The notes beneath the pieces were generated by a model. The model worked only from the letters and a program-made list of their open reading frames with translations. It made no database searches and was not told where the DNA came from. This document shows, piece by piece, positions 1 through 64,000 of a stretch of 64,000 nt of DNA. Made by a program: the position numbers and the translations under genes. The stretch is from a virus, in the IMG/VR virus record IMGVR_UViG_3300037264_004862, positions 58,825 through 122,824 of that record, one strand, 5' to 3'. The stretch's first letter is position 1. Each line of letters begins with the position of its first letter.

Positions 1-192
1 ATCAGTTTTAGGGATGGCTGTAAATTCTCTTATAATTGGATCGATTGAATCATGAGCAACGATAAAATTATCTGCCGTAGGTGGATTAAATGAATAGAAA
101 CGTGATCTACCAAATGGTATCAGCTGCCAGTTCTCACCTAATATAGATTTAGCTAGGAGGCCAGTTATTCCACTACCTAATATGAAGTTCAC
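1..192 (-). CDS. FAD/NAD-binding oxidoreductase-like protein, N-terminal part (runs off left edge)
   Basis: Not in ORF track. GTG at 192 overlaps the stop of 189..587 (GTGA). It translates MNFILGSGITGLLAKSILG..., a Rossmann GxGxxG motif, and is open to position 1. Confidence 0.6.
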   Translation of the reverse strand, partial: MNFILGSGITGLLAKSILGENWQLIPFGRSRFYSFNPPTADNFIVAHDSIDPIIREFTAIPKTD

Positions 193-587
193 AGAATGTA
201 GTTATCAGTTGAGATCCGACCCTCTGCAATTGGATCCACAAATGGGCCAGTACCTTCAATTGAAGCAGGTGCTTTTAGGTGCAAAATAATCTCGGGCGGA
301 GCGGCCATTTCTTGTTCGATAGTCTGAACTTGTGGCATTGATGCAGGTGTACAAGACTTGCACTCTGGGCACTTTAAATCGACACCATCATATAAATCTG
401 CAGGGCTAAATTTAATCAATTGAGCACAATGAGGACAAGTCGTCATATATTTAGATGGTTTGGCTGGATCTCCAGACGAATCACGACCAAAAGAGTCAAT
501 AGGAACCTTTTCCCACTCGATTGGACGCGCTTGAACCGACTCTTCTTTAATGATTATAGTTATAAGATCGAAAGTAACATTACTCAT
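189..587 (-). CDS. hypothetical zinc-ribbon protein
   Basis: CPHC...CPEC pair; overlapping start/stop coupling with neighbours. Confidence 0.6.
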   Translation of the reverse strand: MSNVTFDLITIIIKEESVQARPIEWEKVPIDSFGRDSSGDPAKPSKYMTTCPHCAQLIKFSPADLYDGVDLKCPECKSCTPASMPQVQTIEQEMAAPPEIILHLKAPASIEGTGPFVDPIAEGRISTDNYIL

Positions 588-1024
588 GACCAGTCTCCTT
601 TACTCTTTGCGGCTTTTCTGGTTTCCATTGCCATATTTGCAAATTGGCCGAAACAAGTATCGTCTGCATTAAAATCCATATAATTACGGGAAACCTTGGG
701 CTTCTCTACATTACGGTCAACATCCACTCTATGTATCAACATCCTATGATAATTAAACTTGCCCCTTAGGACTGCAGTACAGAAATCACATTTGATAGTA
801 TTTGGCGATATAGCCTTAGCTATGTTTTGTTTAACCTTATCTTCAGCATTAGTATAGCATTTTTCACAAACATCGACATCAAGGTCTTTAGCACCCTGAA
901 CAACTCGCAAAACCGCAGAGTCAACCGAAACAATACTAGATTCAAATGAATAATAAATGAATTGGTCCTTGTAGGTCGTTCCACAAATATCACAACAAAT
1001 ACCGTCTTTAGTCTTTAATAGCAT
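584..1024 (-). CDS. hypothetical protein with duplicated Cys-containing (Zn) domain
   Basis: CDICG..Y...DVCEKC and CDFC..Y...DDTC halves resemble each other; coupled to dnaE-C stop. Confidence 0.6.
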   Translation of the reverse strand: MLLKTKDGICCDICGTTYKDQFIYYSFESSIVSVDSAVLRVVQGAKDLDVDVCEKCYTNAEDKVKQNIAKAISPNTIKCDFCTAVLRGKFNYHRMLIHRVDVDRNVEKPKVSRNYMDFNADDTCFGQFANMAMETRKAAKSKGDWS

Positions 1025-3438
1025 TATGCATTCGACCTATCCAACGGAATCACAATGCTTCCATTTTTAAGATTGAAACTTTTAAATTTTTCTTTCCAGA
1101 CTACCCTCATACGTACACCATGCCCTTCTTTGAAGGCGTCCTCGCCATTAGATGCAAGGTCGTCGCGCCAGACCATCACTCTAACATTTTCAACGCCGTC
1201 TGTGACAATAAGCTCACCGAATTCGGTGTTTTTACGTCTTAACGAAAATTTATCGATATAAACTTCTAAAATGCCAGATTTTTTAGCCGAGGCTATAGAA
1301 GCTTCAGTATCATGTACATATAAATCCATCGGAGAATGACAAGTATAACCAAGATAAGCTCGTTCAAAAGTCAATAGTTCTTCTAAGTTGAAATCATCAG
1401 ATATTGCCATAACTTGGTCACGCGTAAGCTGCAAATTTTTAGCGATTTCCCAAGTAGCTTCATCATAGCTATCTGGAAGTTTGAGTTCTGCTTTTGGCCA
1501 TGGCGTTTTTGGCGTCCATTTTGCAATTTTAGGCGGCAATACTTTACGTTTGGGGTATTGTGTATAAAATTCTTTAGCTTGACGCTGCCGTTCGGTTTCA
1601 ATGGCCGTTAACGGCCAAGCATACGTACATTTAATAAGTTTTCTTATTTGTTTGCTGTCTTCATCGGTGCCATACTCATATTGATACCAAAGCCATGTAG
1701 CTTTACGATTTTTGTGTTGCTTATCGAATGCGCCTAGTTTAATTAGGCGCTCACATACAGTTTTACCTTTACCATTTTTAACAATAAAGTCGTCAATGTC
1801 AGTGTAAATACTACGGTTGGCTGCCATTGTTTCAGCCATCTTCCCATCCATGTTCTTAATGCTCGTTAGACCTGGAGTAACAACTTCTTCGTTCACTGAG
1901 AACTTAAGAGTAAGCTTATCACAATCAATAGATCCGAATTTGACACCTTCAGCGCGCGCATTACCCATATACTTGGCTAGCTTCATGCTGTCACAATCAG
2001 ACATAACCGCTGCCCACCACTCAGCTGGATAATAAGCTTTTAAATATAAGCATCGTTGTGCTATAATGATGTAAGCAGTAGCGTGGGATTTATTAAAGGC
2101 ATATCGGCCGAATGTTTCCATTTTATCCCACCATTCAGCCGCTTTTTCTTTGCCAAGAGTATTACATGCGCCTGCAAGCCACTTTTCTTTAACTGCCGGA
2201 AGTTTTTCTTTAATTTTCTTAGCGACGGCTTTTCTTGCCGCTTCAGCCTCTGGTACAGTAAATCCTCCTAAACCACGCCAAATATCAGCTAATTGCTCCT
2301 GGTATACAACTACGCCAAAAGTACTTTTCAGCTTTTCTTTAATAGTTGGATCCTCACCATTTTCCCATTCCTCCTCACCATCACGTCTCTTAACGTAGGT
2401 CTCAATCATCGGCATAGGGCCCGGACGGCCCAATGACGTATAGACAACCAAATCGTCAAAACTTTTAACGCCATTCATGAGAATACGTTTCGCTAGTTCC
2501 GTTTCGAACTGGAAGACGGTTTCTGTTCTTAATTGCCTAGCTAACTCTAATGCGCCTTGGTCATTAAGTAAGATTGGATTTTTATTACCATCAACATCAA
2601 TTTTCCAACCTGCGCGGTCCACTTCAGGATCAATATCAGTCCATTCAATAGTTACACCACGATTGGCTTTAATTAGTTCTAGACATGTTTTGATCCATAA
2701 CAACGTCCTCAATCCTAGAATATCGAATTTTACGAATCCCATCTTCGAGAGCTGTGATGAAATGCTTTCAGTCCAAGCACTGGTCCAGCGCCCGCTGCAT
2801 AAAGTCAAAGGTACATGATCCTTAATTGGCACATTTGATATAATAATACCACCCGCGTGGCGACCTTGTGCCTTGATACCACCTACCATTCGGTAAGCCA
2901 TATCAACTATCTCTTTATGTTCAATGGCGTACTTATGGAATTCCTGATAGTCTTTAATAGCATCTGTTAATTTTAAGTCGTCAAATTCGTCTGGCAAAAT
3001 TTTAGTGAGGGCCATAATGGCGTCGAGGTCGCCCCCGAGGGCACGTACTGTGTCTTGTAAGGCCAATTTTGGTTTATAGGTCTGCCACAACCCTACGCTG
3101 CAGACCTTATCGTGACCATAAACACTTGCGGCATATGTCTCAACTTTTTCTCGAGTACCAGGCAAAAGATCAATGTCAACATCCGGAAAGTCAGTCTCAT
3201 ACTTGATATTATGTGGAATGTTTTCTTTAATTGGGTCGATAGAAGTGATACCCAATAGGTAAGGCAAAACCATACCATTCTTATTATGATTATATTTATT
3301 TTTTGAGAAACTAAGCCACTTGTCCTCAGCGCCTTGTTTTTCAATTTCTGAGAATTCGAATTTTAGGCGATCATGATAGACTTTAGATAATGGCTTACAT
3401 TTAGTTTCAGCTTCAATTTTAAGCTCTGTCCAAGTCAT
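1024..3438 (-). CDS. dnaE: DNA polymerase III alpha subunit, C-terminal piece (palm catalytic Asp, fingers, HhH, OB)
   Basis: DFPDVDID, GRHAGGIII, KFDILGL, VFQFE, RPGP, YQEQ, YAFNKSHATAY, KAYYPAEW motifs; no PHP domain. Confidence 0.93.
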   Translation of the reverse strand: MTWTELKIEAETKCKPLSKVYHDRLKFEFSEIEKQGAEDKWLSFSKNKYNHNKNGMVLPYLLGITSIDPIKENIPHNIKYETDFPDVDIDLLPGTREKVETYAASVYGHDKVCSVGLWQTYKPKLALQDTVRALGGDLDAIMALTKILPDEFDDLKLTDAIKDYQEFHKYAIEHKEIVDMAYRMVGGIKAQGRHAGGIIISNVPIKDHVPLTLCSGRWTSAWTESISSQLSKMGFVKFDILGLRTLLWIKTCLELIKANRGVTIEWTDIDPEVDRAGWKIDVDGNKNPILLNDQGALELARQLRTETVFQFETELAKRILMNGVKSFDDLVVYTSLGRPGPMPMIETYVKRRDGEEEWENGEDPTIKEKLKSTFGVVVYQEQLADIWRGLGGFTVPEAEAARKAVAKKIKEKLPAVKEKWLAGACNTLGKEKAAEWWDKMETFGRYAFNKSHATAYIIIAQRCLYLKAYYPAEWWAAVMSDCDSMKLAKYMGNARAEGVKFGSIDCDKLTLKFSVNEEVVTPGLTSIKNMDGKMAETMAANRSIYTDIDDFIVKNGKGKTVCERLIKLGAFDKQHKNRKATWLWYQYEYGTDEDSKQIRKLIKCTYAWPLTAIETERQRQAKEFYTQYPKRKVLPPKIAKWTPKTPWPKAELKLPDSYDEATWEIAKNLQLTRDQVMAISDDFNLEELLTFERAYLGYTCHSPMDLYVHDTEASIASAKKSGILEVYIDKFSLRRKNTEFGELIVTDGVENVRVMVWRDDLASNGEDAFKEGHGVRMRVVWKEKFKSFNLKNGSIVIPLDRSNA

Positions 3439-3824
3439 TTAGCCTCTGCTTTTACCATTTCCTGTAATGCTTTCATTGTAGTTGCTTTGCCAATCGTAAC
3501 TTTCAGATTTGTAAATGGATCGGCGGCCTTCCGTGTACGCTCTACTAAATCGATATTACGCTCAGCTTTGGCTTTATAGTTACCTTTCTCATTCTTCTCC
3601 ATAAGCCGAGGAACATAAGAATTACAAGATTCTAATTCTATTTCTGGCTTGTTATCTTTAATGGCCTTTAAAGCATATTCTAATGCATAAAGCTCAGCTA
3701 GATTAGTGGTAGCCTTATTTAGTTTAATTGTTTTGATATATTCTTGGTCGCCACTCTTTAACCATATACCAAAGGCAGCCTTATCTTTAGAGGCATAACC
3801 ATAAAACTGTCCTGTGATCTTCAT
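3435..3824 (-). CDS. RNase HI-like protein, probably catalytically degenerate
   Basis: AAFGIW..., TTNLAELYALEYAL, CNSYV, RNIDLV match the RNase HI pattern. The first Asp (TDG) and the DS Asp are replaced. Confidence 0.6.
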   Translation of the reverse strand: MKITGQFYGYASKDKAAFGIWLKSGDQEYIKTIKLNKATTNLAELYALEYALKAIKDNKPEIELESCNSYVPRLMEKNEKGNYKAKAERNIDLVERTRKAADPFTNLKVTIGKATTMKALQEMVKAEAK

Positions 3825-4249
3825 TTTCTTTCCTTTTCCTTTACTTCTTTAAGCACTGCCATGCATTTACTAACATAATCAAGTGCCCATTGTTTGTAAG
3901 CAAATACTTCGTTTGGAGCTGGTGTAACTACTGGTAGTACTACATTTAGCTGTTTCGCATATGCCTGTATAGCTTCCTGCATTCCACGCAATGGTACAGT
4001 AATTAACCTTACCAAATCGTCGGCCATTAAAGCTTTCACATTAACTGGGGTATTTTCATCGAGATTTTCTACGGCAAGCTTAGCTACGTCTATCCATTTG
4101 AAATAATATTTTGTCAATGCAATATCAGTCTGGTCATTAGACGGAAGATTGCCTACCCATAGAGATGACATAGCAGTTACTTGGGCAGCTTCGGCCAATA
4201 ACGTCATCAGCATCTCTTTGTTAATTTCTTGCTGCTGTTGGTTTTCCAT
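3821..4249 (-). CDS. hypothetical helical protein
   Basis: GAGG SD upstream; in operon between the dnaE halves. Confidence 0.6.
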   Translation of the reverse strand: MENQQQQEINKEMLMTLLAEAAQVTAMSSLWVGNLPSNDQTDIALTKYYFKWIDVAKLAVENLDENTPVNVKALMADDLVRLITVPLRGMQEAIQAYAKQLNVVLPVVTPAPNEVFAYKQWALDYVSKCMAVLKEVKEKERK

Positions 4250-4255
4250 AATTCC

Positions 4256-5698
4256 TCACATATCAACCTTCAACATGAATCCACCTCGACTTGGTGACAA
4301 AAAGCGGTCGAAACTCAAACCCCATTTCAGTGGATCCATATCATGTATGCCCAGAAGGTAACATACTAAGCTACCTCCAGCCGACCCTCGCGCAGGACCA
4401 ACATCCCAACTGTTATCTCTGGCGTGTTGAACAAGATTACGGGTGATCAAGAAGTATGATGAGAATTTCTTCTCAATAATCCTACTAAGCTCTATGCGTA
4501 TTTGCTCTTTATAGGTTACCATTTTACTATCAATTAAATAACGATTTTCACACTTATGAAGCCCTTTATGTATGAGAGATTGGGCTACAAGTTTTTGGAT
4601 CATCTCATCGGCGCCTTGAATTTCTGGAAGCTTAGGTGATAGATCAGGCGCAAAAGCTGAACACTTTTCTGAAATGGCCATCGTATTATCACAGACTCGC
4701 TCGAACCAGTTTATGTTGTCGTATTTATCATATCCCTGTTCAACATAAATCTGCCTAAACTGAGCTCGATTCTTGAAAAACCCTTCATCAGAATCAACAT
4801 GGAACAAATTCGGATCAGTAACCAAAGTATTCTGTTCAACTGCCATCATTGTCTTTTGTAGTTCAAAATCACGGCGATGAAGGTAATGCAAATCGCCTGT
4901 CATTACCGCTGGAATTTCAAGCTTTTTAGATATATCAGACATCTGATAGAAGACCTCTCGAGCGCCTTCGATTGATTCTCCTGGAATTTGAAGTTCAATA
5001 TAGAAATCATCACCAAAGACATCACGCATTTTCTTAGTATAATCAATTGCTTTCCGGTAATAGTTTATCGTGCCAATTTTATTGTTCTTAGCTTTTTCTT
5101 TATGGGCAAGACGGAGCTCATGACAAATTGGACCATTCAAACATCCCGACAATACTATCAAACCTTCACGGTACTTGATTAACTGTTCCATCCAAGTACG
5201 TGGCTTATTGTAGTACAATCCCATCTCGTATGCTTCATGCATTAGAGCAATAAGATTACGGTAACCCGTCATGTTCTTACAAATGACTGTAAGATGTCTA
5301 TTTCTTCTGTACCTGTCCACGAATTCAGGATCAGTAACCTTGAGAGTAGCAAGACTAATATCTTTTGCTTGCCATTCTTGCATCTTTTGGTGATAGTCAT
5401 TGAAGTAAATTTCACAGGCTCCAATAAACTTTATATTGTGTTCTTGGGCCGCCCAATATGCATCTGGTAGGCCTGCGAGACTTCCATGATCACTTAATGC
5501 AAATGACTTCATGCCCAACTGTTTGGCTCTTATAATATATTGTTCTGGAGTTCCTACTCCGTCGAGAGTCGAATACAAACTATGAGCGTGAAGGTGACAA
5601 AAATCTGTAGGGCCAGCATATTTTACCTCAGCCTCCGCAGATTGCTCAAGCTCCTTTGTGACTTCTTTCTGCTGTTCTTCGCTTAATAGCTCACTCAT
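4256..5698 (-). CDS. dnaE: DNA polymerase III alpha subunit, N-terminal piece (PHP domain through GS motif)
   Basis: HLHAHSLYSTLDG, DHG, CEIY, HLT, SGCL, DLHY, GPARGSAGGSLVCYLLGI, FDRFLSPSR, then stop. Confidence 0.93.
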   Translation of the reverse strand: MSELLSEEQQKEVTKELEQSAEAEVKYAGPTDFCHLHAHSLYSTLDGVGTPEQYIIRAKQLGMKSFALSDHGSLAGLPDAYWAAQEHNIKFIGACEIYFNDYHQKMQEWQAKDISLATLKVTDPEFVDRYRRNRHLTVICKNMTGYRNLIALMHEAYEMGLYYNKPRTWMEQLIKYREGLIVLSGCLNGPICHELRLAHKEKAKNNKIGTINYYRKAIDYTKKMRDVFGDDFYIELQIPGESIEGAREVFYQMSDISKKLEIPAVMTGDLHYLHRRDFELQKTMMAVEQNTLVTDPNLFHVDSDEGFFKNRAQFRQIYVEQGYDKYDNINWFERVCDNTMAISEKCSAFAPDLSPKLPEIQGADEMIQKLVAQSLIHKGLHKCENRYLIDSKMVTYKEQIRIELSRIIEKKFSSYFLITRNLVQHARDNSWDVGPARGSAGGSLVCYLLGIHDMDPLKWGLSFDRFLSPSRGGFMLKVDM

Positions 5699-6014
5699 TT
5701 TTAGGGTCCGACATCATTTTAAGTACTTCTTCTAATGGTAATATAGCCGAACTATCGAAATTAATTTGTTTTGGGTTTTGTATAAAACTAAAAAACTGTT
5801 TCTTGTCTACTGGCTTCCAACATTTAACTTTACTATAATAATCGTCACTTGATTGTATTTGTACCCAAATTATCCCAAAGCGTTCTCTAAATTCATAAAC
5901 ATTACCAGTAGATGACATAAGGACGTGAAAACCTGCACCAAAAAAATTATAAAGAATATCATACTCACCAGGTTCTCTATAGAACATAACATATGGAGGC
6001 GGCATCTGCGGCAT
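5691..6014 (-). CDS. hypothetical protein
   Basis: ORF co-oriented with and overlapping the dnaE-N start. Confidence 0.5.
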   Translation of the reverse strand: MPQMPPPYVMFYREPGEYDILYNFFGAGFHVLMSSTGNVYEFRERFGIIWVQIQSSDDYYSKVKCWKPVDKKQFFSFIQNPKQINFDSSAILPLEEVLKMMSDPKNE

Positions 6015-6039
6015 TTATACCTGTTTGATTATAATTTAC

Positions 6040-6594
6040 TTAAGGCTTTGGAGGTGAATTCTCAGGTTTCGCCATACGTTTCAAGACTTCAGCTTTATTA
6101 AGCTTAGTGCCTAAAAATACAATTTGTTCACTATTGGCGAAAGCTAAGAATTCTTCACGATCATAGGCTGCCCAACTATTCAGAGTTTCTTGGAGCCAAA
6201 CCATATTAAGCTTGTCCATGAATGGCACAAAGCGCGCTCCACCATCAGTTTCATCAAGAATTACTAATGCATGAACCTCGGGACCAAAAAAATCACCCAG
6301 AATATCAGCTTTCTCTTTGCCTTTAGTGATTGTGGTTGTAACATTAAAAGTATTAGTAGTATTAAAATAAGTGCTGCCCGAAGCACCATAAGGAGGACAA
6401 GTCATAATGTTACAATTACAACCTCCCCAGCCCATTCCACCACATATACCGCAATTATTCCCACTACCCATATTGTTTGTGTTATCTGAAACCCATGATT
6501 TCACATTACTCAATTGAGATGCGGTAAATTTATAATTTATAGCACCCAACATTGGCTTCGAATAAGGGTCGCCACAAGCATTATCTGAAGGCAT
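6040..6594 (-). CDS. hypothetical protein with Gly/Cys/Asn-rich N-terminal segment
   Basis: ORF with AGAGG SD; co-oriented in block. Confidence 0.55.
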   Translation of the reverse strand: MPSDNACGDPYSKPMLGAINYKFTASQLSNVKSWVSDNTNNMGSGNNCGICGGMGWGGCNCNIMTCPPYGASGSTYFNTTNTFNVTTTITKGKEKADILGDFFGPEVHALVILDETDGGARFVPFMDKLNMVWLQETLNSWAAYDREEFLAFANSEQIVFLGTKLNKAEVLKRMAKPENSPPKP

Positions 6595-6634
6595 AATAAA
6601 ACCTCTTTCTATTAATTATATACTATGTAAAACT

Positions 6635-7093
6635 TTAGAAGGAACCGTAATCTGTTTCTGGATCAAGATCAGAAATGCCATACTGGTCTTTAGTAGCGTC
6701 GATACCTTCCCATTCAGATGCCCCTAATGCTTCTAGTACACCTGCTAGAACTGGTTTCATATTAGGCGGTACATTTATCTCTTGTTGAGTTTTTTGAGCT
6801 AAACCTAAAGTCCATCGATTAAGCACTTCGCGTTCCACGACTGTAATTTCTAAAGCGTTTATCCAATCTTCTATTTCAGCTGGAGTTGCACTTTTTAGAT
6901 AATCTATGATCGGCCCATGATCTTTATTGACAGGGTGTTCAATAATATTAATGAAGGAATCAAGGCTTTCAGTTACTATACCAAAAGTCTTGGCCATTTT
7001 GTTTTCGAATATGGTATAGTCAGTTTTCTTAATTTGATCTTTAGGATTCAAAGAATCATCAATTCTCTTGAATAGATCGTCGAATGTATCCAC
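6635..7093 (-). CDS. hypothetical acidic protein
   Basis: ORF track; co-oriented in block. Confidence 0.55.
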   Translation of the reverse strand: MDTFDDLFKRIDDSLNPKDQIKKTDYTIFENKMAKTFGIVTESLDSFINIIEHPVNKDHGPIIDYLKSATPAEIEDWINALEITVVEREVLNRWTLGLAQKTQQEINVPPNMKPVLAGVLEALGASEWEGIDATKDQYGISDLDPETDYGSF

Positions 7094-7102
7094 GAAGTAT
7101 TT

Positions 7103-7477
7103 TTACTGACCATCGCTCTTACTACATTCAGAAAGCGTTACTCCTTTAAGAGTTTTGGCCTTCTTCATACAACATTCTTCTTCATCGTGCCCAACGACCG
7201 CGACGATAACACGCTCAGTTATCATAACATACTTTTCTGAGCCAACTGATATCTCATCGCCAGTATGGGCAGGAAGTTGAACAAGATCTCCTACCTGGAC
7301 TTCAGGTGGGATAGGAGCCCCATCAGAAAACAATCCACGGCCTACTGCCATTACTTTGGCTGTGCGAAATTTGTTCGAAGTTTTAGGCAAAAGTAGGCCA
7401 CTTGGGGTCGTTTCTTCAGTTTCAAAAACCTTAACGATAACGCGGTCACTTAATGGTTTAATTGGGAAAGTATTCAT
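7103..7477 (-). CDS. groES: co-chaperonin GroES (Cpn10)
   Basis: IKPLSDRVIV, ETTPSGLLLP mobile loop, VMAVGRG, VQVGDLV. Start revised to ATG 7477 after GAGGA SD. Confidence 0.9.
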   Translation of the reverse strand: MNTFPIKPLSDRVIVKVFETEETTPSGLLLPKTSNKFRTAKVMAVGRGLFSDGAPIPPEVQVGDLVQLPAHTGDEISVGSEKYVMITERVIVAVVGHDEEECCMKKAKTLKGVTLSECSKSDGQ

Positions 7478-7570
7478 TTTAGATTCCTCTATAATATTTA
7501 CAATTGGATAAGATTTGATTAAATGGCAACCGTATCCACACCAATCTTTTAATGTATGTGGACAGCTCAT

Positions 7571-7870
7571 TTAGTTCTTGTCAATGAATCGTTCTAGCAC
7601 GCGATAAATTTTATCATCGAGACTGTCGCGCAGTTTTTGAGGTACCATGAGATACCAACGCCCAATGATTTGGGCTTCCACTATAGAAATGAGGAATGAA
7701 TCATATGAATTTTTCTTTATCATTGTGCCTATAGCTTTATAGACCTTATTGCAAAATTTATTATCGATATCCGTGCGTTGAGGAGACTCTACAAACATAA
7801 ACCAGTCATGAACCGTTTCACATTCTTTAATATCTAATGGTAACTTCTTTGCCCTTGTTCGCATAGCCAT
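7571..7870 (-). CDS. hypothetical protein
   Basis: ORF track; co-oriented in block. Confidence 0.5.
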   Translation of the reverse strand: MAMRTRAKKLPLDIKECETVHDWFMFVESPQRTDIDNKFCNKVYKAIGTMIKKNSYDSFLISIVEAQIIGRWYLMVPQKLRDSLDDKIYRVLERFIDKN

Positions 7871-7943
7871 TAATTCCGTTGTTGATATATTTATATATAA
7901 ATCTACATTTGCTCGTTTTCAGTAATTATACAATGAGGATGCA

Positions 7944-8483
7944 TTAACATGCATGTTCAATGTCATATAATTTTTGGCGCCATGCATCAACTATTGGTTT
8001 TAAAGCAATCCGACATTGAGTTAAATCAGCAGCTATAAAAGGTTTAATATGAAAAAATTTCCAATTTTTATAGAATTCACGACTTAATATTAGTTCTTCT
8101 CTTTGTTTATCATCTTCTATTATATGTTCAGGCCCATCTATTTCAATAAATATTTTAAGCTTAGTAATAGCAAAGTCTGGTTGCCTAAACGTTTTCTCGA
8201 CGCCTACAACTTTCTCTCTTTCAAATCGAATTTTATACTGTATTAATAGATTGAAAACATTACTAACACCTTTGGGCCATCGTGTTTTGTTTTTTATTGC
8301 ATATTCATGATTTTCAAATTTACTATCCATTCTTTCTTGTCGTCGTCTAACTCTACCTTTTTGTTCTAATATTATTTTGGCTTCTTGTTGTTTTTTAAAT
8401 TTAATAATTTGCCACTTCTTCTTTATTGCCAATTCTTCCCCAATTTTCTTCCAGTATCCATCCATAGCTGTTAAATACACCAA
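7944..8483 (-). CDS. DUF559/Vsr-like PD-(D/E)XK endonuclease with basic N-terminus
   Basis: FEREKV...QPDFAI..LKIFIEIDGPEH...D..RE..I....WKFFHI pattern; start uncertain (TTG 8483 or ATG 8465). Confidence 0.75.
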   Translation of the reverse strand: MVYLTAMDGYWKKIGEELAIKKKWQIIKFKKQQEAKIILEQKGRVRRRQERMDSKFENHEYAIKNKTRWPKGVSNVFNLLIQYKIRFEREKVVGVEKTFRQPDFAITKLKIFIEIDGPEHIIEDDKQREELILSREFYKNWKFFHIKPFIAADLTQCRIALKPIVDAWRQKLYDIEHAC

Positions 8484-8487
8484 AAGC

Positions 8488-8930
8488 TTGTCCCCAGAAC
8501 CAGGTGGAGGGGAGAAATAGGTGCTTCAAACAACCTATTCTTGCTTCTTATTGCCGAATTGGGGGGACCCAACCGTCATTGGAAACGAATTTTGCTGACA
8601 GATTCCCGTTAGATGTGTCGTTTTTGTCGTATCCCCAGAACCAAGCAACAAAGCACCTACGACTGCATGAAGGAATTGTAGATCAGCGTCTCTATCCTTC
8701 ATGTGGAAGGGAGTGTATTCTCCGACATTCTCAAATTCATGAGAACAACGGGGTACTACACTCCCTTTAGGATGGCTCATGGTACAACCATCCAGACCAA
8801 CCCGGCACAGTGGCCTATAACCACTTTTACTAACTGGTATTGTTTGGTAAGCTATATCAATAATGGATTTTAACTTAAACTTCTTAATATTAAGGTACCC
8901 GGTGTTAATGGGACTAGCGCCCCCACCGTA
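8488..8930 (-). ncRNA. candidate large structured RNA of unknown family
   Basis: Multiple stems: GGATGG/CCATCC, AAGGGAGTGTA/TACACTCCCTT, CATGAAGGA/TCCTTCATG, GTCGTA/TACGAC, AATAGGT/ACCTATT. An 11-bp closing helix (8797-8807 with 8552-8562) pairs fully only on the minus strand via G-U. The region is GC-richer than its flanks. Confidence 0.6.
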
Positions 8931-8996
8931 CGGCACACAATGTTCAATATGAGTAGACATTATCCGTAATATGTACAGCAGCCAAATTTACTAGAG

Positions 8997-9542
8997 ATGA
9001 AATTAAGATTATTATCTGAGGAATCCTCAGATAATCTTTTAGAAGACCCTAGGTGGTTCATGGATACCATTACTCGCCTTGCTATACCAGTAGATTATCA
9101 GCTAGCCAAGGATAGAATCAAACAAGAGGTTGATTCTATTGGCGGGTTTGGTAATGACGATCGTTCTATGAATAATATATTTGAAGCCATTCAGAAATCA
9201 TGGCTTTGTGCTAGAATTAATGTAGAAGACTATCAGCAATATTTCCAAAAACCAGTCGGTGAGTTCCATGCTGATGATGAATTTGGTGGCGGGTTTGGTA
9301 CTAATAAGCGAGTAATAAAAGTCAATGATAAGAGTATCATTGTGACTTTGAGGATGAATTATGGCGATACCGACCGCATTACTGGTGAAGGTACGTTTCC
9401 TAAAGACATTGTCGCCACGTTGCAAAAAACTTATACCGACAATAAGTTAATTATATTACAGGCGCTTGACTCATACCTTAGAGACAATGGAAGTAGCATT
9501 AGAGAGAAATTTGGCTTGAGGATCCCAGTTCACGGTATGTAA
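8997..9542 (+). CDS. FHxDDxF-family protein 1 (putative capsid-internal protein)
   Basis: MKLRLLSE leader; EFHADDEF motif. Confidence 0.6.
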   Translation: MKLRLLSEESSDNLLEDPRWFMDTITRLAIPVDYQLAKDRIKQEVDSIGGFGNDDRSMNNIFEAIQKSWLCARINVEDYQQYFQKPVGEFHADDEFGGGFGTNKRVIKVNDKSIIVTLRMNYGDTDRITGEGTFPKDIVATLQKTYTDNKLIILQALDSYLRDNGSSIREKFGLRIPVHGM

Positions 9543-9543
9543 C

Positions 9544-9969
9544 ATGAAACTCACTAAACTATTTTTGGAAGCTACTGATCCTCAACTATTAACACAATGG
9601 TGGGAAGGACTGAAATATATTAGGCACCAAATTTCTAAGAGGTTTAAAGGTTATAGAACCATCATTAAACAATTACAATTTGAAGACCCTGAATTGGTTA
9701 AGAATGCATTTAATAATTTTATGGAAATAACTACTCCATTAATAGTTTATGTGTTATCTGGATCACTTAAAAATTTGCCACAAACAGCGCCTCCAGAATT
9801 AGAATTTCATGTTGATGACCAGTTTTCTAGGGAAAACATGGCTGTTGAGGTAAAGATTTTCCCTGATGGTGTTGAATCTGAACTAGCTATGCCTCAAGAA
9901 ATTAAAGATTACCTAGTTCATATAGTAAACAGACAGAAAGCGTCTTTATACGACGCATTAGATTTATGA
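9544..9969 (+). CDS. FHxDDxF-family protein 2
   Basis: MKLTKLFLE leader; EFHVDDQF motif. Confidence 0.6.
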   Translation: MKLTKLFLEATDPQLLTQWWEGLKYIRHQISKRFKGYRTIIKQLQFEDPELVKNAFNNFMEITTPLIVYVLSGSLKNLPQTAPPELEFHVDDQFSRENMAVEVKIFPDGVESELAMPQEIKDYLVHIVNRQKASLYDALDL

Positions 9970-10826
9970 AACTTTCTACTTTATCTGAGGCACTTCATCC
10001 ACGCCTGAAGGCCACTATGGCAGAAATCAATGCTGATTTAATAAAGGCGTTGGTTTCGTCAGGTGTAAAATTTACACCTGACTCAGATGTTGAATTGAAG
10101 TATAGCGCAGGAGGGTTTCCTGCAGGATGGAATGTTGGTACATTAGAAATTGATAGCGCTACTCATACAATATGGGCGAATTTTAATGGACAAGTAGGGG
10201 TAGCTATCGAATATACACTACCAAACCGTTGGTATACACCGGCAGAACTAATTGCTACATCACAACGTAGAGCTAAACGCGAAGTGACATTCAAAGCCAA
10301 GCCAGAAGCAAATCGATTAGTAAGCATGTTAAAAAAATTTGGGCAACCAATATCTGCCTATTTTAGACCACCTAGTAATCCTGCAAAATCAACTTATGAC
10401 GAAGGTTGGTATAAAAGTACAGATGCTCTGTGGCGCGGTCGACCCGAGCTCGGGATGGGGGATGGCATTATTGAATACATTAAAACACATAATCTAACAT
10501 CAGAAGCTATTGAAAAGTTAAAAGATTCATTTTCAATGTCTGTAATGCCCCAGCGTTGGAAGCAGGTTCAAGAGAAAGCTGGAGTAATACTTCCAGAAGA
10601 ACCACAGAATTTAGAATTCCATACAGATGATAGTTTTTCACGTGATGATGTTTTTTTGTTAATTAATAAGGATGTGATATCGCTTACTGATTGGCGTGCA
10701 CAGTTCAAACCCATAACTGTTGTGACTTGGTGGCCACCAGAAATAACAAATGCTTTACGTCAAGTATGGCAAGACGCTTATGATGAATTTCTTACTAGCA
10801 TCGAAAAAGCGAAGAAACAACCATGA
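9966..10826 (+). CDS. FHxDDxF-family protein 3
   Basis: MKLSTLSE leader; EFHTDDSF and TWWPPE motifs. Confidence 0.6.
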   Translation: MKLSTLSEALHPRLKATMAEINADLIKALVSSGVKFTPDSDVELKYSAGGFPAGWNVGTLEIDSATHTIWANFNGQVGVAIEYTLPNRWYTPAELIATSQRRAKREVTFKAKPEANRLVSMLKKFGQPISAYFRPPSNPAKSTYDEGWYKSTDALWRGRPELGMGDGIIEYIKTHNLTSEAIEKLKDSFSMSVMPQRWKQVQEKAGVILPEEPQNLEFHTDDSFSRDDVFLLINKDVISLTDWRAQFKPITVVTWWPPEITNALRQVWQDAYDEFLTSIEKAKKQP

Positions 10827-11260
10827 AACTTATAAATTTGTCTGAAACATCTAGTAGTCCATCTGAGATGGCGGAAGCACTCAGGTGGATATCGGTGCTT
10901 AAGCCATATATGAGACAAGCGACAGTTGGAAAAGCTAAGAAATATGTCGCGCAATTGAAATATGATATGTCAAGATCATATTTCAATGATCCTATACATG
11001 GTTTAGCATCATCTTGGTATGAAATTATGTTGTTCATCCCTAATGATGTATTAAACCATTTATTACAAAGTCGCGAAATAAGTTTCCATGCTGACGATGA
11101 GTTTGATGACAGCGACCATAATTTCTATTGTATTAGAATTCAACCTAGTCTTTATCCACCTATTAGCACCGATATCCCAATGTCTATGCCTCCATTAGTC
11201 CAGAAATATTTATTACGATCAGCTATAGATTTTAGAGAAGAACTCAAATCGATGATATGA
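10823..11260 (+). CDS. FHxDDxF-family protein 4
   Basis: MKLINLSE leader; SFHADDEF motif. Confidence 0.6.
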   Translation: MKLINLSETSSSPSEMAEALRWISVLKPYMRQATVGKAKKYVAQLKYDMSRSYFNDPIHGLASSWYEIMLFIPNDVLNHLLQSREISFHADDEFDDSDHNFYCIRIQPSLYPPISTDIPMSMPPLVQKYLLRSAIDFREELKSMI

Positions 11261-11862
11261 AGCTTAATTATTTATTTGAAGATCAGTATCGAAAAGGCGA
11301 ACGAAGAGGCGAAGAAACCTTCGGACCTCCAATGAGATTGACTAACTTATTTGAATCTAATTTACATGAAGAAGTTACTGATTTGTTGATTAAATATGAC
11401 ACTTATTTAAGTGTTGAATATCCATCAACTCATTGGCAAGCTAATTATGGAATGCGCCATATTGTAAGCGACATAACACAAGAAATCATATCACATACTT
11501 TACGTCCATCTGGTATGCAATTTCATGAGAAATATCAACAACGAATGGACGAGACAAATCATTTAGTTCTTACGCTTCATAAATGGCGATATGACGGAAA
11601 TAAATTTGGTAATGATTTAGAGGCTATTGGATGCAGTTTTATTGAACCACCATCTGAACCACAATTCCACGTAGATGACCAATTTAGTGAACGTTTCCCT
11701 GAAGGAGAATCTAGTGAATATATTAAAGTTGATGCTAATAGCATCAACAGCAGTAAAGGCCCAGTAACATGGTGGCCACCAGAAGCATTACAAGCATTAT
11801 ATGATTTTCGTATTAGTTTAATCAATAAAGTTAAGCAAGAACTTACTTATAGCTCAAAGTAA
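11257..11862 (+). CDS. FHxDDxF-family protein 5
   Basis: MKLNYLFE leader and a second MRLTNLFE (11332); QFHVDDQF and TWWPPE motifs. Confidence 0.6.
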   Translation: MKLNYLFEDQYRKGERRGEETFGPPMRLTNLFESNLHEEVTDLLIKYDTYLSVEYPSTHWQANYGMRHIVSDITQEIISHTLRPSGMQFHEKYQQRMDETNHLVLTLHKWRYDGNKFGNDLEAIGCSFIEPPSEPQFHVDDQFSERFPEGESSEYIKVDANSINSSKGPVTWWPPEALQALYDFRISLINKVKQELTYSSK

Positions 11863-11865
11863 TTT

Positions 11866-12366
11866 TTATGGTCGCTTATTGCGTAGAATTCGGAGTGCTA
11901 CTTCGTTACGTCTTAAATCAGCCTGGGTCATTCGTTCTATAAATAGCATGCCTTCGATATGATCCATTTCGTGTTGAATGGCTCTAGCACCTAGATCAAC
12001 GAAGTGTTCTTTAACATGGCCAATAGGAGTTTCGGCTTCTAGTATAGTTTCTTGGTATCTTTTGATTTTAGCGTTTATATTTGGGAAGCTTAAACAACCT
12101 TCTGTGTCTGATATAAGAGGACCATCATTTTTAATAACAGGATTAAAATAAACGCGTTCTGCGTTTTTATTTGTCGGATCACCTGTTATATTTATTATAA
12201 AAAGCTTTACACCCCATCCAATTTGAGAAGCGGCCAGTCCTATGCCACCAATTTGATACATAAGTTTAAACATTTCTTCTACTTTGGCGATCTCATCGTG
12301 GGCGTAAATTTTTATTGGAATATTAGTATTGATTAATCTATAATCAGGATACAATAACACTTTCAT
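11866..12366 (-). CDS. def: peptide deformylase
   Basis: GIGLAASQIG, EGCLS, QHEMDH motifs all intact. Confidence 0.95.
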   Translation of the reverse strand: MKVLLYPDYRLINTNIPIKIYAHDEIAKVEEMFKLMYQIGGIGLAASQIGWGVKLFIINITGDPTNKNAERVYFNPVIKNDGPLISDTEGCLSFPNINAKIKRYQETILEAETPIGHVKEHFVDLGARAIQHEMDHIEGMLFIERMTQADLRRNEVALRILRNKRP

Positions 12367-12416
12367 ATTAATATATTAACTTAAATACTGTAGATAATTC
12401 AAAGGTAATAAGGATA

Positions 12417-12722
12417 ATGTTTAAATGGCTAAAGCGTCTATTAGGGTGTGAATCTTCGTCAAATAATATTCATGTATACCTTCATGTTGATGGTAAATTG
12501 AGAATAGAAAATGAAGCGAGATCCGGAAATACCATTATGGCTAACAAAGGATCTGTCGACCCTAATGCTACCTTTAAAACACCAGATGGAAATAGAGAAC
12601 CAGCTCGAAATTTTGAGGCAGATATCACGCCTGGGCTCTTTGCCGACACACGAGAGACAGAAGCTAGTTTCGGGACTGAAGTTGAATTACCTCCCAAGAG
12701 CGATAAGGGCTCGGGTATTTAG
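12417..12722 (+). CDS. small protein with N-terminal amphipathic helix
   Basis: AAGGA SD; starts MFKWLKRLLG; directly upstream of actin-like gene. Confidence 0.6.
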   Translation: MFKWLKRLLGCESSSNNIHVYLHVDGKLRIENEARSGNTIMANKGSVDPNATFKTPDGNREPARNFEADITPGLFADTRETEASFGTEVELPPKSDKGSGI

Positions 12723-12756
12723 ATATCTAAGGAACCTATCTTATAGGAGTGGAATT

Positions 12757-13788
12757 ATGAAATGTTTAGGACTTGATATAGGCACAAAGAATATCGTACT
12801 TGCTGATCGGCGTACAGGTAAACTGAAATTCAAAAGGGAAGTTAATGGTTTCGTCGATATTATTAAGGGCGATGGTTTCATTAAACAAATGTTGCTCTCC
12901 CAAGGTATTCCATTTATTGAAAGAGATGATAAATTTACGGCGCTTGGGTGTAAAGCAGAAGATATAGCCTATCACTTTGGTAAAGTTTTACGTCGTCCAA
13001 TGGAGAATGGTGTATTGGCTGTAGGTGAAGAAGAAGCCATGAAGATCATGGCTGTGATTATTAAAAGTTTAATTGGTAAGATGGACGACGATGCTATTAT
13101 TTATTACTGTATTCCGGCCCCGGCTTTAAATGAAACGGTCAATGTACGTTATCACCAGAAAGTCGTCCAAGCCATTTTAGATTCTTATAAATCTTCTGAA
13201 GGGGCTACAATTAAGGCCTACCCAATTAATGAAGCACGTTCTATTGTGATTTCGCAGATACCCGATCGTACGGGGATTGGCATATCTTGGGGTGCAGGCA
13301 TGGTTAATGTCTCATATTGTTTATTCGGCCTACCAATCTATGAATTCTCGTTGGTCGGTTCGGGTGATTGGATTGATATGGAAAGTGCTCGTGTCACCGG
13401 AAATTTAGAAAAAACCGATGGACGCGATAAACCAAAGGCCTTAGTGTCAAAGGCTAAGGAGAAAGTTAATTTAGGCGGCCCACTACCAGAAACCAACCTT
13501 GAGAAGGCTATTTATATTAATTACCAAATTCTAATTGAAAATGTAGCCAAAGGTATTGCTGATGGTTTCCGCCAAAATGAACAGAAAGCGCGCGCCGACA
13601 AGCCAATGCCAATAGTTGTGGCAGGCGGTACTTCGATGCCAGCAGGATTTTTAGATATGTTTAAGAGTGTTTTCGCAATTCAAAAAATGCCATTTGAGAC
13701 TGGCGAAGTTAAACGTGCTGATGAACCATTATATGCTATCGCTGAAGGATGCTTAATTGCTAGTGAATTACATGATGGTAACGTGTAA
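12757..13788 (+). CDS. actin-like ATPase (MreB/ParM/MamK superfamily)
   Basis: GLDIGTKN (phosphate 1), INEA, GISWGAG (phosphate 2), VVAGGTS (adenosine), AIAEG. Start revised to ATG 12757 after AGGAG. Confidence 0.85.
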   Translation: MKCLGLDIGTKNIVLADRRTGKLKFKREVNGFVDIIKGDGFIKQMLLSQGIPFIERDDKFTALGCKAEDIAYHFGKVLRRPMENGVLAVGEEEAMKIMAVIIKSLIGKMDDDAIIYYCIPAPALNETVNVRYHQKVVQAILDSYKSSEGATIKAYPINEARSIVISQIPDRTGIGISWGAGMVNVSYCLFGLPIYEFSLVGSGDWIDMESARVTGNLEKTDGRDKPKALVSKAKEKVNLGGPLPETNLEKAIYINYQILIENVAKGIADGFRQNEQKARADKPMPIVVAGGTSMPAGFLDMFKSVFAIQKMPFETGEVKRADEPLYAIAEGCLIASELHDGNV

Positions 13789-13805
13789 ACAAATACAGGC
13801 CGTAA

Positions 13806-15761
13806 ATGAAGATGGTAACGCCTAAGCAAGTCATAAAATTACCGCTTATTGGTGTCAAGGACGGAGATCAAGTCCAAGACGAATTTGGTAATATATTCGA
13901 ATTTGATACTGAATTAAAAACTTGGATTTGTAAAGGGGTCAAACAAGAACCATCATTAGTAACAACTGAGCAAGCCGGATTGGTGACACCATCAATTTTT
14001 GAAGAATTATCATTGATTAAGATATTGAAAGGTCGTGGTGTCAGTTTTGATAGTTTTAAGATTGATGCTGGTGACCTTAATCCTTATTTTTATTTCTTTT
14101 ATTCATCAGATAATTTAATTAGATTTTTTCCGGAAGGCCCAAATCAACTAAGGTTAGAAATAGATCGTAATAAACTATTACAAAAATTAACTAGTCAATG
14201 TTGTGTTGGACCTAAAGGCAAACAAGGTCTCCAAGGGCTATTTGGCCATGCTGGTAAACCGGCCAATAATGAAATCTTTCAGTTACCTATAAGTACTACT
14301 AATCGTATATTCAAATTTGATACTGAAGTTGCCACGCCAATAAATACGCCGATATCATTGCGTATCTTTAGTGATACGACTCAGGTGATTGAGTTTTTAA
14401 TTCCAATAAATGCTGGTAGCACAGGCAATGATATTACTATCGTAGTGGTTGAAAATGGTCCGGAAGTTGAAATGTCTTCATTGTTTATTAATTTTGAAGC
14501 ATCAACTAATAGATTAAATGGTTCAATAACATTTACTAGTGGTGCTGACGATATTTCGATTTGGAAATATAAAGCTCGCCAAAAAGGTATTAATGGCGAT
14601 TCTGGTTCTGATGGTCTTCCGTTTTTTGAAATTGTAGAGCAATTTTTTGACGATCCTCTTCTTAGGTCTAATGATGCAATTGTCTCATTACGTAAACCGA
14701 ATACTAGTGATAACATATTATTCATTAAAAAATCGCTATTTAATGAAGTGTGTACTTCAAATTTATTGCCATCAACAACATTACCACGTGGTAAAATAAC
14801 GCAAGCTACATTTACAGGTATTCGTGTGACTTTAAGCCAATGTAAGGACGTTGGTAAGTACAAGTTTGTTCCTGATTTATTTGATGCTCCGCCATTGAAT
14901 TTACCAGCTTGGACGCCAACTCCAGACTGCTGTAATGCTTCATTCTGTAATGTTCGCAATTTTAATTGGTTTGATAAGGTAGATCCACAACTCACATTTA
15001 ATATCGAACAAGAACCATGTCTACCGGAACAATGCTGTCAAGAAGACTTTTTCTGGTGTCCTAATGTGGGTGATAATCCATGTCCAGTAGAAGGTGATAT
15101 TAATCCACCAGTTAAATTCATACGTTTTAGTTCATCTAGTTCTAGTTCATCGGATAATTCTAGTTCATCAAGTTCTACGACGTCAGTACATTCATCTGAA
15201 GGGTCGCCTACGCCGCCTTCACCAACTCCACCGGTAATGTTAGGGACTTCATCGTCTTCAATGTCTTCCCAATCTCAGTCTTCTCAGGCGCCTGATGGAT
15301 TTGTATGTGATCTTCCACAAGTTTCGAGTGTATCGAGCTCATCTGATTCTAGTGCATCCAATTTGAGCTTAGAATCAAGTGTATCTAGTGCGTCAAGTAC
15401 ATCGAGCTCATCTGATTCTAGTGCATCTGGTGCATCTAATTCTAGTGCGTCAAGTGCGTCAAGTGCATCTAATTCTAGTGCGTCAAGTGCGTCAAGTGCA
15501 TCTAATTCTAGTGCGTCAAGTGCGTCAAGTGCATCTAATTCTAGTGCGTCAAGTGCGTCAAGTGCGTCAAGTGCATCTAGTGCATCTAATTCTAGTGCGT
15601 CAAGTGCGTCAAGTGCGTCAAGTGCATCTAATTCTAGTGCGTCAAGTGCATCTAGTGCATCTAATTCTAGTGCGTCAAGTGCGTCAAGTGCATCTAGTGC
15701 ATCTAATTCTAGTGCGTCAAGTGCGTCAAGTTTGAGCTCAGAATCTAGTCAGTCGATATAA
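13806..15761 (+). CDS. putative virion fibre/appendage protein with collagen-like, Cys-rich and serine-rich repeat regions
   Basis: GPKGKQGLQGLFGHAG and GINGDSGSDG GXY repeats; CC clusters; ~200-aa Ser-rich C-terminus (SSASSASSASN)n. Confidence 0.7.
   Translation: MKMVTPKQVIKLPLIGVKDGDQVQDEFGNIFEFDTELKTWICKGVKQEPSLVTTEQAGLVTPSIFEELSLIKILKGRGVSFDSFKIDAGDLNPYFYFFYSSDNLIRFFPEGPNQLRLEIDRNKLLQKLTSQCCVGPKGKQGLQGLFGHAGKPANNEIFQLPISTTNRIFKFDTEVATPINTPISLRIFSDTTQVIEFLIPINAGSTGNDITIVVVENGPEVEMSSLFINFEASTNRLNGSITFTSGADDISIWKYKARQKGINGDSGSDGLPFFEIVEQFFDDPLLRSNDAIVSLRKPNTSDNILFIKKSLFNEVCTSNLLPSTTLPRGKITQATFTGIRVTLSQCKDVGKYKFVPDLFDAPPLNLPAWTPTPDCCNASFCNVRNFNWFDKVDPQLTFNIEQEPCLPEQCCQEDFFWCPNVGDNPCPVEGDINPPVKFIRFSSSSSSSSDNSSSSSSTTSVHSSEGSPTPPSPTPPVMLGTSSSSMSSQSQSSQAPDGFVCDLPQVSSVSSSSDSSASNLSLESSVSSASSTSSSSDSSASGASNSSASSASSASNSSASSASSASNSSASSASSASNSSASSASSASSASSASNSSASSASSASSASNSSASSASSASNSSASSASSASSASNSSASSASSLSSESSQSI
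15400..15735 (+). repeat. coding tandem repeat built from 9-bp (AGTGCGTCA/AGTGCATCT) and 6-bp (AATTCT) blocks, dominant 33-bp unit
   Basis: TCTAATTCTAGTGCGTCAAGTGCGTCAAGTGCA repeated with variants. Confidence 0.95.
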
Positions 15762-15763
15762 AT

Positions 15764-16444
15764 ATGCATGGATTTAAAAGTGTGTTTAAAGTCATTGAAG
15801 CTGATGTAAATGCTCGGCGTTCGGATTATTCTATATTGGAAGTTCATAATGTAGCAATTGGTCGAGCCTTCCCAGGATCGATGGATTTTATTGATCAGAA
15901 TATATCAATAACAGTAGGTCCAATTAATGTGTCGAAGACTGGTTCTGATTCGGCAGATGGTCCAGTTGGTCGTGGACATTATTACCCACAATTAGAAGAT
16001 TTTATAATAACCACTTATTGTGTTGATCCATTAACGCCAGTTAGGACAGATACGTTTAGTGGAGGGTTCTTGTTTATAGCAAGAACTACAGATGCATATA
16101 ATAGGCGTCAAGTGTTTTTTAGAAGTAAGTTCAAATCAGCTTCTATTATTGATAATGTTATTAATAGTTTATGGTTAAAAGAATTAACTAAATTCGCTCC
16201 TGACGGCATAATTGATGTTGATTTAACATCAAGCCTTGATGTCCATTATTATATCAACCGTTATAGTTTCATTTATAATATGGTAGGTAATGTGACGATT
16301 TATTATTCAAATCTTGATGAGAATGGAAAACTCGTAGGATTTAATAGTGATTTTAGTAATGATCTAGTTGGGAGTGGCGGTACCAATTTCGATGATGTAG
16401 CGTCTGATAATAGGTTCAATATTCCTCCTGGTTGTAATAGCTAA
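15764..16444 (+). CDS. hypothetical protein
   Basis: ORF directly following the fibre gene. Confidence 0.55.
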   Translation: MHGFKSVFKVIEADVNARRSDYSILEVHNVAIGRAFPGSMDFIDQNISITVGPINVSKTGSDSADGPVGRGHYYPQLEDFIITTYCVDPLTPVRTDTFSGGFLFIARTTDAYNRRQVFFRSKFKSASIIDNVINSLWLKELTKFAPDGIIDVDLTSSLDVHYYINRYSFIYNMVGNVTIYYSNLDENGKLVGFNSDFSNDLVGSGGTNFDDVASDNRFNIPPGCNS

Positions 16445-16451
16445 ATAAGAT

Positions 16452-17762
16452 GTGAAGCTAGCTATTATTGTTGTAAGTCAACTTGATTCTCTGCATCAGC
16501 TTCATAAATATCTTTCAAAATATAAGCTTGCTACTATTGATCAAACTCCTTCAGATCATGACATAGTATTACATCTCAATACACAAGACCAACAGAAGGT
16601 CATTCAATATGCTTCGTTCTTAAAACTTTATAATTATGATATAAGGTCAATTATCATAGATGATACATTAACCGATTATAAATCGATCTTATCACAATTA
16701 GAGTGTTTTAATATAAGCAATATAATTATCGGCAAGGATAGGCTTACAAACGATGCATTTATGCAGTCAGTAGTAAAACAAGTTATGTTTATTGAACCAG
16801 TTACTGAACTTGTGATGCCGGTTTGTAGTTTACATGATATAATGCCACCACAAGGGGAAAATAAGGATATAAGTGACTTTTCGAAGCAACGTCATGGCCG
16901 TCAAGTGCATGAAGGCCATCAGATTGGGAAATATTTGCAGCCTCCTCCAATGTTGTTTAGTCGCGATGGACACAATGTTTGGATGGGTGATATGTATAAA
17001 GGCGAAAGCGCTTTCTTAATTTTAGGGGGCCCGAGTTTTTCTAAAATTGATAAGGCCAAACTAGACCAAGCTGGCGTATTGACTATGGGAGTTAATAATT
17101 CTGCCAAGACATATCGGCCTAATTTATGGATATCGGTGGATGACCCAACTCATTTTATGAAGTCAATATGGTTCGATTCGAAGATTACTAAGTTCGTGCC
17201 GTACTCTCATAGTGAGAAGGCTCTTTTTGATAACGAAACTTGGACAGAAATGGCCATTAAAGTAGGTGATTGTCCTAATGTTTGGTTCTATAAACGCAAT
17301 GAACATTTTATTGCCAAACAATTCTTGTTTGAAGACACTGTGAACTGGGGCAACCATAAGGATCATGGTGGTGGGCGTAGTGTGATGTTAGCAGCTATTC
17401 GTGTTTTGTTCTACCTTGGAATTAGAAACATCTATTTATTAGGTTGTGATTTCAAAATGGATGAAAGTACTAAATATCATTTCGACCAAGATAGAGCGGA
17501 AGGATCTATTAAAGGTAATAATTCAACCTATGAATTGCTAGTTGATAGGTTTACACAACTTAAACCAATATTTGAAATTAATGGTTTAAATATTTATAAT
17601 TGTAATTCTGATTCTGCTTTGAAAGTTTTTCCGTTTGTTGATTTCGAGCAAGCTATTAAAACATCTACTATCAGAATTCCAACTAATTTAAAACAAGAGA
17701 GAACCATTGGGCTTTACGAACGCACTAAAAAAAACAAAAAGAACAAACATGAATCTAAATGA
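16452..17762 (+). CDS. Maf/DUF115 (CstII-like) glycosyltransferase domain protein
   Basis: FLILGGPS, MGVNN, LWISVD, SVMLAAIRVLFYLGIRNIYLLGCDF. Confidence 0.7.
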   Translation: MKLAIIVVSQLDSLHQLHKYLSKYKLATIDQTPSDHDIVLHLNTQDQQKVIQYASFLKLYNYDIRSIIIDDTLTDYKSILSQLECFNISNIIIGKDRLTNDAFMQSVVKQVMFIEPVTELVMPVCSLHDIMPPQGENKDISDFSKQRHGRQVHEGHQIGKYLQPPPMLFSRDGHNVWMGDMYKGESAFLILGGPSFSKIDKAKLDQAGVLTMGVNNSAKTYRPNLWISVDDPTHFMKSIWFDSKITKFVPYSHSEKALFDNETWTEMAIKVGDCPNVWFYKRNEHFIAKQFLFEDTVNWGNHKDHGGGRSVMLAAIRVLFYLGIRNIYLLGCDFKMDESTKYHFDQDRAEGSIKGNNSTYELLVDRFTQLKPIFEINGLNIYNCNSDSALKVFPFVDFEQAIKTSTIRIPTNLKQERTIGLYERTKKNKKNKHESK

Positions 17763-18471
17763 TATCACTGTGGTTATAGCAATTGATGCTAGGCATCTTG
17801 AAGAATTAAAATATACATGGCCTACTTGGATGAAATTTAAGCCCGAAATGTCAACCCTTAAAAAGATTGTGATTTATGATAAACATCAATTAACTTTCGA
17901 TAAATTAGCAATATTTAATGGTCATGATGTCAGATTTATACCATGGGATATGCCAAATACCGATCAGCGTGAGAAAATGTTGACTTCTTTAGTTAAGATC
18001 CCGGCTACTGAAGTTGATACCAAATGGTATCTTAAAATCGACGTCGATACTATTGCTACCGCGCCGGGACAATGGATTAAAGATGAATGGTTTACTGCCG
18101 ATCCTGTCTATATAGCACATAGTTGGGGATTCAGTAAACCAGCCGATGTTCTCAAGCGTTTAGATGATTGGGGAGATACTATTTCTGAGCTTAGTAAATT
18201 TCCGCGTTTGAATATTACGTATGATTCGAAGATGTCGAGAGTGTTTTCGAAGCGGATTACGTCTTGGTGCTTCTTTGGTCGAACTGATTGGACTCGTAAG
18301 ATTTGGGGCATGTGTAATGGAAAATTGCCAGTTCCATCTCAAGACACATTAATGTATCATTGTGCTACTCGACTAGGCGAGCATACAGTGCGTACAAACA
18401 TGAAGGATCTTGGGTGGGGACATTTTAGGCTGCGCACTTTAAAAGCAATGAACAAGGAATTACTTAAATGA
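17749..18471 (+). CDS. putative glycosyltransferase (GT-A fold)
   Basis: WYLKIDVD DxD motif, SQDT; cluster context. Confidence 0.55.
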   Translation: MNLNDITVVIAIDARHLEELKYTWPTWMKFKPEMSTLKKIVIYDKHQLTFDKLAIFNGHDVRFIPWDMPNTDQREKMLTSLVKIPATEVDTKWYLKIDVDTIATAPGQWIKDEWFTADPVYIAHSWGFSKPADVLKRLDDWGDTISELSKFPRLNITYDSKMSRVFSKRITSWCFFGRTDWTRKIWGMCNGKLPVPSQDTLMYHCATRLGEHTVRTNMKDLGWGHFRLRTLKAMNKELLK

Positions 18472-19277
18472 GTGCTGGTGTTATTTACTATAATGTAGGT
18501 GAATCATGCGTTGTAAGGTTATTGGTTTCAATTTATAGCCTAAAGCGGCATTATAATGGCCCTATTACTATTATATCTGAAGGTGTAGAATCGGACGCCT
18601 TATGTTCTAAAGTGGCCCAAACAATGAATGTTACACTTAAACATGCAATTTTTGATACCAATGGTCCAAAAAATCATCCGTTTCTAGCTAAAACTAAAAT
18701 CAATCAGGTGGCACCTTATGATTATAATGTTTTCATTGATGCCGATACGTTAGTAGTTGGTAGGATAGATGAATTATTCAATACAGCCCAGTTTACTATC
18801 ACTAGAATGGCAGAATGGTCCACAAATGGCACTAAAATTTCACATAGGATTAAAAATTGGTCAAATATTTGCCCTGACTTAATAGAGCCCGCTTTGAATT
18901 ACAAAAAGGCCATTAATACAGGAATTTTTGCGTTCGTACGAGATGCTACCATATTTAATGAATGGTATGGCCTCACGCTTAAAAACCGTGACACATTCAT
19001 TCCTGATGAAATTAGTTGTCAATTGTTGCTACCTAAACATTCGCATAATTTATTAGATTGTAGATTCAATTGGTCTTGTAAATATGGTCCTGATATAGAT
19101 GATATTCGAATCATTCATTTTCATGGTAGAAAACATTGTAGGCCTGGATTACCATTTAATGCCGACAAATGGGTGAAAGTGTATAATGAAGTTGTGAATC
19201 AGAATCTTGCGGATGTTTGCCAATGGCAGCCAGCTAAAGACAGAATGTTATATAAATATCTTAAATCTAATGAATAA
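18468..19277 (+). CDS. glycosyltransferase, GT8-like
   Basis: VFIDADTLV, INTGIF, DE, RFN, IIHFHG. Confidence 0.75.
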   Translation: MSAGVIYYNVGESCVVRLLVSIYSLKRHYNGPITIISEGVESDALCSKVAQTMNVTLKHAIFDTNGPKNHPFLAKTKINQVAPYDYNVFIDADTLVVGRIDELFNTAQFTITRMAEWSTNGTKISHRIKNWSNICPDLIEPALNYKKAINTGIFAFVRDATIFNEWYGLTLKNRDTFIPDEISCQLLLPKHSHNLLDCRFNWSCKYGPDIDDIRIIHFHGRKHCRPGLPFNADKWVKVYNEVVNQNLADVCQWQPAKDRMLYKYLKSNE

Positions 19278-19908
19278 ACTTTCTATTTGTTTTACTGTTA
19301 AAAATAGAAGTAAAATAGCCAATAGAGAAATATTTCCTCAGACTATCAAATCAATAGTTGAGCATAGCTCTCCTGGCGAACCGATTGAAGTCGTAGTGTC
19401 TGATTGGCTTTCGACTGATTGGCCATTAGTTGAATGGATTTATGATTATGCTAAACATGTACCCATTAAAGTAGTTAATATAGATCAATGTGGATTTAAT
19501 AGAGGCATTGGCTTAAATTTGTCGGCCCAGAACTCATCTGGGAATATACTGTTTTTTAATGATGCTGATATTTTGGTCGATAGAGCTACGCTAGATTTGG
19601 CATTTAGGTGCATTACAGATAAAATAGCCTTCTTCCCACGTGTTAGAAAGACTACATCATATGGCCATCTTATTGTGAGAGAAGATAAACGTTGGCTTAG
19701 AGGATTTGGAGTGGCAATTGTATTGCGTGAATGGTGGGAACGAGCAGGATTATATAAGAGTTTCTGGTATACAGCTGATAATTGGGGCGGCGAAGACAAC
19801 CAATTTCATGATGATATAAAGACCCTTAATATAAAAATTGAACGTCCTAAAATGGATAATTTGGTCCATCAATGGCATCCACGGAAAGTAATTTATGAAC
19901 AGCTTTGA
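19270..19908 (+). CDS. glycosyltransferase, GT2/GT7C-like
   Basis: VVVSD, FNRGIGLN, FFNDADILV, WGGED, HQWH. Confidence 0.8.
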   Translation: MNKLSICFTVKNRSKIANREIFPQTIKSIVEHSSPGEPIEVVVSDWLSTDWPLVEWIYDYAKHVPIKVVNIDQCGFNRGIGLNLSAQNSSGNILFFNDADILVDRATLDLAFRCITDKIAFFPRVRKTTSYGHLIVREDKRWLRGFGVAIVLREWWERAGLYKSFWYTADNWGGEDNQFHDDIKTLNIKIERPKMDNLVHQWHPRKVIYEQL

Positions 19909-20611
19909 AATTTGTATACAGCAATATTCGTTCACAAAGCGTTGTTGGTGGCAATTAAGCAGTTTAGCTCAACAAATCAATAAGACTAATATTTTGTATA
20001 AACTCAACATTCATAAAAATGACCCATTTTACAAACTAAATAAGCATTTAATTAGTACGTTTCAGAGTCTTGTAAATTTGAAGGTCAAGATTTGGGATGA
20101 TGAACGATTTTTTAAACGTGGTGATGTGCGTAATTTAGACTTAAAAGAAGCGACTAAACAGTGGATTATTTATGCAGATGCAGATGTGGTATTTCATCCG
20201 ACATTCTTCAGTATGATTAATACGATATCTCTAAAGATTGATAAAATGAACGTTATTTCACGATTTAATACTTCTATTGATGATGGTTATAGTTTAGTAG
20301 ATTCTCAACGCTATGAGGGCCAACCTATTAAAAAAGTCGTTGATAGGATAACAAAATATCCATTGCGACAAAGTTGTTCTATAGGGGCTGGTTATTTTCA
20401 GTTAGTTAATGTCAATTTTATTAGAAGTAAAGGTTTTAATTATAGTGAGCGGTCAGATAGTGCATTGAATTCTAAGCGCGGACCGTCATACCGATCGGAT
20501 CGACATCTTAGATCACTTATGGGATTGAACAAAATAGAAATAGCGCCTCTTTACCATATAAATCATTATCGTCTAAAAGATCATAAAGATGTAAGGTTGG
20601 CATGCCAATGA
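19895..20611 (+). CDS. glycosyltransferase, GT2-like
   Basis: RGDVRN, WIIYADADVVF, GAGYFQ, YHINH. Confidence 0.7.
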   Translation: MNSFEICIQQYSFTKRCWWQLSSLAQQINKTNILYKLNIHKNDPFYKLNKHLISTFQSLVNLKVKIWDDERFFKRGDVRNLDLKEATKQWIIYADADVVFHPTFFSMINTISLKIDKMNVISRFNTSIDDGYSLVDSQRYEGQPIKKVVDRITKYPLRQSCSIGAGYFQLVNVNFIRSKGFNYSERSDSALNSKRGPSYRSDRHLRSLMGLNKIEIAPLYHINHYRLKDHKDVRLACQ

Positions 20612-21168
20612 ATTATTTCAAAAAAGTGGTACAATCCAATGTTCCTAACGGATTTAGACGTAAGGTTCTTATTGATGGTGGATTTTATATTGGACAATAT
20701 ACTGAAGCCTACCTAAGCAAGAATCCTGGATTTGAAGTATGGGCTTTTGATCCAATTAAAATAGATTCACAATTTCTGAGTCGCGTACATTTTATTAATC
20801 AAGCAATATGGATAAAAGATGAGATAAAATCTTTCTATTTAAGCCACCGTGCAGATGCTGCATCATTAATAGACACTAGAGCAGTAGATATCGGTCGTAG
20901 TATCAAAGTCGACTGCGTTGATTTCAGTTATTGGTTAAAACAGAATTTTACTAAAGATGATTATATTCATCTTAAGCTTGATATAGAGGGTGCTGAATAT
21001 CAAGTATTACAGAAAATGATCGATGATGGGTCAATTGATTTAATTAGTGAATTGGTGTGCGAATGGCACATTAAAATTAGCCGCCAGCCCAATCAAGAAT
21101 TACATAAATCATTGAAGCAACAATTGTTATCATGCAACAATATAAGATTATTAAAGGATTGGAGATGA
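20608..21168 (+). CDS. FkbM-family SAM methyltransferase
   Basis: LIDGGFYIGQ, WAFDP, HLKLDIEGAEYQVL, CEWH. Confidence 0.85.
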   Translation: MNYFKKVVQSNVPNGFRRKVLIDGGFYIGQYTEAYLSKNPGFEVWAFDPIKIDSQFLSRVHFINQAIWIKDEIKSFYLSHRADAASLIDTRAVDIGRSIKVDCVDFSYWLKQNFTKDDYIHLKLDIEGAEYQVLQKMIDDGSIDLISELVCEWHIKISRQPNQELHKSLKQQLLSCNNIRLLKDWR

Positions 21169-21223
21169 AGTTTTCAAAGGACTGGCATAGGAGACATAAA
21201 AACCAAGTTTTTATTAGGAAAAT

Positions 21224-21964
21224 ATGAAAACTTTAATATTTCTGTGTGGTTATGATGATTTTTATTTTAAATTGGCCAATATGGCCGCTCACACCATAAG
21301 GTTATCAGGTTATACCCAAGATATTGTTATCTTTACTATTGATGATCGCAAATCGAATTATGCAATATGTCTTAATTTGGCCACCCACTCTGAGTCTAAT
21401 CTAATTATTACACCCAAACAAGGCGCATTCTTCCATGCTAAATTATGTGAACCGTTTGGTCATTCGAAGTATAAGAAACAGTATGATTATTTCATGATCA
21501 AAACACTACCTGGGTCCATTATTAAGAAAGAAGATTATGATTTTATTCTTTATATGGATTCTGATATGTTGGTACATTCACCATTGGACAACATTTTTGC
21601 GTATAAAACTATCGTCTCTGATTATAATAGTAAGAATGCCTTTAGAGACATTAAAGGACTTACGAAGCACCTTTTACCAGAAGAGGTTATCGTAGCAAAG
21701 AATTTAACTGGAATCGGAGGAGGTGCTTTTGGTGTACCATCAAGTCATTATAGGTTTTATGATGATTATAGAAAAATTTATCTCCAATATATTAATGAAA
21801 TTCCGCATGATCAGCCTGCACTGACGATGACTATGATTAGGTATTACGGTGATTACAAAGTAGAGAAGCTCCCTAATCGTGCATATTGGATTCATTATTG
21901 GGGGTATCGTAAGGAACAGATGGTTACTGAGTATAATAAGACATACGCTGGTCGTAATCTATGA
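21224..21964 (+). CDS. nucleotide-diphospho-sugar transferase (GT8/GT77-like)
   Basis: ILYMDSDMLV, HDQPAL, IHYWG. Confidence 0.7.
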   Translation: MKTLIFLCGYDDFYFKLANMAAHTIRLSGYTQDIVIFTIDDRKSNYAICLNLATHSESNLIITPKQGAFFHAKLCEPFGHSKYKKQYDYFMIKTLPGSIIKKEDYDFILYMDSDMLVHSPLDNIFAYKTIVSDYNSKNAFRDIKGLTKHLLPEEVIVAKNLTGIGGGAFGVPSSHYRFYDDYRKIYLQYINEIPHDQPALTMTMIRYYGDYKVEKLPNRAYWIHYWGYRKEQMVTEYNKTYAGRNL

Positions 21965-23055
21965 AAATTTTAATAACTAGTGATGTGCATTTTGGCGTGC
22001 CAGGAAAACTGGAGCATTCTATATGGGCAGTTAAAGTAATGAGAGAGTATGCCCATCATAATAATATAGAAGTAATTTTGGTTCTAGGCGATTTGTTTCA
22101 TGATAGGAGTAGTTTAAATATTCAAGTTCTTACTAAAGCCTATGACTTCTTTGATGAAACTGATAAGAGTTATAACCAGGAGTGGCTGGCTTTTCCTGGC
22201 AACCACGACTTGTACCTCAAAAATTCATGGAAAGTAAATTCAGTACGACCTCTTAATCGTTTAGTGACTATAATCGAAGATATTAAGGCTATTAATATTG
22301 GGAGTCGTAGGTTTTGGATTCTTCCATTTGTCCATTATGAGTCTGCTTATATGCAGGTAGTTCGTGCAATTGAAAAGAAAGCATCTCCAGAAGATATTTT
22401 ATTAACTCATATTGGAGTCCATGGAGCTACGTTGAATGAGTGTTTCTTATTAAAAAATTGGAGCTTAGTGGACTTCTCGGGCACTATTTTCAGGCGTGTA
22501 TATTCTGGTCATTTTCATTGCATGCAGCAGGTTGGCGATAAAACTTGGTATCCGGGCAGTCCGATCCCATTCAGGTTTGATGAAGGACAGGTAGAACATG
22601 GATTCTTGGAATTTGATACTGAATCTTGTGAACATAAATTCATAAAGACCTTTGAAGCTGGGAAGTTATTGCTTCCAAATGAAATTCCAGCACCGGATTT
22701 TATAACCTGTATGGATACTTCGGCCGATCAAATCGATACAACTAACCGGAACGTACGCGTGGTTTTATCTCGAGATTATACCAATAATGAACTGATGGGC
22801 CTGAGGCAGATGCTGACTGATAAGGGTGCATTATCGGTGAAGTGGCAGAAAATGGCACAGGCCGAAGACAAAGACATGCAAGCCTCGACTGCATCCAATA
22901 TGGGCGATGGACATACTTTATTTCAAAATTGGTTGGATCACGATAAACCCGAGCACTTCGATAAAGGTTCTCTAGCATCACTAAATAAACTAGTGATAGA
23001 AGAAGGTATGGAGAGACTTTCTAGTACCGAGGAACCAGATGCCGAACCCGCTTAA
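21961..23055 (+). CDS. Mre11/SbcD-like nuclease (T4 gp47-like)
   Basis: SDVHFG, GDLFHDR, GNHD, THIG, SGHFH, YPGSP. Confidence 0.92.
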   Translation: MKILITSDVHFGVPGKLEHSIWAVKVMREYAHHNNIEVILVLGDLFHDRSSLNIQVLTKAYDFFDETDKSYNQEWLAFPGNHDLYLKNSWKVNSVRPLNRLVTIIEDIKAINIGSRRFWILPFVHYESAYMQVVRAIEKKASPEDILLTHIGVHGATLNECFLLKNWSLVDFSGTIFRRVYSGHFHCMQQVGDKTWYPGSPIPFRFDEGQVEHGFLEFDTESCEHKFIKTFEAGKLLLPNEIPAPDFITCMDTSADQIDTTNRNVRVVLSRDYTNNELMGLRQMLTDKGALSVKWQKMAQAEDKDMQASTASNMGDGHTLFQNWLDHDKPEHFDKGSLASLNKLVIEEGMERLSSTEEPDAEPA

Positions 23056-25186
23056 AATCAGCAAGTTAGCCTGGGCTAACTTCATGAGTTATGGCGACTA
23101 TGAAACGTTGCTTGAATTAGACTCTCTAGGACCAGCCTTAATAGTCGGCCAAAAGGAGGGCCGCAAGGAGGAATCAAATGGTGTGGGTAAGACCACCATT
23201 ACTACGGCAATAATTTGGTGTCTATTTGGTCGTACTCCTAGAAAAGCTGCCCCGGGTGATAAAGTTATAAACTTTTATACTAAGGGTCAATGCTATGTCA
23301 GAATTACTACTGCTGATGGTTGGGTCATCACTAGAACACGTGGTATTAATGGGCATGACGACTTGTTGGTTCATAAAGATGGTGAAGACATAACGCTGTC
23401 CACAAACAAGAATGCCCAAACGCTGTTGAAAAAACTCTTTAATCTAGATTACGACATATTCGTGGCTAGTATCTTCTTCGGTCAGCGTACTGAACCATTT
23501 TTAACGATGAGCGATCAGAAGCGCAAGGCCGCTCTTGAACGCCTTTTGGGCCTGAATCGTCTTAATGTCTGGGGCGATGTAGCTAGAGAATATAAGACAA
23601 CTGCTGAGCTAGAGCAACAGAAGATTAAAGCTTTGTCAGAAGTTCGTGTGATTGATATCACTAATACTAAAGAACAAATTCATCTTACGCATAAGCAGGC
23701 TGATGAATTCGAAATAAGTCGTGCTACTCTCGTGAAGACTCTAAGAACAGAAATATTAGAAGTGGCTACCAAACTCAAGCCGTTGATGATGGTTAATATT
23801 AGTGAACTGCAATCTAAATATAATCAGCAGGAGTCAAAGCGGAAGAATTTGAGCGACAAAAAGTTACAGCTAGACCACGCTATTGCAACCAATAAACAAT
23901 TGAGTACCGAAGTTATAAATCTTGAGAATATTGGAAACCAGCAGAAACTACGTCTGGCGTCTTTAAGTGATATTGATGTCGATCTCTTGAAGAAGCAACA
24001 TAAGCAAGCCGATATAGACGAGCAAACCAAAATAAGTCACCAAAATATAATTAATGGTTTAATATTGAGCCAGCACAAAATTGAACAGAAAATCCAGCAA
24101 CTCTTCAGCGATCTTAAAGATTGGAATGGTAAAACAGGAACTAGTTGTCCATCATGTAAACAGCTTATTTCCCCTGAACATGCAGAAGCTATATGCAAAC
24201 CTTATAGCATTCAAGCTAAGGAATTAGGTAAAGAGCTCTTACAAATTAAAGGGCGCACTAAGGAACACCAACAGCAGATGGATGCTATTGTGATTAGTCG
24301 TCCTATAATTTCAGTTGCTGCTGCAATGCGTGATACTGAAGAACGTCGTGCGATAAATGAGAATTTGCAGAATCTTAGAGCTCAGGTTGACGATATCTTC
24401 AAGCGTATGGTAAAATTACGAGATTTGAATATAAAACTTAGTGCAGATATTGAGCAGACAATCACTGATCTTTCTAAATCCGACGTTTCGACTCAACTCG
24501 AGACAGCTAAGCAACAAATGGCTTTGAGAGATCAGTTGAAAATTAAACTAGGCTTCTTGGATTCTAGATTGAAAGAAGAGAAAATCCGTGATAACTCTTA
24601 TAATGCTATGGTGAAGACGTTTGAAGTCGAATTAGATAGAGCAGAAATAGACCTTAGCCAACACTTAACCAAAATTGCGGAACTTGATGACAAGATTAAA
24701 TCGTACGATTATATTAGGCACAGTTACCATGACCGGAACAAGATCAAGATGTTCATTCTAACTGGTTTGATTCCGTATCTCAATGCACGTATTGAGTATT
24801 ATTTGAATGCATTTGAATGTGATCTAACGCTTAAATTTACTTCTACGCTCTCCGTAGAAACTTCTAGGTGGGATTATGACTTGCATTCTGGCGGTCAACA
24901 GAAACGTATTGATTTGGCAATAATGTTCGCTCTTTATGATCTATATATTTCAATGTATGGTCAGCAATGTAATGTGATGGTTCTCGATGAGGTCGATGGC
25001 GCTCTAGATCCATATGGTGTGCGGATGTTTGTGGATATCATTAACAACGACTTCGCCGGGGAGCGCCCTGATAAACCAAGTACTATATTAATCATAAGCC
25101 ACAAGAATGACATGGTAGATCAGTTTGCTACCCAAATATTAGTATCCCAGGATGCTGATGATTTCTCCCATATTCTTAAGGGATAG
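23039..25186 (+). CDS. Rad50/SbcC-like ATPase (T4 gp46-like)
   Basis: NFMSYG, NGVGKT Walker A, CPSC zinc hook, SGGQ signature, VLDEVD Walker B, ISH. Confidence 0.93.
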   Translation: MPNPLKISKLAWANFMSYGDYETLLELDSLGPALIVGQKEGRKEESNGVGKTTITTAIIWCLFGRTPRKAAPGDKVINFYTKGQCYVRITTADGWVITRTRGINGHDDLLVHKDGEDITLSTNKNAQTLLKKLFNLDYDIFVASIFFGQRTEPFLTMSDQKRKAALERLLGLNRLNVWGDVAREYKTTAELEQQKIKALSEVRVIDITNTKEQIHLTHKQADEFEISRATLVKTLRTEILEVATKLKPLMMVNISELQSKYNQQESKRKNLSDKKLQLDHAIATNKQLSTEVINLENIGNQQKLRLASLSDIDVDLLKKQHKQADIDEQTKISHQNIINGLILSQHKIEQKIQQLFSDLKDWNGKTGTSCPSCKQLISPEHAEAICKPYSIQAKELGKELLQIKGRTKEHQQQMDAIVISRPIISVAAAMRDTEERRAINENLQNLRAQVDDIFKRMVKLRDLNIKLSADIEQTITDLSKSDVSTQLETAKQQMALRDQLKIKLGFLDSRLKEEKIRDNSYNAMVKTFEVELDRAEIDLSQHLTKIAELDDKIKSYDYIRHSYHDRNKIKMFILTGLIPYLNARIEYYLNAFECDLTLKFTSTLSVETSRWDYDLHSGGQQKRIDLAIMFALYDLYISMYGQQCNVMVLDEVDGALDPYGVRMFVDIINNDFAGERPDKPSTILIISHKNDMVDQFATQILVSQDADDFSHILKG

Positions 25187-25188
25187 AT

Positions 25189-25196
25189 CAAATATA
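25189..25196 (+). promoter_or_regulatory. putative late promoter YAAAYATA (type example; variants at 8983, 13790, 27480, 33042, 34615, 36049, 36914, 38632, 44309, 46034, 57221)
   Basis: Recurs a few nt upstream of plus-strand gene starts; resembles T4 late TATAAATA; gp55-like sigma encoded at 27068. Confidence 0.55.
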
Positions 25197-25200
25197 CAAT

Positions 25201-25728
25201 ATGGCAGATAAATTTTTCGTCGATAAAATTAAGCGCGTTTTCAATGACGAATATTTGAGACGTAATCTCATCAAGTATTTTGTTGATAAAGGGTTTGATA
25301 ATTTCAATAAGAAGCTATACGCGCCGATTGTTCAGGATTTGCCATATTTAGTGCCAGAATTAGTAAATAAGATCGAAGTTGTTCCTTTCGTGAAGGAGTC
25401 CAACCCAGCTACTGGCCAAGTTAATATAGGTTGGAATTTCTTTGTCCTTGGTACTAATCGTATTGATCTTGGAGATTCTCTTCATAATAATATGAATGAG
25501 TTCCATCAAGCTTTGAATGGACCACCACCCAGCGGCGCTTATAATGCCCTGAAAACACCAAAAGAAATCATTGATTTTATTATGTTAGTATTAAAAAATA
25601 GCGCTTCAGGTATGGTTCAACCGCAACCACATGGAATGACGGTAACAATGCCCAACAGGCCAATCAATAGACCTCGTATGGGTCCAACTGCTTCAAGTAG
25701 CTATTACGAGAAGAGTCGCCCAGTCTAA
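25201..25728 (+). CDS. hypothetical protein
   Basis: ORF preceded by CAAATATA motif. Confidence 0.6.
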   Translation: MADKFFVDKIKRVFNDEYLRRNLIKYFVDKGFDNFNKKLYAPIVQDLPYLVPELVNKIEVVPFVKESNPATGQVNIGWNFFVLGTNRIDLGDSLHNNMNEFHQALNGPPPSGAYNALKTPKEIIDFIMLVLKNSASGMVQPQPHGMTVTMPNRPINRPRMGPTASSSYYEKSRPV

Positions 25729-25922
25729 AGACCGGCGTCGATATAATAGTTTTCACCACATGCACAGCGGACATTTTGTATTTGTCCTATGCTTGTGTTG
25801 GTAAAAGTAAAGGTAATACCACCACCGATCGCGCCGTGGTATTTCCCACGTATTGAGCATTTGTGAGTTTTGATCCAATCGTTGATTGGCTTTTCGTGCT
25901 CTTCGTCAATGGTGAATACCAT
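25725..25922 (-). CDS. small hypothetical Cys-containing protein
   Basis: Coupled (TAATG) to the upstream sigma-like gene; GAIGG, CACG. Confidence 0.55.
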   Translation of the reverse strand: MVFTIDEEHEKPINDWIKTHKCSIRGKYHGAIGGGITFTFTNTSIGQIQNVRCACGENYYIDAGL

Positions 25923-27019
25923 TATTTCACCATAATGTCCATTGCCAGACAGTGTAGCTTGATGTTTTCGCGCATTGCATCGATATCCTTAATATCCTTA
26001 TTAAGATAATTAGCAAGATTAGCTCTATGAAGCTTATCAGTCCCAAAACGCTCGATGTAGTCCTGAGGCGTGTCGACGATGAGATCAAATAATCTCTGAG
26101 CATCACCAGAGAGACGTCCACGTAGAAGATCTAGGTTCTCATTGCCACTAGTTGGAGGTTCTATACGGGATAGTGCCTTATGTTCGCAATGGTCGCGATG
26201 GCTGGCTTCAGTTTCGACGCTGGTACTACCGCTGTCCAAGCTAGTGTACTTGGCATAGACCTTTTCGACAATTTGATAACTGATCGTCTGTGGGACCTCA
26301 AGGATAGAAACCACATTTATAGAAGTCCACCCTAAGCTGATTTGAACGCCGTATGATTCGAACTCATGCTTGATTTCTTGGAGTTTTTGAATGGTCTTAA
26401 TAGGTAGAAGACCAGTCTCACAACGAATAACGTTATGCTCCATATCAATGGATTCTAGTTTGTGAGGATAATTCTTGATTGTGTTCAAAGCAGCAGCGAT
26501 CGCTTTGGTGGCGATGTCGGAAGCGTTGCCTTCTTCAGTCCGTGCTTCTTTAATAGAAGGTGGTTTGTTCTCTCTGAGAATTTGACGTAGGTAATTAAAC
26601 ATTACAGACTGAAAAAATTTCTTACGTTTAATTGGATCATTGGCAATTTGTGGTTTGGGGGACCATTTGATGACGAGATTGATATTACAATCTGGGCATT
26701 TCTCCGTTTTAGTCTTTGATGTAACAAAGTGCCTCTCGCACTTTGTGCATTCTCTAGATTCGTGGAATAGCACCATCAGAGCTGCCTTCCAAAAGGTGAT
26801 TTGGCAATCTTGTTTACCGACTTCAATATCCTTATATTCGTTACCGATAGTTCGTCCAAGGGCCATACAAAATTCCATTTTTTGGCCCTGAATGTTTGGG
26901 TCCTCCCAAGCTGTTTTCATTAGGGCATCTACTTCCTTCATCTCATCCTTGGTTAGGAGTTTGGCAGTTTCGTTCATCAATGAACCGCGTAGAAAAAGCC
27001 GCGCAAGTTGGTTGCTCAT
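25922..27019 (-). CDS. sigma-70-like factor with zinc-ribbon insertion
   Basis: Region-2-like QDCQITFWKA ... FFQSVMFNYLRQILR interrupted by CTKC...CPDC; C-terminal region-4-like HTH (LSGDAQRLF...LANYLNKDIKDI). Confidence 0.55.
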   Translation of the reverse strand: MSNQLARLFLRGSLMNETAKLLTKDEMKEVDALMKTAWEDPNIQGQKMEFCMALGRTIGNEYKDIEVGKQDCQITFWKAALMVLFHESRECTKCERHFVTSKTKTEKCPDCNINLVIKWSPKPQIANDPIKRKKFFQSVMFNYLRQILRENKPPSIKEARTEEGNASDIATKAIAAALNTIKNYPHKLESIDMEHNVIRCETGLLPIKTIQKLQEIKHEFESYGVQISLGWTSINVVSILEVPQTISYQIVEKVYAKYTSLDSGSTSVETEASHRDHCEHKALSRIEPPTSGNENLDLLRGRLSGDAQRLFDLIVDTPQDYIERFGTDKLHRANLANYLNKDIKDIDAMRENIKLHCLAMDIMVK

Positions 27020-27067
27020 ATATCCTCACTTTAAGTATTTTAGTTACACAAATTAATAGGAGCTACA

Positions 27068-27445
27068 ATGGTTAAGAAATCGTACGTCGACTCTAAAGCG
27101 CTTGAAAATCATTGGACATCTTGGCTGGACAATAAAGGCGATGAATCGTGGAAAGCTTTGCTTGATGGAATCTATAAAATTTGTTATGGGGTTGCTATCC
27201 ATTTTCATCCTAAAGATGACGATGAACATAATGAACTCGCACATGAGGCTTTTATACTTACTGTAGACAAAATCAAAGATGGAAGGCTGAAATTTACTCC
27301 TGGTAAGGCTCCAGTTTTTAATCTGTTGACTACTACGGTGTTCAGACATCTTTACTCCAAAATGAATAAAGATTCTCGTCGCAAAGTCGTACTTGCCAAT
27401 TTCAAACAAAAGCTTATTGATGATCATGCGTTCGAAACGGAATAA
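27068..27445 (+). CDS. T4 gp55-like late sigma factor
   Basis: YVDSKAL, IYKICYGVA, ELAHEAFI, KFTPGKAPVFNLLTTTVFR...KMNK resemble the gp55 pattern; AGGAG SD. Confidence 0.65.
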   Translation: MVKKSYVDSKALENHWTSWLDNKGDESWKALLDGIYKICYGVAIHFHPKDDDEHNELAHEAFILTVDKIKDGRLKFTPGKAPVFNLLTTTVFRHLYSKMNKDSRRKVVLANFKQKLIDDHAFETE

Positions 27446-27491
27446 ATCACAGGATAGACCAGCACACAATAATAGCGTATAAATATACTGT

Positions 27492-28478
27492 GTGGATTAC
27501 CGGGCTCAGAGAAAACCGCCTGTTCAGCGTGTTCATGTAAAAGTACATGCTGTATCTCGGCCACCGATTCCACGAAATGTACAGTCTGTGACTGTGAAAC
27601 CTATTATAATGCTTCCTAAAAGTGCTAGGAAGCATTCAGTACAATCTGTATTTAATCCACCATTGGCGCCCACTTTAATACAAAAGCCTATTGAGGTGCA
27701 AGTACGTCCTCTAATAGCGCCTGTCAGAGAGTTTAAGAAGAAACTTGGTAAGGGGTATATAAACCCTTTGGCCGTTCAACACAATAATTTATTGAAGGAA
27801 TATAAAGATTCAATTGACAGGTTGCGATGTGTTGGTAATACTAAGATTCTGGCTATAGTGGCGTGTGGTCCATCTATATTAGAAGCCGATCTTGAAAAAT
27901 TGAAGGACCAACCTAATATTGACCTTATGTGTATTAACAAGCCTGATAAGAGGCTTTGGCCTACACCATATTGGATGTTCTGTGATCAAAGTCAATTTGC
28001 CCGCAATAAAGACATATGGGAGCATTATGATGGGCAAGTCATTAATGCATCATCTGTTAGAGCTCGACATAGACGCCAAATCCTAATTAAGAGTATATCG
28101 GGACGAGGCTTTTCACGTGATTTAGGTAAAGGATTTTATATTGGCCGCTCATCTACTTATGCCGCTATGCAAGTGGCGCTTTGGATGAATTATAGCAGAA
28201 TATATATATTTGGGGTCGATATGTGTGCGGTGGATGGTAAATTGCATTTTTATGGCAAAAATCCTGATGTCGATGATACAAATCGTATACAGCGTTTTGA
28301 CAGGGAAGCTGAAAGCTATCTCTATGCAGCCACTAATGTATTAAAACCTGAAGATAGAGAACGTTTTGTATTTTGTAGTAGTTTTAATAAATATAATTTT
28401 GTTGATTATTATCGACGCTTGCACCAAAAGAAGGCAGTTGATATAATATTAGAGGAAGCATTAAAGCTTAGGAGATAA
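27492..28478 (+). CDS. second Maf/DUF115-like glycosyltransferase with basic Pro-rich N-terminus
   Basis: IVACGPS, MCIN, FCD, GRSSTYAAMQVALWMNYSRIYIFGVD. Confidence 0.7.
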   Translation: MDYRAQRKPPVQRVHVKVHAVSRPPIPRNVQSVTVKPIIMLPKSARKHSVQSVFNPPLAPTLIQKPIEVQVRPLIAPVREFKKKLGKGYINPLAVQHNNLLKEYKDSIDRLRCVGNTKILAIVACGPSILEADLEKLKDQPNIDLMCINKPDKRLWPTPYWMFCDQSQFARNKDIWEHYDGQVINASSVRARHRRQILIKSISGRGFSRDLGKGFYIGRSSTYAAMQVALWMNYSRIYIFGVDMCAVDGKLHFYGKNPDVDDTNRIQRFDREAESYLYAATNVLKPEDRERFVFCSSFNKYNFVDYYRRLHQKKAVDIILEEALKLRR

Positions 28479-28479
28479 T

Positions 28480-28677
28480 ATGACAGATGACAAAGGACAC
28501 AAAGGAGCCAAGCAGGATTTTGGCGCTTCTAAAAAGACCGATAAAGGTGCTCACGGTGGGGGCAACCAATATCATGATATAAAATTGAAATATCCAAAAT
28601 TTGCCTTAGGTGAGGGATTCAAGCATAAGGATAAACCTGGGAAGAGTACTGGTGGTAATAGCATCCCAGAGAAATAA
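28480..28677 (+). CDS. small Lys/Gly-rich protein
   Basis: AGGAG SD; low-complexity basic sequence. Confidence 0.55.
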   Translation: MTDDKGHKGAKQDFGASKKTDKGAHGGGNQYHDIKLKYPKFALGEGFKHKDKPGKSTGGNSIPEK

Positions 28678-28698
28678 CCATAGCCTGTAAATAAGGCT

Positions 28699-29277
28699 AT
28701 GAAGAATCTATTGCGAGGCACTAGGGTCTACTTAGCTGGTGTTGTCGAGGCAGATCCTATTGGCGCTGTGACTTGGCGTCAAGAAATTACAGACAGGCTT
28801 TCCAAATACGATATACAAATTTATAATCCTCTTGTGAAGCCAGATTGGCTTCCAGAGTATTCTAGAGTAGATGTGCAAGTCTATAAGGACGTTCTGGCTG
28901 GTAAACAGCCTAGAATTGAGATGGATTTGCCAACGGTGTTTGAAGCTAATACTGCTATCCGTAGGATTTGTTTAAGAATGATATCGTCCTGTGATTGGGT
29001 CATTTGCCATATGCCTAAGGTCTTCACTGCGGGTACATGGGAAGAGTTGTATCTTGCAGCACAATTAGAGAAGCCAGTTTTATTTCATCTACCGGATGGG
29101 ATACCTCCAACTTGGGCTCTTCCAATCTTTGCTAATGCCGATACGATGAAAGAGACATATTTTAATAATTGGGATGTTTTGTTCGATCACATCGATAAAC
29201 TAGATAATGGAACTGCTCCAATGGATCCATATAAGTGGTTGTCGGTTTGTTATACTCCAGAATGTTTGGTGAAATAA
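28699..29277 (+). CDS. nucleoside 2-deoxyribosyltransferase / dNMP N-glycosidase family protein
   Basis: VYLAG, WRQ, YNP, CDWVI, AGTWEELYLA..LEKPV. Confidence 0.75.
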   Translation: MKNLLRGTRVYLAGVVEADPIGAVTWRQEITDRLSKYDIQIYNPLVKPDWLPEYSRVDVQVYKDVLAGKQPRIEMDLPTVFEANTAIRRICLRMISSCDWVICHMPKVFTAGTWEELYLAAQLEKPVLFHLPDGIPPTWALPIFANADTMKETYFNNWDVLFDHIDKLDNGTAPMDPYKWLSVCYTPECLVK

Positions 29278-30032
29278 TGTTTACAACTAGATTCGAAATT
29301 AATGTAATTCATCCTAAATCTAATCCAATTGAGGCGGTTGATTTTGCTTCCCGGTATGCTTGTCCTGCGATTGTTACAGTCCCAGAGATGGTTGCTCCTT
29401 TTATAGCTGCTAGGTCTATACGTCGGGCTTTGTTTAAAGTAATCGTTGCAGTTGATCTCCCAAACGGGAATAATTTTGCTATGCAAAAATTGCGCGACTT
29501 GGGACCTGATGCTTTAGCTGCTGATGGATTTGATATTGTAGCGTCCCCTAAAAGGAATGCCAAAGAAGCTTTAAACGAAGTTAAATTACTCACTGACTTC
29601 ATTCGTACCATGAATCCTTTGGCTGATATCAGATGGTCGCTCGGAGCTCTCGATAGGTCTGAAGTTGATTATATAGAACATATTAAGAGTGTGTTAAAAG
29701 TGCCTTGTAATTTTCTGCGTACCGATCATCGTACTTATTATCCTAATATTAAAGTCGATGACCATAAACGGATTGTTGAATCAATCAGAAAATTTATTGG
29801 AGTTCCAATTAAAGTTTCTGGTAATGTCGATATTACTACTTATCGTGCTTTTGAGCATGATAAATCAATTAGGTTCGATGTGACGCTTGATCAGGCTCAG
29901 TCTTTAATAAAAGCGCCACACGAAAACAATAATGAGCAAAAAACGCAAGAAAAATTATCAGAGCAAAAAACGTCCCAACAATCGATTGACGGCGAAAAAG
30001 TCGTCGGCACATTGGGTCAAGATGTCGAGTGA
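29277..30032 (+). CDS. DeoC (deoxyribose-phosphate aldolase)-like TIM barrel, Schiff-base Lys replaced
   Basis: AIVTVP, VAVDLPNG, ADGFDIV, NFLRT (cf. DFIKT), PIKVSG, IRF align with DeoC. Confidence 0.65.
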   Translation: MFTTRFEINVIHPKSNPIEAVDFASRYACPAIVTVPEMVAPFIAARSIRRALFKVIVAVDLPNGNNFAMQKLRDLGPDALAADGFDIVASPKRNAKEALNEVKLLTDFIRTMNPLADIRWSLGALDRSEVDYIEHIKSVLKVPCNFLRTDHRTYYPNIKVDDHKRIVESIRKFIGVPIKVSGNVDITTYRAFEHDKSIRFDVTLDQAQSLIKAPHENNNEQKTQEKLSEQKTSQQSIDGEKVVGTLGQDVE

Positions 30033-30396
30033 TTCTATAACTGATGGGTTTGCTTGTCCTTTTTGCCAAGCAAAAAATTCATTTAAGCCTTCATCGTGGG
30101 ATAAAGTGGGTTATGTTCCTATCATATGTGTGAAATGTTCTAATTTGTTTTGGGCTAGAATACCTAAAGTCGATGCTGAATTAACTGTAGTGAATAGGGT
30201 TCCTGTATTTAAAGTCCAAATTCCTGAATTAGAATTAGATACTTGGGTTATTATCGTAAATAAACAACATGTTAAACATTTGGAGCCGGGACGGATTACT
30301 AAATGTGATCATAAGCATTATCGTGTAGAATTTAACGACGGTGTTCAGATTTGGATGCCTCAGCATTGGGTGGAAAGGTTACCATTTGATCCATAA
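30022..30396 (+). CDS. zinc-ribbon plus SH3/KOW-like protein
   Basis: CPFC...CVKC then WVIIV...GRI....YRVEFNDG..IWMP.HWV. Confidence 0.55.
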   Translation: MSSDSITDGFACPFCQAKNSFKPSSWDKVGYVPIICVKCSNLFWARIPKVDAELTVVNRVPVFKVQIPELELDTWVIIVNKQHVKHLEPGRITKCDHKHYRVEFNDGVQIWMPQHWVERLPFDP

Positions 30397-30440
30397 ATAC
30401 ACTGGGTCGATATGTGGATCGGTATTGCCATGGAAATGAA

Positions 30441-31172
30441 ATGATTATAGCAAGCATAGACATTGAGGCGACAGGATTAGAAGAAACCAGTGAAATAGTT
30501 GAGCTTGGGTTAGTGGTTATGGAAACCACTAACCGCATGATTATGGCCATGCATTCTGATTTGTATAAGACTGAAGGGTGGTCTGATGAAGCCGAAGCAA
30601 TTCACCGTATTGATCGAACATCAGCTGATCAAGGTTTAATTACGTCTGACCCTTGGGAGCTAATTGCTCATTATAACCCTGTTGCTATGGTCGCGCATAA
30701 TGCTGAATATGATAAGCGATTAGCTATTCGTAGGTGGCCTAAATTTGGGCAAATTCCATGGATTTGTACACATAGAGATTTGCCCCATGAACGATTTATT
30801 AATAAAGTAAGTTCTAATCGACTCCAACACTTAGCTGTCGATTATGGATTCGATGCTGGTAGAAGGCATCGAGCATTATTCGATGCTTTGCTATGTTGTG
30901 AAATAGCTGCTATGCATGACCTTGAAAGCATATTGAAGACTGTTAATGAACCACGTTTCTCTATAATGGCATGGTTCGAAGGAAGACCTGATTTCAATGA
31001 TAAGGATTTTCAACTTCAGAAGGAGTATCTGAAGAAAGCAGGATTTAAGTGGGATGGAGACAATTGGATTAAGTCTAATGTTGTTGAATCTGTCACACAG
31101 AAGTATATTGCTCTAGCAACAGTGAAACCGCATTGGAAAACGAGAGTCGTTTCAGTCGATAAACAGAACTAA
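30441..31172 (+). CDS. DEDDh 3'-5' exonuclease (DnaQ/epsilon-like)
   Basis: IDIEATG, VAHNAEYD, HRALFDA. Confidence 0.88.
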   Translation: MIIASIDIEATGLEETSEIVELGLVVMETTNRMIMAMHSDLYKTEGWSDEAEAIHRIDRTSADQGLITSDPWELIAHYNPVAMVAHNAEYDKRLAIRRWPKFGQIPWICTHRDLPHERFINKVSSNRLQHLAVDYGFDAGRRHRALFDALLCCEIAAMHDLESILKTVNEPRFSIMAWFEGRPDFNDKDFQLQKEYLKKAGFKWDGDNWIKSNVVESVTQKYIALATVKPHWKTRVVSVDKQN

Positions 31173-31242
31173 ATGAATTAGAATTTGATATTATTAATCA
31201 TAGAATTGATAAATAATTTTGGTTCGGTACCAAGGAGGAATT

Positions 31243-32364
31243 ATGCAAACGGGTAAATTTAATTGTGTCGTTGATTCTGCTTGGGGCAGCTCTGCGAAGG
31301 GCGCGGCTTCAACTCGCCTTGTTGATATTTATAATGTTGGACATATATCGGCAAATAATTATCCAAATGCTGGCCATACGGCAATTGTGAATGGTGAAAA
31401 GTTTATTGCCAAAGTGCTACCAACAGCTTCAATCTTATCTAAAATTAAAAGCCATAAATTGGGTGTATGGATTGGCCCAAACTCTGGGTTTGACCTAAAA
31501 CAATTTAACTTAGAGCTCCAACAAACCATGTATGGCGCTAAAGATATTAATATCCATGAGCGCGCAACGATTGTAGAAGATCGCCATGTTATGATGGAAA
31601 GACCAGGGGGACTTCAATCAACTGAATACATATCATCAACGATGTCTGGATCCGGTGCTGCTTATACTGAGAAGGCTATGAGACGTCCAGATGTGAAACT
31701 AGCACGTGATGTTTTTAATACACTTAAGCCTTTTGAATTTATCAATAGAGTTCGTGAGAAATTAAATAGTGGTGAGACTTTTTGTCATGAGGTTTCACAA
31801 GGGTTTGCATTATCAGTTAATCATGGCACCCATTATCCTTATTGCACGTTTAGAGACTGTACACCCCAACAGGCAGTAGCAGATTTTGGTATAACACCAC
31901 AGTTAGTTGGTGATATATATCTCAATGTGAGGTCATTCCCAATACGAGTAGGCAATAATTATCGTGACGGTGTCCAGACTGGGTATTCTGGTGATTGTAT
32001 GTCCGATCAAATTGAAATGACATGGGAACAAATTGGCAAAGAAGCTGAAATGCCTGGCCACGAAGTTGCTGTCTTGGCTGAAAAAGAGCGCACTACTGTG
32101 ACTAAGAAGATTAGACGCACGTTTACTATGTCTTGGCAATTATTGCTAGAGTCAGCGATATTTTGTGGTGCCACCAAACAGATATTGAATTTCCCACAAT
32201 ATTTACATTGGTCGGCATATAAAGTACGTGGTGGACGTGAACAGCGTTCTAAACTACACCATAAAGTTAGGGCTTTTATCGATAAAATGGAAGAGGTTGC
32301 TCAAATTCCTGTTGTTATGGTTGGTACTGGCCCCAACCATGAAGACTATATATTTCTTGATTGA
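31243..32364 (+). CDS. purZ: PurZ-type N6-succino-2-amino-dAMP synthetase (PurA paralogue)
   Basis: WGSSAKG (Ser for PurA Asp), PNAGHT, STMSGS, QGFALS..YPYCT.RDCTP, PIRVG, TTVTKKIRR, LNF.QY (not TKLD); start after AAGGAGG. Confidence 0.82.
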   Translation: MQTGKFNCVVDSAWGSSAKGAASTRLVDIYNVGHISANNYPNAGHTAIVNGEKFIAKVLPTASILSKIKSHKLGVWIGPNSGFDLKQFNLELQQTMYGAKDINIHERATIVEDRHVMMERPGGLQSTEYISSTMSGSGAAYTEKAMRRPDVKLARDVFNTLKPFEFINRVREKLNSGETFCHEVSQGFALSVNHGTHYPYCTFRDCTPQQAVADFGITPQLVGDIYLNVRSFPIRVGNNYRDGVQTGYSGDCMSDQIEMTWEQIGKEAEMPGHEVAVLAEKERTTVTKKIRRTFTMSWQLLLESAIFCGATKQILNFPQYLHWSAYKVRGGREQRSKLHHKVRAFIDKMEEVAQIPVVMVGTGPNHEDYIFLD

Positions 32365-32368
32365 TTTT

Positions 32369-32773
32369 ATGAAGATGACAGTAGGTACTGGAGTTTATGC
32401 TGATTTCCCAACTATTAATGGAAACATTTATACTAAAGGCCTTATACAAAAGTTCATTAAGAATGACCAGCTTCAGCAATTATTGGCAGATGGCAAAATT
32501 GTAGGCGGAATTATGGATCCGACTTCTTGTAAACCAGTAGGTGACGTCATTACACATCGTGTTCTGAGTGTTGCTCTATACAATGATGAGATTGTAGTTG
32601 AGATTGACGTAATTAATCCAGAACCACTCAAACGCTTGAAATATCCTCAGGCCGCTATAGTTCTATCTAGCCCACAAGCGAGGCGTAATGGCCAAACATA
32701 TACAGAGGAAAGCGATTTCCATCAAGTGAAAGCAGTGCATCTCCGTGAAAGCCCTGTTTTTAAGGGGTCATAA
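32369..32773 (+). CDS. degenerate T4 gp21-like prohead protease paralogue
   Basis: ADFPTINGNIYTK, KIVGGIMDP, ITHRV echo gp21 motifs; catalytic His and the SSRG context are absent. Confidence 0.45.
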   Translation: MKMTVGTGVYADFPTINGNIYTKGLIQKFIKNDQLQQLLADGKIVGGIMDPTSCKPVGDVITHRVLSVALYNDEIVVEIDVINPEPLKRLKYPQAAIVLSSPQARRNGQTYTEESDFHQVKAVHLRESPVFKGS

Positions 32774-32979
32774 TGAATATTAATGAGGCTGTGATTAGAA
32801 TACGAAAGGCTGGTACGTCTAATGTCCGTGTTCTTCCTATGGACGATCAGTCTTTTACGGGGCTGCATAGAATCGAAATTCGGGACCAAGGTGCTTGGGT
32901 TATGGTTGTTGAAGGCCTTGAGAAAAATATGGCTGAAAACTTAGTACAGCAAGCTATCAAAAAGGTTATCTTAGGATAG
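32773..32979 (+). CDS. small hypothetical protein
   Basis: TAATG coupling. Confidence 0.55.
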   Translation: MNINEAVIRIRKAGTSNVRVLPMDDQSFTGLHRIEIRDQGAWVMVVEGLEKNMAENLVQQAIKKVILG

Positions 32980-33126
32980 TATGCCACGTCAAATGTTATC
33001 ATAGTTAACATATTCACATAGTTTAATAATATTACTCCAAGCAAATCTACAATGAGGGTAGAAAAAACTCATGGTGGGTTTCCCTCAGGCAATTTTCACA
33101 ACAGTGCCGCGAGGAGGTGTTTAACA

Positions 33127-33540
33127 ATGGCCAGTCAACCAGCGAATCCTACGATCTTGGTGCAGTACACCGTTCGCTCGTATCGCGATGGAGTGAGACA
33201 CGATGCAGTGCTTGCATTGCTAGGTGGTGTCCTCGGTGGTGGTATGCGAGATCTGAAGATGTCCGTGCCTGGAGACGAGGTACTCATGGATGAGACTCGT
33301 GAAGCTCTAGGTGCAGGAGAATCCGCTATCCTGAATACGTCCCTTACAGTGGGTCGTACGACAGGTCTCCCAGTGGTTCGTCACTTTAAGACCGTGACGA
33401 CTGCGAAGGATGCAGTGGATAATGCAACGTTTGGCACAAATCTCGGAGTGCCGAAGCGTATTGGTAGAGACGTGTTCTTCTATAAGAATGACGCTAATCT
33501 CACCGCTGATCTTCATGCTCAGCTACGTGGCGTCCACTAA
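33127..33540 (+). CDS. hypothetical, probably abundant late/virion protein
   Basis: Strong GAGGAGG SD, upstream CAAATCTA motif, GC-richer codons, downstream hairpin. Confidence 0.65.
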   Translation: MASQPANPTILVQYTVRSYRDGVRHDAVLALLGGVLGGGMRDLKMSVPGDEVLMDETREALGAGESAILNTSLTVGRTTGLPVVRHFKTVTTAKDAVDNATFGTNLGVPKRIGRDVFFYKNDANLTADLHAQLRGVH

Positions 33541-33561
33541 ATGACGTCGGAATAGGAACTA

Positions 33562-33597
33562 AAGACCCCCGGTAGTCGAAAGGTTACCGGGGGTCTT
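33562..33597 (+). terminator. strong stem-loop (terminator or 3' stabiliser)
   Basis: AAGACCCCCGGTAGTC-GAAA-GGTTACCGGGGGTCTT, a 16-bp stem with GNRA loop; weak U-tract. Confidence 0.75.
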
Positions 33598-33672
33598 ATC
33601 ATATCTGTAATCTAATCTTTTAACTTATGGCATTTATGTAATTGGTTTTTATATTGGATATACGTACTTAAA

Positions 33673-34608
33673 ATGGGACTAATTGGAGGAACGATGTCCG
33701 AAACACCAGAAATCATTTCACGCATTGTAGTACCTGAATTAGAAGCGATTCTTGGCCAATCTTTTCCAATTTTGGATAATGGTTTTATTAGAGTTATAGA
33801 CTATATGGGATCTGATGAATCAATAGTTCAAGCAGCTCGAGTTTCATACGGTAAAGGCACAAAGAAAGTCCATGAGGACGAAGGGCTTATTCGATATTTA
33901 ATACGACACCACCATTCAACACCGATAGAGATGTGTGAAATTAAATTTCACATTAGAATACCGATGGACCATTGGCGACAGATGATCAGACATCGAACAG
34001 CTTCTGTTAATGAATATTCAACAAGATACAGTGAAGCAATTGATGATACTCAAAAAACATTGCCTGGCGAGTGGCGTATTCAAGCTATTGGTAATCGTCA
34101 AGGGAGTAACGGTCGGCTTGATAAATTTGTAGGTACTAAGTTATCAAATAGAGAATCTCGAATCCACAAACTTATTCGCAAAGAATATGAGCACCGTCTT
34201 GAGCTAGGTGTTGCTCGCGAGCAGGCTCGCAAAGATTTGCCTCTATCAACTTACACTGAAGCTTACTGGAAAATAGATCTTCATAATCTTTTGCATTTCT
34301 TGGCGCTGAGAATGGATTCTCATGCCCAGCTTGAAATCAGAAGTTATGCAAACGTCATGGGAGAAATAATTAGTAAATGGGTCCCCTATACTTGGCAAGC
34401 ATTCCTAGATTATCGATATAATGCTATGAATTTATCTTCTAGAGATAAGGCTGTAATCAAAGCACTAAATCAAAGTGATTTTAACTATGCTGCCAAGGAG
34501 CTAGCGGAAAATTATGGGTGGCTCAAAGCAGGTAAACCGGCTAAAAACCGCGAACGTGAGGAATTTGAATCCAAGATCTTAGATCTTGGAATGTCTGTAC
34601 CTTGGTAA
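33673..34608 (+). CDS. thyX: flavin-dependent thymidylate synthase
   Basis: AARVSY, HSTPIE, RHRTASVNEYSTRY, EQAR..LP, LRMDSHAQLEIR. Confidence 0.96.
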   Translation: MGLIGGTMSETPEIISRIVVPELEAILGQSFPILDNGFIRVIDYMGSDESIVQAARVSYGKGTKKVHEDEGLIRYLIRHHHSTPIEMCEIKFHIRIPMDHWRQMIRHRTASVNEYSTRYSEAIDDTQKTLPGEWRIQAIGNRQGSNGRLDKFVGTKLSNRESRIHKLIRKEYEHRLELGVAREQARKDLPLSTYTEAYWKIDLHNLLHFLALRMDSHAQLEIRSYANVMGEIISKWVPYTWQAFLDYRYNAMNLSSRDKAVIKALNQSDFNYAAKELAENYGWLKAGKPAKNREREEFESKILDLGMSVPW

Positions 34609-34626
34609 TGGTGGCAAATATATGGT

Positions 34627-35199
34627 ATGTTATACGCAAGTTCTACACGCAAACCAAATCAGATGGGGCCAGTCGCAGACAAACAGATACCTTTTATTGT
34701 GTATGCCAGCTATCCATCATCTGTTGTATCAACTGTCGGCTTTAGGCGTAGATTTGAAGTTTATCGCGACCTTGAAAAAGGTTCAATTATAGTAGAAGAT
34801 GCGTTGTTAGACGCTGGTTTCAATATTGCTACCCCAATTGCTTTTACGCTTCAGGTGGCCCAACAGCCAGCTAGATTCACTATTGTTGGCTTTGCTAGTG
34901 AAGGCGATTTGCTTGGTACGGCCGCCGGAGACCCAGTCGTCGATGAAGGTCTTCAACCTCAAACTTGGTTAATCCACAGTGGTACCATCGATGGTGAAAA
35001 GACTGAAGTTAAGCAACCGGTTCAAGGCAATCAGTCTTGGGGTGATGATCCTACCTCTACAAATCGTAATTATGCTGCGACTTTGAAGTCTGCTCTTGAA
35101 GCATCTGCTCCGGGTCTTAATATCTTCTATATGGAAATCAATGGCGTTAAGTATGGACAGATCCCAAATCGCCATGGATTCCAGAGCTTTACTTCATAA
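34627..35199 (+). CDS. hypothetical (probably virion) protein
   Basis: CAAATATA motif 4 nt before ATG. Confidence 0.55.
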   Translation: MLYASSTRKPNQMGPVADKQIPFIVYASYPSSVVSTVGFRRRFEVYRDLEKGSIIVEDALLDAGFNIATPIAFTLQVAQQPARFTIVGFASEGDLLGTAAGDPVVDEGLQPQTWLIHSGTIDGEKTEVKQPVQGNQSWGDDPTSTNRNYAATLKSALEASAPGLNIFYMEINGVKYGQIPNRHGFQSFTS

Positions 35200-35235
35200 G
35201 TTGGCCTAGAGGGCTCTAAGATTGGCATCCTATTA

Positions 35236-36027
35236 ATGCATAAGTATGGTGTAGTCATAGGGACGTGTGGCTCTGCACCAATAGTCGATCTTAATATCAA
35301 TAATATCAAACATTTATTGGGTAATGTTCCTATATTAATAAATGACGATGCTAGTGGCACAGAGTTTTCTACAATTGCACGAAAACAGAAGTGTTCACTG
35401 CATGTTAATTCTAAACACTATGGCCATGTGATTGGTGATCTGACTGCTTTTGCTAATGGTCTAGAATGGGCAATCGATAATAAAATAAAGATCTTAATTA
35501 AGGTCTCACGTAAGTTGCTTTTTAGGTGCGACATTCGAAAACATATAGAGAAAGTGGCTAAAGTTAATCCCAAATTTGAATGCATCTCGGCTAATTATTA
35601 TAATTTCGGATATATAACTTCATTGTTTGTTATGCATACTGAACGATTTTCCCATAAGCATCTGGGCGCTATAAAGCAATCTATTAAAACTGAGACATAT
35701 CCAATTGAGTATGAATCACATAAAAGAAGGTTAATAGTTGATGGGTTGTACACAAGACATACACAGAAAATGAATCAAGAGCTATATTTTAGACATTGTC
35801 TTAAAGTGAATCCAATATTATTAAACTGGTGGCAGCATAGGTTGTTTGTTTGGGGTGGTTTAAGGCATCTTAGTTTACGTAATGAAACATTTACAAATTT
35901 GCCATACACATTTGAAAATTTAACAATGAAAGGCCAGTTTATGATACATCATAAGTCATTGGAAATATATAAGGCTTTAAGTGTTAAGTATGGGTTATCG
36001 TATTCAAAAAATGAGTTATCACTTTAG
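35236..36027 (+). CDS. glycosyltransferase-like protein
   Basis: ILINDDASG, H.GH..GD..AF..GL pattern resembling GT2 N-terminus. Confidence 0.45.
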   Translation: MHKYGVVIGTCGSAPIVDLNINNIKHLLGNVPILINDDASGTEFSTIARKQKCSLHVNSKHYGHVIGDLTAFANGLEWAIDNKIKILIKVSRKLLFRCDIRKHIEKVAKVNPKFECISANYYNFGYITSLFVMHTERFSHKHLGAIKQSIKTETYPIEYESHKRRLIVDGLYTRHTQKMNQELYFRHCLKVNPILLNWWQHRLFVWGGLRHLSLRNETFTNLPYTFENLTMKGQFMIHHKSLEIYKALSVKYGLSYSKNELSL

Positions 36028-36060
36028 AGTGGTAAGTATAACCTAATACAAACATAATGT

Positions 36061-36852
36061 ATGGCCATTTTAGGTCCGGCTCAACTTCCTGTTATATTGA
36101 AAGTGGATTCAAATCCACTTAAGTTTCATGCAATAAGTCAGCTTGGTCACCCAGTAGTCAATGTTGAACTAATGGAACCTCAAATGGAACAGGTACTTCG
36201 TTCTACAGGTGACTGGATAGCTCAATACTTTCCGCTTGAAGAAAAATATGCTTTTTTTATGACTCAACCGCTTCAAGCCGAATATCCAATTCCACCAGAT
36301 GCTTATTGGATTAGAAAAGTGAGTTGGGATCCAGCTATTACGCGTATCGATAATATATTCGGTGCGGAAAGCTTTTTGTTTAACATTGGAAACATTTCAG
36401 GCATCCAAAACATGCTTGTTGATTACCATTTGTTGCAATCATATAGAAAATTTAGTCAGCGGATCTTGAGTAACGAAGGCCAATGGGAATTTAAAGTTGA
36501 GTCGGGCACAATTCGTCTGTTCCCAGTGCCAAAGGGTTCTTTCCCAGTTGTGGTTGAATATCTACCATCAGTTAATGAGTTCAAATCTGCACAAGCTCGA
36601 GAGGTAACATATCGTGCATTTTTGGCTCAAATGAAAATTGCATTAGGCCATGCGCGTAGAAAATTTGCCAATATTCCTGGACCAGATGGTAGTGCCATCA
36701 ATTTCGATGGTGATGCACTGGTCAATGAAGGTACTGAAGCATATATAAAAGCCCAAGAAGATGCAATATTACTCGGAGAACCTCTTGGAATCCACGTTTG
36801 GAATTGGTTATTACCACTTATTATACCATTTCTTGGTTCATCGATTCTATAA
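36061..36852 (+). CDS. neck/adaptor protein (T4 gp13-like)
   Basis: QLGHPVVNVEL...Q, LGHARRKF..IPGP...INFDG..LV.EG. Confidence 0.75.
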   Translation: MAILGPAQLPVILKVDSNPLKFHAISQLGHPVVNVELMEPQMEQVLRSTGDWIAQYFPLEEKYAFFMTQPLQAEYPIPPDAYWIRKVSWDPAITRIDNIFGAESFLFNIGNISGIQNMLVDYHLLQSYRKFSQRILSNEGQWEFKVESGTIRLFPVPKGSFPVVVEYLPSVNEFKSAQAREVTYRAFLAQMKIALGHARRKFANIPGPDGSAINFDGDALVNEGTEAYIKAQEDAILLGEPLGIHVWNWLLPLIIPFLGSSIL

Positions 36853-36929
36853 AAGTCATTATTGGTGGTAAGAATGCTGTAAGGCTTGAAGACATCTCGC
36901 ATTTGTTATAACTCAAATATATTACGTCA

Positions 36930-37289
36930 ATGATAACTATTGCTAATAAATTGGCAGTAAGAGCCGGTAATATCATATCCATACCTGGATGTGAACCACT
37001 TAGTGGATTTAGCTCCAATACTCTTGCAGCCAATATGAGCTGCAAGTCATCGGTTATTACGCTTGGGGCAGCCCTTGAGGCAATTCCAGGCTCTACAGTT
37101 GAAATGAGTTTTAATCCTAAGATGTTTTATTTCGTACTGCCTGAAGGTCCTCCTACAGTATTCGGTTGCAATACTTGTGATAGTGGTATAGATTGGTATC
37201 AAATTCTTCGTGACGCCTCAATTCCATTACAACCCCAAGAACCAAATGTTCCGGGTCCATGTGATGCATTCCCGATTCCGAGGTGTTAA
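36930..37289 (+). CDS. hypothetical protein
   Basis: ORF in neck module. Confidence 0.5.
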   Translation: MITIANKLAVRAGNIISIPGCEPLSGFSSNTLAANMSCKSSVITLGAALEAIPGSTVEMSFNPKMFYFVLPEGPPTVFGCNTCDSGIDWYQILRDASIPLQPQEPNVPGPCDAFPIPRC

Positions 37290-38608
37290 TGGACCAGATT
37301 GAAAAATTCCGTTTTGCATTACGTCAGCATCTTACTGAAGCTGCACGCTCTCAGTCAGTTATTCTTATGGCTGTTTTCCCGGGTGGTCGGAATGCTGAAT
37401 TTGAATCATATTTGAAAGTCGTAGGGCTTGATAGAAGCGTAGGGCGTGAACAAGATGGGCTTGGCGTTAAAGACGATGAAAAACGTAAAGCTATGCAAGC
37501 ACGCCCAGACGTAGGTGAATTTAGTGCCCAATCTGATCCAGACGCTGGAGCTTGGAAAGTTGTCGGACTCCCAGAGAAAGGCGAGTTTGGTAGAGATAAG
37601 CCGTCTCCATGGGAACTTTTTATGGATTGGTTATGGAAGTCTCTTAGAGAAAAAGGTTTAAATCCTTCACCTTATTTAGGTTTCGGAGATGCTAAGAAGA
37701 AAGATACTAAGTTAAGCCCACAACAGAAGCGCCAACGCAAATATGGTGTTGCTGTCAAGGTCCCATCTGAAACTGATCCAGCGGTAGTTTCAAAATATGC
37801 TTTTGCATGGCCATCTAAACAATACGCTGGTAGTGGCAAGATTCCTGGTGCGGGTTTTGATGTTCGTAAGGACATCACAATCGCCATTAGTTCAATGGGC
37901 ACTGATATTGATGCAACTTCTAAGAAATTTAACGAAATTTTGAAGATGATACCTCTCCCTCAAGGCTTTAAGATTGATTTCGATGCCAATAACTATCGAT
38001 GGAATATTCTTGTAGATATTGCGGTAGATGAACCTGAAGGCTGGGAAAACAGGTTGACTAACATCACTGCGTTTAAACGTGAGAATCGTGAAAAGTGGAT
38101 TGGTGCCATTCAAGAACTGGCGGCTGGTAGAACTAACTCAGCGCAATTGGCTCCTTTGGTTCGGGCTTTTTTAGTTGTAAAGCATGGCTTCCAACCGCCA
38201 TTTAATGTTGACACTCTATCACAAGAAGATTTTGATAAGGCGATTGATATTATAAATAATACTAAATTAGATGATGTTGTCAAGTTCGCACAAGAGACGT
38301 CCCGCGCCGCCCCTACTCTCTTTCAAAAGACAGGCAAAGATGTATTGCGCAACAAGTTGGTTGACCGTTGGAATCAAGTTGTCCAAGACTTAGCTAATCA
38401 AGGTGGAACTGAAGCGTACGTTGTCCAAGTAGCGCTGGCTGATTATATGACTCAAAAAGGTGGGTTCTCAGATCCGTTTGAGCCTGAAATGTTATCGCCT
38501 GGGGTACTCTCAAAGGCCATCATTCAAGCTGGGAAGCTGTCATTTGACGAGCTTCGTCCATTTACAGAATCAATAATTCGCATCATCAATCGCATCATCA
38601 AATCGTAA
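37289..38608 (+). CDS. hypothetical protein with tandem C-terminal helical domain
   Basis: Two ~75-aa repeats W...IQELA...GF..PF..D.LS....KAI; LTE/FTE motifs near both termini. Confidence 0.6.
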   Translation: MDQIEKFRFALRQHLTEAARSQSVILMAVFPGGRNAEFESYLKVVGLDRSVGREQDGLGVKDDEKRKAMQARPDVGEFSAQSDPDAGAWKVVGLPEKGEFGRDKPSPWELFMDWLWKSLREKGLNPSPYLGFGDAKKKDTKLSPQQKRQRKYGVAVKVPSETDPAVVSKYAFAWPSKQYAGSGKIPGAGFDVRKDITIAISSMGTDIDATSKKFNEILKMIPLPQGFKIDFDANNYRWNILVDIAVDEPEGWENRLTNITAFKRENREKWIGAIQELAAGRTNSAQLAPLVRAFLVVKHGFQPPFNVDTLSQEDFDKAIDIINNTKLDDVVKFAQETSRAAPTLFQKTGKDVLRNKLVDRWNQVVQDLANQGGTEAYVVQVALADYMTQKGGFSDPFEPEMLSPGVLSKAIIQAGKLSFDELRPFTESIIRIINRIIKS

Positions 38609-38645
38609 TGCTTCTCTGTGGTTTAATGATACAAATATACTGTAG

Positions 38646-39257
38646 ATGATACACAATTTCAACGCCCAGCATGAACAATATATTAGTATAGATAGCATAC
38701 CTGAATTTAGAACTGCAGTAGAAAAACAACTTACTCCATTATCGATTTATGATCATAGTAAGCCAGATATTGCTTACGCTGAAAGAATGGCAGAAGAAGT
38801 TATTAATATCTCGGGAGCTTGGATTACTGTCTTTTTAAAACAACCGAAAGGCGATTCTCCGGAATTAGAAGTCTGGGATGAAGATGCTGACCCAATCTAT
38901 TTAGCCGGTAAGAAAATGAAGGCGTGGTTTAAACCGGAACCAATATTGGCCGAACTCACTCGTTGGGGTATCGATAAGCCGATCAGGATTACTGTCGCTT
39001 TCGCCCGTACAACGCTGATTAAAGAGCCTAATATTGGTATGAGGTTATTGCTGCCTGGTGATGTTATTGAAGCTCCCTACAACTTACCATCCGTGACGGA
39101 TCAGGGACCTTTACGTTTTAGAATCTTGAATTCGTCACAAGAAGGATTTTTCCAATATCGCTGGCTTTATGTAAAGTCAATTTGTGAATTGCTAACTGGT
39201 GATAAAGCGTTGAAAGTCAGGACCGATAATCGAAAGAATCCACAAACACCAAGATGA
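38646..39257 (+). CDS. head-closure/neck protein (T4 gp14-like)
   Basis: EEVINISG, WDED, LTRWGID, PGDVIE pattern; synteny. Confidence 0.6.
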   Translation: MIHNFNAQHEQYISIDSIPEFRTAVEKQLTPLSIYDHSKPDIAYAERMAEEVINISGAWITVFLKQPKGDSPELEVWDEDADPIYLAGKKMKAWFKPEPILAELTRWGIDKPIRITVAFARTTLIKEPNIGMRLLLPGDVIEAPYNLPSVTDQGPLRFRILNSSQEGFFQYRWLYVKSICELLTGDKALKVRTDNRKNPQTPR

Positions 39258-39264
39258 AAGTAAG

Positions 39265-39675
39265 ATGAAAGTAAAAAGCTTAAAACAGTTACGTGCTGAG
39301 TTGACTAAAAGCGTGCAGCGTGCGGCGAGCGCTGTCCTTGAAGGATTATCTGAGCATGTGAGGTTAACTGTTATTAACGATTATGTTAAGCGTGTTCAGC
39401 AATTACACTATCCATTGCATAATCCTAAAACGCGTGCAGTAATGGATAGCATGCCACCCAAAGAGATAGCAGCTGCTATTAAACGCATAATATCTCCAGA
39501 GAAAGCTATGGTATATGTGCCGTCAGGTACTGATGCCGATAAATCGGCTCGCATGCAAGAATTGTATGGTGGCAAGCCTTGGCAAAAAATTAGAATTGAA
39601 ATGCAGAATTTAGAAAATGTTAATGCTGTATTAAATTTAATAGGATTGAAAGGCATTAAAGCAATACCAAGATAA
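39265..39675 (+). CDS. hypothetical protein
   Basis: ORF in neck module. Confidence 0.55.
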   Translation: MKVKSLKQLRAELTKSVQRAASAVLEGLSEHVRLTVINDYVKRVQQLHYPLHNPKTRAVMDSMPPKEIAAAIKRIISPEKAMVYVPSGTDADKSARMQELYGGKPWQKIRIEMQNLENVNAVLNLIGLKGIKAIPR

Positions 39676-39688
39676 TTAGGAATTTAAA

Positions 39689-40531
39689 TTGTCTGTATAT
39701 GAATTTGTGTTCTCTCCTCAACAAAACCGGAATTTGGGCCCGGAGAGGGACCCACTTATAACTCCGGTTCTTCCACAACAGCCCGAATTAGAAGAGAAGG
39801 ACGAATTAATTAATAATGATATAAATCTTAATCAACCAGAAGATGTAAGGGCAGTCCTAGTACGTGGTTTTTATGCTATGGACGCTGGCATAAAAGCTTA
39901 CTTTGAGGATATTCAAGTACCAACTAAAGATGATGTACGTGCTCTTACGGTTCGCATCGCCGGTGGAGATAAGACTTTCTTACAATGGAGTCAAGATTTG
40001 CATTCAGGGCGCATTGCTTTACCTGTAATGTCAATCAATCGTAGTGGATGGCGTTTTAATGTTGATAAATTTAGTCCCCCATATATAAACATGGGACGTA
40101 GATTCGCCAATGCTGATGGGTCAAGGATGGTATTAACATATCGTCCATGGCCAGCTTTAATTGACTATAGCCTTTCGGTGTGGGCTGAGCGTAAACGTGA
40201 CATTGAAAATATTGCATATCAAATTCAAACTAGATTTAATCCATTAGCTGAATTTAGGATAGAGGATGAATCAGGATTGCGTGGATATGTACAATTGCGT
40301 TTTGGAGATGTTGTCGATAATTCAGATATAGATATTGGTGCTGAAGAATTATCGAAAGTAAGATATGATTTCAGTGTGACAATGGAAGGGTGGCTACCAT
40401 TGCCGGAAAAGATACTTCCGACGACACTTGGCAAGGCTGTATCCTTGCATGAGATGAATGGTAAGTTTCTTGAAGCTCTAAATTCTAATGGGACGATAGT
40501 CCAAGATTTCTTTAAGAGCGCTGGAAAATAA
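39689..40531 (+). CDS. tail terminator/completion protein (T4 gp15-like)
   Basis: GRIALPVMSINR, P.LIDYSLSVW....D.ENI..QI..RF, F.VTMEGWL. Confidence 0.7.
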   Translation: MSVYEFVFSPQQNRNLGPERDPLITPVLPQQPELEEKDELINNDINLNQPEDVRAVLVRGFYAMDAGIKAYFEDIQVPTKDDVRALTVRIAGGDKTFLQWSQDLHSGRIALPVMSINRSGWRFNVDKFSPPYINMGRRFANADGSRMVLTYRPWPALIDYSLSVWAERKRDIENIAYQIQTRFNPLAEFRIEDESGLRGYVQLRFGDVVDNSDIDIGAEELSKVRYDFSVTMEGWLPLPEKILPTTLGKAVSLHEMNGKFLEALNSNGTIVQDFFKSAGK

Positions 40532-40543
40532 TGGAGATATAAA

Positions 40544-40813
40544 ATGGTAAAGAGACATTTATCGCAGCGTGAGCTGGCACAAGTGAAAAGTGACACAAAT
40601 GGTTTTGTTACGGTTTACAACCGTACTGCAAATCAACCAGTGTTTATTCAGTTGCGTGCCCCTAAGGGAGTTGATTTTTATCTCGGTGAACAAACAATTA
40701 TTTTGCATGTTGGAAAGACCGCTAAATTTCCTGTATCGCGGTTATATCGAGAGCAGATTATTAATCATACCAAAGCTGGACGTATTAAAATTTTGTCTGG
40801 TACCCTTGATTAA
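40544..40813 (+). CDS. small hypothetical protein before sheath
   Basis: GGAG SD; synteny. Confidence 0.55.
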   Translation: MVKRHLSQRELAQVKSDTNGFVTVYNRTANQPVFIQLRAPKGVDFYLGEQTIILHVGKTAKFPVSRLYREQIINHTKAGRIKILSGTLD

Positions 40814-40883
40814 TAACTTGGCGTCAAAAATATTTTGAATTGATAAGGCGCGTTAACTTAATAGGCGCTGGAGGATTATAGAA

Positions 40884-43727
40884 ATGGCCGTCTTTCTGTC
40901 GCCAGGGGTTTATCCCCGCGAAATAGACCTGAGTGCAATCCCAACTAATGTTGGGCCACTAAGGCCTGTATTTATCGGCACGGCGAAAAAGGGTCCGGTT
41001 AACGTACCCACATTCGTGTCGAATTCTCAGCAGTTTATTGATACGTTTGGTGACCCAATCACCGAATCTCCGATGGGCTTTGCGGTCCTCAATTACATGG
41101 AAGAGGGCAATCAAGCTTACATTTTACGTGTTGGTGTTGAGTGCGAAGAAGGTCAAGTAGATGAACTCGCAAGCATATGCATCGACACAAGCGGCGCTCG
41201 AGTGGACGGTTGGGGCCGTATTCCATTTTTCACTGGCATTGATCATGGTCGTATTTTGCTTCGTGTTCCAAGTACAGAGGCTCCTTATGAATTCCATGAT
41301 GACGCTATCACTAATATCGATTATAATGATATTGATGTAAGCTCTACAGCCGGTCCTACTACAGCTACTTTAGACTTTACGGGTGCTGGACTGAGCGATG
41401 CGTATACTGATCCAATTGATGATACATTTACAGTTTTAATTACTCAGAGCCCTGATCCATTAACTGGCTCAACTGTTGATGGAGCTAAGTTCCAAGTTAT
41501 TCGGAATAGTGATGGTGTTGTTACCAATTCTGGTACAGTTACTGAGAGCGTGCCCGGGACATCAGATCCAATCCAATGTGGCACAGGCGATGATGACAAC
41601 GGCCTAATTTTTGCTATTGTTGTAACTGGCTCTAGTCCAATTGAACAGGATGATACTTTCACGTTCCAAGTCCAACCTGACAACCGTGCATTTTCATTCT
41701 CGGTTGAAGGTGGGGTTGCGACTCCATTCACGTTTGGTACAATTTCATTCACTGACGTCGATACGTTCGTGGATGCATTTAACGTCATAGTTGGAGCTGG
41801 TGAAGATTATCAGGCGTTGAACGTTGGTGGTGTTCCTGAAGCTGTGACAGACACTGCGGGCGATAGAATTCAACTTATGACATCAGAGGCGTGGGCCCTT
41901 GAAGTTGGGTCTTCGCTTTTTGCGTATGATATTCCACGCAGCTTCTTGTTAGGTAGTGATCCAGGACCATTCAATATTACTAGTCAGAACAATAGGGTTA
42001 AGATCTCTAGCATTGAGGCTACTGTAACGACTGATTTAGAGATTTCTGTTCCTAATGGTCTAGGACAAAGTTCCGCAAATATTGCGTCAGCTTTGCATTT
42101 AGGTGGTATTCATCTTGGAAAGCGTTACTTTGATAGTTTCGCTCTTCAGGTTTCTGCTACTGATTCGTTAGTAGCAGTGGTAGCATCTGATGATGCTATG
42201 CTTTCTACTTTGAAGATGCAGGCTAATTTCTCTAATATTAAAACGTTAAGATTTGCAGAGGAAATTGATCTTCCATACCCATATACTCGCAATTTCCGTG
42301 GGTTCTCGGACCCACGTGTTTCATTGCCAGATGCCGGTGAAATTACTCCTTCAACACCATTGAGCTGCGAGACAGCGCCATTGAGTGATGAATGTGCTGC
42401 CGACTCCGACTATTTTGCAAATATTGTCGGTTGGTTGATTGCTAAGACTCCAGGCACATGGGTAGATGATCTTAGGGTAACTCTTTCGATTTATAATGAC
42501 ACTGGAAACCGCTATTCAATCAGGATCTTCCAGAACGGCATTGAAGTAAGTCGCGTTGATGACGTGAGCTTTGATCCACGTGAAGAAAGATATGTAGCTA
42601 ACGTCCTAAATTCAGGTAGCACTCTTGGTGGTGTCAACGGCAATGAATTTATTGAATGGGAATCACGCCCATCGTTCTTGAACAATGACCCAACTGATTT
42701 GGGGACTTTTGAAGTTCGAAACCCAACCGCATTTAATAGCCGTGCGTTTACAGGGCAGGCCAACGGTATTCCAATTGACGCTACGTTCAGCTCAGAACTG
42801 GATAGGGCAATTATTGGTAATCCGGCTACTTCAACTGGATTGTTTGCTTTCCAGAATCCAGAGGTCTTTGATATCAATCTACTAAGCATTCCAGGCAACA
42901 GCTCGGGTGCCGTAATTGGTCAAGCATTGCAGCTCTGCGAAAGCCGTGGTGATGTGCTATTCCTAGTCGATCCCCCATTTGGTCTCAGGCCACAACAGGT
43001 GGTCGATTGGCATAACGGTATGTTGTTCAGCGACTTGTCGGCTGCGATAAATTCTAGTTATGGCGCTCTCTATTGGCCATGGCTGAAGATATTTAATCAA
43101 TTCTCTGGTGAAGAACTCTTTGTTCCGCCATCTGGTTTCGTGGCTGGTGTGTTCTCCAGAACCGCACGTGAGCGTGAACAGTGGTTTGCACCTGCGGGTC
43201 TCCAACGTGGTCATTTGCTGACGGCTTTGGATGTTGAATTTAATGCTACTCAGGGCGAACGTGATCTATTGTACGGTTCCGGGAACGCAGTGAACCCAAT
43301 TGTTAAGTTCCCACAAGATGGGATTACGGTCTTTGGACAACGCACCCTACAGCGTCGTGCAACGGCTTTAGATCGTGTCAACGTCCGTATGTTGTTGATA
43401 TTCCTAAAGAAGAACTTAACTAGGTTGTTGAGATTCTTCCTATTTGAACCAATTGACAGGTTGTTATTTGCGGAAGTCAGAGCGGCTATTACGCCATTCT
43501 TAGAAGACGTTATGGCCCGTAGAGGTTTACAGGCGTTTAAGGTCATTTGCGACGAAACAAACAACACTCCGGAAAGAATCGACCGGAATGAGTTGCATGT
43601 TTCGATCCTCCTTAAGCCCACAAGAGCGGCTGAATTTATCATATTGAACCTCGTGATCCTCCGCACTGATCAAAGCTTTGCAGCCGAAGAAGTTTTGGCG
43701 GCAGCAGGCGTGGTCACCGGAGTCTAA
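40884..43727 (+). CDS. contractile tail sheath protein (gp18-like)
   Basis: SPGVYPREID, FIGTAKKGP, YWPW, PPSG, WFAPAG..RG, NPI, GQRT, RVNVR, FEP, NNTPE.ID. Confidence 0.97.
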   Translation: MAVFLSPGVYPREIDLSAIPTNVGPLRPVFIGTAKKGPVNVPTFVSNSQQFIDTFGDPITESPMGFAVLNYMEEGNQAYILRVGVECEEGQVDELASICIDTSGARVDGWGRIPFFTGIDHGRILLRVPSTEAPYEFHDDAITNIDYNDIDVSSTAGPTTATLDFTGAGLSDAYTDPIDDTFTVLITQSPDPLTGSTVDGAKFQVIRNSDGVVTNSGTVTESVPGTSDPIQCGTGDDDNGLIFAIVVTGSSPIEQDDTFTFQVQPDNRAFSFSVEGGVATPFTFGTISFTDVDTFVDAFNVIVGAGEDYQALNVGGVPEAVTDTAGDRIQLMTSEAWALEVGSSLFAYDIPRSFLLGSDPGPFNITSQNNRVKISSIEATVTTDLEISVPNGLGQSSANIASALHLGGIHLGKRYFDSFALQVSATDSLVAVVASDDAMLSTLKMQANFSNIKTLRFAEEIDLPYPYTRNFRGFSDPRVSLPDAGEITPSTPLSCETAPLSDECAADSDYFANIVGWLIAKTPGTWVDDLRVTLSIYNDTGNRYSIRIFQNGIEVSRVDDVSFDPREERYVANVLNSGSTLGGVNGNEFIEWESRPSFLNNDPTDLGTFEVRNPTAFNSRAFTGQANGIPIDATFSSELDRAIIGNPATSTGLFAFQNPEVFDINLLSIPGNSSGAVIGQALQLCESRGDVLFLVDPPFGLRPQQVVDWHNGMLFSDLSAAINSSYGALYWPWLKIFNQFSGEELFVPPSGFVAGVFSRTAREREQWFAPAGLQRGHLLTALDVEFNATQGERDLLYGSGNAVNPIVKFPQDGITVFGQRTLQRRATALDRVNVRMLLIFLKKNLTRLLRFFLFEPIDRLLFAEVRAAITPFLEDVMARRGLQAFKVICDETNNTPERIDRNELHVSILLKPTRAAEFIILNLVILRTDQSFAAEEVLAAAGVVTGV

Positions 43728-43746
43728 TATAAGGTGAGGAATCAAA

Positions 43747-44280
43747 ATGCCAGGATTTAACATTGGCGGCGGTCGCGATGGTAATGAACCAAGTAACGTT
43801 GCCGAAACTCGCCGTAAGCATAGGTGGCTCTTCGAAGTTGTTGGCCCTATCCAACGTGAAGCTTTGTTGTTCTTACAGAAGGCCTCTAGGCCAAATTTTA
43901 AGTATGAAGAAGCAATAATGCACCATGACCAAGAACAGGCCTATTTTGCTGGCAAGCAATCTTGGGAACCAATAACATTGTCTTGGTATGATGCTGAACA
44001 GAACCCAGACGTTTCTAAACAGCTTCATAATTGGATAGTGACAGTAACAACGGGTGGACTTGGTGCAGGTGGAGGCGCAGTGACCGTCGCAGTTCCTAGT
44101 GCTTACAAGAAAGAAGCAAAATTGTCTATGACTAACGGCGCTGGAGCACCAACAGAGACTTGGACACTAAAAGGTGTATGGCCACAACAAACCAATTGGG
44201 GCGATTTGGATTACACTAATACTGAAATTCAATTGGTTGAAGTTACTATGCGTTTTGACCGTGCAATCAAGGATCTTTAA
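43747..44280 (+). CDS. tail tube protein (gp19-like)
   Basis: RKHRW, RPNF, AGK.SWEPITL, YKK, W.LKGVWP...NWGDLDY. Confidence 0.9.
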   Translation: MPGFNIGGGRDGNEPSNVAETRRKHRWLFEVVGPIQREALLFLQKASRPNFKYEEAIMHHDQEQAYFAGKQSWEPITLSWYDAEQNPDVSKQLHNWIVTVTTGGLGAGGGAVTVAVPSAYKKEAKLSMTNGAGAPTETWTLKGVWPQQTNWGDLDYTNTEIQLVEVTMRFDRAIKDL

Positions 44281-44319
44281 TCTTTCTGATTAAATAAACC
44301 ATAACTAGTAAACATAGTT

Positions 44320-44871
44320 ATGGACTATATGCCAGGATTTAACATTTCAGGTAGCCGAGAAAAAGGTGAGTCTGGCGTTACTGTAGAAATATTTCGTAAT
44401 CACCGTTGGCGTATCGTATCTCTTGGTGCAGATGGTGTTGATGGTGGTGTTATAAACAGAGATAACCTGATATATGCTAAAAGCTTACAGTTGCCTGAAT
44501 TTAATGTCGAAGAAGAAATGGTAACTGGTGCGGCTATCAAATACAAATTTGCTAAGATTGTAAATTGGGGCGATGTTGTGGTGACCTTCTATGACGTAGA
44601 GGGTGTTTATAGTGGGCTTATGACGTGGCAAGGTAAAGTTTATACTTCACAAAAGGGTATCGGTATTGCAGACGATTACAAGAAAGAATGCCGATTTCAG
44701 ATGACTGATGGTGCTGGTAAAGAAGCTGGTCCGCTGTACGTTTTAAAAGGTAGCTGGCCCAAAGTAATTAATCATAGCACTCTATCATACGAAGACACTG
44801 AGTTAAAATTAATAAATTTAACACTGTCGTATGATTGGGCTGAAATAAGATTCCTCACTCGTGCTCAATAG
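44320..44871 (+). CDS. second tube-fold protein (gp19/gp54-like)
   Basis: Shares MPGFNI.G start and RxHRW, LP.F, W.D...TFYD, YKK, L.GSWP, LSY motifs with the previous gene. Confidence 0.85.
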   Translation: MDYMPGFNISGSREKGESGVTVEIFRNHRWRIVSLGADGVDGGVINRDNLIYAKSLQLPEFNVEEEMVTGAAIKYKFAKIVNWGDVVVTFYDVEGVYSGLMTWQGKVYTSQKGIGIADDYKKECRFQMTDGAGKEAGPLYVLKGSWPKVINHSTLSYEDTELKLINLTLSYDWAEIRFLTRAQ

Positions 44872-44912
44872 TCATCTCTAAACAGTAAATATTTAATCAT
44901 AGGAGTTATAAT

Positions 44913-45824
44913 ATGTCTGAACCACATGGTCCAGGAGCGACGCCAGGGGTTGATGTTACCAAGAGGCCACAAGATGTCCTTGATATGGTCTTGCAACTTC
45001 CGCAAGATACAGTTCTTCCTTGGGAAGAAATTGTTTTGCCAAGTAAGGGGCTGTATTATGATGGTGCAATACCAGATGGGCGAGTTAAAGTCCGTCCAAT
45101 GGGCTTAGAAGCTGAAAAAGTTCTAGCTACTCAACGTCTTGCACAGAGTGGAAAGTCTATCGATTGGCTCTTCCGTAAATGTGTTCAATTTCCAGATGGA
45201 AAATTCGATCCAATTAATCTTCTGGTGGGCGATAGGGTTTTTCTTCTTTACTACTTGCGCGGTATCACTCATGGTAATGAATATGAATATATTATAAAAT
45301 GTAGTAATGAAGATTGTGGTAAACCAAGCACACAAATCTACGATTTGAATTTATTGCAAAGCACCATTACTGTTCCAGACAAGGATTTAGGGTCAGAGCC
45401 GTTTAAGGTTGTTTTGCCGCATCTTTCTAAATTAACCAATGCTGATTTCTGGGTTAAAGTCCGTTTCATGCGCGGATATGATCTACAATCAATTATGAAT
45501 CAGCGTCGTACCACTAAGAAGGTCCAAAGCATGGGACGTCCAATTAACACCCAGGCCCCCGAAATGATTGACGATACTCTAGAAGAGAATCTTAATCTAT
45601 TGATTGTTGAGGCGATGGGTTCAGAGGATCGTACTAAAATCCACCAACTTGTGAGCAAGATGCACTCGGTTGATACGGCTACTATTCGTGAATTCTTGAG
45701 AAAGAATTCTCCAGGTATCGATGCAACAGTTACAATCAATTGTTCTGATTGTAACAATGAAATGAAGATGGAGTTGCCCATTACTGAAAGCTTTTTTCGC
45801 CCAACGGTCCGCAGAAACTCTTGA
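44913..45824 (+). CDS. baseplate hub assembly / tail assembly chaperone (gp26-like)
   Basis: LPSKGLYY, VRPM, DR.FLL..LR, CxxxxC and CSDC, ends ...ITESFFRP. Confidence 0.75.
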   Translation: MSEPHGPGATPGVDVTKRPQDVLDMVLQLPQDTVLPWEEIVLPSKGLYYDGAIPDGRVKVRPMGLEAEKVLATQRLAQSGKSIDWLFRKCVQFPDGKFDPINLLVGDRVFLLYYLRGITHGNEYEYIIKCSNEDCGKPSTQIYDLNLLQSTITVPDKDLGSEPFKVVLPHLSKLTNADFWVKVRFMRGYDLQSIMNQRRTTKKVQSMGRPINTQAPEMIDDTLEENLNLLIVEAMGSEDRTKIHQLVSKMHSVDTATIREFLRKNSPGIDATVTINCSDCNNEMKMELPITESFFRPTVRRNS

Positions 45825-45843
45825 GGAAGAGTTTTGGCACCTG

Positions 45844-46032
45844 ATGGAGCAGGCATTTCTTCTCAAGCATTATGGAAACATAAGCTTGGATGAAATGCGG
45901 ACAATGACGGGAGAAGAGCGAAATTGGTGGCTCCAACGCCTGGATAAAGAACACAAGAAAGAGAAGGATACCACGAGGTCGGGGAATGTTCCTGGAAAGC
46001 CATCATCTATACCGGGAGCGCCTCCTATATAA
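45844..46032 (+). CDS. gp51-like small chaperone, probably also the frameshift extension of the previous gene
   Basis: F.L.HYG.IS..E...M...ER.WW..RL; frame open back through TTTTTTC at 45792; no well-spaced SD. Confidence 0.65.
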   Translation: MEQAFLLKHYGNISLDEMRTMTGEERNWWLQRLDKEHKKEKDTTRSGNVPGKPSSIPGAPPI

Positions 46033-46045
46033 GCAAAGATAGAAT

Positions 46046-46807
46046 ATGGCCAATTCGCCTAGAATATCTGCCCGTACAGGTGGGATAGTCGATCTTAATG
46101 TGACATTTTATCGCAATGGCGTTGCGGAAGAACCATTTGCAATAAGACGTATTGATATTTATGAAGGATCGGAGAAGCCTGAAAATTTGATTGCTCAAAT
46201 CCCTATCGTTGATCCCACCGATTCGGCGTATCCTGCCCCTTTAGGTAGAGTAGGAACTGGTTCATTTGTGTTATCAATGGATATACCAATAACATTTAAT
46301 GCACCGGCGGTTTATTTAGATGTGTGGCGTTTTGTCGGCAATGATCCAGGAACTGGTGGCGATCTTAATGATGAAACATTATGGTCATCTCAGTGTAATA
46401 AATTCTGGGTTTTCCCTGATGGTTTTTATCTTGACGATGGGTTGGTTGTCCCTCGCTTCGGATTCGAAGCTCTTGACAAAACTTTTAAAAAACCTGAAAT
46501 TCGTAGCTTAGAGGTTGGTTTAATGCCATTGCCATTATACGACTTTGATTTTAATCGTATAGCACCGATTATTCCACAACTTAAGGCTCTTATTACGATA
46601 CAAACTGAAAATTGTGAAGTGTTGGTTGATAGAGATCCTTGTCGTATTGGTGTTCGCCAAGGCAGTTATAGAACCAATCCATTTGTTGTACAATATCTAC
46701 TTGATACTAATAACTTTCTTACTGGCACGTATGTTTACCGGATAACTCTACTTCTTCCAAATGGGGAGACTAGAGTATCGGATGATATGAGAATTACAGT
46801 CCATTAA
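46046..46807 (+). CDS. hypothetical beta-rich virion protein
   Basis: CAAAGATA 4 nt before ATG; within tail module. Confidence 0.55.
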   Translation: MANSPRISARTGGIVDLNVTFYRNGVAEEPFAIRRIDIYEGSEKPENLIAQIPIVDPTDSAYPAPLGRVGTGSFVLSMDIPITFNAPAVYLDVWRFVGNDPGTGGDLNDETLWSSQCNKFWVFPDGFYLDDGLVVPRFGFEALDKTFKKPEIRSLEVGLMPLPLYDFDFNRIAPIIPQLKALITIQTENCEVLVDRDPCRIGVRQGSYRTNPFVVQYLLDTNNFLTGTYVYRITLLLPNGETRVSDDMRITVH

Positions 46808-46808
46808 T

Positions 46809-47312
46809 CTATTTCTCGCGATATCGAACCCATTTATTCTTAAGCGGCTTAAAGACTGCCTCAAATCGCAGGAACTTGTTATAGCTTGCGGATGGGTCTT
46901 GTCCGTGATATAAGTTATACTTAATGTCATCGCTTAATATTTGTTGTTCTAGTGAATACCAACATTCAAATGAACAATGTTTATATTTAGAGACATTGTT
47001 ACATTGAGGTTTTATAATCAAACGTTTTGCTTCTTCATATCTGCTGTGTTGTATTAGATAGTTATATTCTCTATATCGACCTATAATAATAGCAGGTCTA
47101 CAATAGTTTATAAATCTTCCAATCCAGATGGTTGGAATATTGCGTTGGGAAGACATTTGTGTATATTTAGGGTAGTATTGATCATAGAAGGTATCCCAAG
47201 ACATTCCAGGCCATACCCCGATCCATTTCTCATCACCCATAAATAATAATAGTGTACCTTGGTCTGTTTTGAAAATTTCGCCTTGATATCCAGGTATGTA
47301 GACAGTTTTCAT
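46809..47312 (-). CDS. hypothetical protein
   Basis: ORF track; opposite-strand insertion in tail module. Confidence 0.5.
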   Translation of the reverse strand: MKTVYIPGYQGEIFKTDQGTLLLFMGDEKWIGVWPGMSWDTFYDQYYPKYTQMSSQRNIPTIWIGRFINYCRPAIIIGRYREYNYLIQHSRYEEAKRLIIKPQCNNVSKYKHCSFECWYSLEQQILSDDIKYNLYHGQDPSASYNKFLRFEAVFKPLKNKWVRYREK

Positions 47313-47363
47313 ATCGGCATCGTACGTATATGACTATAATGGCAACAATAATAAGCAATAATC

Positions 47364-48335
47364 ATGTCAGTTAACATACGTCCTGATCAGATAGAAACTT
47401 GGATAGCTAGACATTTTGAGTATAAGCGTCGTAAGAATGGTGCAGAGCTCCTTATTAACAATCCATTTGATGGTGATACTAAATTTAAGTTTAATATTAA
47501 TACCGTCAAGGGAGTGTGCCATGATTGGCGTCCGGGCCACCAGCAAAATGATGGCCCTTTCATAAGGCTCGTCCAACATTTTAAACACATATCGTTCTAC
47601 GAGGCTCTCCGTGACATTTGCGGACATGAAGTAGACCTAAGATCAATATTTAGGCAAGCGAGAGCCAAGGAAATACCAGCGGAAGAACAGGAAATAGTTC
47701 CAGATGTGAATCTGCCTGTTTCTGCTAAGCCTTTCCGCTCTGAGGATACTGGTATCCTTCGTCGAGTTGCTTTAAACTATTTGGCTTCTAGGGGTATATC
47801 TTTTGAAACTGCTTGTAAATATAATCTTCATTATGGTGTTAATAAGATATATTTCCCATATCACGAATATGGGGTTCAAGTGTATTGGCAGGCAAGGTCA
47901 ATACATAGTAAGACCTTCGAGTTTCCTGATTTGGCCGTAACCCAATTGGGTAAGGAGAACTATTTATATGGGTTTGATAATGCTGAACCTGGTCAGGCTT
48001 TAATAGTTTGTGAATCTATAATCTGCGCCATTACACTTGGTGATGGTGCTACTGCTTCTGGTGGTGCCAGTATGAGTAAAAATCAGTGCAAGAAGATACG
48101 AGCTATAGGTCCTAGTGAAGTGATTTTGGCGCCTGATAGGGACTTTGAGGGTATATCTTCAATATTAAAGAACGCTGAGCTCGTACAGTCTATCTGTGAT
48201 GCCGATGTGATGTTCATAATTCCACCTTTGCCACATAAAGATTGGAACGACATGTGGCGTGAGAATCCACGAAAATATATTGCCTCTTGTGCTTTGCCTG
48301 CTACAGCTGTGAACATTAACAAGTTCATAGTATAG
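47364..48335 (+). CDS. DNA primase-like protein (DnaG/TOPRIM), partly degenerate
   Basis: NNPF..D....NIN..KG..HDW, YL.SRGI, YWQAR, LYG, IVCE, APDRD, KDWND. Confidence 0.75.
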   Translation: MSVNIRPDQIETWIARHFEYKRRKNGAELLINNPFDGDTKFKFNINTVKGVCHDWRPGHQQNDGPFIRLVQHFKHISFYEALRDICGHEVDLRSIFRQARAKEIPAEEQEIVPDVNLPVSAKPFRSEDTGILRRVALNYLASRGISFETACKYNLHYGVNKIYFPYHEYGVQVYWQARSIHSKTFEFPDLAVTQLGKENYLYGFDNAEPGQALIVCESIICAITLGDGATASGGASMSKNQCKKIRAIGPSEVILAPDRDFEGISSILKNAELVQSICDADVMFIIPPLPHKDWNDMWRENPRKYIASCALPATAVNINKFIV

Positions 48336-48346
48336 CTTCTTACACG

Positions 48347-49216
48347 TCAAGATTGTTGATGCGGATGATGCGGACAATTTCCATGTTGCCATTTGGCTTT
48401 ATTGCAATTCGAGCATAGAAGTTGAATGTCTGATGGTAGTGTTTCAAGTATAACATAAATATGTTCACCATTTTTATGTCTAATGGCTCCATCACCATTA
48501 GTATGGTCCAATTCTAAAAAAGCCCAGTTAGATTCACCACAACAGATACATTGTTTACCATAGTGGTCAATTATGCGTATACGTAATTCTCTCCAATGTC
48601 GTTTTCTATTGGTTGTCGGTAGTGATGGTTCTAATTGATGTGGGCATGTTCCGTAATGGCTTTTGGCCCTGTTGCAATTAGAACATAATAGTTGGATTAT
48701 AGATGGATAGTTGTTGCTCACTATCCATCTACATAAGGTCTCACTGTTTTTCCCGATTAACTTCCTGTGTTCTGCGCCATTGCTGTTGACATGATCTAAT
48801 TCTAAGAATTCAGTGACAACTTCTCCACAACAGATGCATTTTGCGCCATAATGATTGATTATTTTGGCTCGTAGATGATGGGCATCAGATTTAACTTTAG
48901 TATTATGTCTGATCTTACATTTTGGGCATCTATAATTTTCATTGGATTTTAATACATTACCACAATCAACGCACAATTTGTTTTGTTTTCTTGATTGATA
49001 TAGCATCATACGTGCTAAAGCAGGAGCTTTTCTGCAATTTGAACAATATACAGTATCGGTAATGGGTTGTTTACCGCATTTTGGGCATAAGCCCATGTTT
49101 TTTCTTAATGTGCGTATATCACGGTGTTGTTTATTGTTTTTATCACGGCAAGATTTGCATGAGGTATATAATTCATTATCGATTGGGCTATGACATATAC
49201 GACATTTTACAATCAT
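48347..49216 (-). CDS. tandem-HNH endonuclease with N-terminal zinc fingers (free-standing homing endonuclease-like)
   Basis: Two copies of HYG..CICCGE...FLELDH...QLLCSNCN.AK; several CxxC pairs. Confidence 0.85.
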   Translation of the reverse strand: MIVKCRICHSPIDNELYTSCKSCRDKNNKQHRDIRTLRKNMGLCPKCGKQPITDTVYCSNCRKAPALARMMLYQSRKQNKLCVDCGNVLKSNENYRCPKCKIRHNTKVKSDAHHLRAKIINHYGAKCICCGEVVTEFLELDHVNSNGAEHRKLIGKNSETLCRWIVSNNYPSIIQLLCSNCNRAKSHYGTCPHQLEPSLPTTNRKRHWRELRIRIIDHYGKQCICCGESNWAFLELDHTNGDGAIRHKNGEHIYVILETLPSDIQLLCSNCNKAKWQHGNCPHHPHQQS

Positions 49217-49265
49217 AATATCAATAAAATATATTTTACTGAGCCATTTTGGCTACAATATCATA

Positions 49266-49544
49266 ATGACACTATCCTGGCTTCAATACCAGAACGGAAA
49301 TAAGTCGAAATATTATTTGGTTTTGATACTACTGGAACTTGAAGATCGGTATGTTGCTCTTATAACACAAAATATAGACAATACTGAAATTCAACGTATT
49401 AGGAAGAGCCTAAAAGAATTGGATAGTTACGATACTGCAGATAAAATCAAGTGGTTTAGGCATAATATTTCTAGTTATAATAAAGCGTACAGAGAGTTCA
49501 AGAAGAAACAAACTAAAATCGATAATGTCTTCGACTTGAAATAA
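49266..49544 (+). CDS. hypothetical protein
   Basis: ORF track. Confidence 0.5.
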   Translation: MTLSWLQYQNGNKSKYYLVLILLELEDRYVALITQNIDNTEIQRIRKSLKELDSYDTADKIKWFRHNISSYNKAYREFKKKQTKIDNVFDLK

Positions 49545-49548
49545 TTAA

Positions 49549-50775
49549 ATGGGTGAGCCTAAAGCGACACATAAACCAATTATCGAATTATCCATAGATG
49601 GTGGAGCTGATATTGGTTTTAATATGCAGAAATTCGAATGGGCTAGTTTTGTAAATGGTGGCTATATTGTTAGAGGCAAAGTTTACGATCCATATTTTAA
49701 TATTTTGAAGAATTTAGCCACAAAAGGCTACCTTAAAGATGGTCGCGTAAAAGAAACACCAGTTAAATTCAAATTAAAATGGTCGAATGGTGATGAGACT
49801 ACCGAACGTACAGCATTTATGACAACTCTTGCTGCTAGTGGCAAGAACGAATCTGGTACTATAGAATTTATTGGCATTGATCCACCAAGTTATTATCTGA
49901 ATGAGGGCACTGCCGATGGTAAGGTTTACAAAGGTAATGTTTCAGGTGTCATTAAACAAGTCGTAAACGAATTTGCTCCCAATATTAATGTAGAAGTTAC
50001 TGAGACCGACGACAATAAAGAAAATCTTTGGTATATGATGCGTCAAGATCCAAAAACCTTTATTAGGTCGATGTTGGATTGGTCGGCTGGCGTCACCCCT
50101 AAGAAAACACATTGGGTGGTTGCTAGTGTCGATAAGAAATTGATTATAAAAGAGCAAGCTGCATTAGAATCTAAAGATTATGGAGTTTATCATGTTAACA
50201 GAAATGGAACTACTGGTAAGGATGTACTGAGCTATGAAGTATTGGCAGATAACTCCATAAGTCCTCTTCAGACTAAGCTGATCACATCTGGGATTTCGGC
50301 AATTTCAGGCGAATTTTTAGACAAAATATCTGATTCTGGTGAACAGAAAGTCTTTGTAAAAGATGAGAATACTCAGAACAAAGTGAACGTCGATATTACT
50401 CAAACCCAAGGTTTTAAGAAACCCGATAAGAAGTGGGCTACTGCTGTAATGGCGATACCTGAACATAGTGCTGGCGAATTAGGTATACAATATAATAAGT
50501 ATATTGATGGCCGCGCTCGCGGACTGTTTTTGAATATGTTGAATTTAGTTATGCGGATGCGTTTAAAAGTTACCGGGGAATATATGTTCGACGATAGTAG
50601 TAAACTTGGAGTAGCTAAATGCACAGTTAGCTGGAAAGATATTGATGGAGAGCCGTATTTCCTATCTGGAAAATGGTTAATTTACGGTTTTCATCACGTT
50701 ATGACTGTTAATGTTTGGAGTACTGATCTCTATTTGGCGCGTCTTGACTTTGATGCTTCTGCTAAGAAGGTCTAA
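49549..50775 (+). CDS. baseplate hub-like protein (gp27/GpD-like)
   Basis: V.G.VS.VIK.V, C-terminal VTG...LSGKWLIYGFHH..T....T.L; synteny. Confidence 0.55.
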   Translation: MGEPKATHKPIIELSIDGGADIGFNMQKFEWASFVNGGYIVRGKVYDPYFNILKNLATKGYLKDGRVKETPVKFKLKWSNGDETTERTAFMTTLAASGKNESGTIEFIGIDPPSYYLNEGTADGKVYKGNVSGVIKQVVNEFAPNINVEVTETDDNKENLWYMMRQDPKTFIRSMLDWSAGVTPKKTHWVVASVDKKLIIKEQAALESKDYGVYHVNRNGTTGKDVLSYEVLADNSISPLQTKLITSGISAISGEFLDKISDSGEQKVFVKDENTQNKVNVDITQTQGFKKPDKKWATAVMAIPEHSAGELGIQYNKYIDGRARGLFLNMLNLVMRMRLKVTGEYMFDDSSKLGVAKCTVSWKDIDGEPYFLSGKWLIYGFHHVMTVNVWSTDLYLARLDFDASAKKV

Positions 50776-53700
50776 TGGCTGATATTAATACTTATGCTCT
50801 AGGTTTGGAATTCCAACTGCAGGCCCAGCCAGCTATAGATGCTATCCATAAAATGGTTAGTGCATCTACTGATTTGGCGACTGCCTTAGCCAAAGCCGGA
50901 AAAGCATTAGATACTAAGCATAATGTAGAAATGTTAGAATGGACAAAAGAAGCCCAGCAACAACTGGAAATGCATACTACTGCTACCATGCATGCCGAAA
51001 TAGCATATATGCGTGCGATGGAAGAAAGTGGAATTAAAGAGGCCGTCTCTGCTAAAGCTGCTCTTGAGCATGCTGAGAAAATTAAAGAACTTAAAAAAAC
51101 TTTGGACCTTGCTAAAGACGCATATCAGGAATTTATTGATGAACATGATTCTGCATTCTTCAAAGATGAACTCAAATTAATGGGCAAGCGTGACAAAGCA
51201 CTGAAACAATTTGAGGGACAAATTAAGAATAATACTGAAGCCATCCAGAAGCAGCTCAAACCAGTTAAGGATTTGGGTTCGTGGTTTGGTAATTTAACAT
51301 CAGAAGCTGGACAATTGGTACAAGTTGTTCGTAAGCTTACTGGTGAATATGGCGCAATGGGTGCAGTATTATTCTTAATTGGTAACGGCATTAAGAATGT
51401 AATGAGTATTCAAGATGCGTATGCTAAATCAACATTCAAGTTAATTGGTACACAAAAACAGTTTATTGATACTACTTTGAGATTGAAGGGCGTGTTGGGT
51501 ATCAGCACTAAAGAAGCTTTAAGTTCTGTGCAGGCCATAGCCAAAGTTGGGTTCTCTGCGGCCAAAGAAGGCACGAATGGCATTAATGCTTTAACTGAAG
51601 CCAATGCGAAATTCCATTTAGCTACTGGGGTTTCCACTGCTACTACAGCTCGTTTTCAGCGTGAGCTGGGTGTTTTGTTAGGTAGCAATGAAGCAGCTAC
51701 TAAGCAATTGGGTGAAATTTCACAGGCCATGCGCGCGAGCGGACTATCTGCTGAGCAAACTGAGACGTTGATGGGCGATTTATCTAAACAGATGCAGAAA
51801 CTAGCATTTGAAATGAGCCCAAAATTTGCCGCTGATTATGCGCAAGAAATGGTGAAATTATCCGCAGCTTTTAATAAAACAGGTGGTTCTGCTGAAGCAG
51901 TTGCGACTCAATTTAATGAAGTTTTTAAGAGTAATCTTGATGCTACCAAATCGTTTATGAAGGCAGGCGCAGTTTTTGATAGCACTGCTAGTGCAGCCGA
52001 CAATGTCAGTAGGTACCTGGTTGGTGTTGATGCGCTTGTTAAAGAATATGGCGGCTCATCTAATATTACTACTGGCGTATTAATGAGAGCCCTTGGTGTA
52101 AATGAAGATTTTGCTGAAAGCTTGCGGCGGATGGCAGTTGAAGCTGGGCAGGCTGGCAAGACTATAACACAATTCGGTTCAAGTATAACTAGTGGTGCCA
52201 ATCTTACAAGAGATGCAGCCGAAGCACAGGAGCCTTTCGGCGTTAAATTAAGCATGTTATGGCATAAGTTTGAGAAAATTTGGGACATTTTAGCGGCTCG
52301 TGTGATACCAATTTTGGGGTTTTTTGTTGATAAAATAATTTGGGTCATTGACAAAATTGTACAATTCCATGATTGGCTCGCGAAGGTAAGCCCTGTAGCT
52401 ATGTATCTTTTTGAAGCGATTTTATTTGGTGTAGTGGCCCTTGTTGCACTGAAAGGCCCAATTGCTTTTGTTGCTAAACTGTATGGTATATTAAAAACTG
52501 CGCTTTTGGGCATATTTAAGCCGTTAGCTATGACCAATCAGGCTATGGCAGTCGCTAAAACAAGCTCTGTTGGTGCTGGGGCTGGCATTAGATCATTTAT
52601 GGTTGGTTTTGCTGAAGGCTTAAAGGCTCTTGGCAATGCGCAAGCAGCGAAAGGCGCTTTAGTTTTGGGTCTATTAAGTGTTTTGGTAGTTGGTTCGTTG
52701 ATCCTGCTTGCTTTTGCGATGGGAAAATTGGGCATTACAGGTAAAGACATGATTTTTGCTGCAGGTGCAATAGTAATCATGGCAGCAGCTATGTGGGTTA
52801 TGTCGTTTGCCATTACAGCATTGGGCAGTGCAGGCCTGGCAGCTGCTATTGGTGCTGCTATACTAATCGCTGTGATGTTGGCACTTGGTGTAGCCACTAT
52901 GCTTGCGGGTATTGGTATAGGATTTATGGCAAAAGGCTTTGCTGAGTTATTTAAAGCTATCCCTAATATTCAAACGTTCTTAGTGGTTATAGTAGGCCTG
53001 ACTCTAGCTTTGCCTCTAATGGCTGTAGGCATCGCAGCTTTAGGTGTGACAATAGCTGCTATGGCACCATTGATTTTATTGGGTTTCATAGCATTAGGGT
53101 TAGCAGCAGCTATAGCATGGACCATAATGCCAATATTTACTGCTTTTGGGGCGTCTTTAATGGTTATCAGCACTGCATTGGCAATGATCGGTTCCGGGAC
53201 AGGTGCTTCGTTAATAAGCTTGGCTATTGGTATTACTGCATTTATGGGTGCATTGCTTGGTATTGCGGTAGCTGGTGCGGTAGGTGGTATTGGTAAGTTA
53301 TTTGGTGTTAAGAGCCCACTTGCACAAGCGCAAGAAATAGCAGGGGCTATGTACGCTATAGCACTTCCAGCTTCTGCTCTCGCTGGATCATTTGATAAGA
53401 TATCCAAAATTGGTGATATTTTTAAACCATTTATTGATAGTACATTGGGCCGCAAAGCGGAAATAGCAGAGGCGGCAGTGATGATTATGACGCTTGCTAC
53501 GCAAGTAGCAGCAGCACGGAAGCTTATGGGTGACGGTGTGGTTTCGCCTTTTGCACCCATATTGTTTAGGGCTGAACCAGTTAAGAAACCATTAATTACT
53601 GAAGATACTGCTCGCAAGATCCGCGATGAACGTAATCAGTCATTAATGGTCGAAAATACTAGGAACACTAACGAATCTATTAAGAAAGTTGTTGATAAAC

Positions 53701-53816
53701 TTGATCAGGATACATTGAAAGAATTGGTAATTTTCTTAAAGGAATGGTTACCGAAAATTGCTACGGGCGATAAAGATACTGGAGGATTAGCTAGTGCAGC
53801 TAATCAGTGGATGTAA
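50775..53816 (+). CDS. tape measure protein
   Basis: 1013-aa Ala/Gly-rich helical protein with a long hydrophobic repeat segment; position in tail module. Confidence 0.85.
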   Translation: MADINTYALGLEFQLQAQPAIDAIHKMVSASTDLATALAKAGKALDTKHNVEMLEWTKEAQQQLEMHTTATMHAEIAYMRAMEESGIKEAVSAKAALEHAEKIKELKKTLDLAKDAYQEFIDEHDSAFFKDELKLMGKRDKALKQFEGQIKNNTEAIQKQLKPVKDLGSWFGNLTSEAGQLVQVVRKLTGEYGAMGAVLFLIGNGIKNVMSIQDAYAKSTFKLIGTQKQFIDTTLRLKGVLGISTKEALSSVQAIAKVGFSAAKEGTNGINALTEANAKFHLATGVSTATTARFQRELGVLLGSNEAATKQLGEISQAMRASGLSAEQTETLMGDLSKQMQKLAFEMSPKFAADYAQEMVKLSAAFNKTGGSAEAVATQFNEVFKSNLDATKSFMKAGAVFDSTASAADNVSRYLVGVDALVKEYGGSSNITTGVLMRALGVNEDFAESLRRMAVEAGQAGKTITQFGSSITSGANLTRDAAEAQEPFGVKLSMLWHKFEKIWDILAARVIPILGFFVDKIIWVIDKIVQFHDWLAKVSPVAMYLFEAILFGVVALVALKGPIAFVAKLYGILKTALLGIFKPLAMTNQAMAVAKTSSVGAGAGIRSFMVGFAEGLKALGNAQAAKGALVLGLLSVLVVGSLILLAFAMGKLGITGKDMIFAAGAIVIMAAAMWVMSFAITALGSAGLAAAIGAAILIAVMLALGVATMLAGIGIGFMAKGFAELFKAIPNIQTFLVVIVGLTLALPLMAVGIAALGVTIAAMAPLILLGFIALGLAAAIAWTIMPIFTAFGASLMVISTALAMIGSGTGASLISLAIGITAFMGALLGIAVAGAVGGIGKLFGVKSPLAQAQEIAGAMYAIALPASALAGSFDKISKIGDIFKPFIDSTLGRKAEIAEAAVMIMTLATQVAAARKLMGDGVVSPFAPILFRAEPVKKPLITEDTARKIRDERNQSLMVENTRNTNESIKKVVDKLDQDTLKELVIFLKEWLPKIATGDKDTGGLASAANQWM

Positions 53817-54379
53817 TGCCATTTCAACTTAGTAGTATTGATAATCAGGTTAATGAAGAGGCTTTGATAGAGCTTATTCGTGATCCTAATCCTGTATCAG
53901 GATTTATTGGCGATGCTACTAGAGTGCCTATCCAATTTCCGCCTCATGTTATAGATGATACTAAATCTGCAAATTGGACTGAGGAACCAATTGCCACTTT
54001 TGAACCTCTGGCAATCTGGACTGGGTCTCTGCCGAGGAAAATTTCAGTTGAGCTTACTTACATAGTGACAGGTAAATCATTTTCAACTTTAAGTATACCA
54101 ATAATATGTCAAAATTTCAAGGCATATTTCTATCGTAGTATTCAAAGTACCACTATCCCTATTGTTAAAATGAAAATTTATAATCATATGACATCACCAG
54201 GTTCAACTTGGCGGTTGTTAGATGTTGGTATATCACATGGTGAAACTATTATTAACGATGGAAGTGGCACTTTTCCATTATTAACTAAAATCAAATTTGG
54301 GGCGGCTTTGGTTACTAATATTGATGGTAAGATGAAATTACAGAATCTTCCTAAAAAACCATTATCAAGTTGGTATTAA
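53816..54379 (+). CDS. tube-initiator / CIS tube-like baseplate protein (gp48/54-like)
   Basis: QFPP.V.D.KSANW....EP..IW.GS..R.I..EL. Confidence 0.6.
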   Translation: MPFQLSSIDNQVNEEALIELIRDPNPVSGFIGDATRVPIQFPPHVIDDTKSANWTEEPIATFEPLAIWTGSLPRKISVELTYIVTGKSFSTLSIPIICQNFKAYFYRSIQSTTIPIVKMKIYNHMTSPGSTWRLLDVGISHGETIINDGSGTFPLLTKIKFGAALVTNIDGKMKLQNLPKKPLSSWY

Positions 54380-54381
54380 TT

Positions 54382-54702
54382 ATGTCTATTGCACCAGATC
54401 ATCAATCACGATTTCGATTCTCAACTCCCATTGTGACACTTGAGGGTCGTGAGACATTTGCATTGATGTCAAAGCATTTCTTTTTAAATCCGGCAAATTT
54501 AACTGACGATCAGGTCCAATCAATTGAAATTACTCCTGAGCTTGCAGGTAGGCCATGGCTTATAGCCGATCAACTATACAATTCACCAATATTGGATTGG
54601 GTAATAGTATTATTTAATAAACCATTAAATCCGGTCAATTGGCCACTTATTGGAACAGTAATTAAAGCACCAATACAAAGTGTTGTATTGCCTAACGTTT
54701 AA
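54382..54702 (+). CDS. baseplate wedge protein (gp53/LysM-like)
   Basis: GRPWLIA.QLYN.P.LDWVI..FN...NP. Confidence 0.75.
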   Translation: MSIAPDHQSRFRFSTPIVTLEGRETFALMSKHFFLNPANLTDDQVQSIEITPELAGRPWLIADQLYNSPILDWVIVLFNKPLNPVNWPLIGTVIKAPIQSVVLPNV

Positions 54703-54703
54703 T

Positions 54704-57223
54704 ATGGGTGATAATCTAGATCGCGTTTTTCAGAAATTCTTCAATGAGCGGACAGAAAACCTTTTTGACCGCTTTGATGGTTTATATCGTGGCATAGTTG
54801 AAGAGACTAACGACCCACTTAGAATTGGTCGTATCCGCGTCCGTATTCCAGAATTGCACAACAAAGACGTTAAACGTGATGAGTTACCTTGGGCCGCTCC
54901 CGCCTTCCCGTTTGGTGGTAAAGGTTGTGGATGGTGGGGAAGTCCAATGATTGGTGATGTAATTTTTGTTCAATTCGAAAAGAATCATCCCTATGCCCCA
55001 CTTTGGGTCGGAGCTGCCACACCCACTAGAAGAAAATTTTATCCTTTACAGTCAATCCATGGCCAAACACCATTGGCTGTAAACGATCAAGGCCAACCAG
55101 CCGATTCTCCATCTGATTTTCAGAAGGAATATCTTCCAAAAGATGAACGCCCAATGACGGTTGGTGTCCGTGATCGATATGGCACTTTTTTCATGTTAAG
55201 CTCAGTAGGCTTTTTCCCAAAGGAGCACGAAGAGCAGGCTGCGAATGCTGGCACAGATGCTGTAGCTAAATCAGCGTATAAAGCTGCCCGTGCGGCTCCA
55301 ACGGAAAATGATCCAGATATCAAACATGCCGTTATTCATACTAAGTATGGTCATACTTTCATTTTAAGTGATACTGGCTATGATTGGAAAAAAGAATTTA
55401 AAGGTGACCATCAAGCCGATGAATCATTTGAGATCAGCAGATATAAATACCTGCAGAAATTTTTTAACGAAGACAAACCTAAAGATCGTGACCAGAGGAG
55501 AATTGAACTTCGTACTCGGTATGGCCATAAATTCGAAATGCGTGATGTGGGTTGGAAGAAAAATAGGCCCGGAGAATTTGAAAAACAAGCCGAATTAGCC
55601 AAAGGTTCTGAAGACGAACGTTGGGTGAAGTTACGTACTAAAGGTGGTCATGTTATTCAATCTATTGATAAGGGTAATGACCCAATATCAGATAAGTTTG
55701 TCAAGCAACTTCTGAAGACCGATAAAGGTTCTGATCTAGACGGCGAGAATGAGGTAGAATTTAAAAATGATGCAAGACAAATCCGTTTGGTTACTCGTCA
55801 TGGCCATAAGATCGCCATTGATGACCGTGGATCAGATAAACAAGATGCCTTAGGTAAAGGAGAACCACGTGGTAATGGGCTGTTAATTAAGACGCGCCGT
55901 GGATTTACTGTTGACGCTAATGATAAAGATCCAGCAAACCGTTTGTTGATTTGTTCGCCAAATTCGCAGGTCATTGATATAAATGATCGTTTTGGTTATA
56001 CAATGATATCCACTGACACAGCTAAAAAAATCCCTGAAGAATTTAAAGGTCTTAAGAATAATGAGTTTTCTAAAACAGTTGCTCTTACGATGGACCCTGA
56101 AAAGACATCATTTTGTTTAAAGCTTGATAAGACCAATCGTTATGTTAGTTTAAAAACTCCCGAAGGTCAAGGACTAGAAATGCGCGATGGTGGCGCACCT
56201 TGTGCAAGTTTTACTGAAACTACGGGGCCTGACGATCGTGGTATGTGGATGTCACGCGATCATAATAGAGCAGTATGGCGTAGTAAGAACAACGATATGT
56301 ATATTGTTCTTGACGATGGAAAACAATTAATTCTCATTAAAAATGAGACCGACAAAATACAAATATTTGCAAAAGGAAATGTGGAAGTCATATCAGATGC
56401 TGATATATGTTTAAAGGCTAAGAAAAACATTTCATTAAAGGCTGGTGGCCAAATTAATATGGAGGCTGCTGGTGGAACTCAATTTACTGTGAGAGCTGGT
56501 CATTGTGGCACAAATGATGAGTTGCGTGCTGGGCGAGTAAACTGTATTTCGATGTATGGATTACATGAAGTCATTGATATACCACAACACCCTCTTGGAC
56601 CGGCTCCAACAGGGGCTGCTACTGGTTGTACGCCTTGTGATCCACAAGAAGAGAAGGTAGATATTCGTAAGCCTAAACCATTCAATATTGAACGTAACTG
56701 CGCACCTAACAAATTACAAGCCACCCCAGTACCACCATCTACATTCAGTGGCGGCGGCGGCGGATTTAATATGCCACCTCCATCTCCTTCGACACCTCCC
56801 CCGCCAAGTCCATTTGCGCCTTCGGATACACCGAATGTGACGGTGCTCCCAGAACCGACGTTGTCAGACCCTCTATCACCATCGGGTGGTGCATTGTTTT
56901 ATGGCACATCTAATGTCTTTAAAGTGGAAATTACCGAATTCGGTATTAGATTGAACTCGTTCGCTAATAATGAAAATGAGCCACCTGCCACTGATGCTAA
57001 GAAGATTACTCTATTCTTTAATACCTTATTGGCAGCCGACGCCGCCGAGGAAGCTAAGAAAATACATGGTGGCCTTGCAATCATTTATAGAATCACTGGT
57101 GTTCCACAGGAGAATATTGAAAGCTTATTGACGTACTTCCCAGATAAACTTATAGCAGAATATCGCGGAGATATTCCTACTGAAGGCATCGAGTTCTTTG
57201 AAGAAGAACCGGCCACCACATAA
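54704..57223 (+). CDS. baseplate spike (gp5/VgrG-like) with C-terminal extension
   Basis: OB-fold YRGIV..NDPL.IGRIRVRIP, LPWA, P.IGD.IFV.FE; repeated T.xGH...D beta-helix motifs; Pro-rich linker then extra domain. Confidence 0.85.
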   Translation: MGDNLDRVFQKFFNERTENLFDRFDGLYRGIVEETNDPLRIGRIRVRIPELHNKDVKRDELPWAAPAFPFGGKGCGWWGSPMIGDVIFVQFEKNHPYAPLWVGAATPTRRKFYPLQSIHGQTPLAVNDQGQPADSPSDFQKEYLPKDERPMTVGVRDRYGTFFMLSSVGFFPKEHEEQAANAGTDAVAKSAYKAARAAPTENDPDIKHAVIHTKYGHTFILSDTGYDWKKEFKGDHQADESFEISRYKYLQKFFNEDKPKDRDQRRIELRTRYGHKFEMRDVGWKKNRPGEFEKQAELAKGSEDERWVKLRTKGGHVIQSIDKGNDPISDKFVKQLLKTDKGSDLDGENEVEFKNDARQIRLVTRHGHKIAIDDRGSDKQDALGKGEPRGNGLLIKTRRGFTVDANDKDPANRLLICSPNSQVIDINDRFGYTMISTDTAKKIPEEFKGLKNNEFSKTVALTMDPEKTSFCLKLDKTNRYVSLKTPEGQGLEMRDGGAPCASFTETTGPDDRGMWMSRDHNRAVWRSKNNDMYIVLDDGKQLILIKNETDKIQIFAKGNVEVISDADICLKAKKNISLKAGGQINMEAAGGTQFTVRAGHCGTNDELRAGRVNCISMYGLHEVIDIPQHPLGPAPTGAATGCTPCDPQEEKVDIRKPKPFNIERNCAPNKLQATPVPPSTFSGGGGGFNMPPPSPSTPPPPSPFAPSDTPNVTVLPEPTLSDPLSPSGGALFYGTSNVFKVEITEFGIRLNSFANNENEPPATDAKKITLFFNTLLAADAAEEAKKIHGGLAIIYRITGVPQENIESLLTYFPDKLIAEYRGDIPTEGIEFFEEEPATT

Positions 57224-57237
57224 ATATACAATATACT

Positions 57238-57957
57238 ATGATTTTACGTCACCCTACTGGATTGTATCAAGACGCCGGACAATTGCCATCAAATCCAAGT
57301 GATGTTGGTAATGTTACATTCGTTATATCAAACGATGTGCCGAAGCGTTCTAATGCACTCTTTATTCAGTTGCCCGTCTCAGAAGAAACCAGGCCAGCAC
57401 CAACGCCAATTTATGATGATGTCACACGTCGTGAGGGTTATGGCGAATTAGTTTATACCTTAGTGGAATCTAATCGTTCAGATCCGGGTACTAATAGAAA
57501 GCTGTTTGGTATTGGTGAGTTTTTAGAATTTGATACTGAAGATATAGTGCTCCCTGACCTTCTAGGGGTCCCACGTCAAGTTGATCTTCAACACAATACT
57601 AACGTACTTGATTATGCCGATGCTGGCTTAACCACCGCTGAAATTGATAGTATTGTTGTTTCTGCTACTCTTAAAAAGAAAGAGCTAGAAAACCAGGTGG
57701 CTGAATTACAGGTACAAGTGGACAATGAATCAACTGCTGCGATTGAGAACCAAAAGCGTATTAATGAAACTCGCAAATTGATATCTGCTGTGTCACAAAT
57801 TGTAGACACCAATAATACAATCTTGAAGAAACTTCAAGCTCGTGAATCAGATTTGTTGATCGAGAGAGATACTATAATGGCTCTGATTAATGAATTTAAT
57901 ACTCAATTGAAAGTGGCCTATGATCAATTAGTAAAGATTTCGGAGTTAGTACATTAA
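57238..57957 (+). CDS. hypothetical protein with C-terminal coiled coil
   Basis: Heptad-like C-terminus; baseplate module. Confidence 0.55.
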   Translation: MILRHPTGLYQDAGQLPSNPSDVGNVTFVISNDVPKRSNALFIQLPVSEETRPAPTPIYDDVTRREGYGELVYTLVESNRSDPGTNRKLFGIGEFLEFDTEDIVLPDLLGVPRQVDLQHNTNVLDYADAGLTTAEIDSIVVSATLKKKELENQVAELQVQVDNESTAAIENQKRINETRKLISAVSQIVDTNNTILKKLQARESDLLIERDTIMALINEFNTQLKVAYDQLVKISELVH

Positions 57958-58373
57958 TGAGATCAACATATTTTGGTTTTAATCCTCCATTTTTTAGGCC
58001 TGGTAGAGTTATGTCAGTGCAAACTGATGAACGTCTTATTAAGAACGATCTTATTCAGTTACTTTTAACATCACCAGGTGAGCGTGCTTTCAGGCCAGAA
58101 TTTGGTACTGAGCTTAGGCGTTCCACATTTGAGCCAATAGATACTTTTGCCATTGATACTCTGAGAGCATCAATAGCAGAATCAATTAGACAATTTGAGC
58201 CCCGTGTAAGTACTTCTGATATTGTAATTGAACGAGATGACAATAATAATCAGCTTAATATTAAAGTTTTTGCGGCTTTAACTATTGATCCAAATAGGAT
58301 ATTGGAACTAAATTTAACGATTCCGATAGGTCCAGCAGCTACTCCGGCACCTCCAGGACAGTTAGCGGTGTAA
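57957..58373 (+). CDS. baseplate wedge gp25/GpW-like
   Basis: IKNDL..LLLTSPGER.FRPEFGT.L....FEP, FEPRV. Confidence 0.92.
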   Translation: MRSTYFGFNPPFFRPGRVMSVQTDERLIKNDLIQLLLTSPGERAFRPEFGTELRRSTFEPIDTFAIDTLRASIAESIRQFEPRVSTSDIVIERDDNNNQLNIKVFAALTIDPNRILELNLTIPIGPAATPAPPGQLAV

Positions 58374-58374
58374 T

Positions 58375-60048
58375 ATGGCAGAAGAAACAATTTTTAGCCT
58401 CCCAACAGAGCCCGATGAATTCGGAGTGGTTCTTCCGCCAGCCGAATTACGTCGTATAAACTTTAGCGCGCTTGACTTTGTCACGATGCGCCGTGCTTTA
58501 GTTGAATATATTAAGACTTATTTCCCGAATGATTTTAATGATTTCGTTGCTAGCAATGGCGCGGTGATGTTTTTAGAATTGGTGGCTGCTGTTGGAAATA
58601 TTTTATCAGAACGCAGTGACATTCTTGTAGATGAGTCATTCTTACCAACAGCTCAGACCAAAGAAGCTGTTATTAACCATTTGCGTTTAATTAATCAGCA
58701 GATTAGACGTGCTACACCAGCGGTTGTTGATATAGAAGTCACTGTTCCTAATGCGGCGGCTACTCAAATTTCATTGATTCCTGGATTGAGATTTAACTTA
58801 ACTGGAGCGGACGGTTTTCCTTTAACATTTGAAATCTATAGAGCCCCGAATGACTTTAAAAGTAATATCATAATTCCACCAAATAAGCGTGGTGTCATCG
58901 CATTCGGTATTGAAGGCCGTTTTGCAGACCCAATCATTGTCGAATCTGCTGGTGGTCCAGATCAAGTTATTGAAATCTTAGATCGCAATGTGTTGGATGA
59001 TCCAATTACTGTTGAAGTTGTCACAGGCAATGATATCATTGAATATACTAGAGTCACTAATCTTGAACGATATTCTTCGAACGATTCTGCGTTCGAAGTA
59101 AGATTTGCTGAAGATCGGACTAATATTGTTTTTGGTGATGATAATGCTGGTAAATCGCCACTCGCCGGACAGACTATCACGGTCCGTTATCGTGTTGGTG
59201 GTGGCATTAGAGGTAGGATTGGTACTAATACAATTAATGAGACTAGGCCAATCACTCCACAAGCTCCAGCGAGTGCACCAGTTGAAGTCTTGTTTAGAAA
59301 TCCATCGCCTAGTTCGGGCGGATTAGATGAAGAGAGCTTAGACGCAGCAAAGGCACGTGCCCCTAAAGACGCAGCTACACTTAGCTCTGCGACAACTGGC
59401 GAAGATTATTCACAATTAGCTAAGTCATTTTCACATCCAGTGTTTGGTGCAGTGCTTAAAGCAGTTGCTGTTTTGCGTACTGGTGTCGAGAATGCGGCTA
59501 GCATAGCGCAACAAGTTATGGCTGCGGCTTCCATAGATGATGCTGTCAAAATTCTTGATGCCCAATTTATAAATCGGAATATTATTGAGTTATACGTCTT
59601 AGCAGAAGGACCAGATAGTATACCAGTTAAACCAAGTGCAGGCCTTAAACAAGGCTTGACGCAATTTTTTTCTGAGATTGCAGTACTCACTGACGAAGTA
59701 CGCGTACTTGATGGTGGGATTAAATCTGTTGACTTCAGAGCCAATGTTATCATGAGTAGAACCGCCGATGCTGGGACTATTCGTGAAGCAGTTAATGAAG
59801 TTATTGATGATTTTTTTGCTGTCAACAATTTTGATATTGGCCAAGCTTTATATATTAGTAAGCTCTATGAAACTATCCAGTCAGTCCCAGGTGTAAAGAC
59901 TGTCAAGATTTTTGAGCCTGCTGATGATATTATTTCAACAAAACAACTAGCTGTAGAAGGATCAGTTGGTGTAGGCTTCAATGAACTTATAACGCTTGGG
60001 AAGAAGAATGTCCTATTCTTCTTCGAACGTGGAGCAGCTGATCGTTAA
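58375..60048 (+). CDS. baseplate wedge gp6/GpJ-like
   Basis: DF...R..L.EY, NDF, ESFL.TA, FGD...GK.P, YRVGGG..G, GG.D.ES, ATT.EDY, VPGV. Confidence 0.9.
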   Translation: MAEETIFSLPTEPDEFGVVLPPAELRRINFSALDFVTMRRALVEYIKTYFPNDFNDFVASNGAVMFLELVAAVGNILSERSDILVDESFLPTAQTKEAVINHLRLINQQIRRATPAVVDIEVTVPNAAATQISLIPGLRFNLTGADGFPLTFEIYRAPNDFKSNIIIPPNKRGVIAFGIEGRFADPIIVESAGGPDQVIEILDRNVLDDPITVEVVTGNDIIEYTRVTNLERYSSNDSAFEVRFAEDRTNIVFGDDNAGKSPLAGQTITVRYRVGGGIRGRIGTNTINETRPITPQAPASAPVEVLFRNPSPSSGGLDEESLDAAKARAPKDAATLSSATTGEDYSQLAKSFSHPVFGAVLKAVAVLRTGVENAASIAQQVMAAASIDDAVKILDAQFINRNIIELYVLAEGPDSIPVKPSAGLKQGLTQFFSEIAVLTDEVRVLDGGIKSVDFRANVIMSRTADAGTIREAVNEVIDDFFAVNNFDIGQALYISKLYETIQSVPGVKTVKIFEPADDIISTKQLAVEGSVGVGFNELITLGKKNVLFFFERGAADR

Positions 60049-60332
60049 GATAGCTCAGATTCAATTTTCTCTCTGAATCTTCCCAATACATCGCTGAGTA
60101 ATTTAGCCGCATCGTAGAAGTGGCCACGATACATGATGGCTAAATCACCGGTTTTCGGATCACGAGCGATAGCGACAGCTGTGACTACCTGCTCGGTTTT
60201 CAGTAATGGACCAAAGACATCATTGATTTTTTCATCCAATGATTTCTCTGTAGTTTGTGATTGTTCAATGTTTGGAAGTGGCTCTTTCCCATCGAGAGAA
60301 TTCGTTTTTGTTTCTTTTTCGTTCATAATCAA
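60045..60332 (-). CDS. hypothetical protein
   Basis: ORF track; convergent with gp6. Confidence 0.5.
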   Translation of the reverse strand: MIMNEKETKTNSLDGKEPLPNIEQSQTTEKSLDEKINDVFGPLLKTEQVVTAVAIARDPKTGDLAIMYRGHFYDAAKLLSDVLGRFREKIESELS

Positions 60333-60364
60333 TCAGTACCTAAATCTGTCAAAAGATAGTTGCG

Positions 60365-61012
60365 ATGATAAACCCAGACGAAACTAGTCTTATTTACGAT
60401 TGTTACCGTCGTGCTATGGCAAGTATAGGTATGAAGGTTCGCCTTCCAGCTGACACTGACCCATCAAAGACATATGCATATCGTGCCGTGGATAAATTTC
60501 TGCGTCAAACCAGAGAATGGGAAATGGACCCTGAGTTGGTCCGTGCGTTGGTACGTGAAGTGGTTTTGTATGGCAAACGCAATGGCTTACTGAGTAAAGG
60601 CACTGCTCTATTAAATATGAAGTCAGTATTACAAATATGTCATGACTATTTGTCTGGTGAAATCACTAAGACTGAATTATTACTTAGTGACATTGGGCGT
60701 ACTAAGTCTTTCATTGATCGCCATACAATTAATGATGATGTTATAAAGACGTTGGTAACTAGAATGAGAAGAGAAGGATACGCTAATCTCACCCAATGGT
60801 ACAGATCGGGAGAAATTCCAGTGAGCTTCATATCGATTTCAGTGGGTTGCCGTAAGGCATTAAATTTACTATCTCCTGATGAACGTTCGCTTTTCCCTTC
60901 TGATGAAAAATTATTACGTAACAGAATCAAAATTCTGAAGGATAAAAATCTAAGAGCGAATTTGGCAGAGATTATGAGTAAAGATTTACTAACTGCGGGC
61001 ATATTCGAATAG
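60365..61012 (+). CDS. hypothetical protein
   Basis: ORF track; upstream of nrdJ. Confidence 0.55.
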   Translation: MINPDETSLIYDCYRRAMASIGMKVRLPADTDPSKTYAYRAVDKFLRQTREWEMDPELVRALVREVVLYGKRNGLLSKGTALLNMKSVLQICHDYLSGEITKTELLLSDIGRTKSFIDRHTINDDVIKTLVTRMRREGYANLTQWYRSGEIPVSFISISVGCRKALNLLSPDERSLFPSDEKLLRNRIKILKDKNLRANLAEIMSKDLLTAGIFE

Positions 61013-61023
61013 GTGGAGCAATA

Positions 61024-64000
61024 ATGAAAATCGCAAGACACTTTACAAAAGATAATGTTGACCCATTTCATTATATAAAATGGCGGGAGGCCAGCACTAC
61101 TATTAAGAACGAAAACACAGGTGAAATCGTTTATCATGTAGAAAATGCCGAGGTTCCCGCTCCGTTCTCACAGATCTCTCAAGACATTATTTTATCCAAA
61201 TATCTGCGTTTGACTGGCGTTCCATCTAAAACTGTTAAAGTGATAGAAACCACACCAACAGGCCGCCCCGTCCCTGTGTGGTTGCAGCGTTCTATTCCAG
61301 CTGAGGGGTGCCAATTCGGCGGTGAATCTAGCGCTAAACAAGTGTTTCACCGTTTAGCGGGATTCTGGACTTACTGGGGTTGGTGGAATAATTACTTCGA
61401 TAATGAAAGTGACGCCAAGGCATTCTATGATGAATCAATATATATGTTGGAATGCCAGCTTGTTGCACCTAATACACCTCAGTGGTACAATTCTGGTATT
61501 TATTGGGCATATGGTTTAACTGGTAAGAAGAAAGGCTTTTACAAAGCCAACCCATCTACTGGCATTGCGATTGAAACTGAGAATTCTTATGAATTTCCAG
61601 GCTTACATGCTTGTTTTATCAATAGTGTAGGTGATAATCTTTTTGAAGATGATGGCATTTTTACTACTATTGTTAACGAAGCTCGTGGTTTTGTTACTGG
61701 CGGCGGAACTGGCAGTAATTTCTCTGCTATAAGATCCAAATTCGAGAAATTGAGTAGTGGCAATCAGGCTACTGGTTTAATGAGTTTCCTGAAGATCTTT
61801 GATAGATCTGCGGGTGTTGTAAAATCAGGGTCTAGTCAACGGCGTGCTGCTAAGATGGTTATTGTTGATATGGACCATCCTGAAATTCCTGAATATATTG
61901 AATGGAAAGAAGTTGAAGAGCGTAAAGTTCAAGCTTTAGCTAACGGTGGCTTCGATGCCGGTTGGGAAGGCGAAGCTTATTCGACGGTGTCAGGTCAGAA
62001 TTCAAATAATTCTATTCGTATTCCAAACAAATTTATCGATGCTGTCGCCCGCGATCTCGACTGGAGTATGACTTCACGCACGACTGGCCAAGTTGTACGC
62101 ACGATGAAAGCTAGAGAGCTTTGGGGTAAGTTAACTAGGGCTGCTTGGGCCTCTGGTGATCCTGGCATTCAATTTGATGATATAATTCAAGAGTGGCATA
62201 CTTGTTCCAATGATGGTAAAATTAAAGCATCAAACCCATGCGCTGAATTCTTATTTAATGATGATACTGCTTGTAATCTTGCTACTCTAAACCTACAGCG
62301 CTTATTTGATTCGGTTGGTCAATTGAATATTGGTGATTTTCGATATGCTGTAAATCATTGGATGATGGTTCTTGATATTTCAATTGATGCTGCGCAACTG
62401 CCGACTAAAAGACTAGCTGAAGGAACATTGAAATATCGTACTACTGGTCTTGGTCATTCGGGTATTGGTGCTGTATTAATGAAGTCTGGTATTCCTTATG
62501 ATAGTGATCAGGCTTGTCATTTAATGGCTGCGATCAGTGCATTAATGTGTGGCGAAAGTTATGCTGCCAGCGCCAAGATGGCTAAGGCTCTTGGAGCTTT
62601 TCCACGTTATAATCACAATAAAGAAGTAATGCATCGTGTGATTCGGAACCATCAACGTGCTGCAACTGGGAACGCTTTCTCAAAATCAGACTATGAGAAA
62701 TTGACAGTTAAGCCTTGGGAGATTGATCATACACAAATTAATATTGATCTAAGTGTTGCCATTAAAGAGGCGTGGGATCAAGCTGCGATTGCAGGTGAGG
62801 CTTTTGGCTATCGTAACGCCTTTACGACATTAATTCAACCTTCGGGCACTGTTGGATTGTTATTGGGTTGTGATACTACTGCTATTGAGCCTGATTTCGG
62901 CATTGTTAAATTCAAGCGGTTGTCTGGTGGCGGTAGTATGAAGATAGTCAATGATTCTGTTGAGACTGCATTGGCCAATCTGGGTTATTCTGATTCACAA
63001 GTAGACGACATCATGTGCCATGTGCTGGGCAATAATACGCTAGAAGGTGCACCACATGTTAACAGGCAGTCGTTACTAGAACGTGGTATCACTGATCGTG
63101 ATATTGATGATATCGAAGGTGGATTAGGTAGCATCATTCAATTGCGTTATGCTGTTACTCTTAATAAATTGTCAGAAGACTCTCTACAAGCTTTAGGTCT
63201 TGATCGCAAGAAGGATGTTAACGTAAATGTTTTCAGCTTCATGGGATTCACTGCGGAACAATATATAGAAGCCAATCAGTGGATTTGTGGTTATGGTACG
63301 CTTGAAGGTGCGCCACATTTAAAGCCTGAACATTTACCAATTTTTGATTGTGCTAATCGCAGTGGTTATGGGTCACGTTTTATTAGGTGGGAAGCCCATG
63401 TTCGTGCTTGTTCGGCAGTATCACCATTTGTGAGTGGGGCCATTTCGAAGACTTTTAATATGCCAAAAGATGCAACAGAGAAAGATGTTGAATCTGTCTA
63501 TGGGATGGCTTTTGATGGTAGAAATGCTCGCAGTTATTGTCCAGGTGGTATTAAATGCTTTGCTATTTATCGTGATGGGTGTAAAGCTGCTCAGCCATTG
63601 AATAACCCGACTTCGATGGATTGGTGGTCTCCGTCAGAACGAGACAATAAGGCGTATTTCCGTGGCGAACGCAAACGCCCGCCGCGTAAGCGTGAACTAG
63701 TTGCCCATGAAATCACAATTTATGGCCGCGAAAAACAACATAAAGTAATTATCAAATTCGGTGAGTATGAAGATGGTAGTCTTTGTGAAGTCTGGATCGA
63801 CGTTTCTAAAGAAAATCCTGATTTTTTCTTGTCCATGAAATGGGCAGCAAGAGCTATATCTAATGCTATACAATATGGCCAGCCGATGCGTGAGATTGCG
63901 GACAGCTTCATCAATGAAGAAGGTGGTCCTGCAGGGCGCACGAACCATCCTTATATTACATATTGTTCTAGCATTCCCGATTTGGTGGTTAAGCTTGCAA
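61024..64000 (+). CDS. nrdJ: vitamin B12-dependent class II ribonucleotide reductase (partial, runs off right edge)
   Basis: Not in ORF track. ATG 61024 after GGAG. MKIARHFT..., PNTPQWYN, HACFI, GGGTGSNFS, RRAAKM, ASNPCAEF..DDTACNLA, QPSGTVG, GAISKT.N. Confidence 0.93.
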   Translation, partial: MKIARHFTKDNVDPFHYIKWREASTTIKNENTGEIVYHVENAEVPAPFSQISQDIILSKYLRLTGVPSKTVKVIETTPTGRPVPVWLQRSIPAEGCQFGGESSAKQVFHRLAGFWTYWGWWNNYFDNESDAKAFYDESIYMLECQLVAPNTPQWYNSGIYWAYGLTGKKKGFYKANPSTGIAIETENSYEFPGLHACFINSVGDNLFEDDGIFTTIVNEARGFVTGGGTGSNFSAIRSKFEKLSSGNQATGLMSFLKIFDRSAGVVKSGSSQRRAAKMVIVDMDHPEIPEYIEWKEVEERKVQALANGGFDAGWEGEAYSTVSGQNSNNSIRIPNKFIDAVARDLDWSMTSRTTGQVVRTMKARELWGKLTRAAWASGDPGIQFDDIIQEWHTCSNDGKIKASNPCAEFLFNDDTACNLATLNLQRLFDSVGQLNIGDFRYAVNHWMMVLDISIDAAQLPTKRLAEGTLKYRTTGLGHSGIGAVLMKSGIPYDSDQACHLMAAISALMCGESYAASAKMAKALGAFPRYNHNKEVMHRVIRNHQRAATGNAFSKSDYEKLTVKPWEIDHTQINIDLSVAIKEAWDQAAIAGEAFGYRNAFTTLIQPSGTVGLLLGCDTTAIEPDFGIVKFKRLSGGGSMKIVNDSVETALANLGYSDSQVDDIMCHVLGNNTLEGAPHVNRQSLLERGITDRDIDDIEGGLGSIIQLRYAVTLNKLSEDSLQALGLDRKKDVNVNVFSFMGFTAEQYIEANQWICGYGTLEGAPHLKPEHLPIFDCANRSGYGSRFIRWEAHVRACSAVSPFVSGAISKTFNMPKDATEKDVESVYGMAFDGRNARSYCPGGIKCFAIYRDGCKAAQPLNNPTSMDWWSPSERDNKAYFRGERKRPPRKRELVAHEITIYGREKQHKVIIKFGEYEDGSLCEVWIDVSKENPDFFLSMKWAARAISNAIQYGQPMREIADSFINEEGGPAGRTNHPYITYCSSIPDLVVKLA

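Follow-up and report, generated by a model that had tools for sequence, protein, structure and literature searches.

Genes at the locus

The window is the whole stretch of DNA that was analysed, 64,000 nucleotides of IMGVR_UViG_3300037264_004862. This record (122.8 kb, about 34% complete) is a fragment of the genome of a giant contractile-tailed phage. G+C content is between 34 and 46% in 2-kb bins; the metaGPA preprint reports a higher G+C for its contigs predicted to carry 2-aminoadenine (dZ). PurZ is the enzyme by which small phages exchange the adenine of their DNA for 2-aminoadenine (Z). A purZ-like gene lies near the middle of the window, together with genes for nucleotide metabolism, replication and the tail:

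1024..3438, minus strand: C-terminal piece of DnaE (rest of the Pol III alpha domain, finger, HHH)
4256..5698, minus strand: N-terminal piece of DnaE (PHP and start of the Pol III alpha domain)
28699..29277, plus strand: NDT-superfamily protein, 192 aa (nucleoside 2-deoxyribosyltransferase / nucleotide N-glycosidase fold)
29262..30032, plus strand: DERA-fold protein (deoxyribose-5-phosphate-aldolase-like TIM barrel; fold only), 256 aa
30414..31172, plus strand: DnaQ/RNase T-type 3'-5' exonuclease, 252 aa, directly upstream of purZ
31243..32364, plus strand: PurZ-type synthetase (predicted N6-succino-2-amino-2'-deoxyadenylate synthase, from family and structure matches, alignment and tree), 373 aa
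33673..34608, plus strand: ThyX flavin-dependent thymidylate synthase (PF02511, E 5.3e-52)
40884..43727, plus strand: contractile tail sheath, 947 aa (phrog_23, E 3.8e-80)
61024..63999, plus strand: ribonucleotide reductase large subunit (phrog_84, E 1.9e-84), extending past the window end

The purZ reading frame runs from the ATG at 31243 to a TGA ending at 32364 with zero internal stops, and a Shine-Dalgarno site (AAGGAGG) is found 5 nt ahead of the ATG. This ATG was preferred as the start over an in-frame TTG upstream, at 31219, because the proteins of relatives begin MQTGKFN. A pseudogene or mis-called ORF is ruled out, given the intact frame, the Shine-Dalgarno site and the retention of every invariant residue.

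The contractile tail proposed in the initial annotation is borne out by the 947-aa sheath and by the baseplate genes present alongside it; tblastn matches of the sheath fall on the tail sheath genes of Listeria phage LIS04 and Bacillus phage SP-15. Replication by a family-C polymerase is upheld in so far as a split DnaE is present. The N-terminal piece matches PF02811 (E 1.3e-39), positions 8-98 of PF07733 (E 8e-27) and phrog_405, and the C-terminal piece matches positions 20-260 of PF07733 (E 1.3e-33), PF17657 and PF14579, with tblastn matches on annotated DnaE-like Pol III alpha genes. DnaE is not, however, the only polymerase-like gene, as a 389-aa ORF with a family-A polymerase domain lies in the same record about 8.5 kb before the window. 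All sheath and DnaE tblastn matches are below 60% identity, and no close cultured relative was found by megablast of window positions 25000-45000 against 50,697 phage records. ThyX scores 179.7 bits with TIGR02170, above the cut-off of 87.9. The DnaQ-type exonuclease matches PF00929 (E 2.4e-8) and phrog_192, 'DNA polymerase exonuclease subunit' (E 1e-23), as well as NCBIfam 3'-5' exonuclease families, every one below its cut-off.

Family and motifs of the synthetase

The purZ product matches PF00709 (E 1.4e-22) and phrog_1211, '2-aminooxy adenylosuccinate synthetase' (E 7.9e-47), and its best PDB match is to the solved PurZ chains 6fm1/6fko (E 5.7e-32), which we take to be phiVC8 PurZ and whose sequence agrees with the phiVC8 ORF. 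These family matches are far above chance. Amongst NCBIfam models the PurZ model NF038379 ranks first at 183.6 bits, but this is below its cut-off of 300, compared with 397.2 bits for phiVC8 PurZ as a control. The archaeal PurA model NF003295 gives 158.7 bits against a cut-off of 368, and TIGR00184 gives 104.1 against 395.55. NF038379 seems to have been built on the classical branch of PurZ, in which case the shortfall weakens membership of the curated family and not PurZ-like function.

Alignment recovered, each in its place, all of the PurZ motifs on which the initial annotation was based: WGSSAKG (residues 14-20, nt 31282-31302), EVSQG (183-187), YPYCTFRDCTP (198-208), DQIEMTWEQ (255-263), TTVTKKIRR (284-292, nt 32092-32118) and LNFPQY (315-320, nt 32185-32202). 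The P-loop WGSSAKG corresponds to FGSTGKG in phiVC8 PurZ and WGDEGKG in E. coli PurA; for the TTVTKKIRR loop the counterparts are TTVTKKVRR and GATTGRRRR, respectively. At the NTP site, LNFPQY aligns with LNFCNY of phiVC8, LNFAQY of S-2L and LTKLDVL of E. coli. The AKG of the P-loop had been noted as a deviation, but it is quite ordinary, since Wayne PurZ0 itself has FGSEAKG.

Clade residues and phylogeny

Residue conservation was examined across the 37 sequences of the clade, in phiVC8 numbering. The position of Asp13 is occupied by Ser and position 262 by Thr in all 37, F295 and W252 are likewise retained throughout, and Y298 is retained in 36. In the PurA-type rows aligned with them, position 14 is Asp (19 of the 19 having a letter there), 262 is Gly (20/20) and 295 is Lys (18/20), and most of these rows carry K and V where the clade has F295 and Y298. 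Position 12 is Trp in the window protein and in 29 of the 37, as in E. coli PurA, whereas classical PurZ has Phe or Tyr. The roles of the PurZ residues, position 12 and T262 included, are those given in section 8 of the metaGPA preprint, where the S14D change in PurZ is described as abolishing substrate selectivity. The clade has its own P-loop, GSSxKG, with Ser at position 15 in 32 sequences, together with Ser at position 34 (34/37) and clade-specific insertions.

From 91 hmmsearch hits, 14 were removed (the same ORF reached via two loci, or identical sequences), giving 78 rows with the window for a quick tree. For a careful tree of 46 rows a further 32 were removed, some because they nearly duplicated others of their clade and some because they were PurA of great length or unusual composition (L072, L068, L088 and L090 among the latter); the topology of the two trees is identical. 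In the careful tree the Ser-bearing group (39 rows) has support of 100/98, and within it the 'jumbo-phage' PurZ clade of the window (23 rows, 100/99) is sister to classical PurZ (12 rows, among them phiVC8, S-2L, PMBT28 and an Acinetobacter phage; 100/96). The internal branches between these sister clades are long, at 0.64 and 0.84 changes per column. Wayne PurZ0, the one PurZ0 sequence in the trees, is placed at the base of the Ser-bearing group on a long branch, and the Asp-bearing short archaeal PurA fall outside the group.

Clustering with archaeal-type PurA, the outcome that the initial annotation had set against its own proposal, was not found; both residues and phylogeny are of the PurZ type, and archaeal-type PurA is ruled out on these two grounds. 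The careful tree also agrees with the proposal of a separate lineage, in that this PurZ branch is distinct from that of the known small Z phages. Judged by sequence, the synthetase is a member of a separate, large PurZ branch of big or giant contractile-tailed phages. The clade occurs on phage contigs of 118-436 kb, and in 3 relatives inteins are found within active-site motifs of purZ.

PurB and candidate nucleotide-pool genes

The record encodes the phage's own PurB, outside the window (TIGR00928, 348.6 bits against a cut-off of 326.2), and Lyase_1 genes are present in 11 of 35 clade records. The combination of a purZ-like gene and purB is equally open to interpretation as a pair for AMP synthesis. 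Guanylate kinase was found in none of the 35 clade records, and the kinase steps are presumably supplied by the host.

Family searches confirmed that datZ and mazZ are not recognisable in the window: phrog_7076, phrog_801 and the HD_3 family PF13023 have no match there or in the 122.8-kb record. The record, at about 34% completeness, also has no match to the MazG and HD families PF03819 and PF01966, none to dUTPase, and none to PF04447, which is little informative since the control genomes are likewise without any match. A profile of four known DatZ, run with --max against all record ORFs of at least 50 aa as a search for a hidden DatZ, gave a best E of 1.4. Because the record is only about 34% complete, absence from it is weak evidence by itself.

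The search beyond the window that the initial annotation proposed gave no DatZ or MazZ in the 122.8-kb record. The closest relative does have a DatZ-like gene. In that relative, whose PurZ is 68% identical, a DatZ-like HD gene adjoins dnaE; the syntenic place here is a 40-nt intergenic gap. The DatZ family phrog_7076 is found in 10 of 34 relatives, and in 5 of the 10 that are complete. A complete 117.7-kb relative from the window's own sub-clade has a DatZ-like gene about 0.9 kb from purZ. For a complete 395-kb genome of the same lineage as the window, phrog_7076 gave nothing at E<=0.01. Five of 8 DatZ-like proteins of relatives contain the Y20-S/T22 pair, which the metaGPA preprint reports from restriction-resistant (predicted dZ) contigs. 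MazG was detected in 2 of 35 clade records.

The likely pool-control genes are instead the NDT-like and DERA-fold pair, about 2 kb upstream of purZ. The NDT-like protein matches PF15891 (E 4.6e-7) and PF05014 (E 2.5e-4), and the residues at the catalytic positions, Y11 and E115/E116, do not vary among 10 homologues. Its AF2 model (pLDDT 74.5) matches YtoQ, NDTs, MilB and DNPH1 at E 4.5e-5 to 6e-3, the fold matches being modest at TM 0.45-0.51. Similarity to Wayne DmtZ-DutZ, whose DmtZ is an NDT-family dAMP hydrolase / deoxyribose-5-phosphate transferase, is marginal by BLASTP (E 0.037). The protein is a candidate for an enzyme that removes dA or dAMP.

The DERA-fold protein has no Pfam, PHROG or NCBIfam match. 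Foldseek comparison of its AF2 model (pLDDT 85.3) with the PDB gave DERA structures only among the top matches listed, the E for 6d33 being 4.7e-11 (TMq 0.68, TMt 0.77); over the DERA matches listed, TM ranges from 0.68 to 0.80 and identity from 10 to 18%. A sequence relationship is unsupported, as hhalign against E. coli DeoC gave nothing (probability 0.2%) and a PDB profile search gave a spurious fimbrial match only; the link to DERA is thus one of fold alone. DERA is a class I aldolase TIM barrel with a Schiff-base Lys. The invariant residues of the DERA-fold protein include R153 (sixth strand) and K184 (seventh strand), and, read from strand order in the model, an Arg seems to stand where the Schiff-base Lys of DERA would be expected.

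Every record in which both genes occur (5 in total) has them side by side, even with purZ 187 kb away. In a complete 160.7-kb relative an NDT-like gene directly adjoins one for dUTPase, and the order is that of the Wayne DmtZ-DutZ fusion. NDT-family enzymes are published components of Z pathways (PMC12884076 and the metaGPA preprint, in the parts dealing with them). Neither the NDT-like nor the DERA-fold gene had been recognised in the initial annotation.

Comparison with known Z systems

Classical PurZ (phiVC8; S-2L, 7ODX; Salmonella phage PMBT28; Acinetobacter phages; NF038379) has the same fold and belongs to the same family as the window protein, which resembles it in Ser for Asp13, T262, the TTVTKK-RR loop and the NFxxY ATP site. 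Identity to the classical sequences is only 31-37%, however, and the window protein exceeds them in length by about 30 aa, having an inserted stretch ahead of the TTVTKK loop and an extended C-terminal region. Genome type also differs: the window clade is contractile-tailed at 118-436 kb, compared with 38-68 kb for classical genomes (60 small-phage records listed). The classical cluster is purZ-mazZ-datZ with DpoZ or PrimPol, its dATP/dGTP hydrolases DatZ (an HD dATPase) and MazZ (DUF550) being encoded, as a rule, beside purZ. The window lineage is without an adjacent mazZ or datZ and without a PolA of about 950 aa, but has DnaE, PurB and the NDT-like and DERA-fold genes.

Archaeal-type PurA (NF003295; 2D7U/5K7X, presumably from Pyrococcus) is similar to the window protein in length and gives a PDB E of 4e-31, compared with 5.7e-32 for PurZ. 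Unlike the window protein, both archaeal PurA in the tree retain Asp (position 14) and Gly (position 262).

A second type of system, PurZ0/DutZ/DmtZ, is described for the phages Wayne (Arthrobacter) and Ghobes (Gordonia) by Poubanne et al. (NAR 2026, PMC12884076). There the Z pathway operates without DatZ or MazZ, and an NDT-family enzyme contributes to the removal of adenine nucleotides; the window is similar in that its NDT-superfamily gene, 2 kb from purZ, retains Tyr and Glu at the catalytic positions. The synthetases are different, that of the window being on the PurZ side of the tree from Wayne PurZ0 (a single sequence on a long branch) and having the NFxxY site, where Wayne PurZ0 has EDNLEAL. 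Wayne has a dUTPase, DutZ, and none was found in the window record. The partner of the NDT-like gene in the window is the DERA-fold gene; no such partner was noticed for Wayne or Ghobes in the account of these phages in PMC12884076.

A putative pathway and its alternatives

The reading that we favour, at a probability of roughly 0.6, is that the gene encodes a working PurZ-type enzyme, that dZ is made through the phage PurB, and that adenine is kept out without DatZ or MazZ. The synthetase would join dGMP and aspartate, using ATP, to form N6-succino-2-amino-2'-deoxyadenylate; PurB would release fumarate from this product, yielding dZMP, which kinases of the host would convert to dZTP. The NDT-superfamily enzyme and its DERA-fold partner might destroy or divert deoxyadenosine nucleotides, and proofreading by the DnaQ-type exonuclease beside purZ might add to the exclusion of adenine. 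The split DnaE would replicate the genome, perhaps aided by the small family-A polymerase-domain protein. Family, residues, phylogeny, gene content and synteny were established from the sequences; Z in the virion DNA is probable, and the substrate of the enzyme and the roles of the helper genes are predictions. A more specific version is doubtful and is offered tentatively: the genomes of this lineage might be fully Z-substituted and copied by DnaE, with adenine excluded by an NDT N-glycosidase or transferase, by a DERA-like barrel working on the deoxyribose phosphate thereby set free, and by the purZ-linked exonuclease.

An unlikely alternative is that dZMP is made but A is not fully replaced, be it through partial substitution, use of Z at particular replication stages, or manipulation of the pool against host defences, with a DnaE that takes both A and Z. 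Full substitution has been tied to dATP removal of the DatZ or DutZ type (PMC10201439 and PMC12884076, in the relevant parts), and searches of the record gave no enzyme that removes dATP, nor did the complete 395-kb relative show any DatZ-family match. Moreover, no family-C polymerase is known to prefer Z; PMC10201439 names PolA as the one family with a known shift towards Z and poses the question for other families. The same source states, however, that S-2L replaces A completely without a Z-specific polymerase, and the conserved NDT-like and DERA-fold pair could remove adenine. Conservation of purZ over giant phages and the inteins in 3 relatives also suggest a core rather than an accessory function.

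It is improbable that the synthetase and PurB are an auxiliary purine pair, PurA-like in activity, which converts IMP or dIMP to AMP or dAMP for an AT-rich genome with no base modified. Both IMP-to-AMP steps are phage-encoded, the window is AT-rich, the NF038379 cut-off is missed, Trp at position 12 is common to E. coli PurA, and DatZ and MazZ were not found. Against this, the catalytic Asp is replaced by Ser in 37/37 clade sequences, a position at which reversion to Asp (S14D) is described in the metaGPA preprint as costing PurZ its selectivity. The Gly at 262 is Thr clade-wide, the GTP site is gone (K/V to F/Y), and the clade is nested in the Ser-bearing group as sister to enzymes of proven PurZ activity. 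Half of the complete relatives have DatZ-family genes, which would make no sense in a pathway that supplies adenine.

A shift in specificity to another 6-substituted purine nucleotide (a ribonucleotide, or another 2-substituted purine), leading to a modification other than Z, would fit the long internal branches from classical PurZ (0.64 and 0.84 changes per column), the clade's insertions, GSSxKG P-loop and Ser at 34, and helper genes whose chemistry is not assigned, but is very improbable when the dGMP- and ATP-recognition positions named in the literature (as given in section 8 of the metaGPA preprint) are all conserved bar F12W and the TTVTKK(I/V)RR loop is almost the same as in phiVC8.

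Relation to published Z phages

Z-DNA is described in the abstract of PMC8599892 for small sipho- and podoviruses with a family-A DpoZ or PrimPol. In a 2026 jumbo-phage review the modifications named are uracil, deazaguanine and acyl-adenine; PurZ, aminoadenine and diaminopurine are absent from it. The main texts of PMC12884076 and the metaGPA preprint make no mention of jumbo phages, myoviruses, DnaE or polymerase III, and literature searches for PurZ or aminoadenine in myoviruses or jumbo phages, or with DnaE or Pol III, gave nothing relevant among the papers listed. The Z-Calling paper, in a passage citing three sources that include Tong et al. 2023 (Nat Microbiol), refers to 'over 2000 viruses' with PurZ homologues, and contigs of this kind may already be among those of Tong et al.

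If this PurZ branch is active, Z-DNA would extend to phages of 118-436 kb from many metagenomes, the use of Z by DnaE would become directly testable, and adenine-exclusion enzymes of the NDT-like and DERA-fold types might be useful for Z-DNA production in cells. Full Z substitution copied by DnaE, should it prove true, would represent a third Z-DNA toolkit put together independently, with no precedent beyond family-A and PrimPol polymerases. Annotation of such genes needs care, given a score under the NCBI PurZ cut-off and the plain label 'adenylosuccinate synthase', which is the name used for the relatives' gene by the sole source that names it.

PurZ-type synthetase

The synthetase gene is an intact ORF with an AAGGAGG ribosome-binding site 5 nt before the ATG:

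31243-32364, + strand: PurZ-type synthetase, 373 codons

Its product matches the Pfam adenylosuccinate synthetase family (E 1.4e-22) and PHROG 1211, "2-aminooxy adenylosuccinate synthetase" (E 7.9e-47). The best solved-structure matches are chains 6fm1/6fko (E 5.7e-32), whose sequence was compared with the phiVC8 PurZ ORF and is the same, followed by the short PurA chains 2d7u/5k7x (E 4e-31); 7odx, a structure labelled PurZ, matches at E 2.7e-26. Amongst NCBIfam models the PurZ model NF038379 ranks first (183.6 bits) and the archaeal-type PurA model NF003295 second (158.7 bits, cut-off 368). Since the first score is below the curated cut-off of 300, the name PurZ is not given by NCBI's rule; phiVC8 PurZ, used as a control, scores 397.2 bits.

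Six motifs had been quoted in the initial annotation, and all six were found where it placed them. The protein was aligned with its counterparts from phiVC8, S-2L, PMBT28, an Acinetobacter phage and Bacillus phage vB_BpsS-140, with PurZ0 of Arthrobacter phage Wayne, and with E. coli PurA. The catalytic Asp of PurA (WGDEGKG) is replaced by Ser (WGSSAKG), TTVTKKIRR corresponds to TTVTKKVRR in phiVC8 and GATTGRRRR in E. coli, and LNFPQY corresponds to LNFCNY in phiVC8, LNFAQY in S-2L and the GTP-specifying LTKLDVL in E. coli. According to the metaGPA preprint, F295 and Y298 (phiVC8 numbering) hold the adenine ring of ATP, and W252 is one of several differentially conserved residues. In the clade to which the window protein belongs, S14, W252, T262 and F295 are present in all 37 rows, Y298 in 36 and P233 in 34; position 12 is Trp, the E. 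coli PurA residue, in 29. The PurA-type proteins in this alignment carry Asp at position 14 (all 19 rows without a gap at that site), Gly at position 262 (20/20), and mostly Lys and Val at 295 and 298.

Relatives and phylogeny

At E<=1e-5, a search of a large protein collection finds 272 relatives. Among the 120 listed, identity ranges from 44 to 100% and the largest contig measures 329,663 bp; JGI labels these proteins "adenylosuccinate synthase". A profile scan of IMG/VR yielded 52 loci. Where identity is at least 39%, the contigs reach 436,316 bp, and several of these contigs are rated 100% complete by CheckV and end in direct terminal repeats. When 50,697 GenBank phage records were searched by tblastn, 191 matched, all below 60% identity; the 60 that were listed belong to small phages already known for PurZ, with sizes of 38-68 kb.

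For phylogenetic analysis, 7 MAG loci from a genome-collection scan, PurA of the canonical and the short archaeal type taken from MAG genomes, and E. coli PurA were added. A quick tree (78 rows) and a careful tree (46 rows) have the same topology. In the latter, the Ser-bearing proteins form one group (39 rows, support 100/98), within which the window clade (23 rows, 100/99) and classical PurZ (12 rows, 100/99) are sisters (100/96). Bacillus phage vB_BpsS-140 is the next to join (100/99), and the long branch of Wayne PurZ0 leaves at the base. The grouping with archaeal-type PurA, named in the initial annotation as the outcome that would speak against PurZ, was not found, since both Asp-bearing short archaeal PurA proteins fall outside the Ser-bearing group. 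The observation on this gene is confirmed: it encodes a PurZ-group enzyme, on a distinct and widespread branch found in large phages.

Three relatives carry an intein within the synthetase gene (loci L029 8597-11059, L055 8564-10987 and L038 10001-12256), and all three inserts contain LAGLIDADG-type motifs. Two are placed directly 3' of the NAGH motif, begin with Cys and end in HN before Thr; the third interrupts the YP(F)|CTSR motif between YPF and CTSR. Inteins usually occupy conserved positions of important genes, and their presence is consistent with an important role of the synthetase without proving it.

Two purZ-type genes of the window clade (L062 and L063, 45-46% identical) are on MAG contigs titled Methylobacter sp. 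and Lentisphaeria bacterium; canonical PurA is also present elsewhere in each bin. Either the contigs come from phages and were mis-binned, or they may point to hosts.

Replication and purine genes

The window is the final 64 kb of a linear record of 122,824 bp with a CheckV completeness of 34%, so that the full genome would be about 360 kb. As initially annotated, the phage is contractile-tailed with a split DnaE: a tail sheath of 947 aa, baseplate genes, and DnaE as an N piece with the PHP domain plus a separate C piece are found in the window, together with ribonucleotide reductase and ThyX. DnaE is also in two adjacent pieces in four relatives (G002, G005, G020 and G023). Further genes are as follows:

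Window 3435-4249, - strand: two small ORFs (129 and 142 aa) between the DnaE pieces, 39-43% identical to counterparts in the closest relative
Record 49109-50278 (L104 9110-10279), - strand, outside the window: family-A polymerase-domain ORF, 389 aa
Record 33301-34704 (L105 11302-12705), + strand, 24-25.5 kb before the window start: adenylosuccinate lyase PurB (TIGR00928 348.6 bits, cut-off 326.2; ADSL_C domain present)
Record 57386-58102 (L104 17387-18103), - strand, ending 722 nt before the window start: family-4 UDG-like protein (PF03167 E 4e-29; TIGR00758 115.7 bits, below the 125.3 cut-off)

In the 389-aa ORF the polymerase match is confined to the last 130 residues (249-378 align with the C-terminal part of the family-A domain, E 4.8e-17), and in G002, G020 and G023 the same match is given by ORFs of 381-400 aa. 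The gene belongs to a module with DnaB, RecA, a gp32-like protein and a 5'-3' exonuclease, all outside the window. With purZ and PurB in one record, both enzymatic steps, synthetase and lyase, are phage-encoded. The phage very probably makes dZMP. UDG (PF03167) is among the domains that the metaGPA preprint associates with predicted dZ contigs.

No DatZ or MazZ match in the record

No datZ or mazZ had been recognised in the window, and family searches extend this to the whole 122,824-bp record: there is no match to DatZ (phrog_7076), MazZ/DUF550-DUF5664 (phrog_801), HD_3, MazG, HD or dUTPase, and a purpose-built DatZ profile found nothing. PF04447 also had no match in the record, a search that says little because no control genome matched either.

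Because the record is a fragment, relatives were examined for DatZ. The nearest, G002 (PurZ 68-70% identical), is syntenic with the window around DnaE. It has a DatZ-like HD ORF (L056 6462-7064) between homologues of window ORFs 6635-7093 and 6040-6594, whereas in the window these are separated by a 40-nt gap; a dATPase-type gene has thus been gained or lost between close relatives. G020, a complete genome of 395,473 bp with terminal repeats, shares with this record the split DnaE, the small PolA-domain ORF, PurB and a pair of genes described below (NDT-like and DERA-fold). At E<=0.01, phrog_7076 finds nothing in this genome; its MazG-like match is only weak (E 0.008), and it has two HD-domain ORFs and a dUTPase. 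The absence of the DatZ family is therefore probably real for this lineage, though not universal.

A candidate replacement module

Two genes about 2 kb upstream of purZ are likely candidates to replace DatZ and MazZ:

28699-29277: NDT-like ORF, 192 aa, weak NDT-family Pfam matches
29262-30032: DERA-fold ORF, predicted barrel (pLDDT 85.3)

Tyr11 and Glu115/116 of the NDT-like protein are invariant across ten homologues. Its predicted structure (pLDDT 74.5) matches YtoQ, nucleoside deoxyribosyltransferases, the CMP N-glycosidase MilB and DNPH1 (E 4.5e-5 to 6e-3, TM ~0.45-0.5), and the protein resembles Wayne DmtZ only marginally (E 0.037). The second ORF has no family match in Pfam, PHROG or NCBIfam. 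All listed PDB neighbours of its barrel are deoxyribose-5-phosphate aldolases (best E 4.7e-11), and an apparent Arg, not Lys, is on the sixth strand. Both genes are present in five records and are neighbours in every one of them, including G020, where they are 187 kb from purZ. Of 37 related loci, 4 have them at a distance of 10 kb or less from purZ.

Action of an N-glycosidase on dAMP yields deoxyribose 5-phosphate, the DERA substrate. This makes it attractive to suggest that the NDT-like protein, as a putative N-glycosidase, and the DERA-fold protein might be coupled in the destruction of adenine nucleotides. DmtZ is the NDT-family part of the Z pathway in PurZ0 phages (Poubanne et al. 2026, PMC12884076), and an NDT preferring dA is reported for predicted dZ contigs in the metaGPA preprint. 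The proposal of a different replication and pool-control toolkit was right in outline, and is amended to include the phage's own PurB, the small family-A polymerase-domain gene and this pair.

Helper genes across the clade

Among 34 clade records, 10 have a DatZ-family match; of the 10 records that are at least 90% complete, 5 have one. In genomes of 360-436 kb the DatZ-like gene is ~10 kb from a family-A polymerase of ~950 aa, and a complete relative of 117.7 kb, from the same sub-clade as the window protein, has it ~0.9 kb from purZ. At the positions of S-2L DatZ W20 and I22, Tyr and Ser/Thr are found in five of eight DatZ-like proteins; those from loci L095-L100 (G033, G012, G015, G007, G008 and G016, relatives of 257-436 kb) have Tyr (Phe in one) and Ser/Thr. 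This combination is described in the metaGPA preprint as prevalent among restriction-resistant contigs. In G033 a MazG-domain ORF directly adjoins the DatZ-like gene.

Family-A polymerase is present in 16 of 35 clade records (9 of the 10 complete ones), DnaE in 7/34, Lyase_1 in 11/35, dUTPase in 10/35, MazG in 2/35 and guanylate kinase in 0/35. Thus, the synthetase clade spans several phage types with different toolkits, the same pattern as the convergence described for small Z phages (Poubanne et al. 2026, PMC12884076). In G004, a relative whose complete genome of 160.7 kb has an unsplit DnaE, an NDT-like ORF and a dUTPase ORF are 2 nt apart (L102 = G004 129500-149499):

L102 7351-7878, - strand: NDT-like ORF, 175 aa
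L102 6905-7348, - strand: dUTPase ORF, 147 aa

This gene order is that of the Wayne DmtZ-DutZ fusion.

No mention of PurZ in giant or DnaE-encoding phages was found in Poubanne et al. 2026 (PMC12884076), the metaGPA preprint, the Z-Calling paper, the ZP6 paper, Czernecki et al. 2023 (PMC10201439) or a 2026 jumbo-phage review, and literature searches by term gave no paper making that connection; Tong et al. 2023 or supplements could list such contigs.

Other genes

A 328-aa ORF (window 27492-28478, + strand) has weak MptE-like, sialyltransferase and WaaZ-type matches, and an NAD-dependent epimerase and two glycosyltransferase genes are further upstream in the record (27303-28235 and 37051-39875). 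Together these suggest a putative potential for sugar chemistry.
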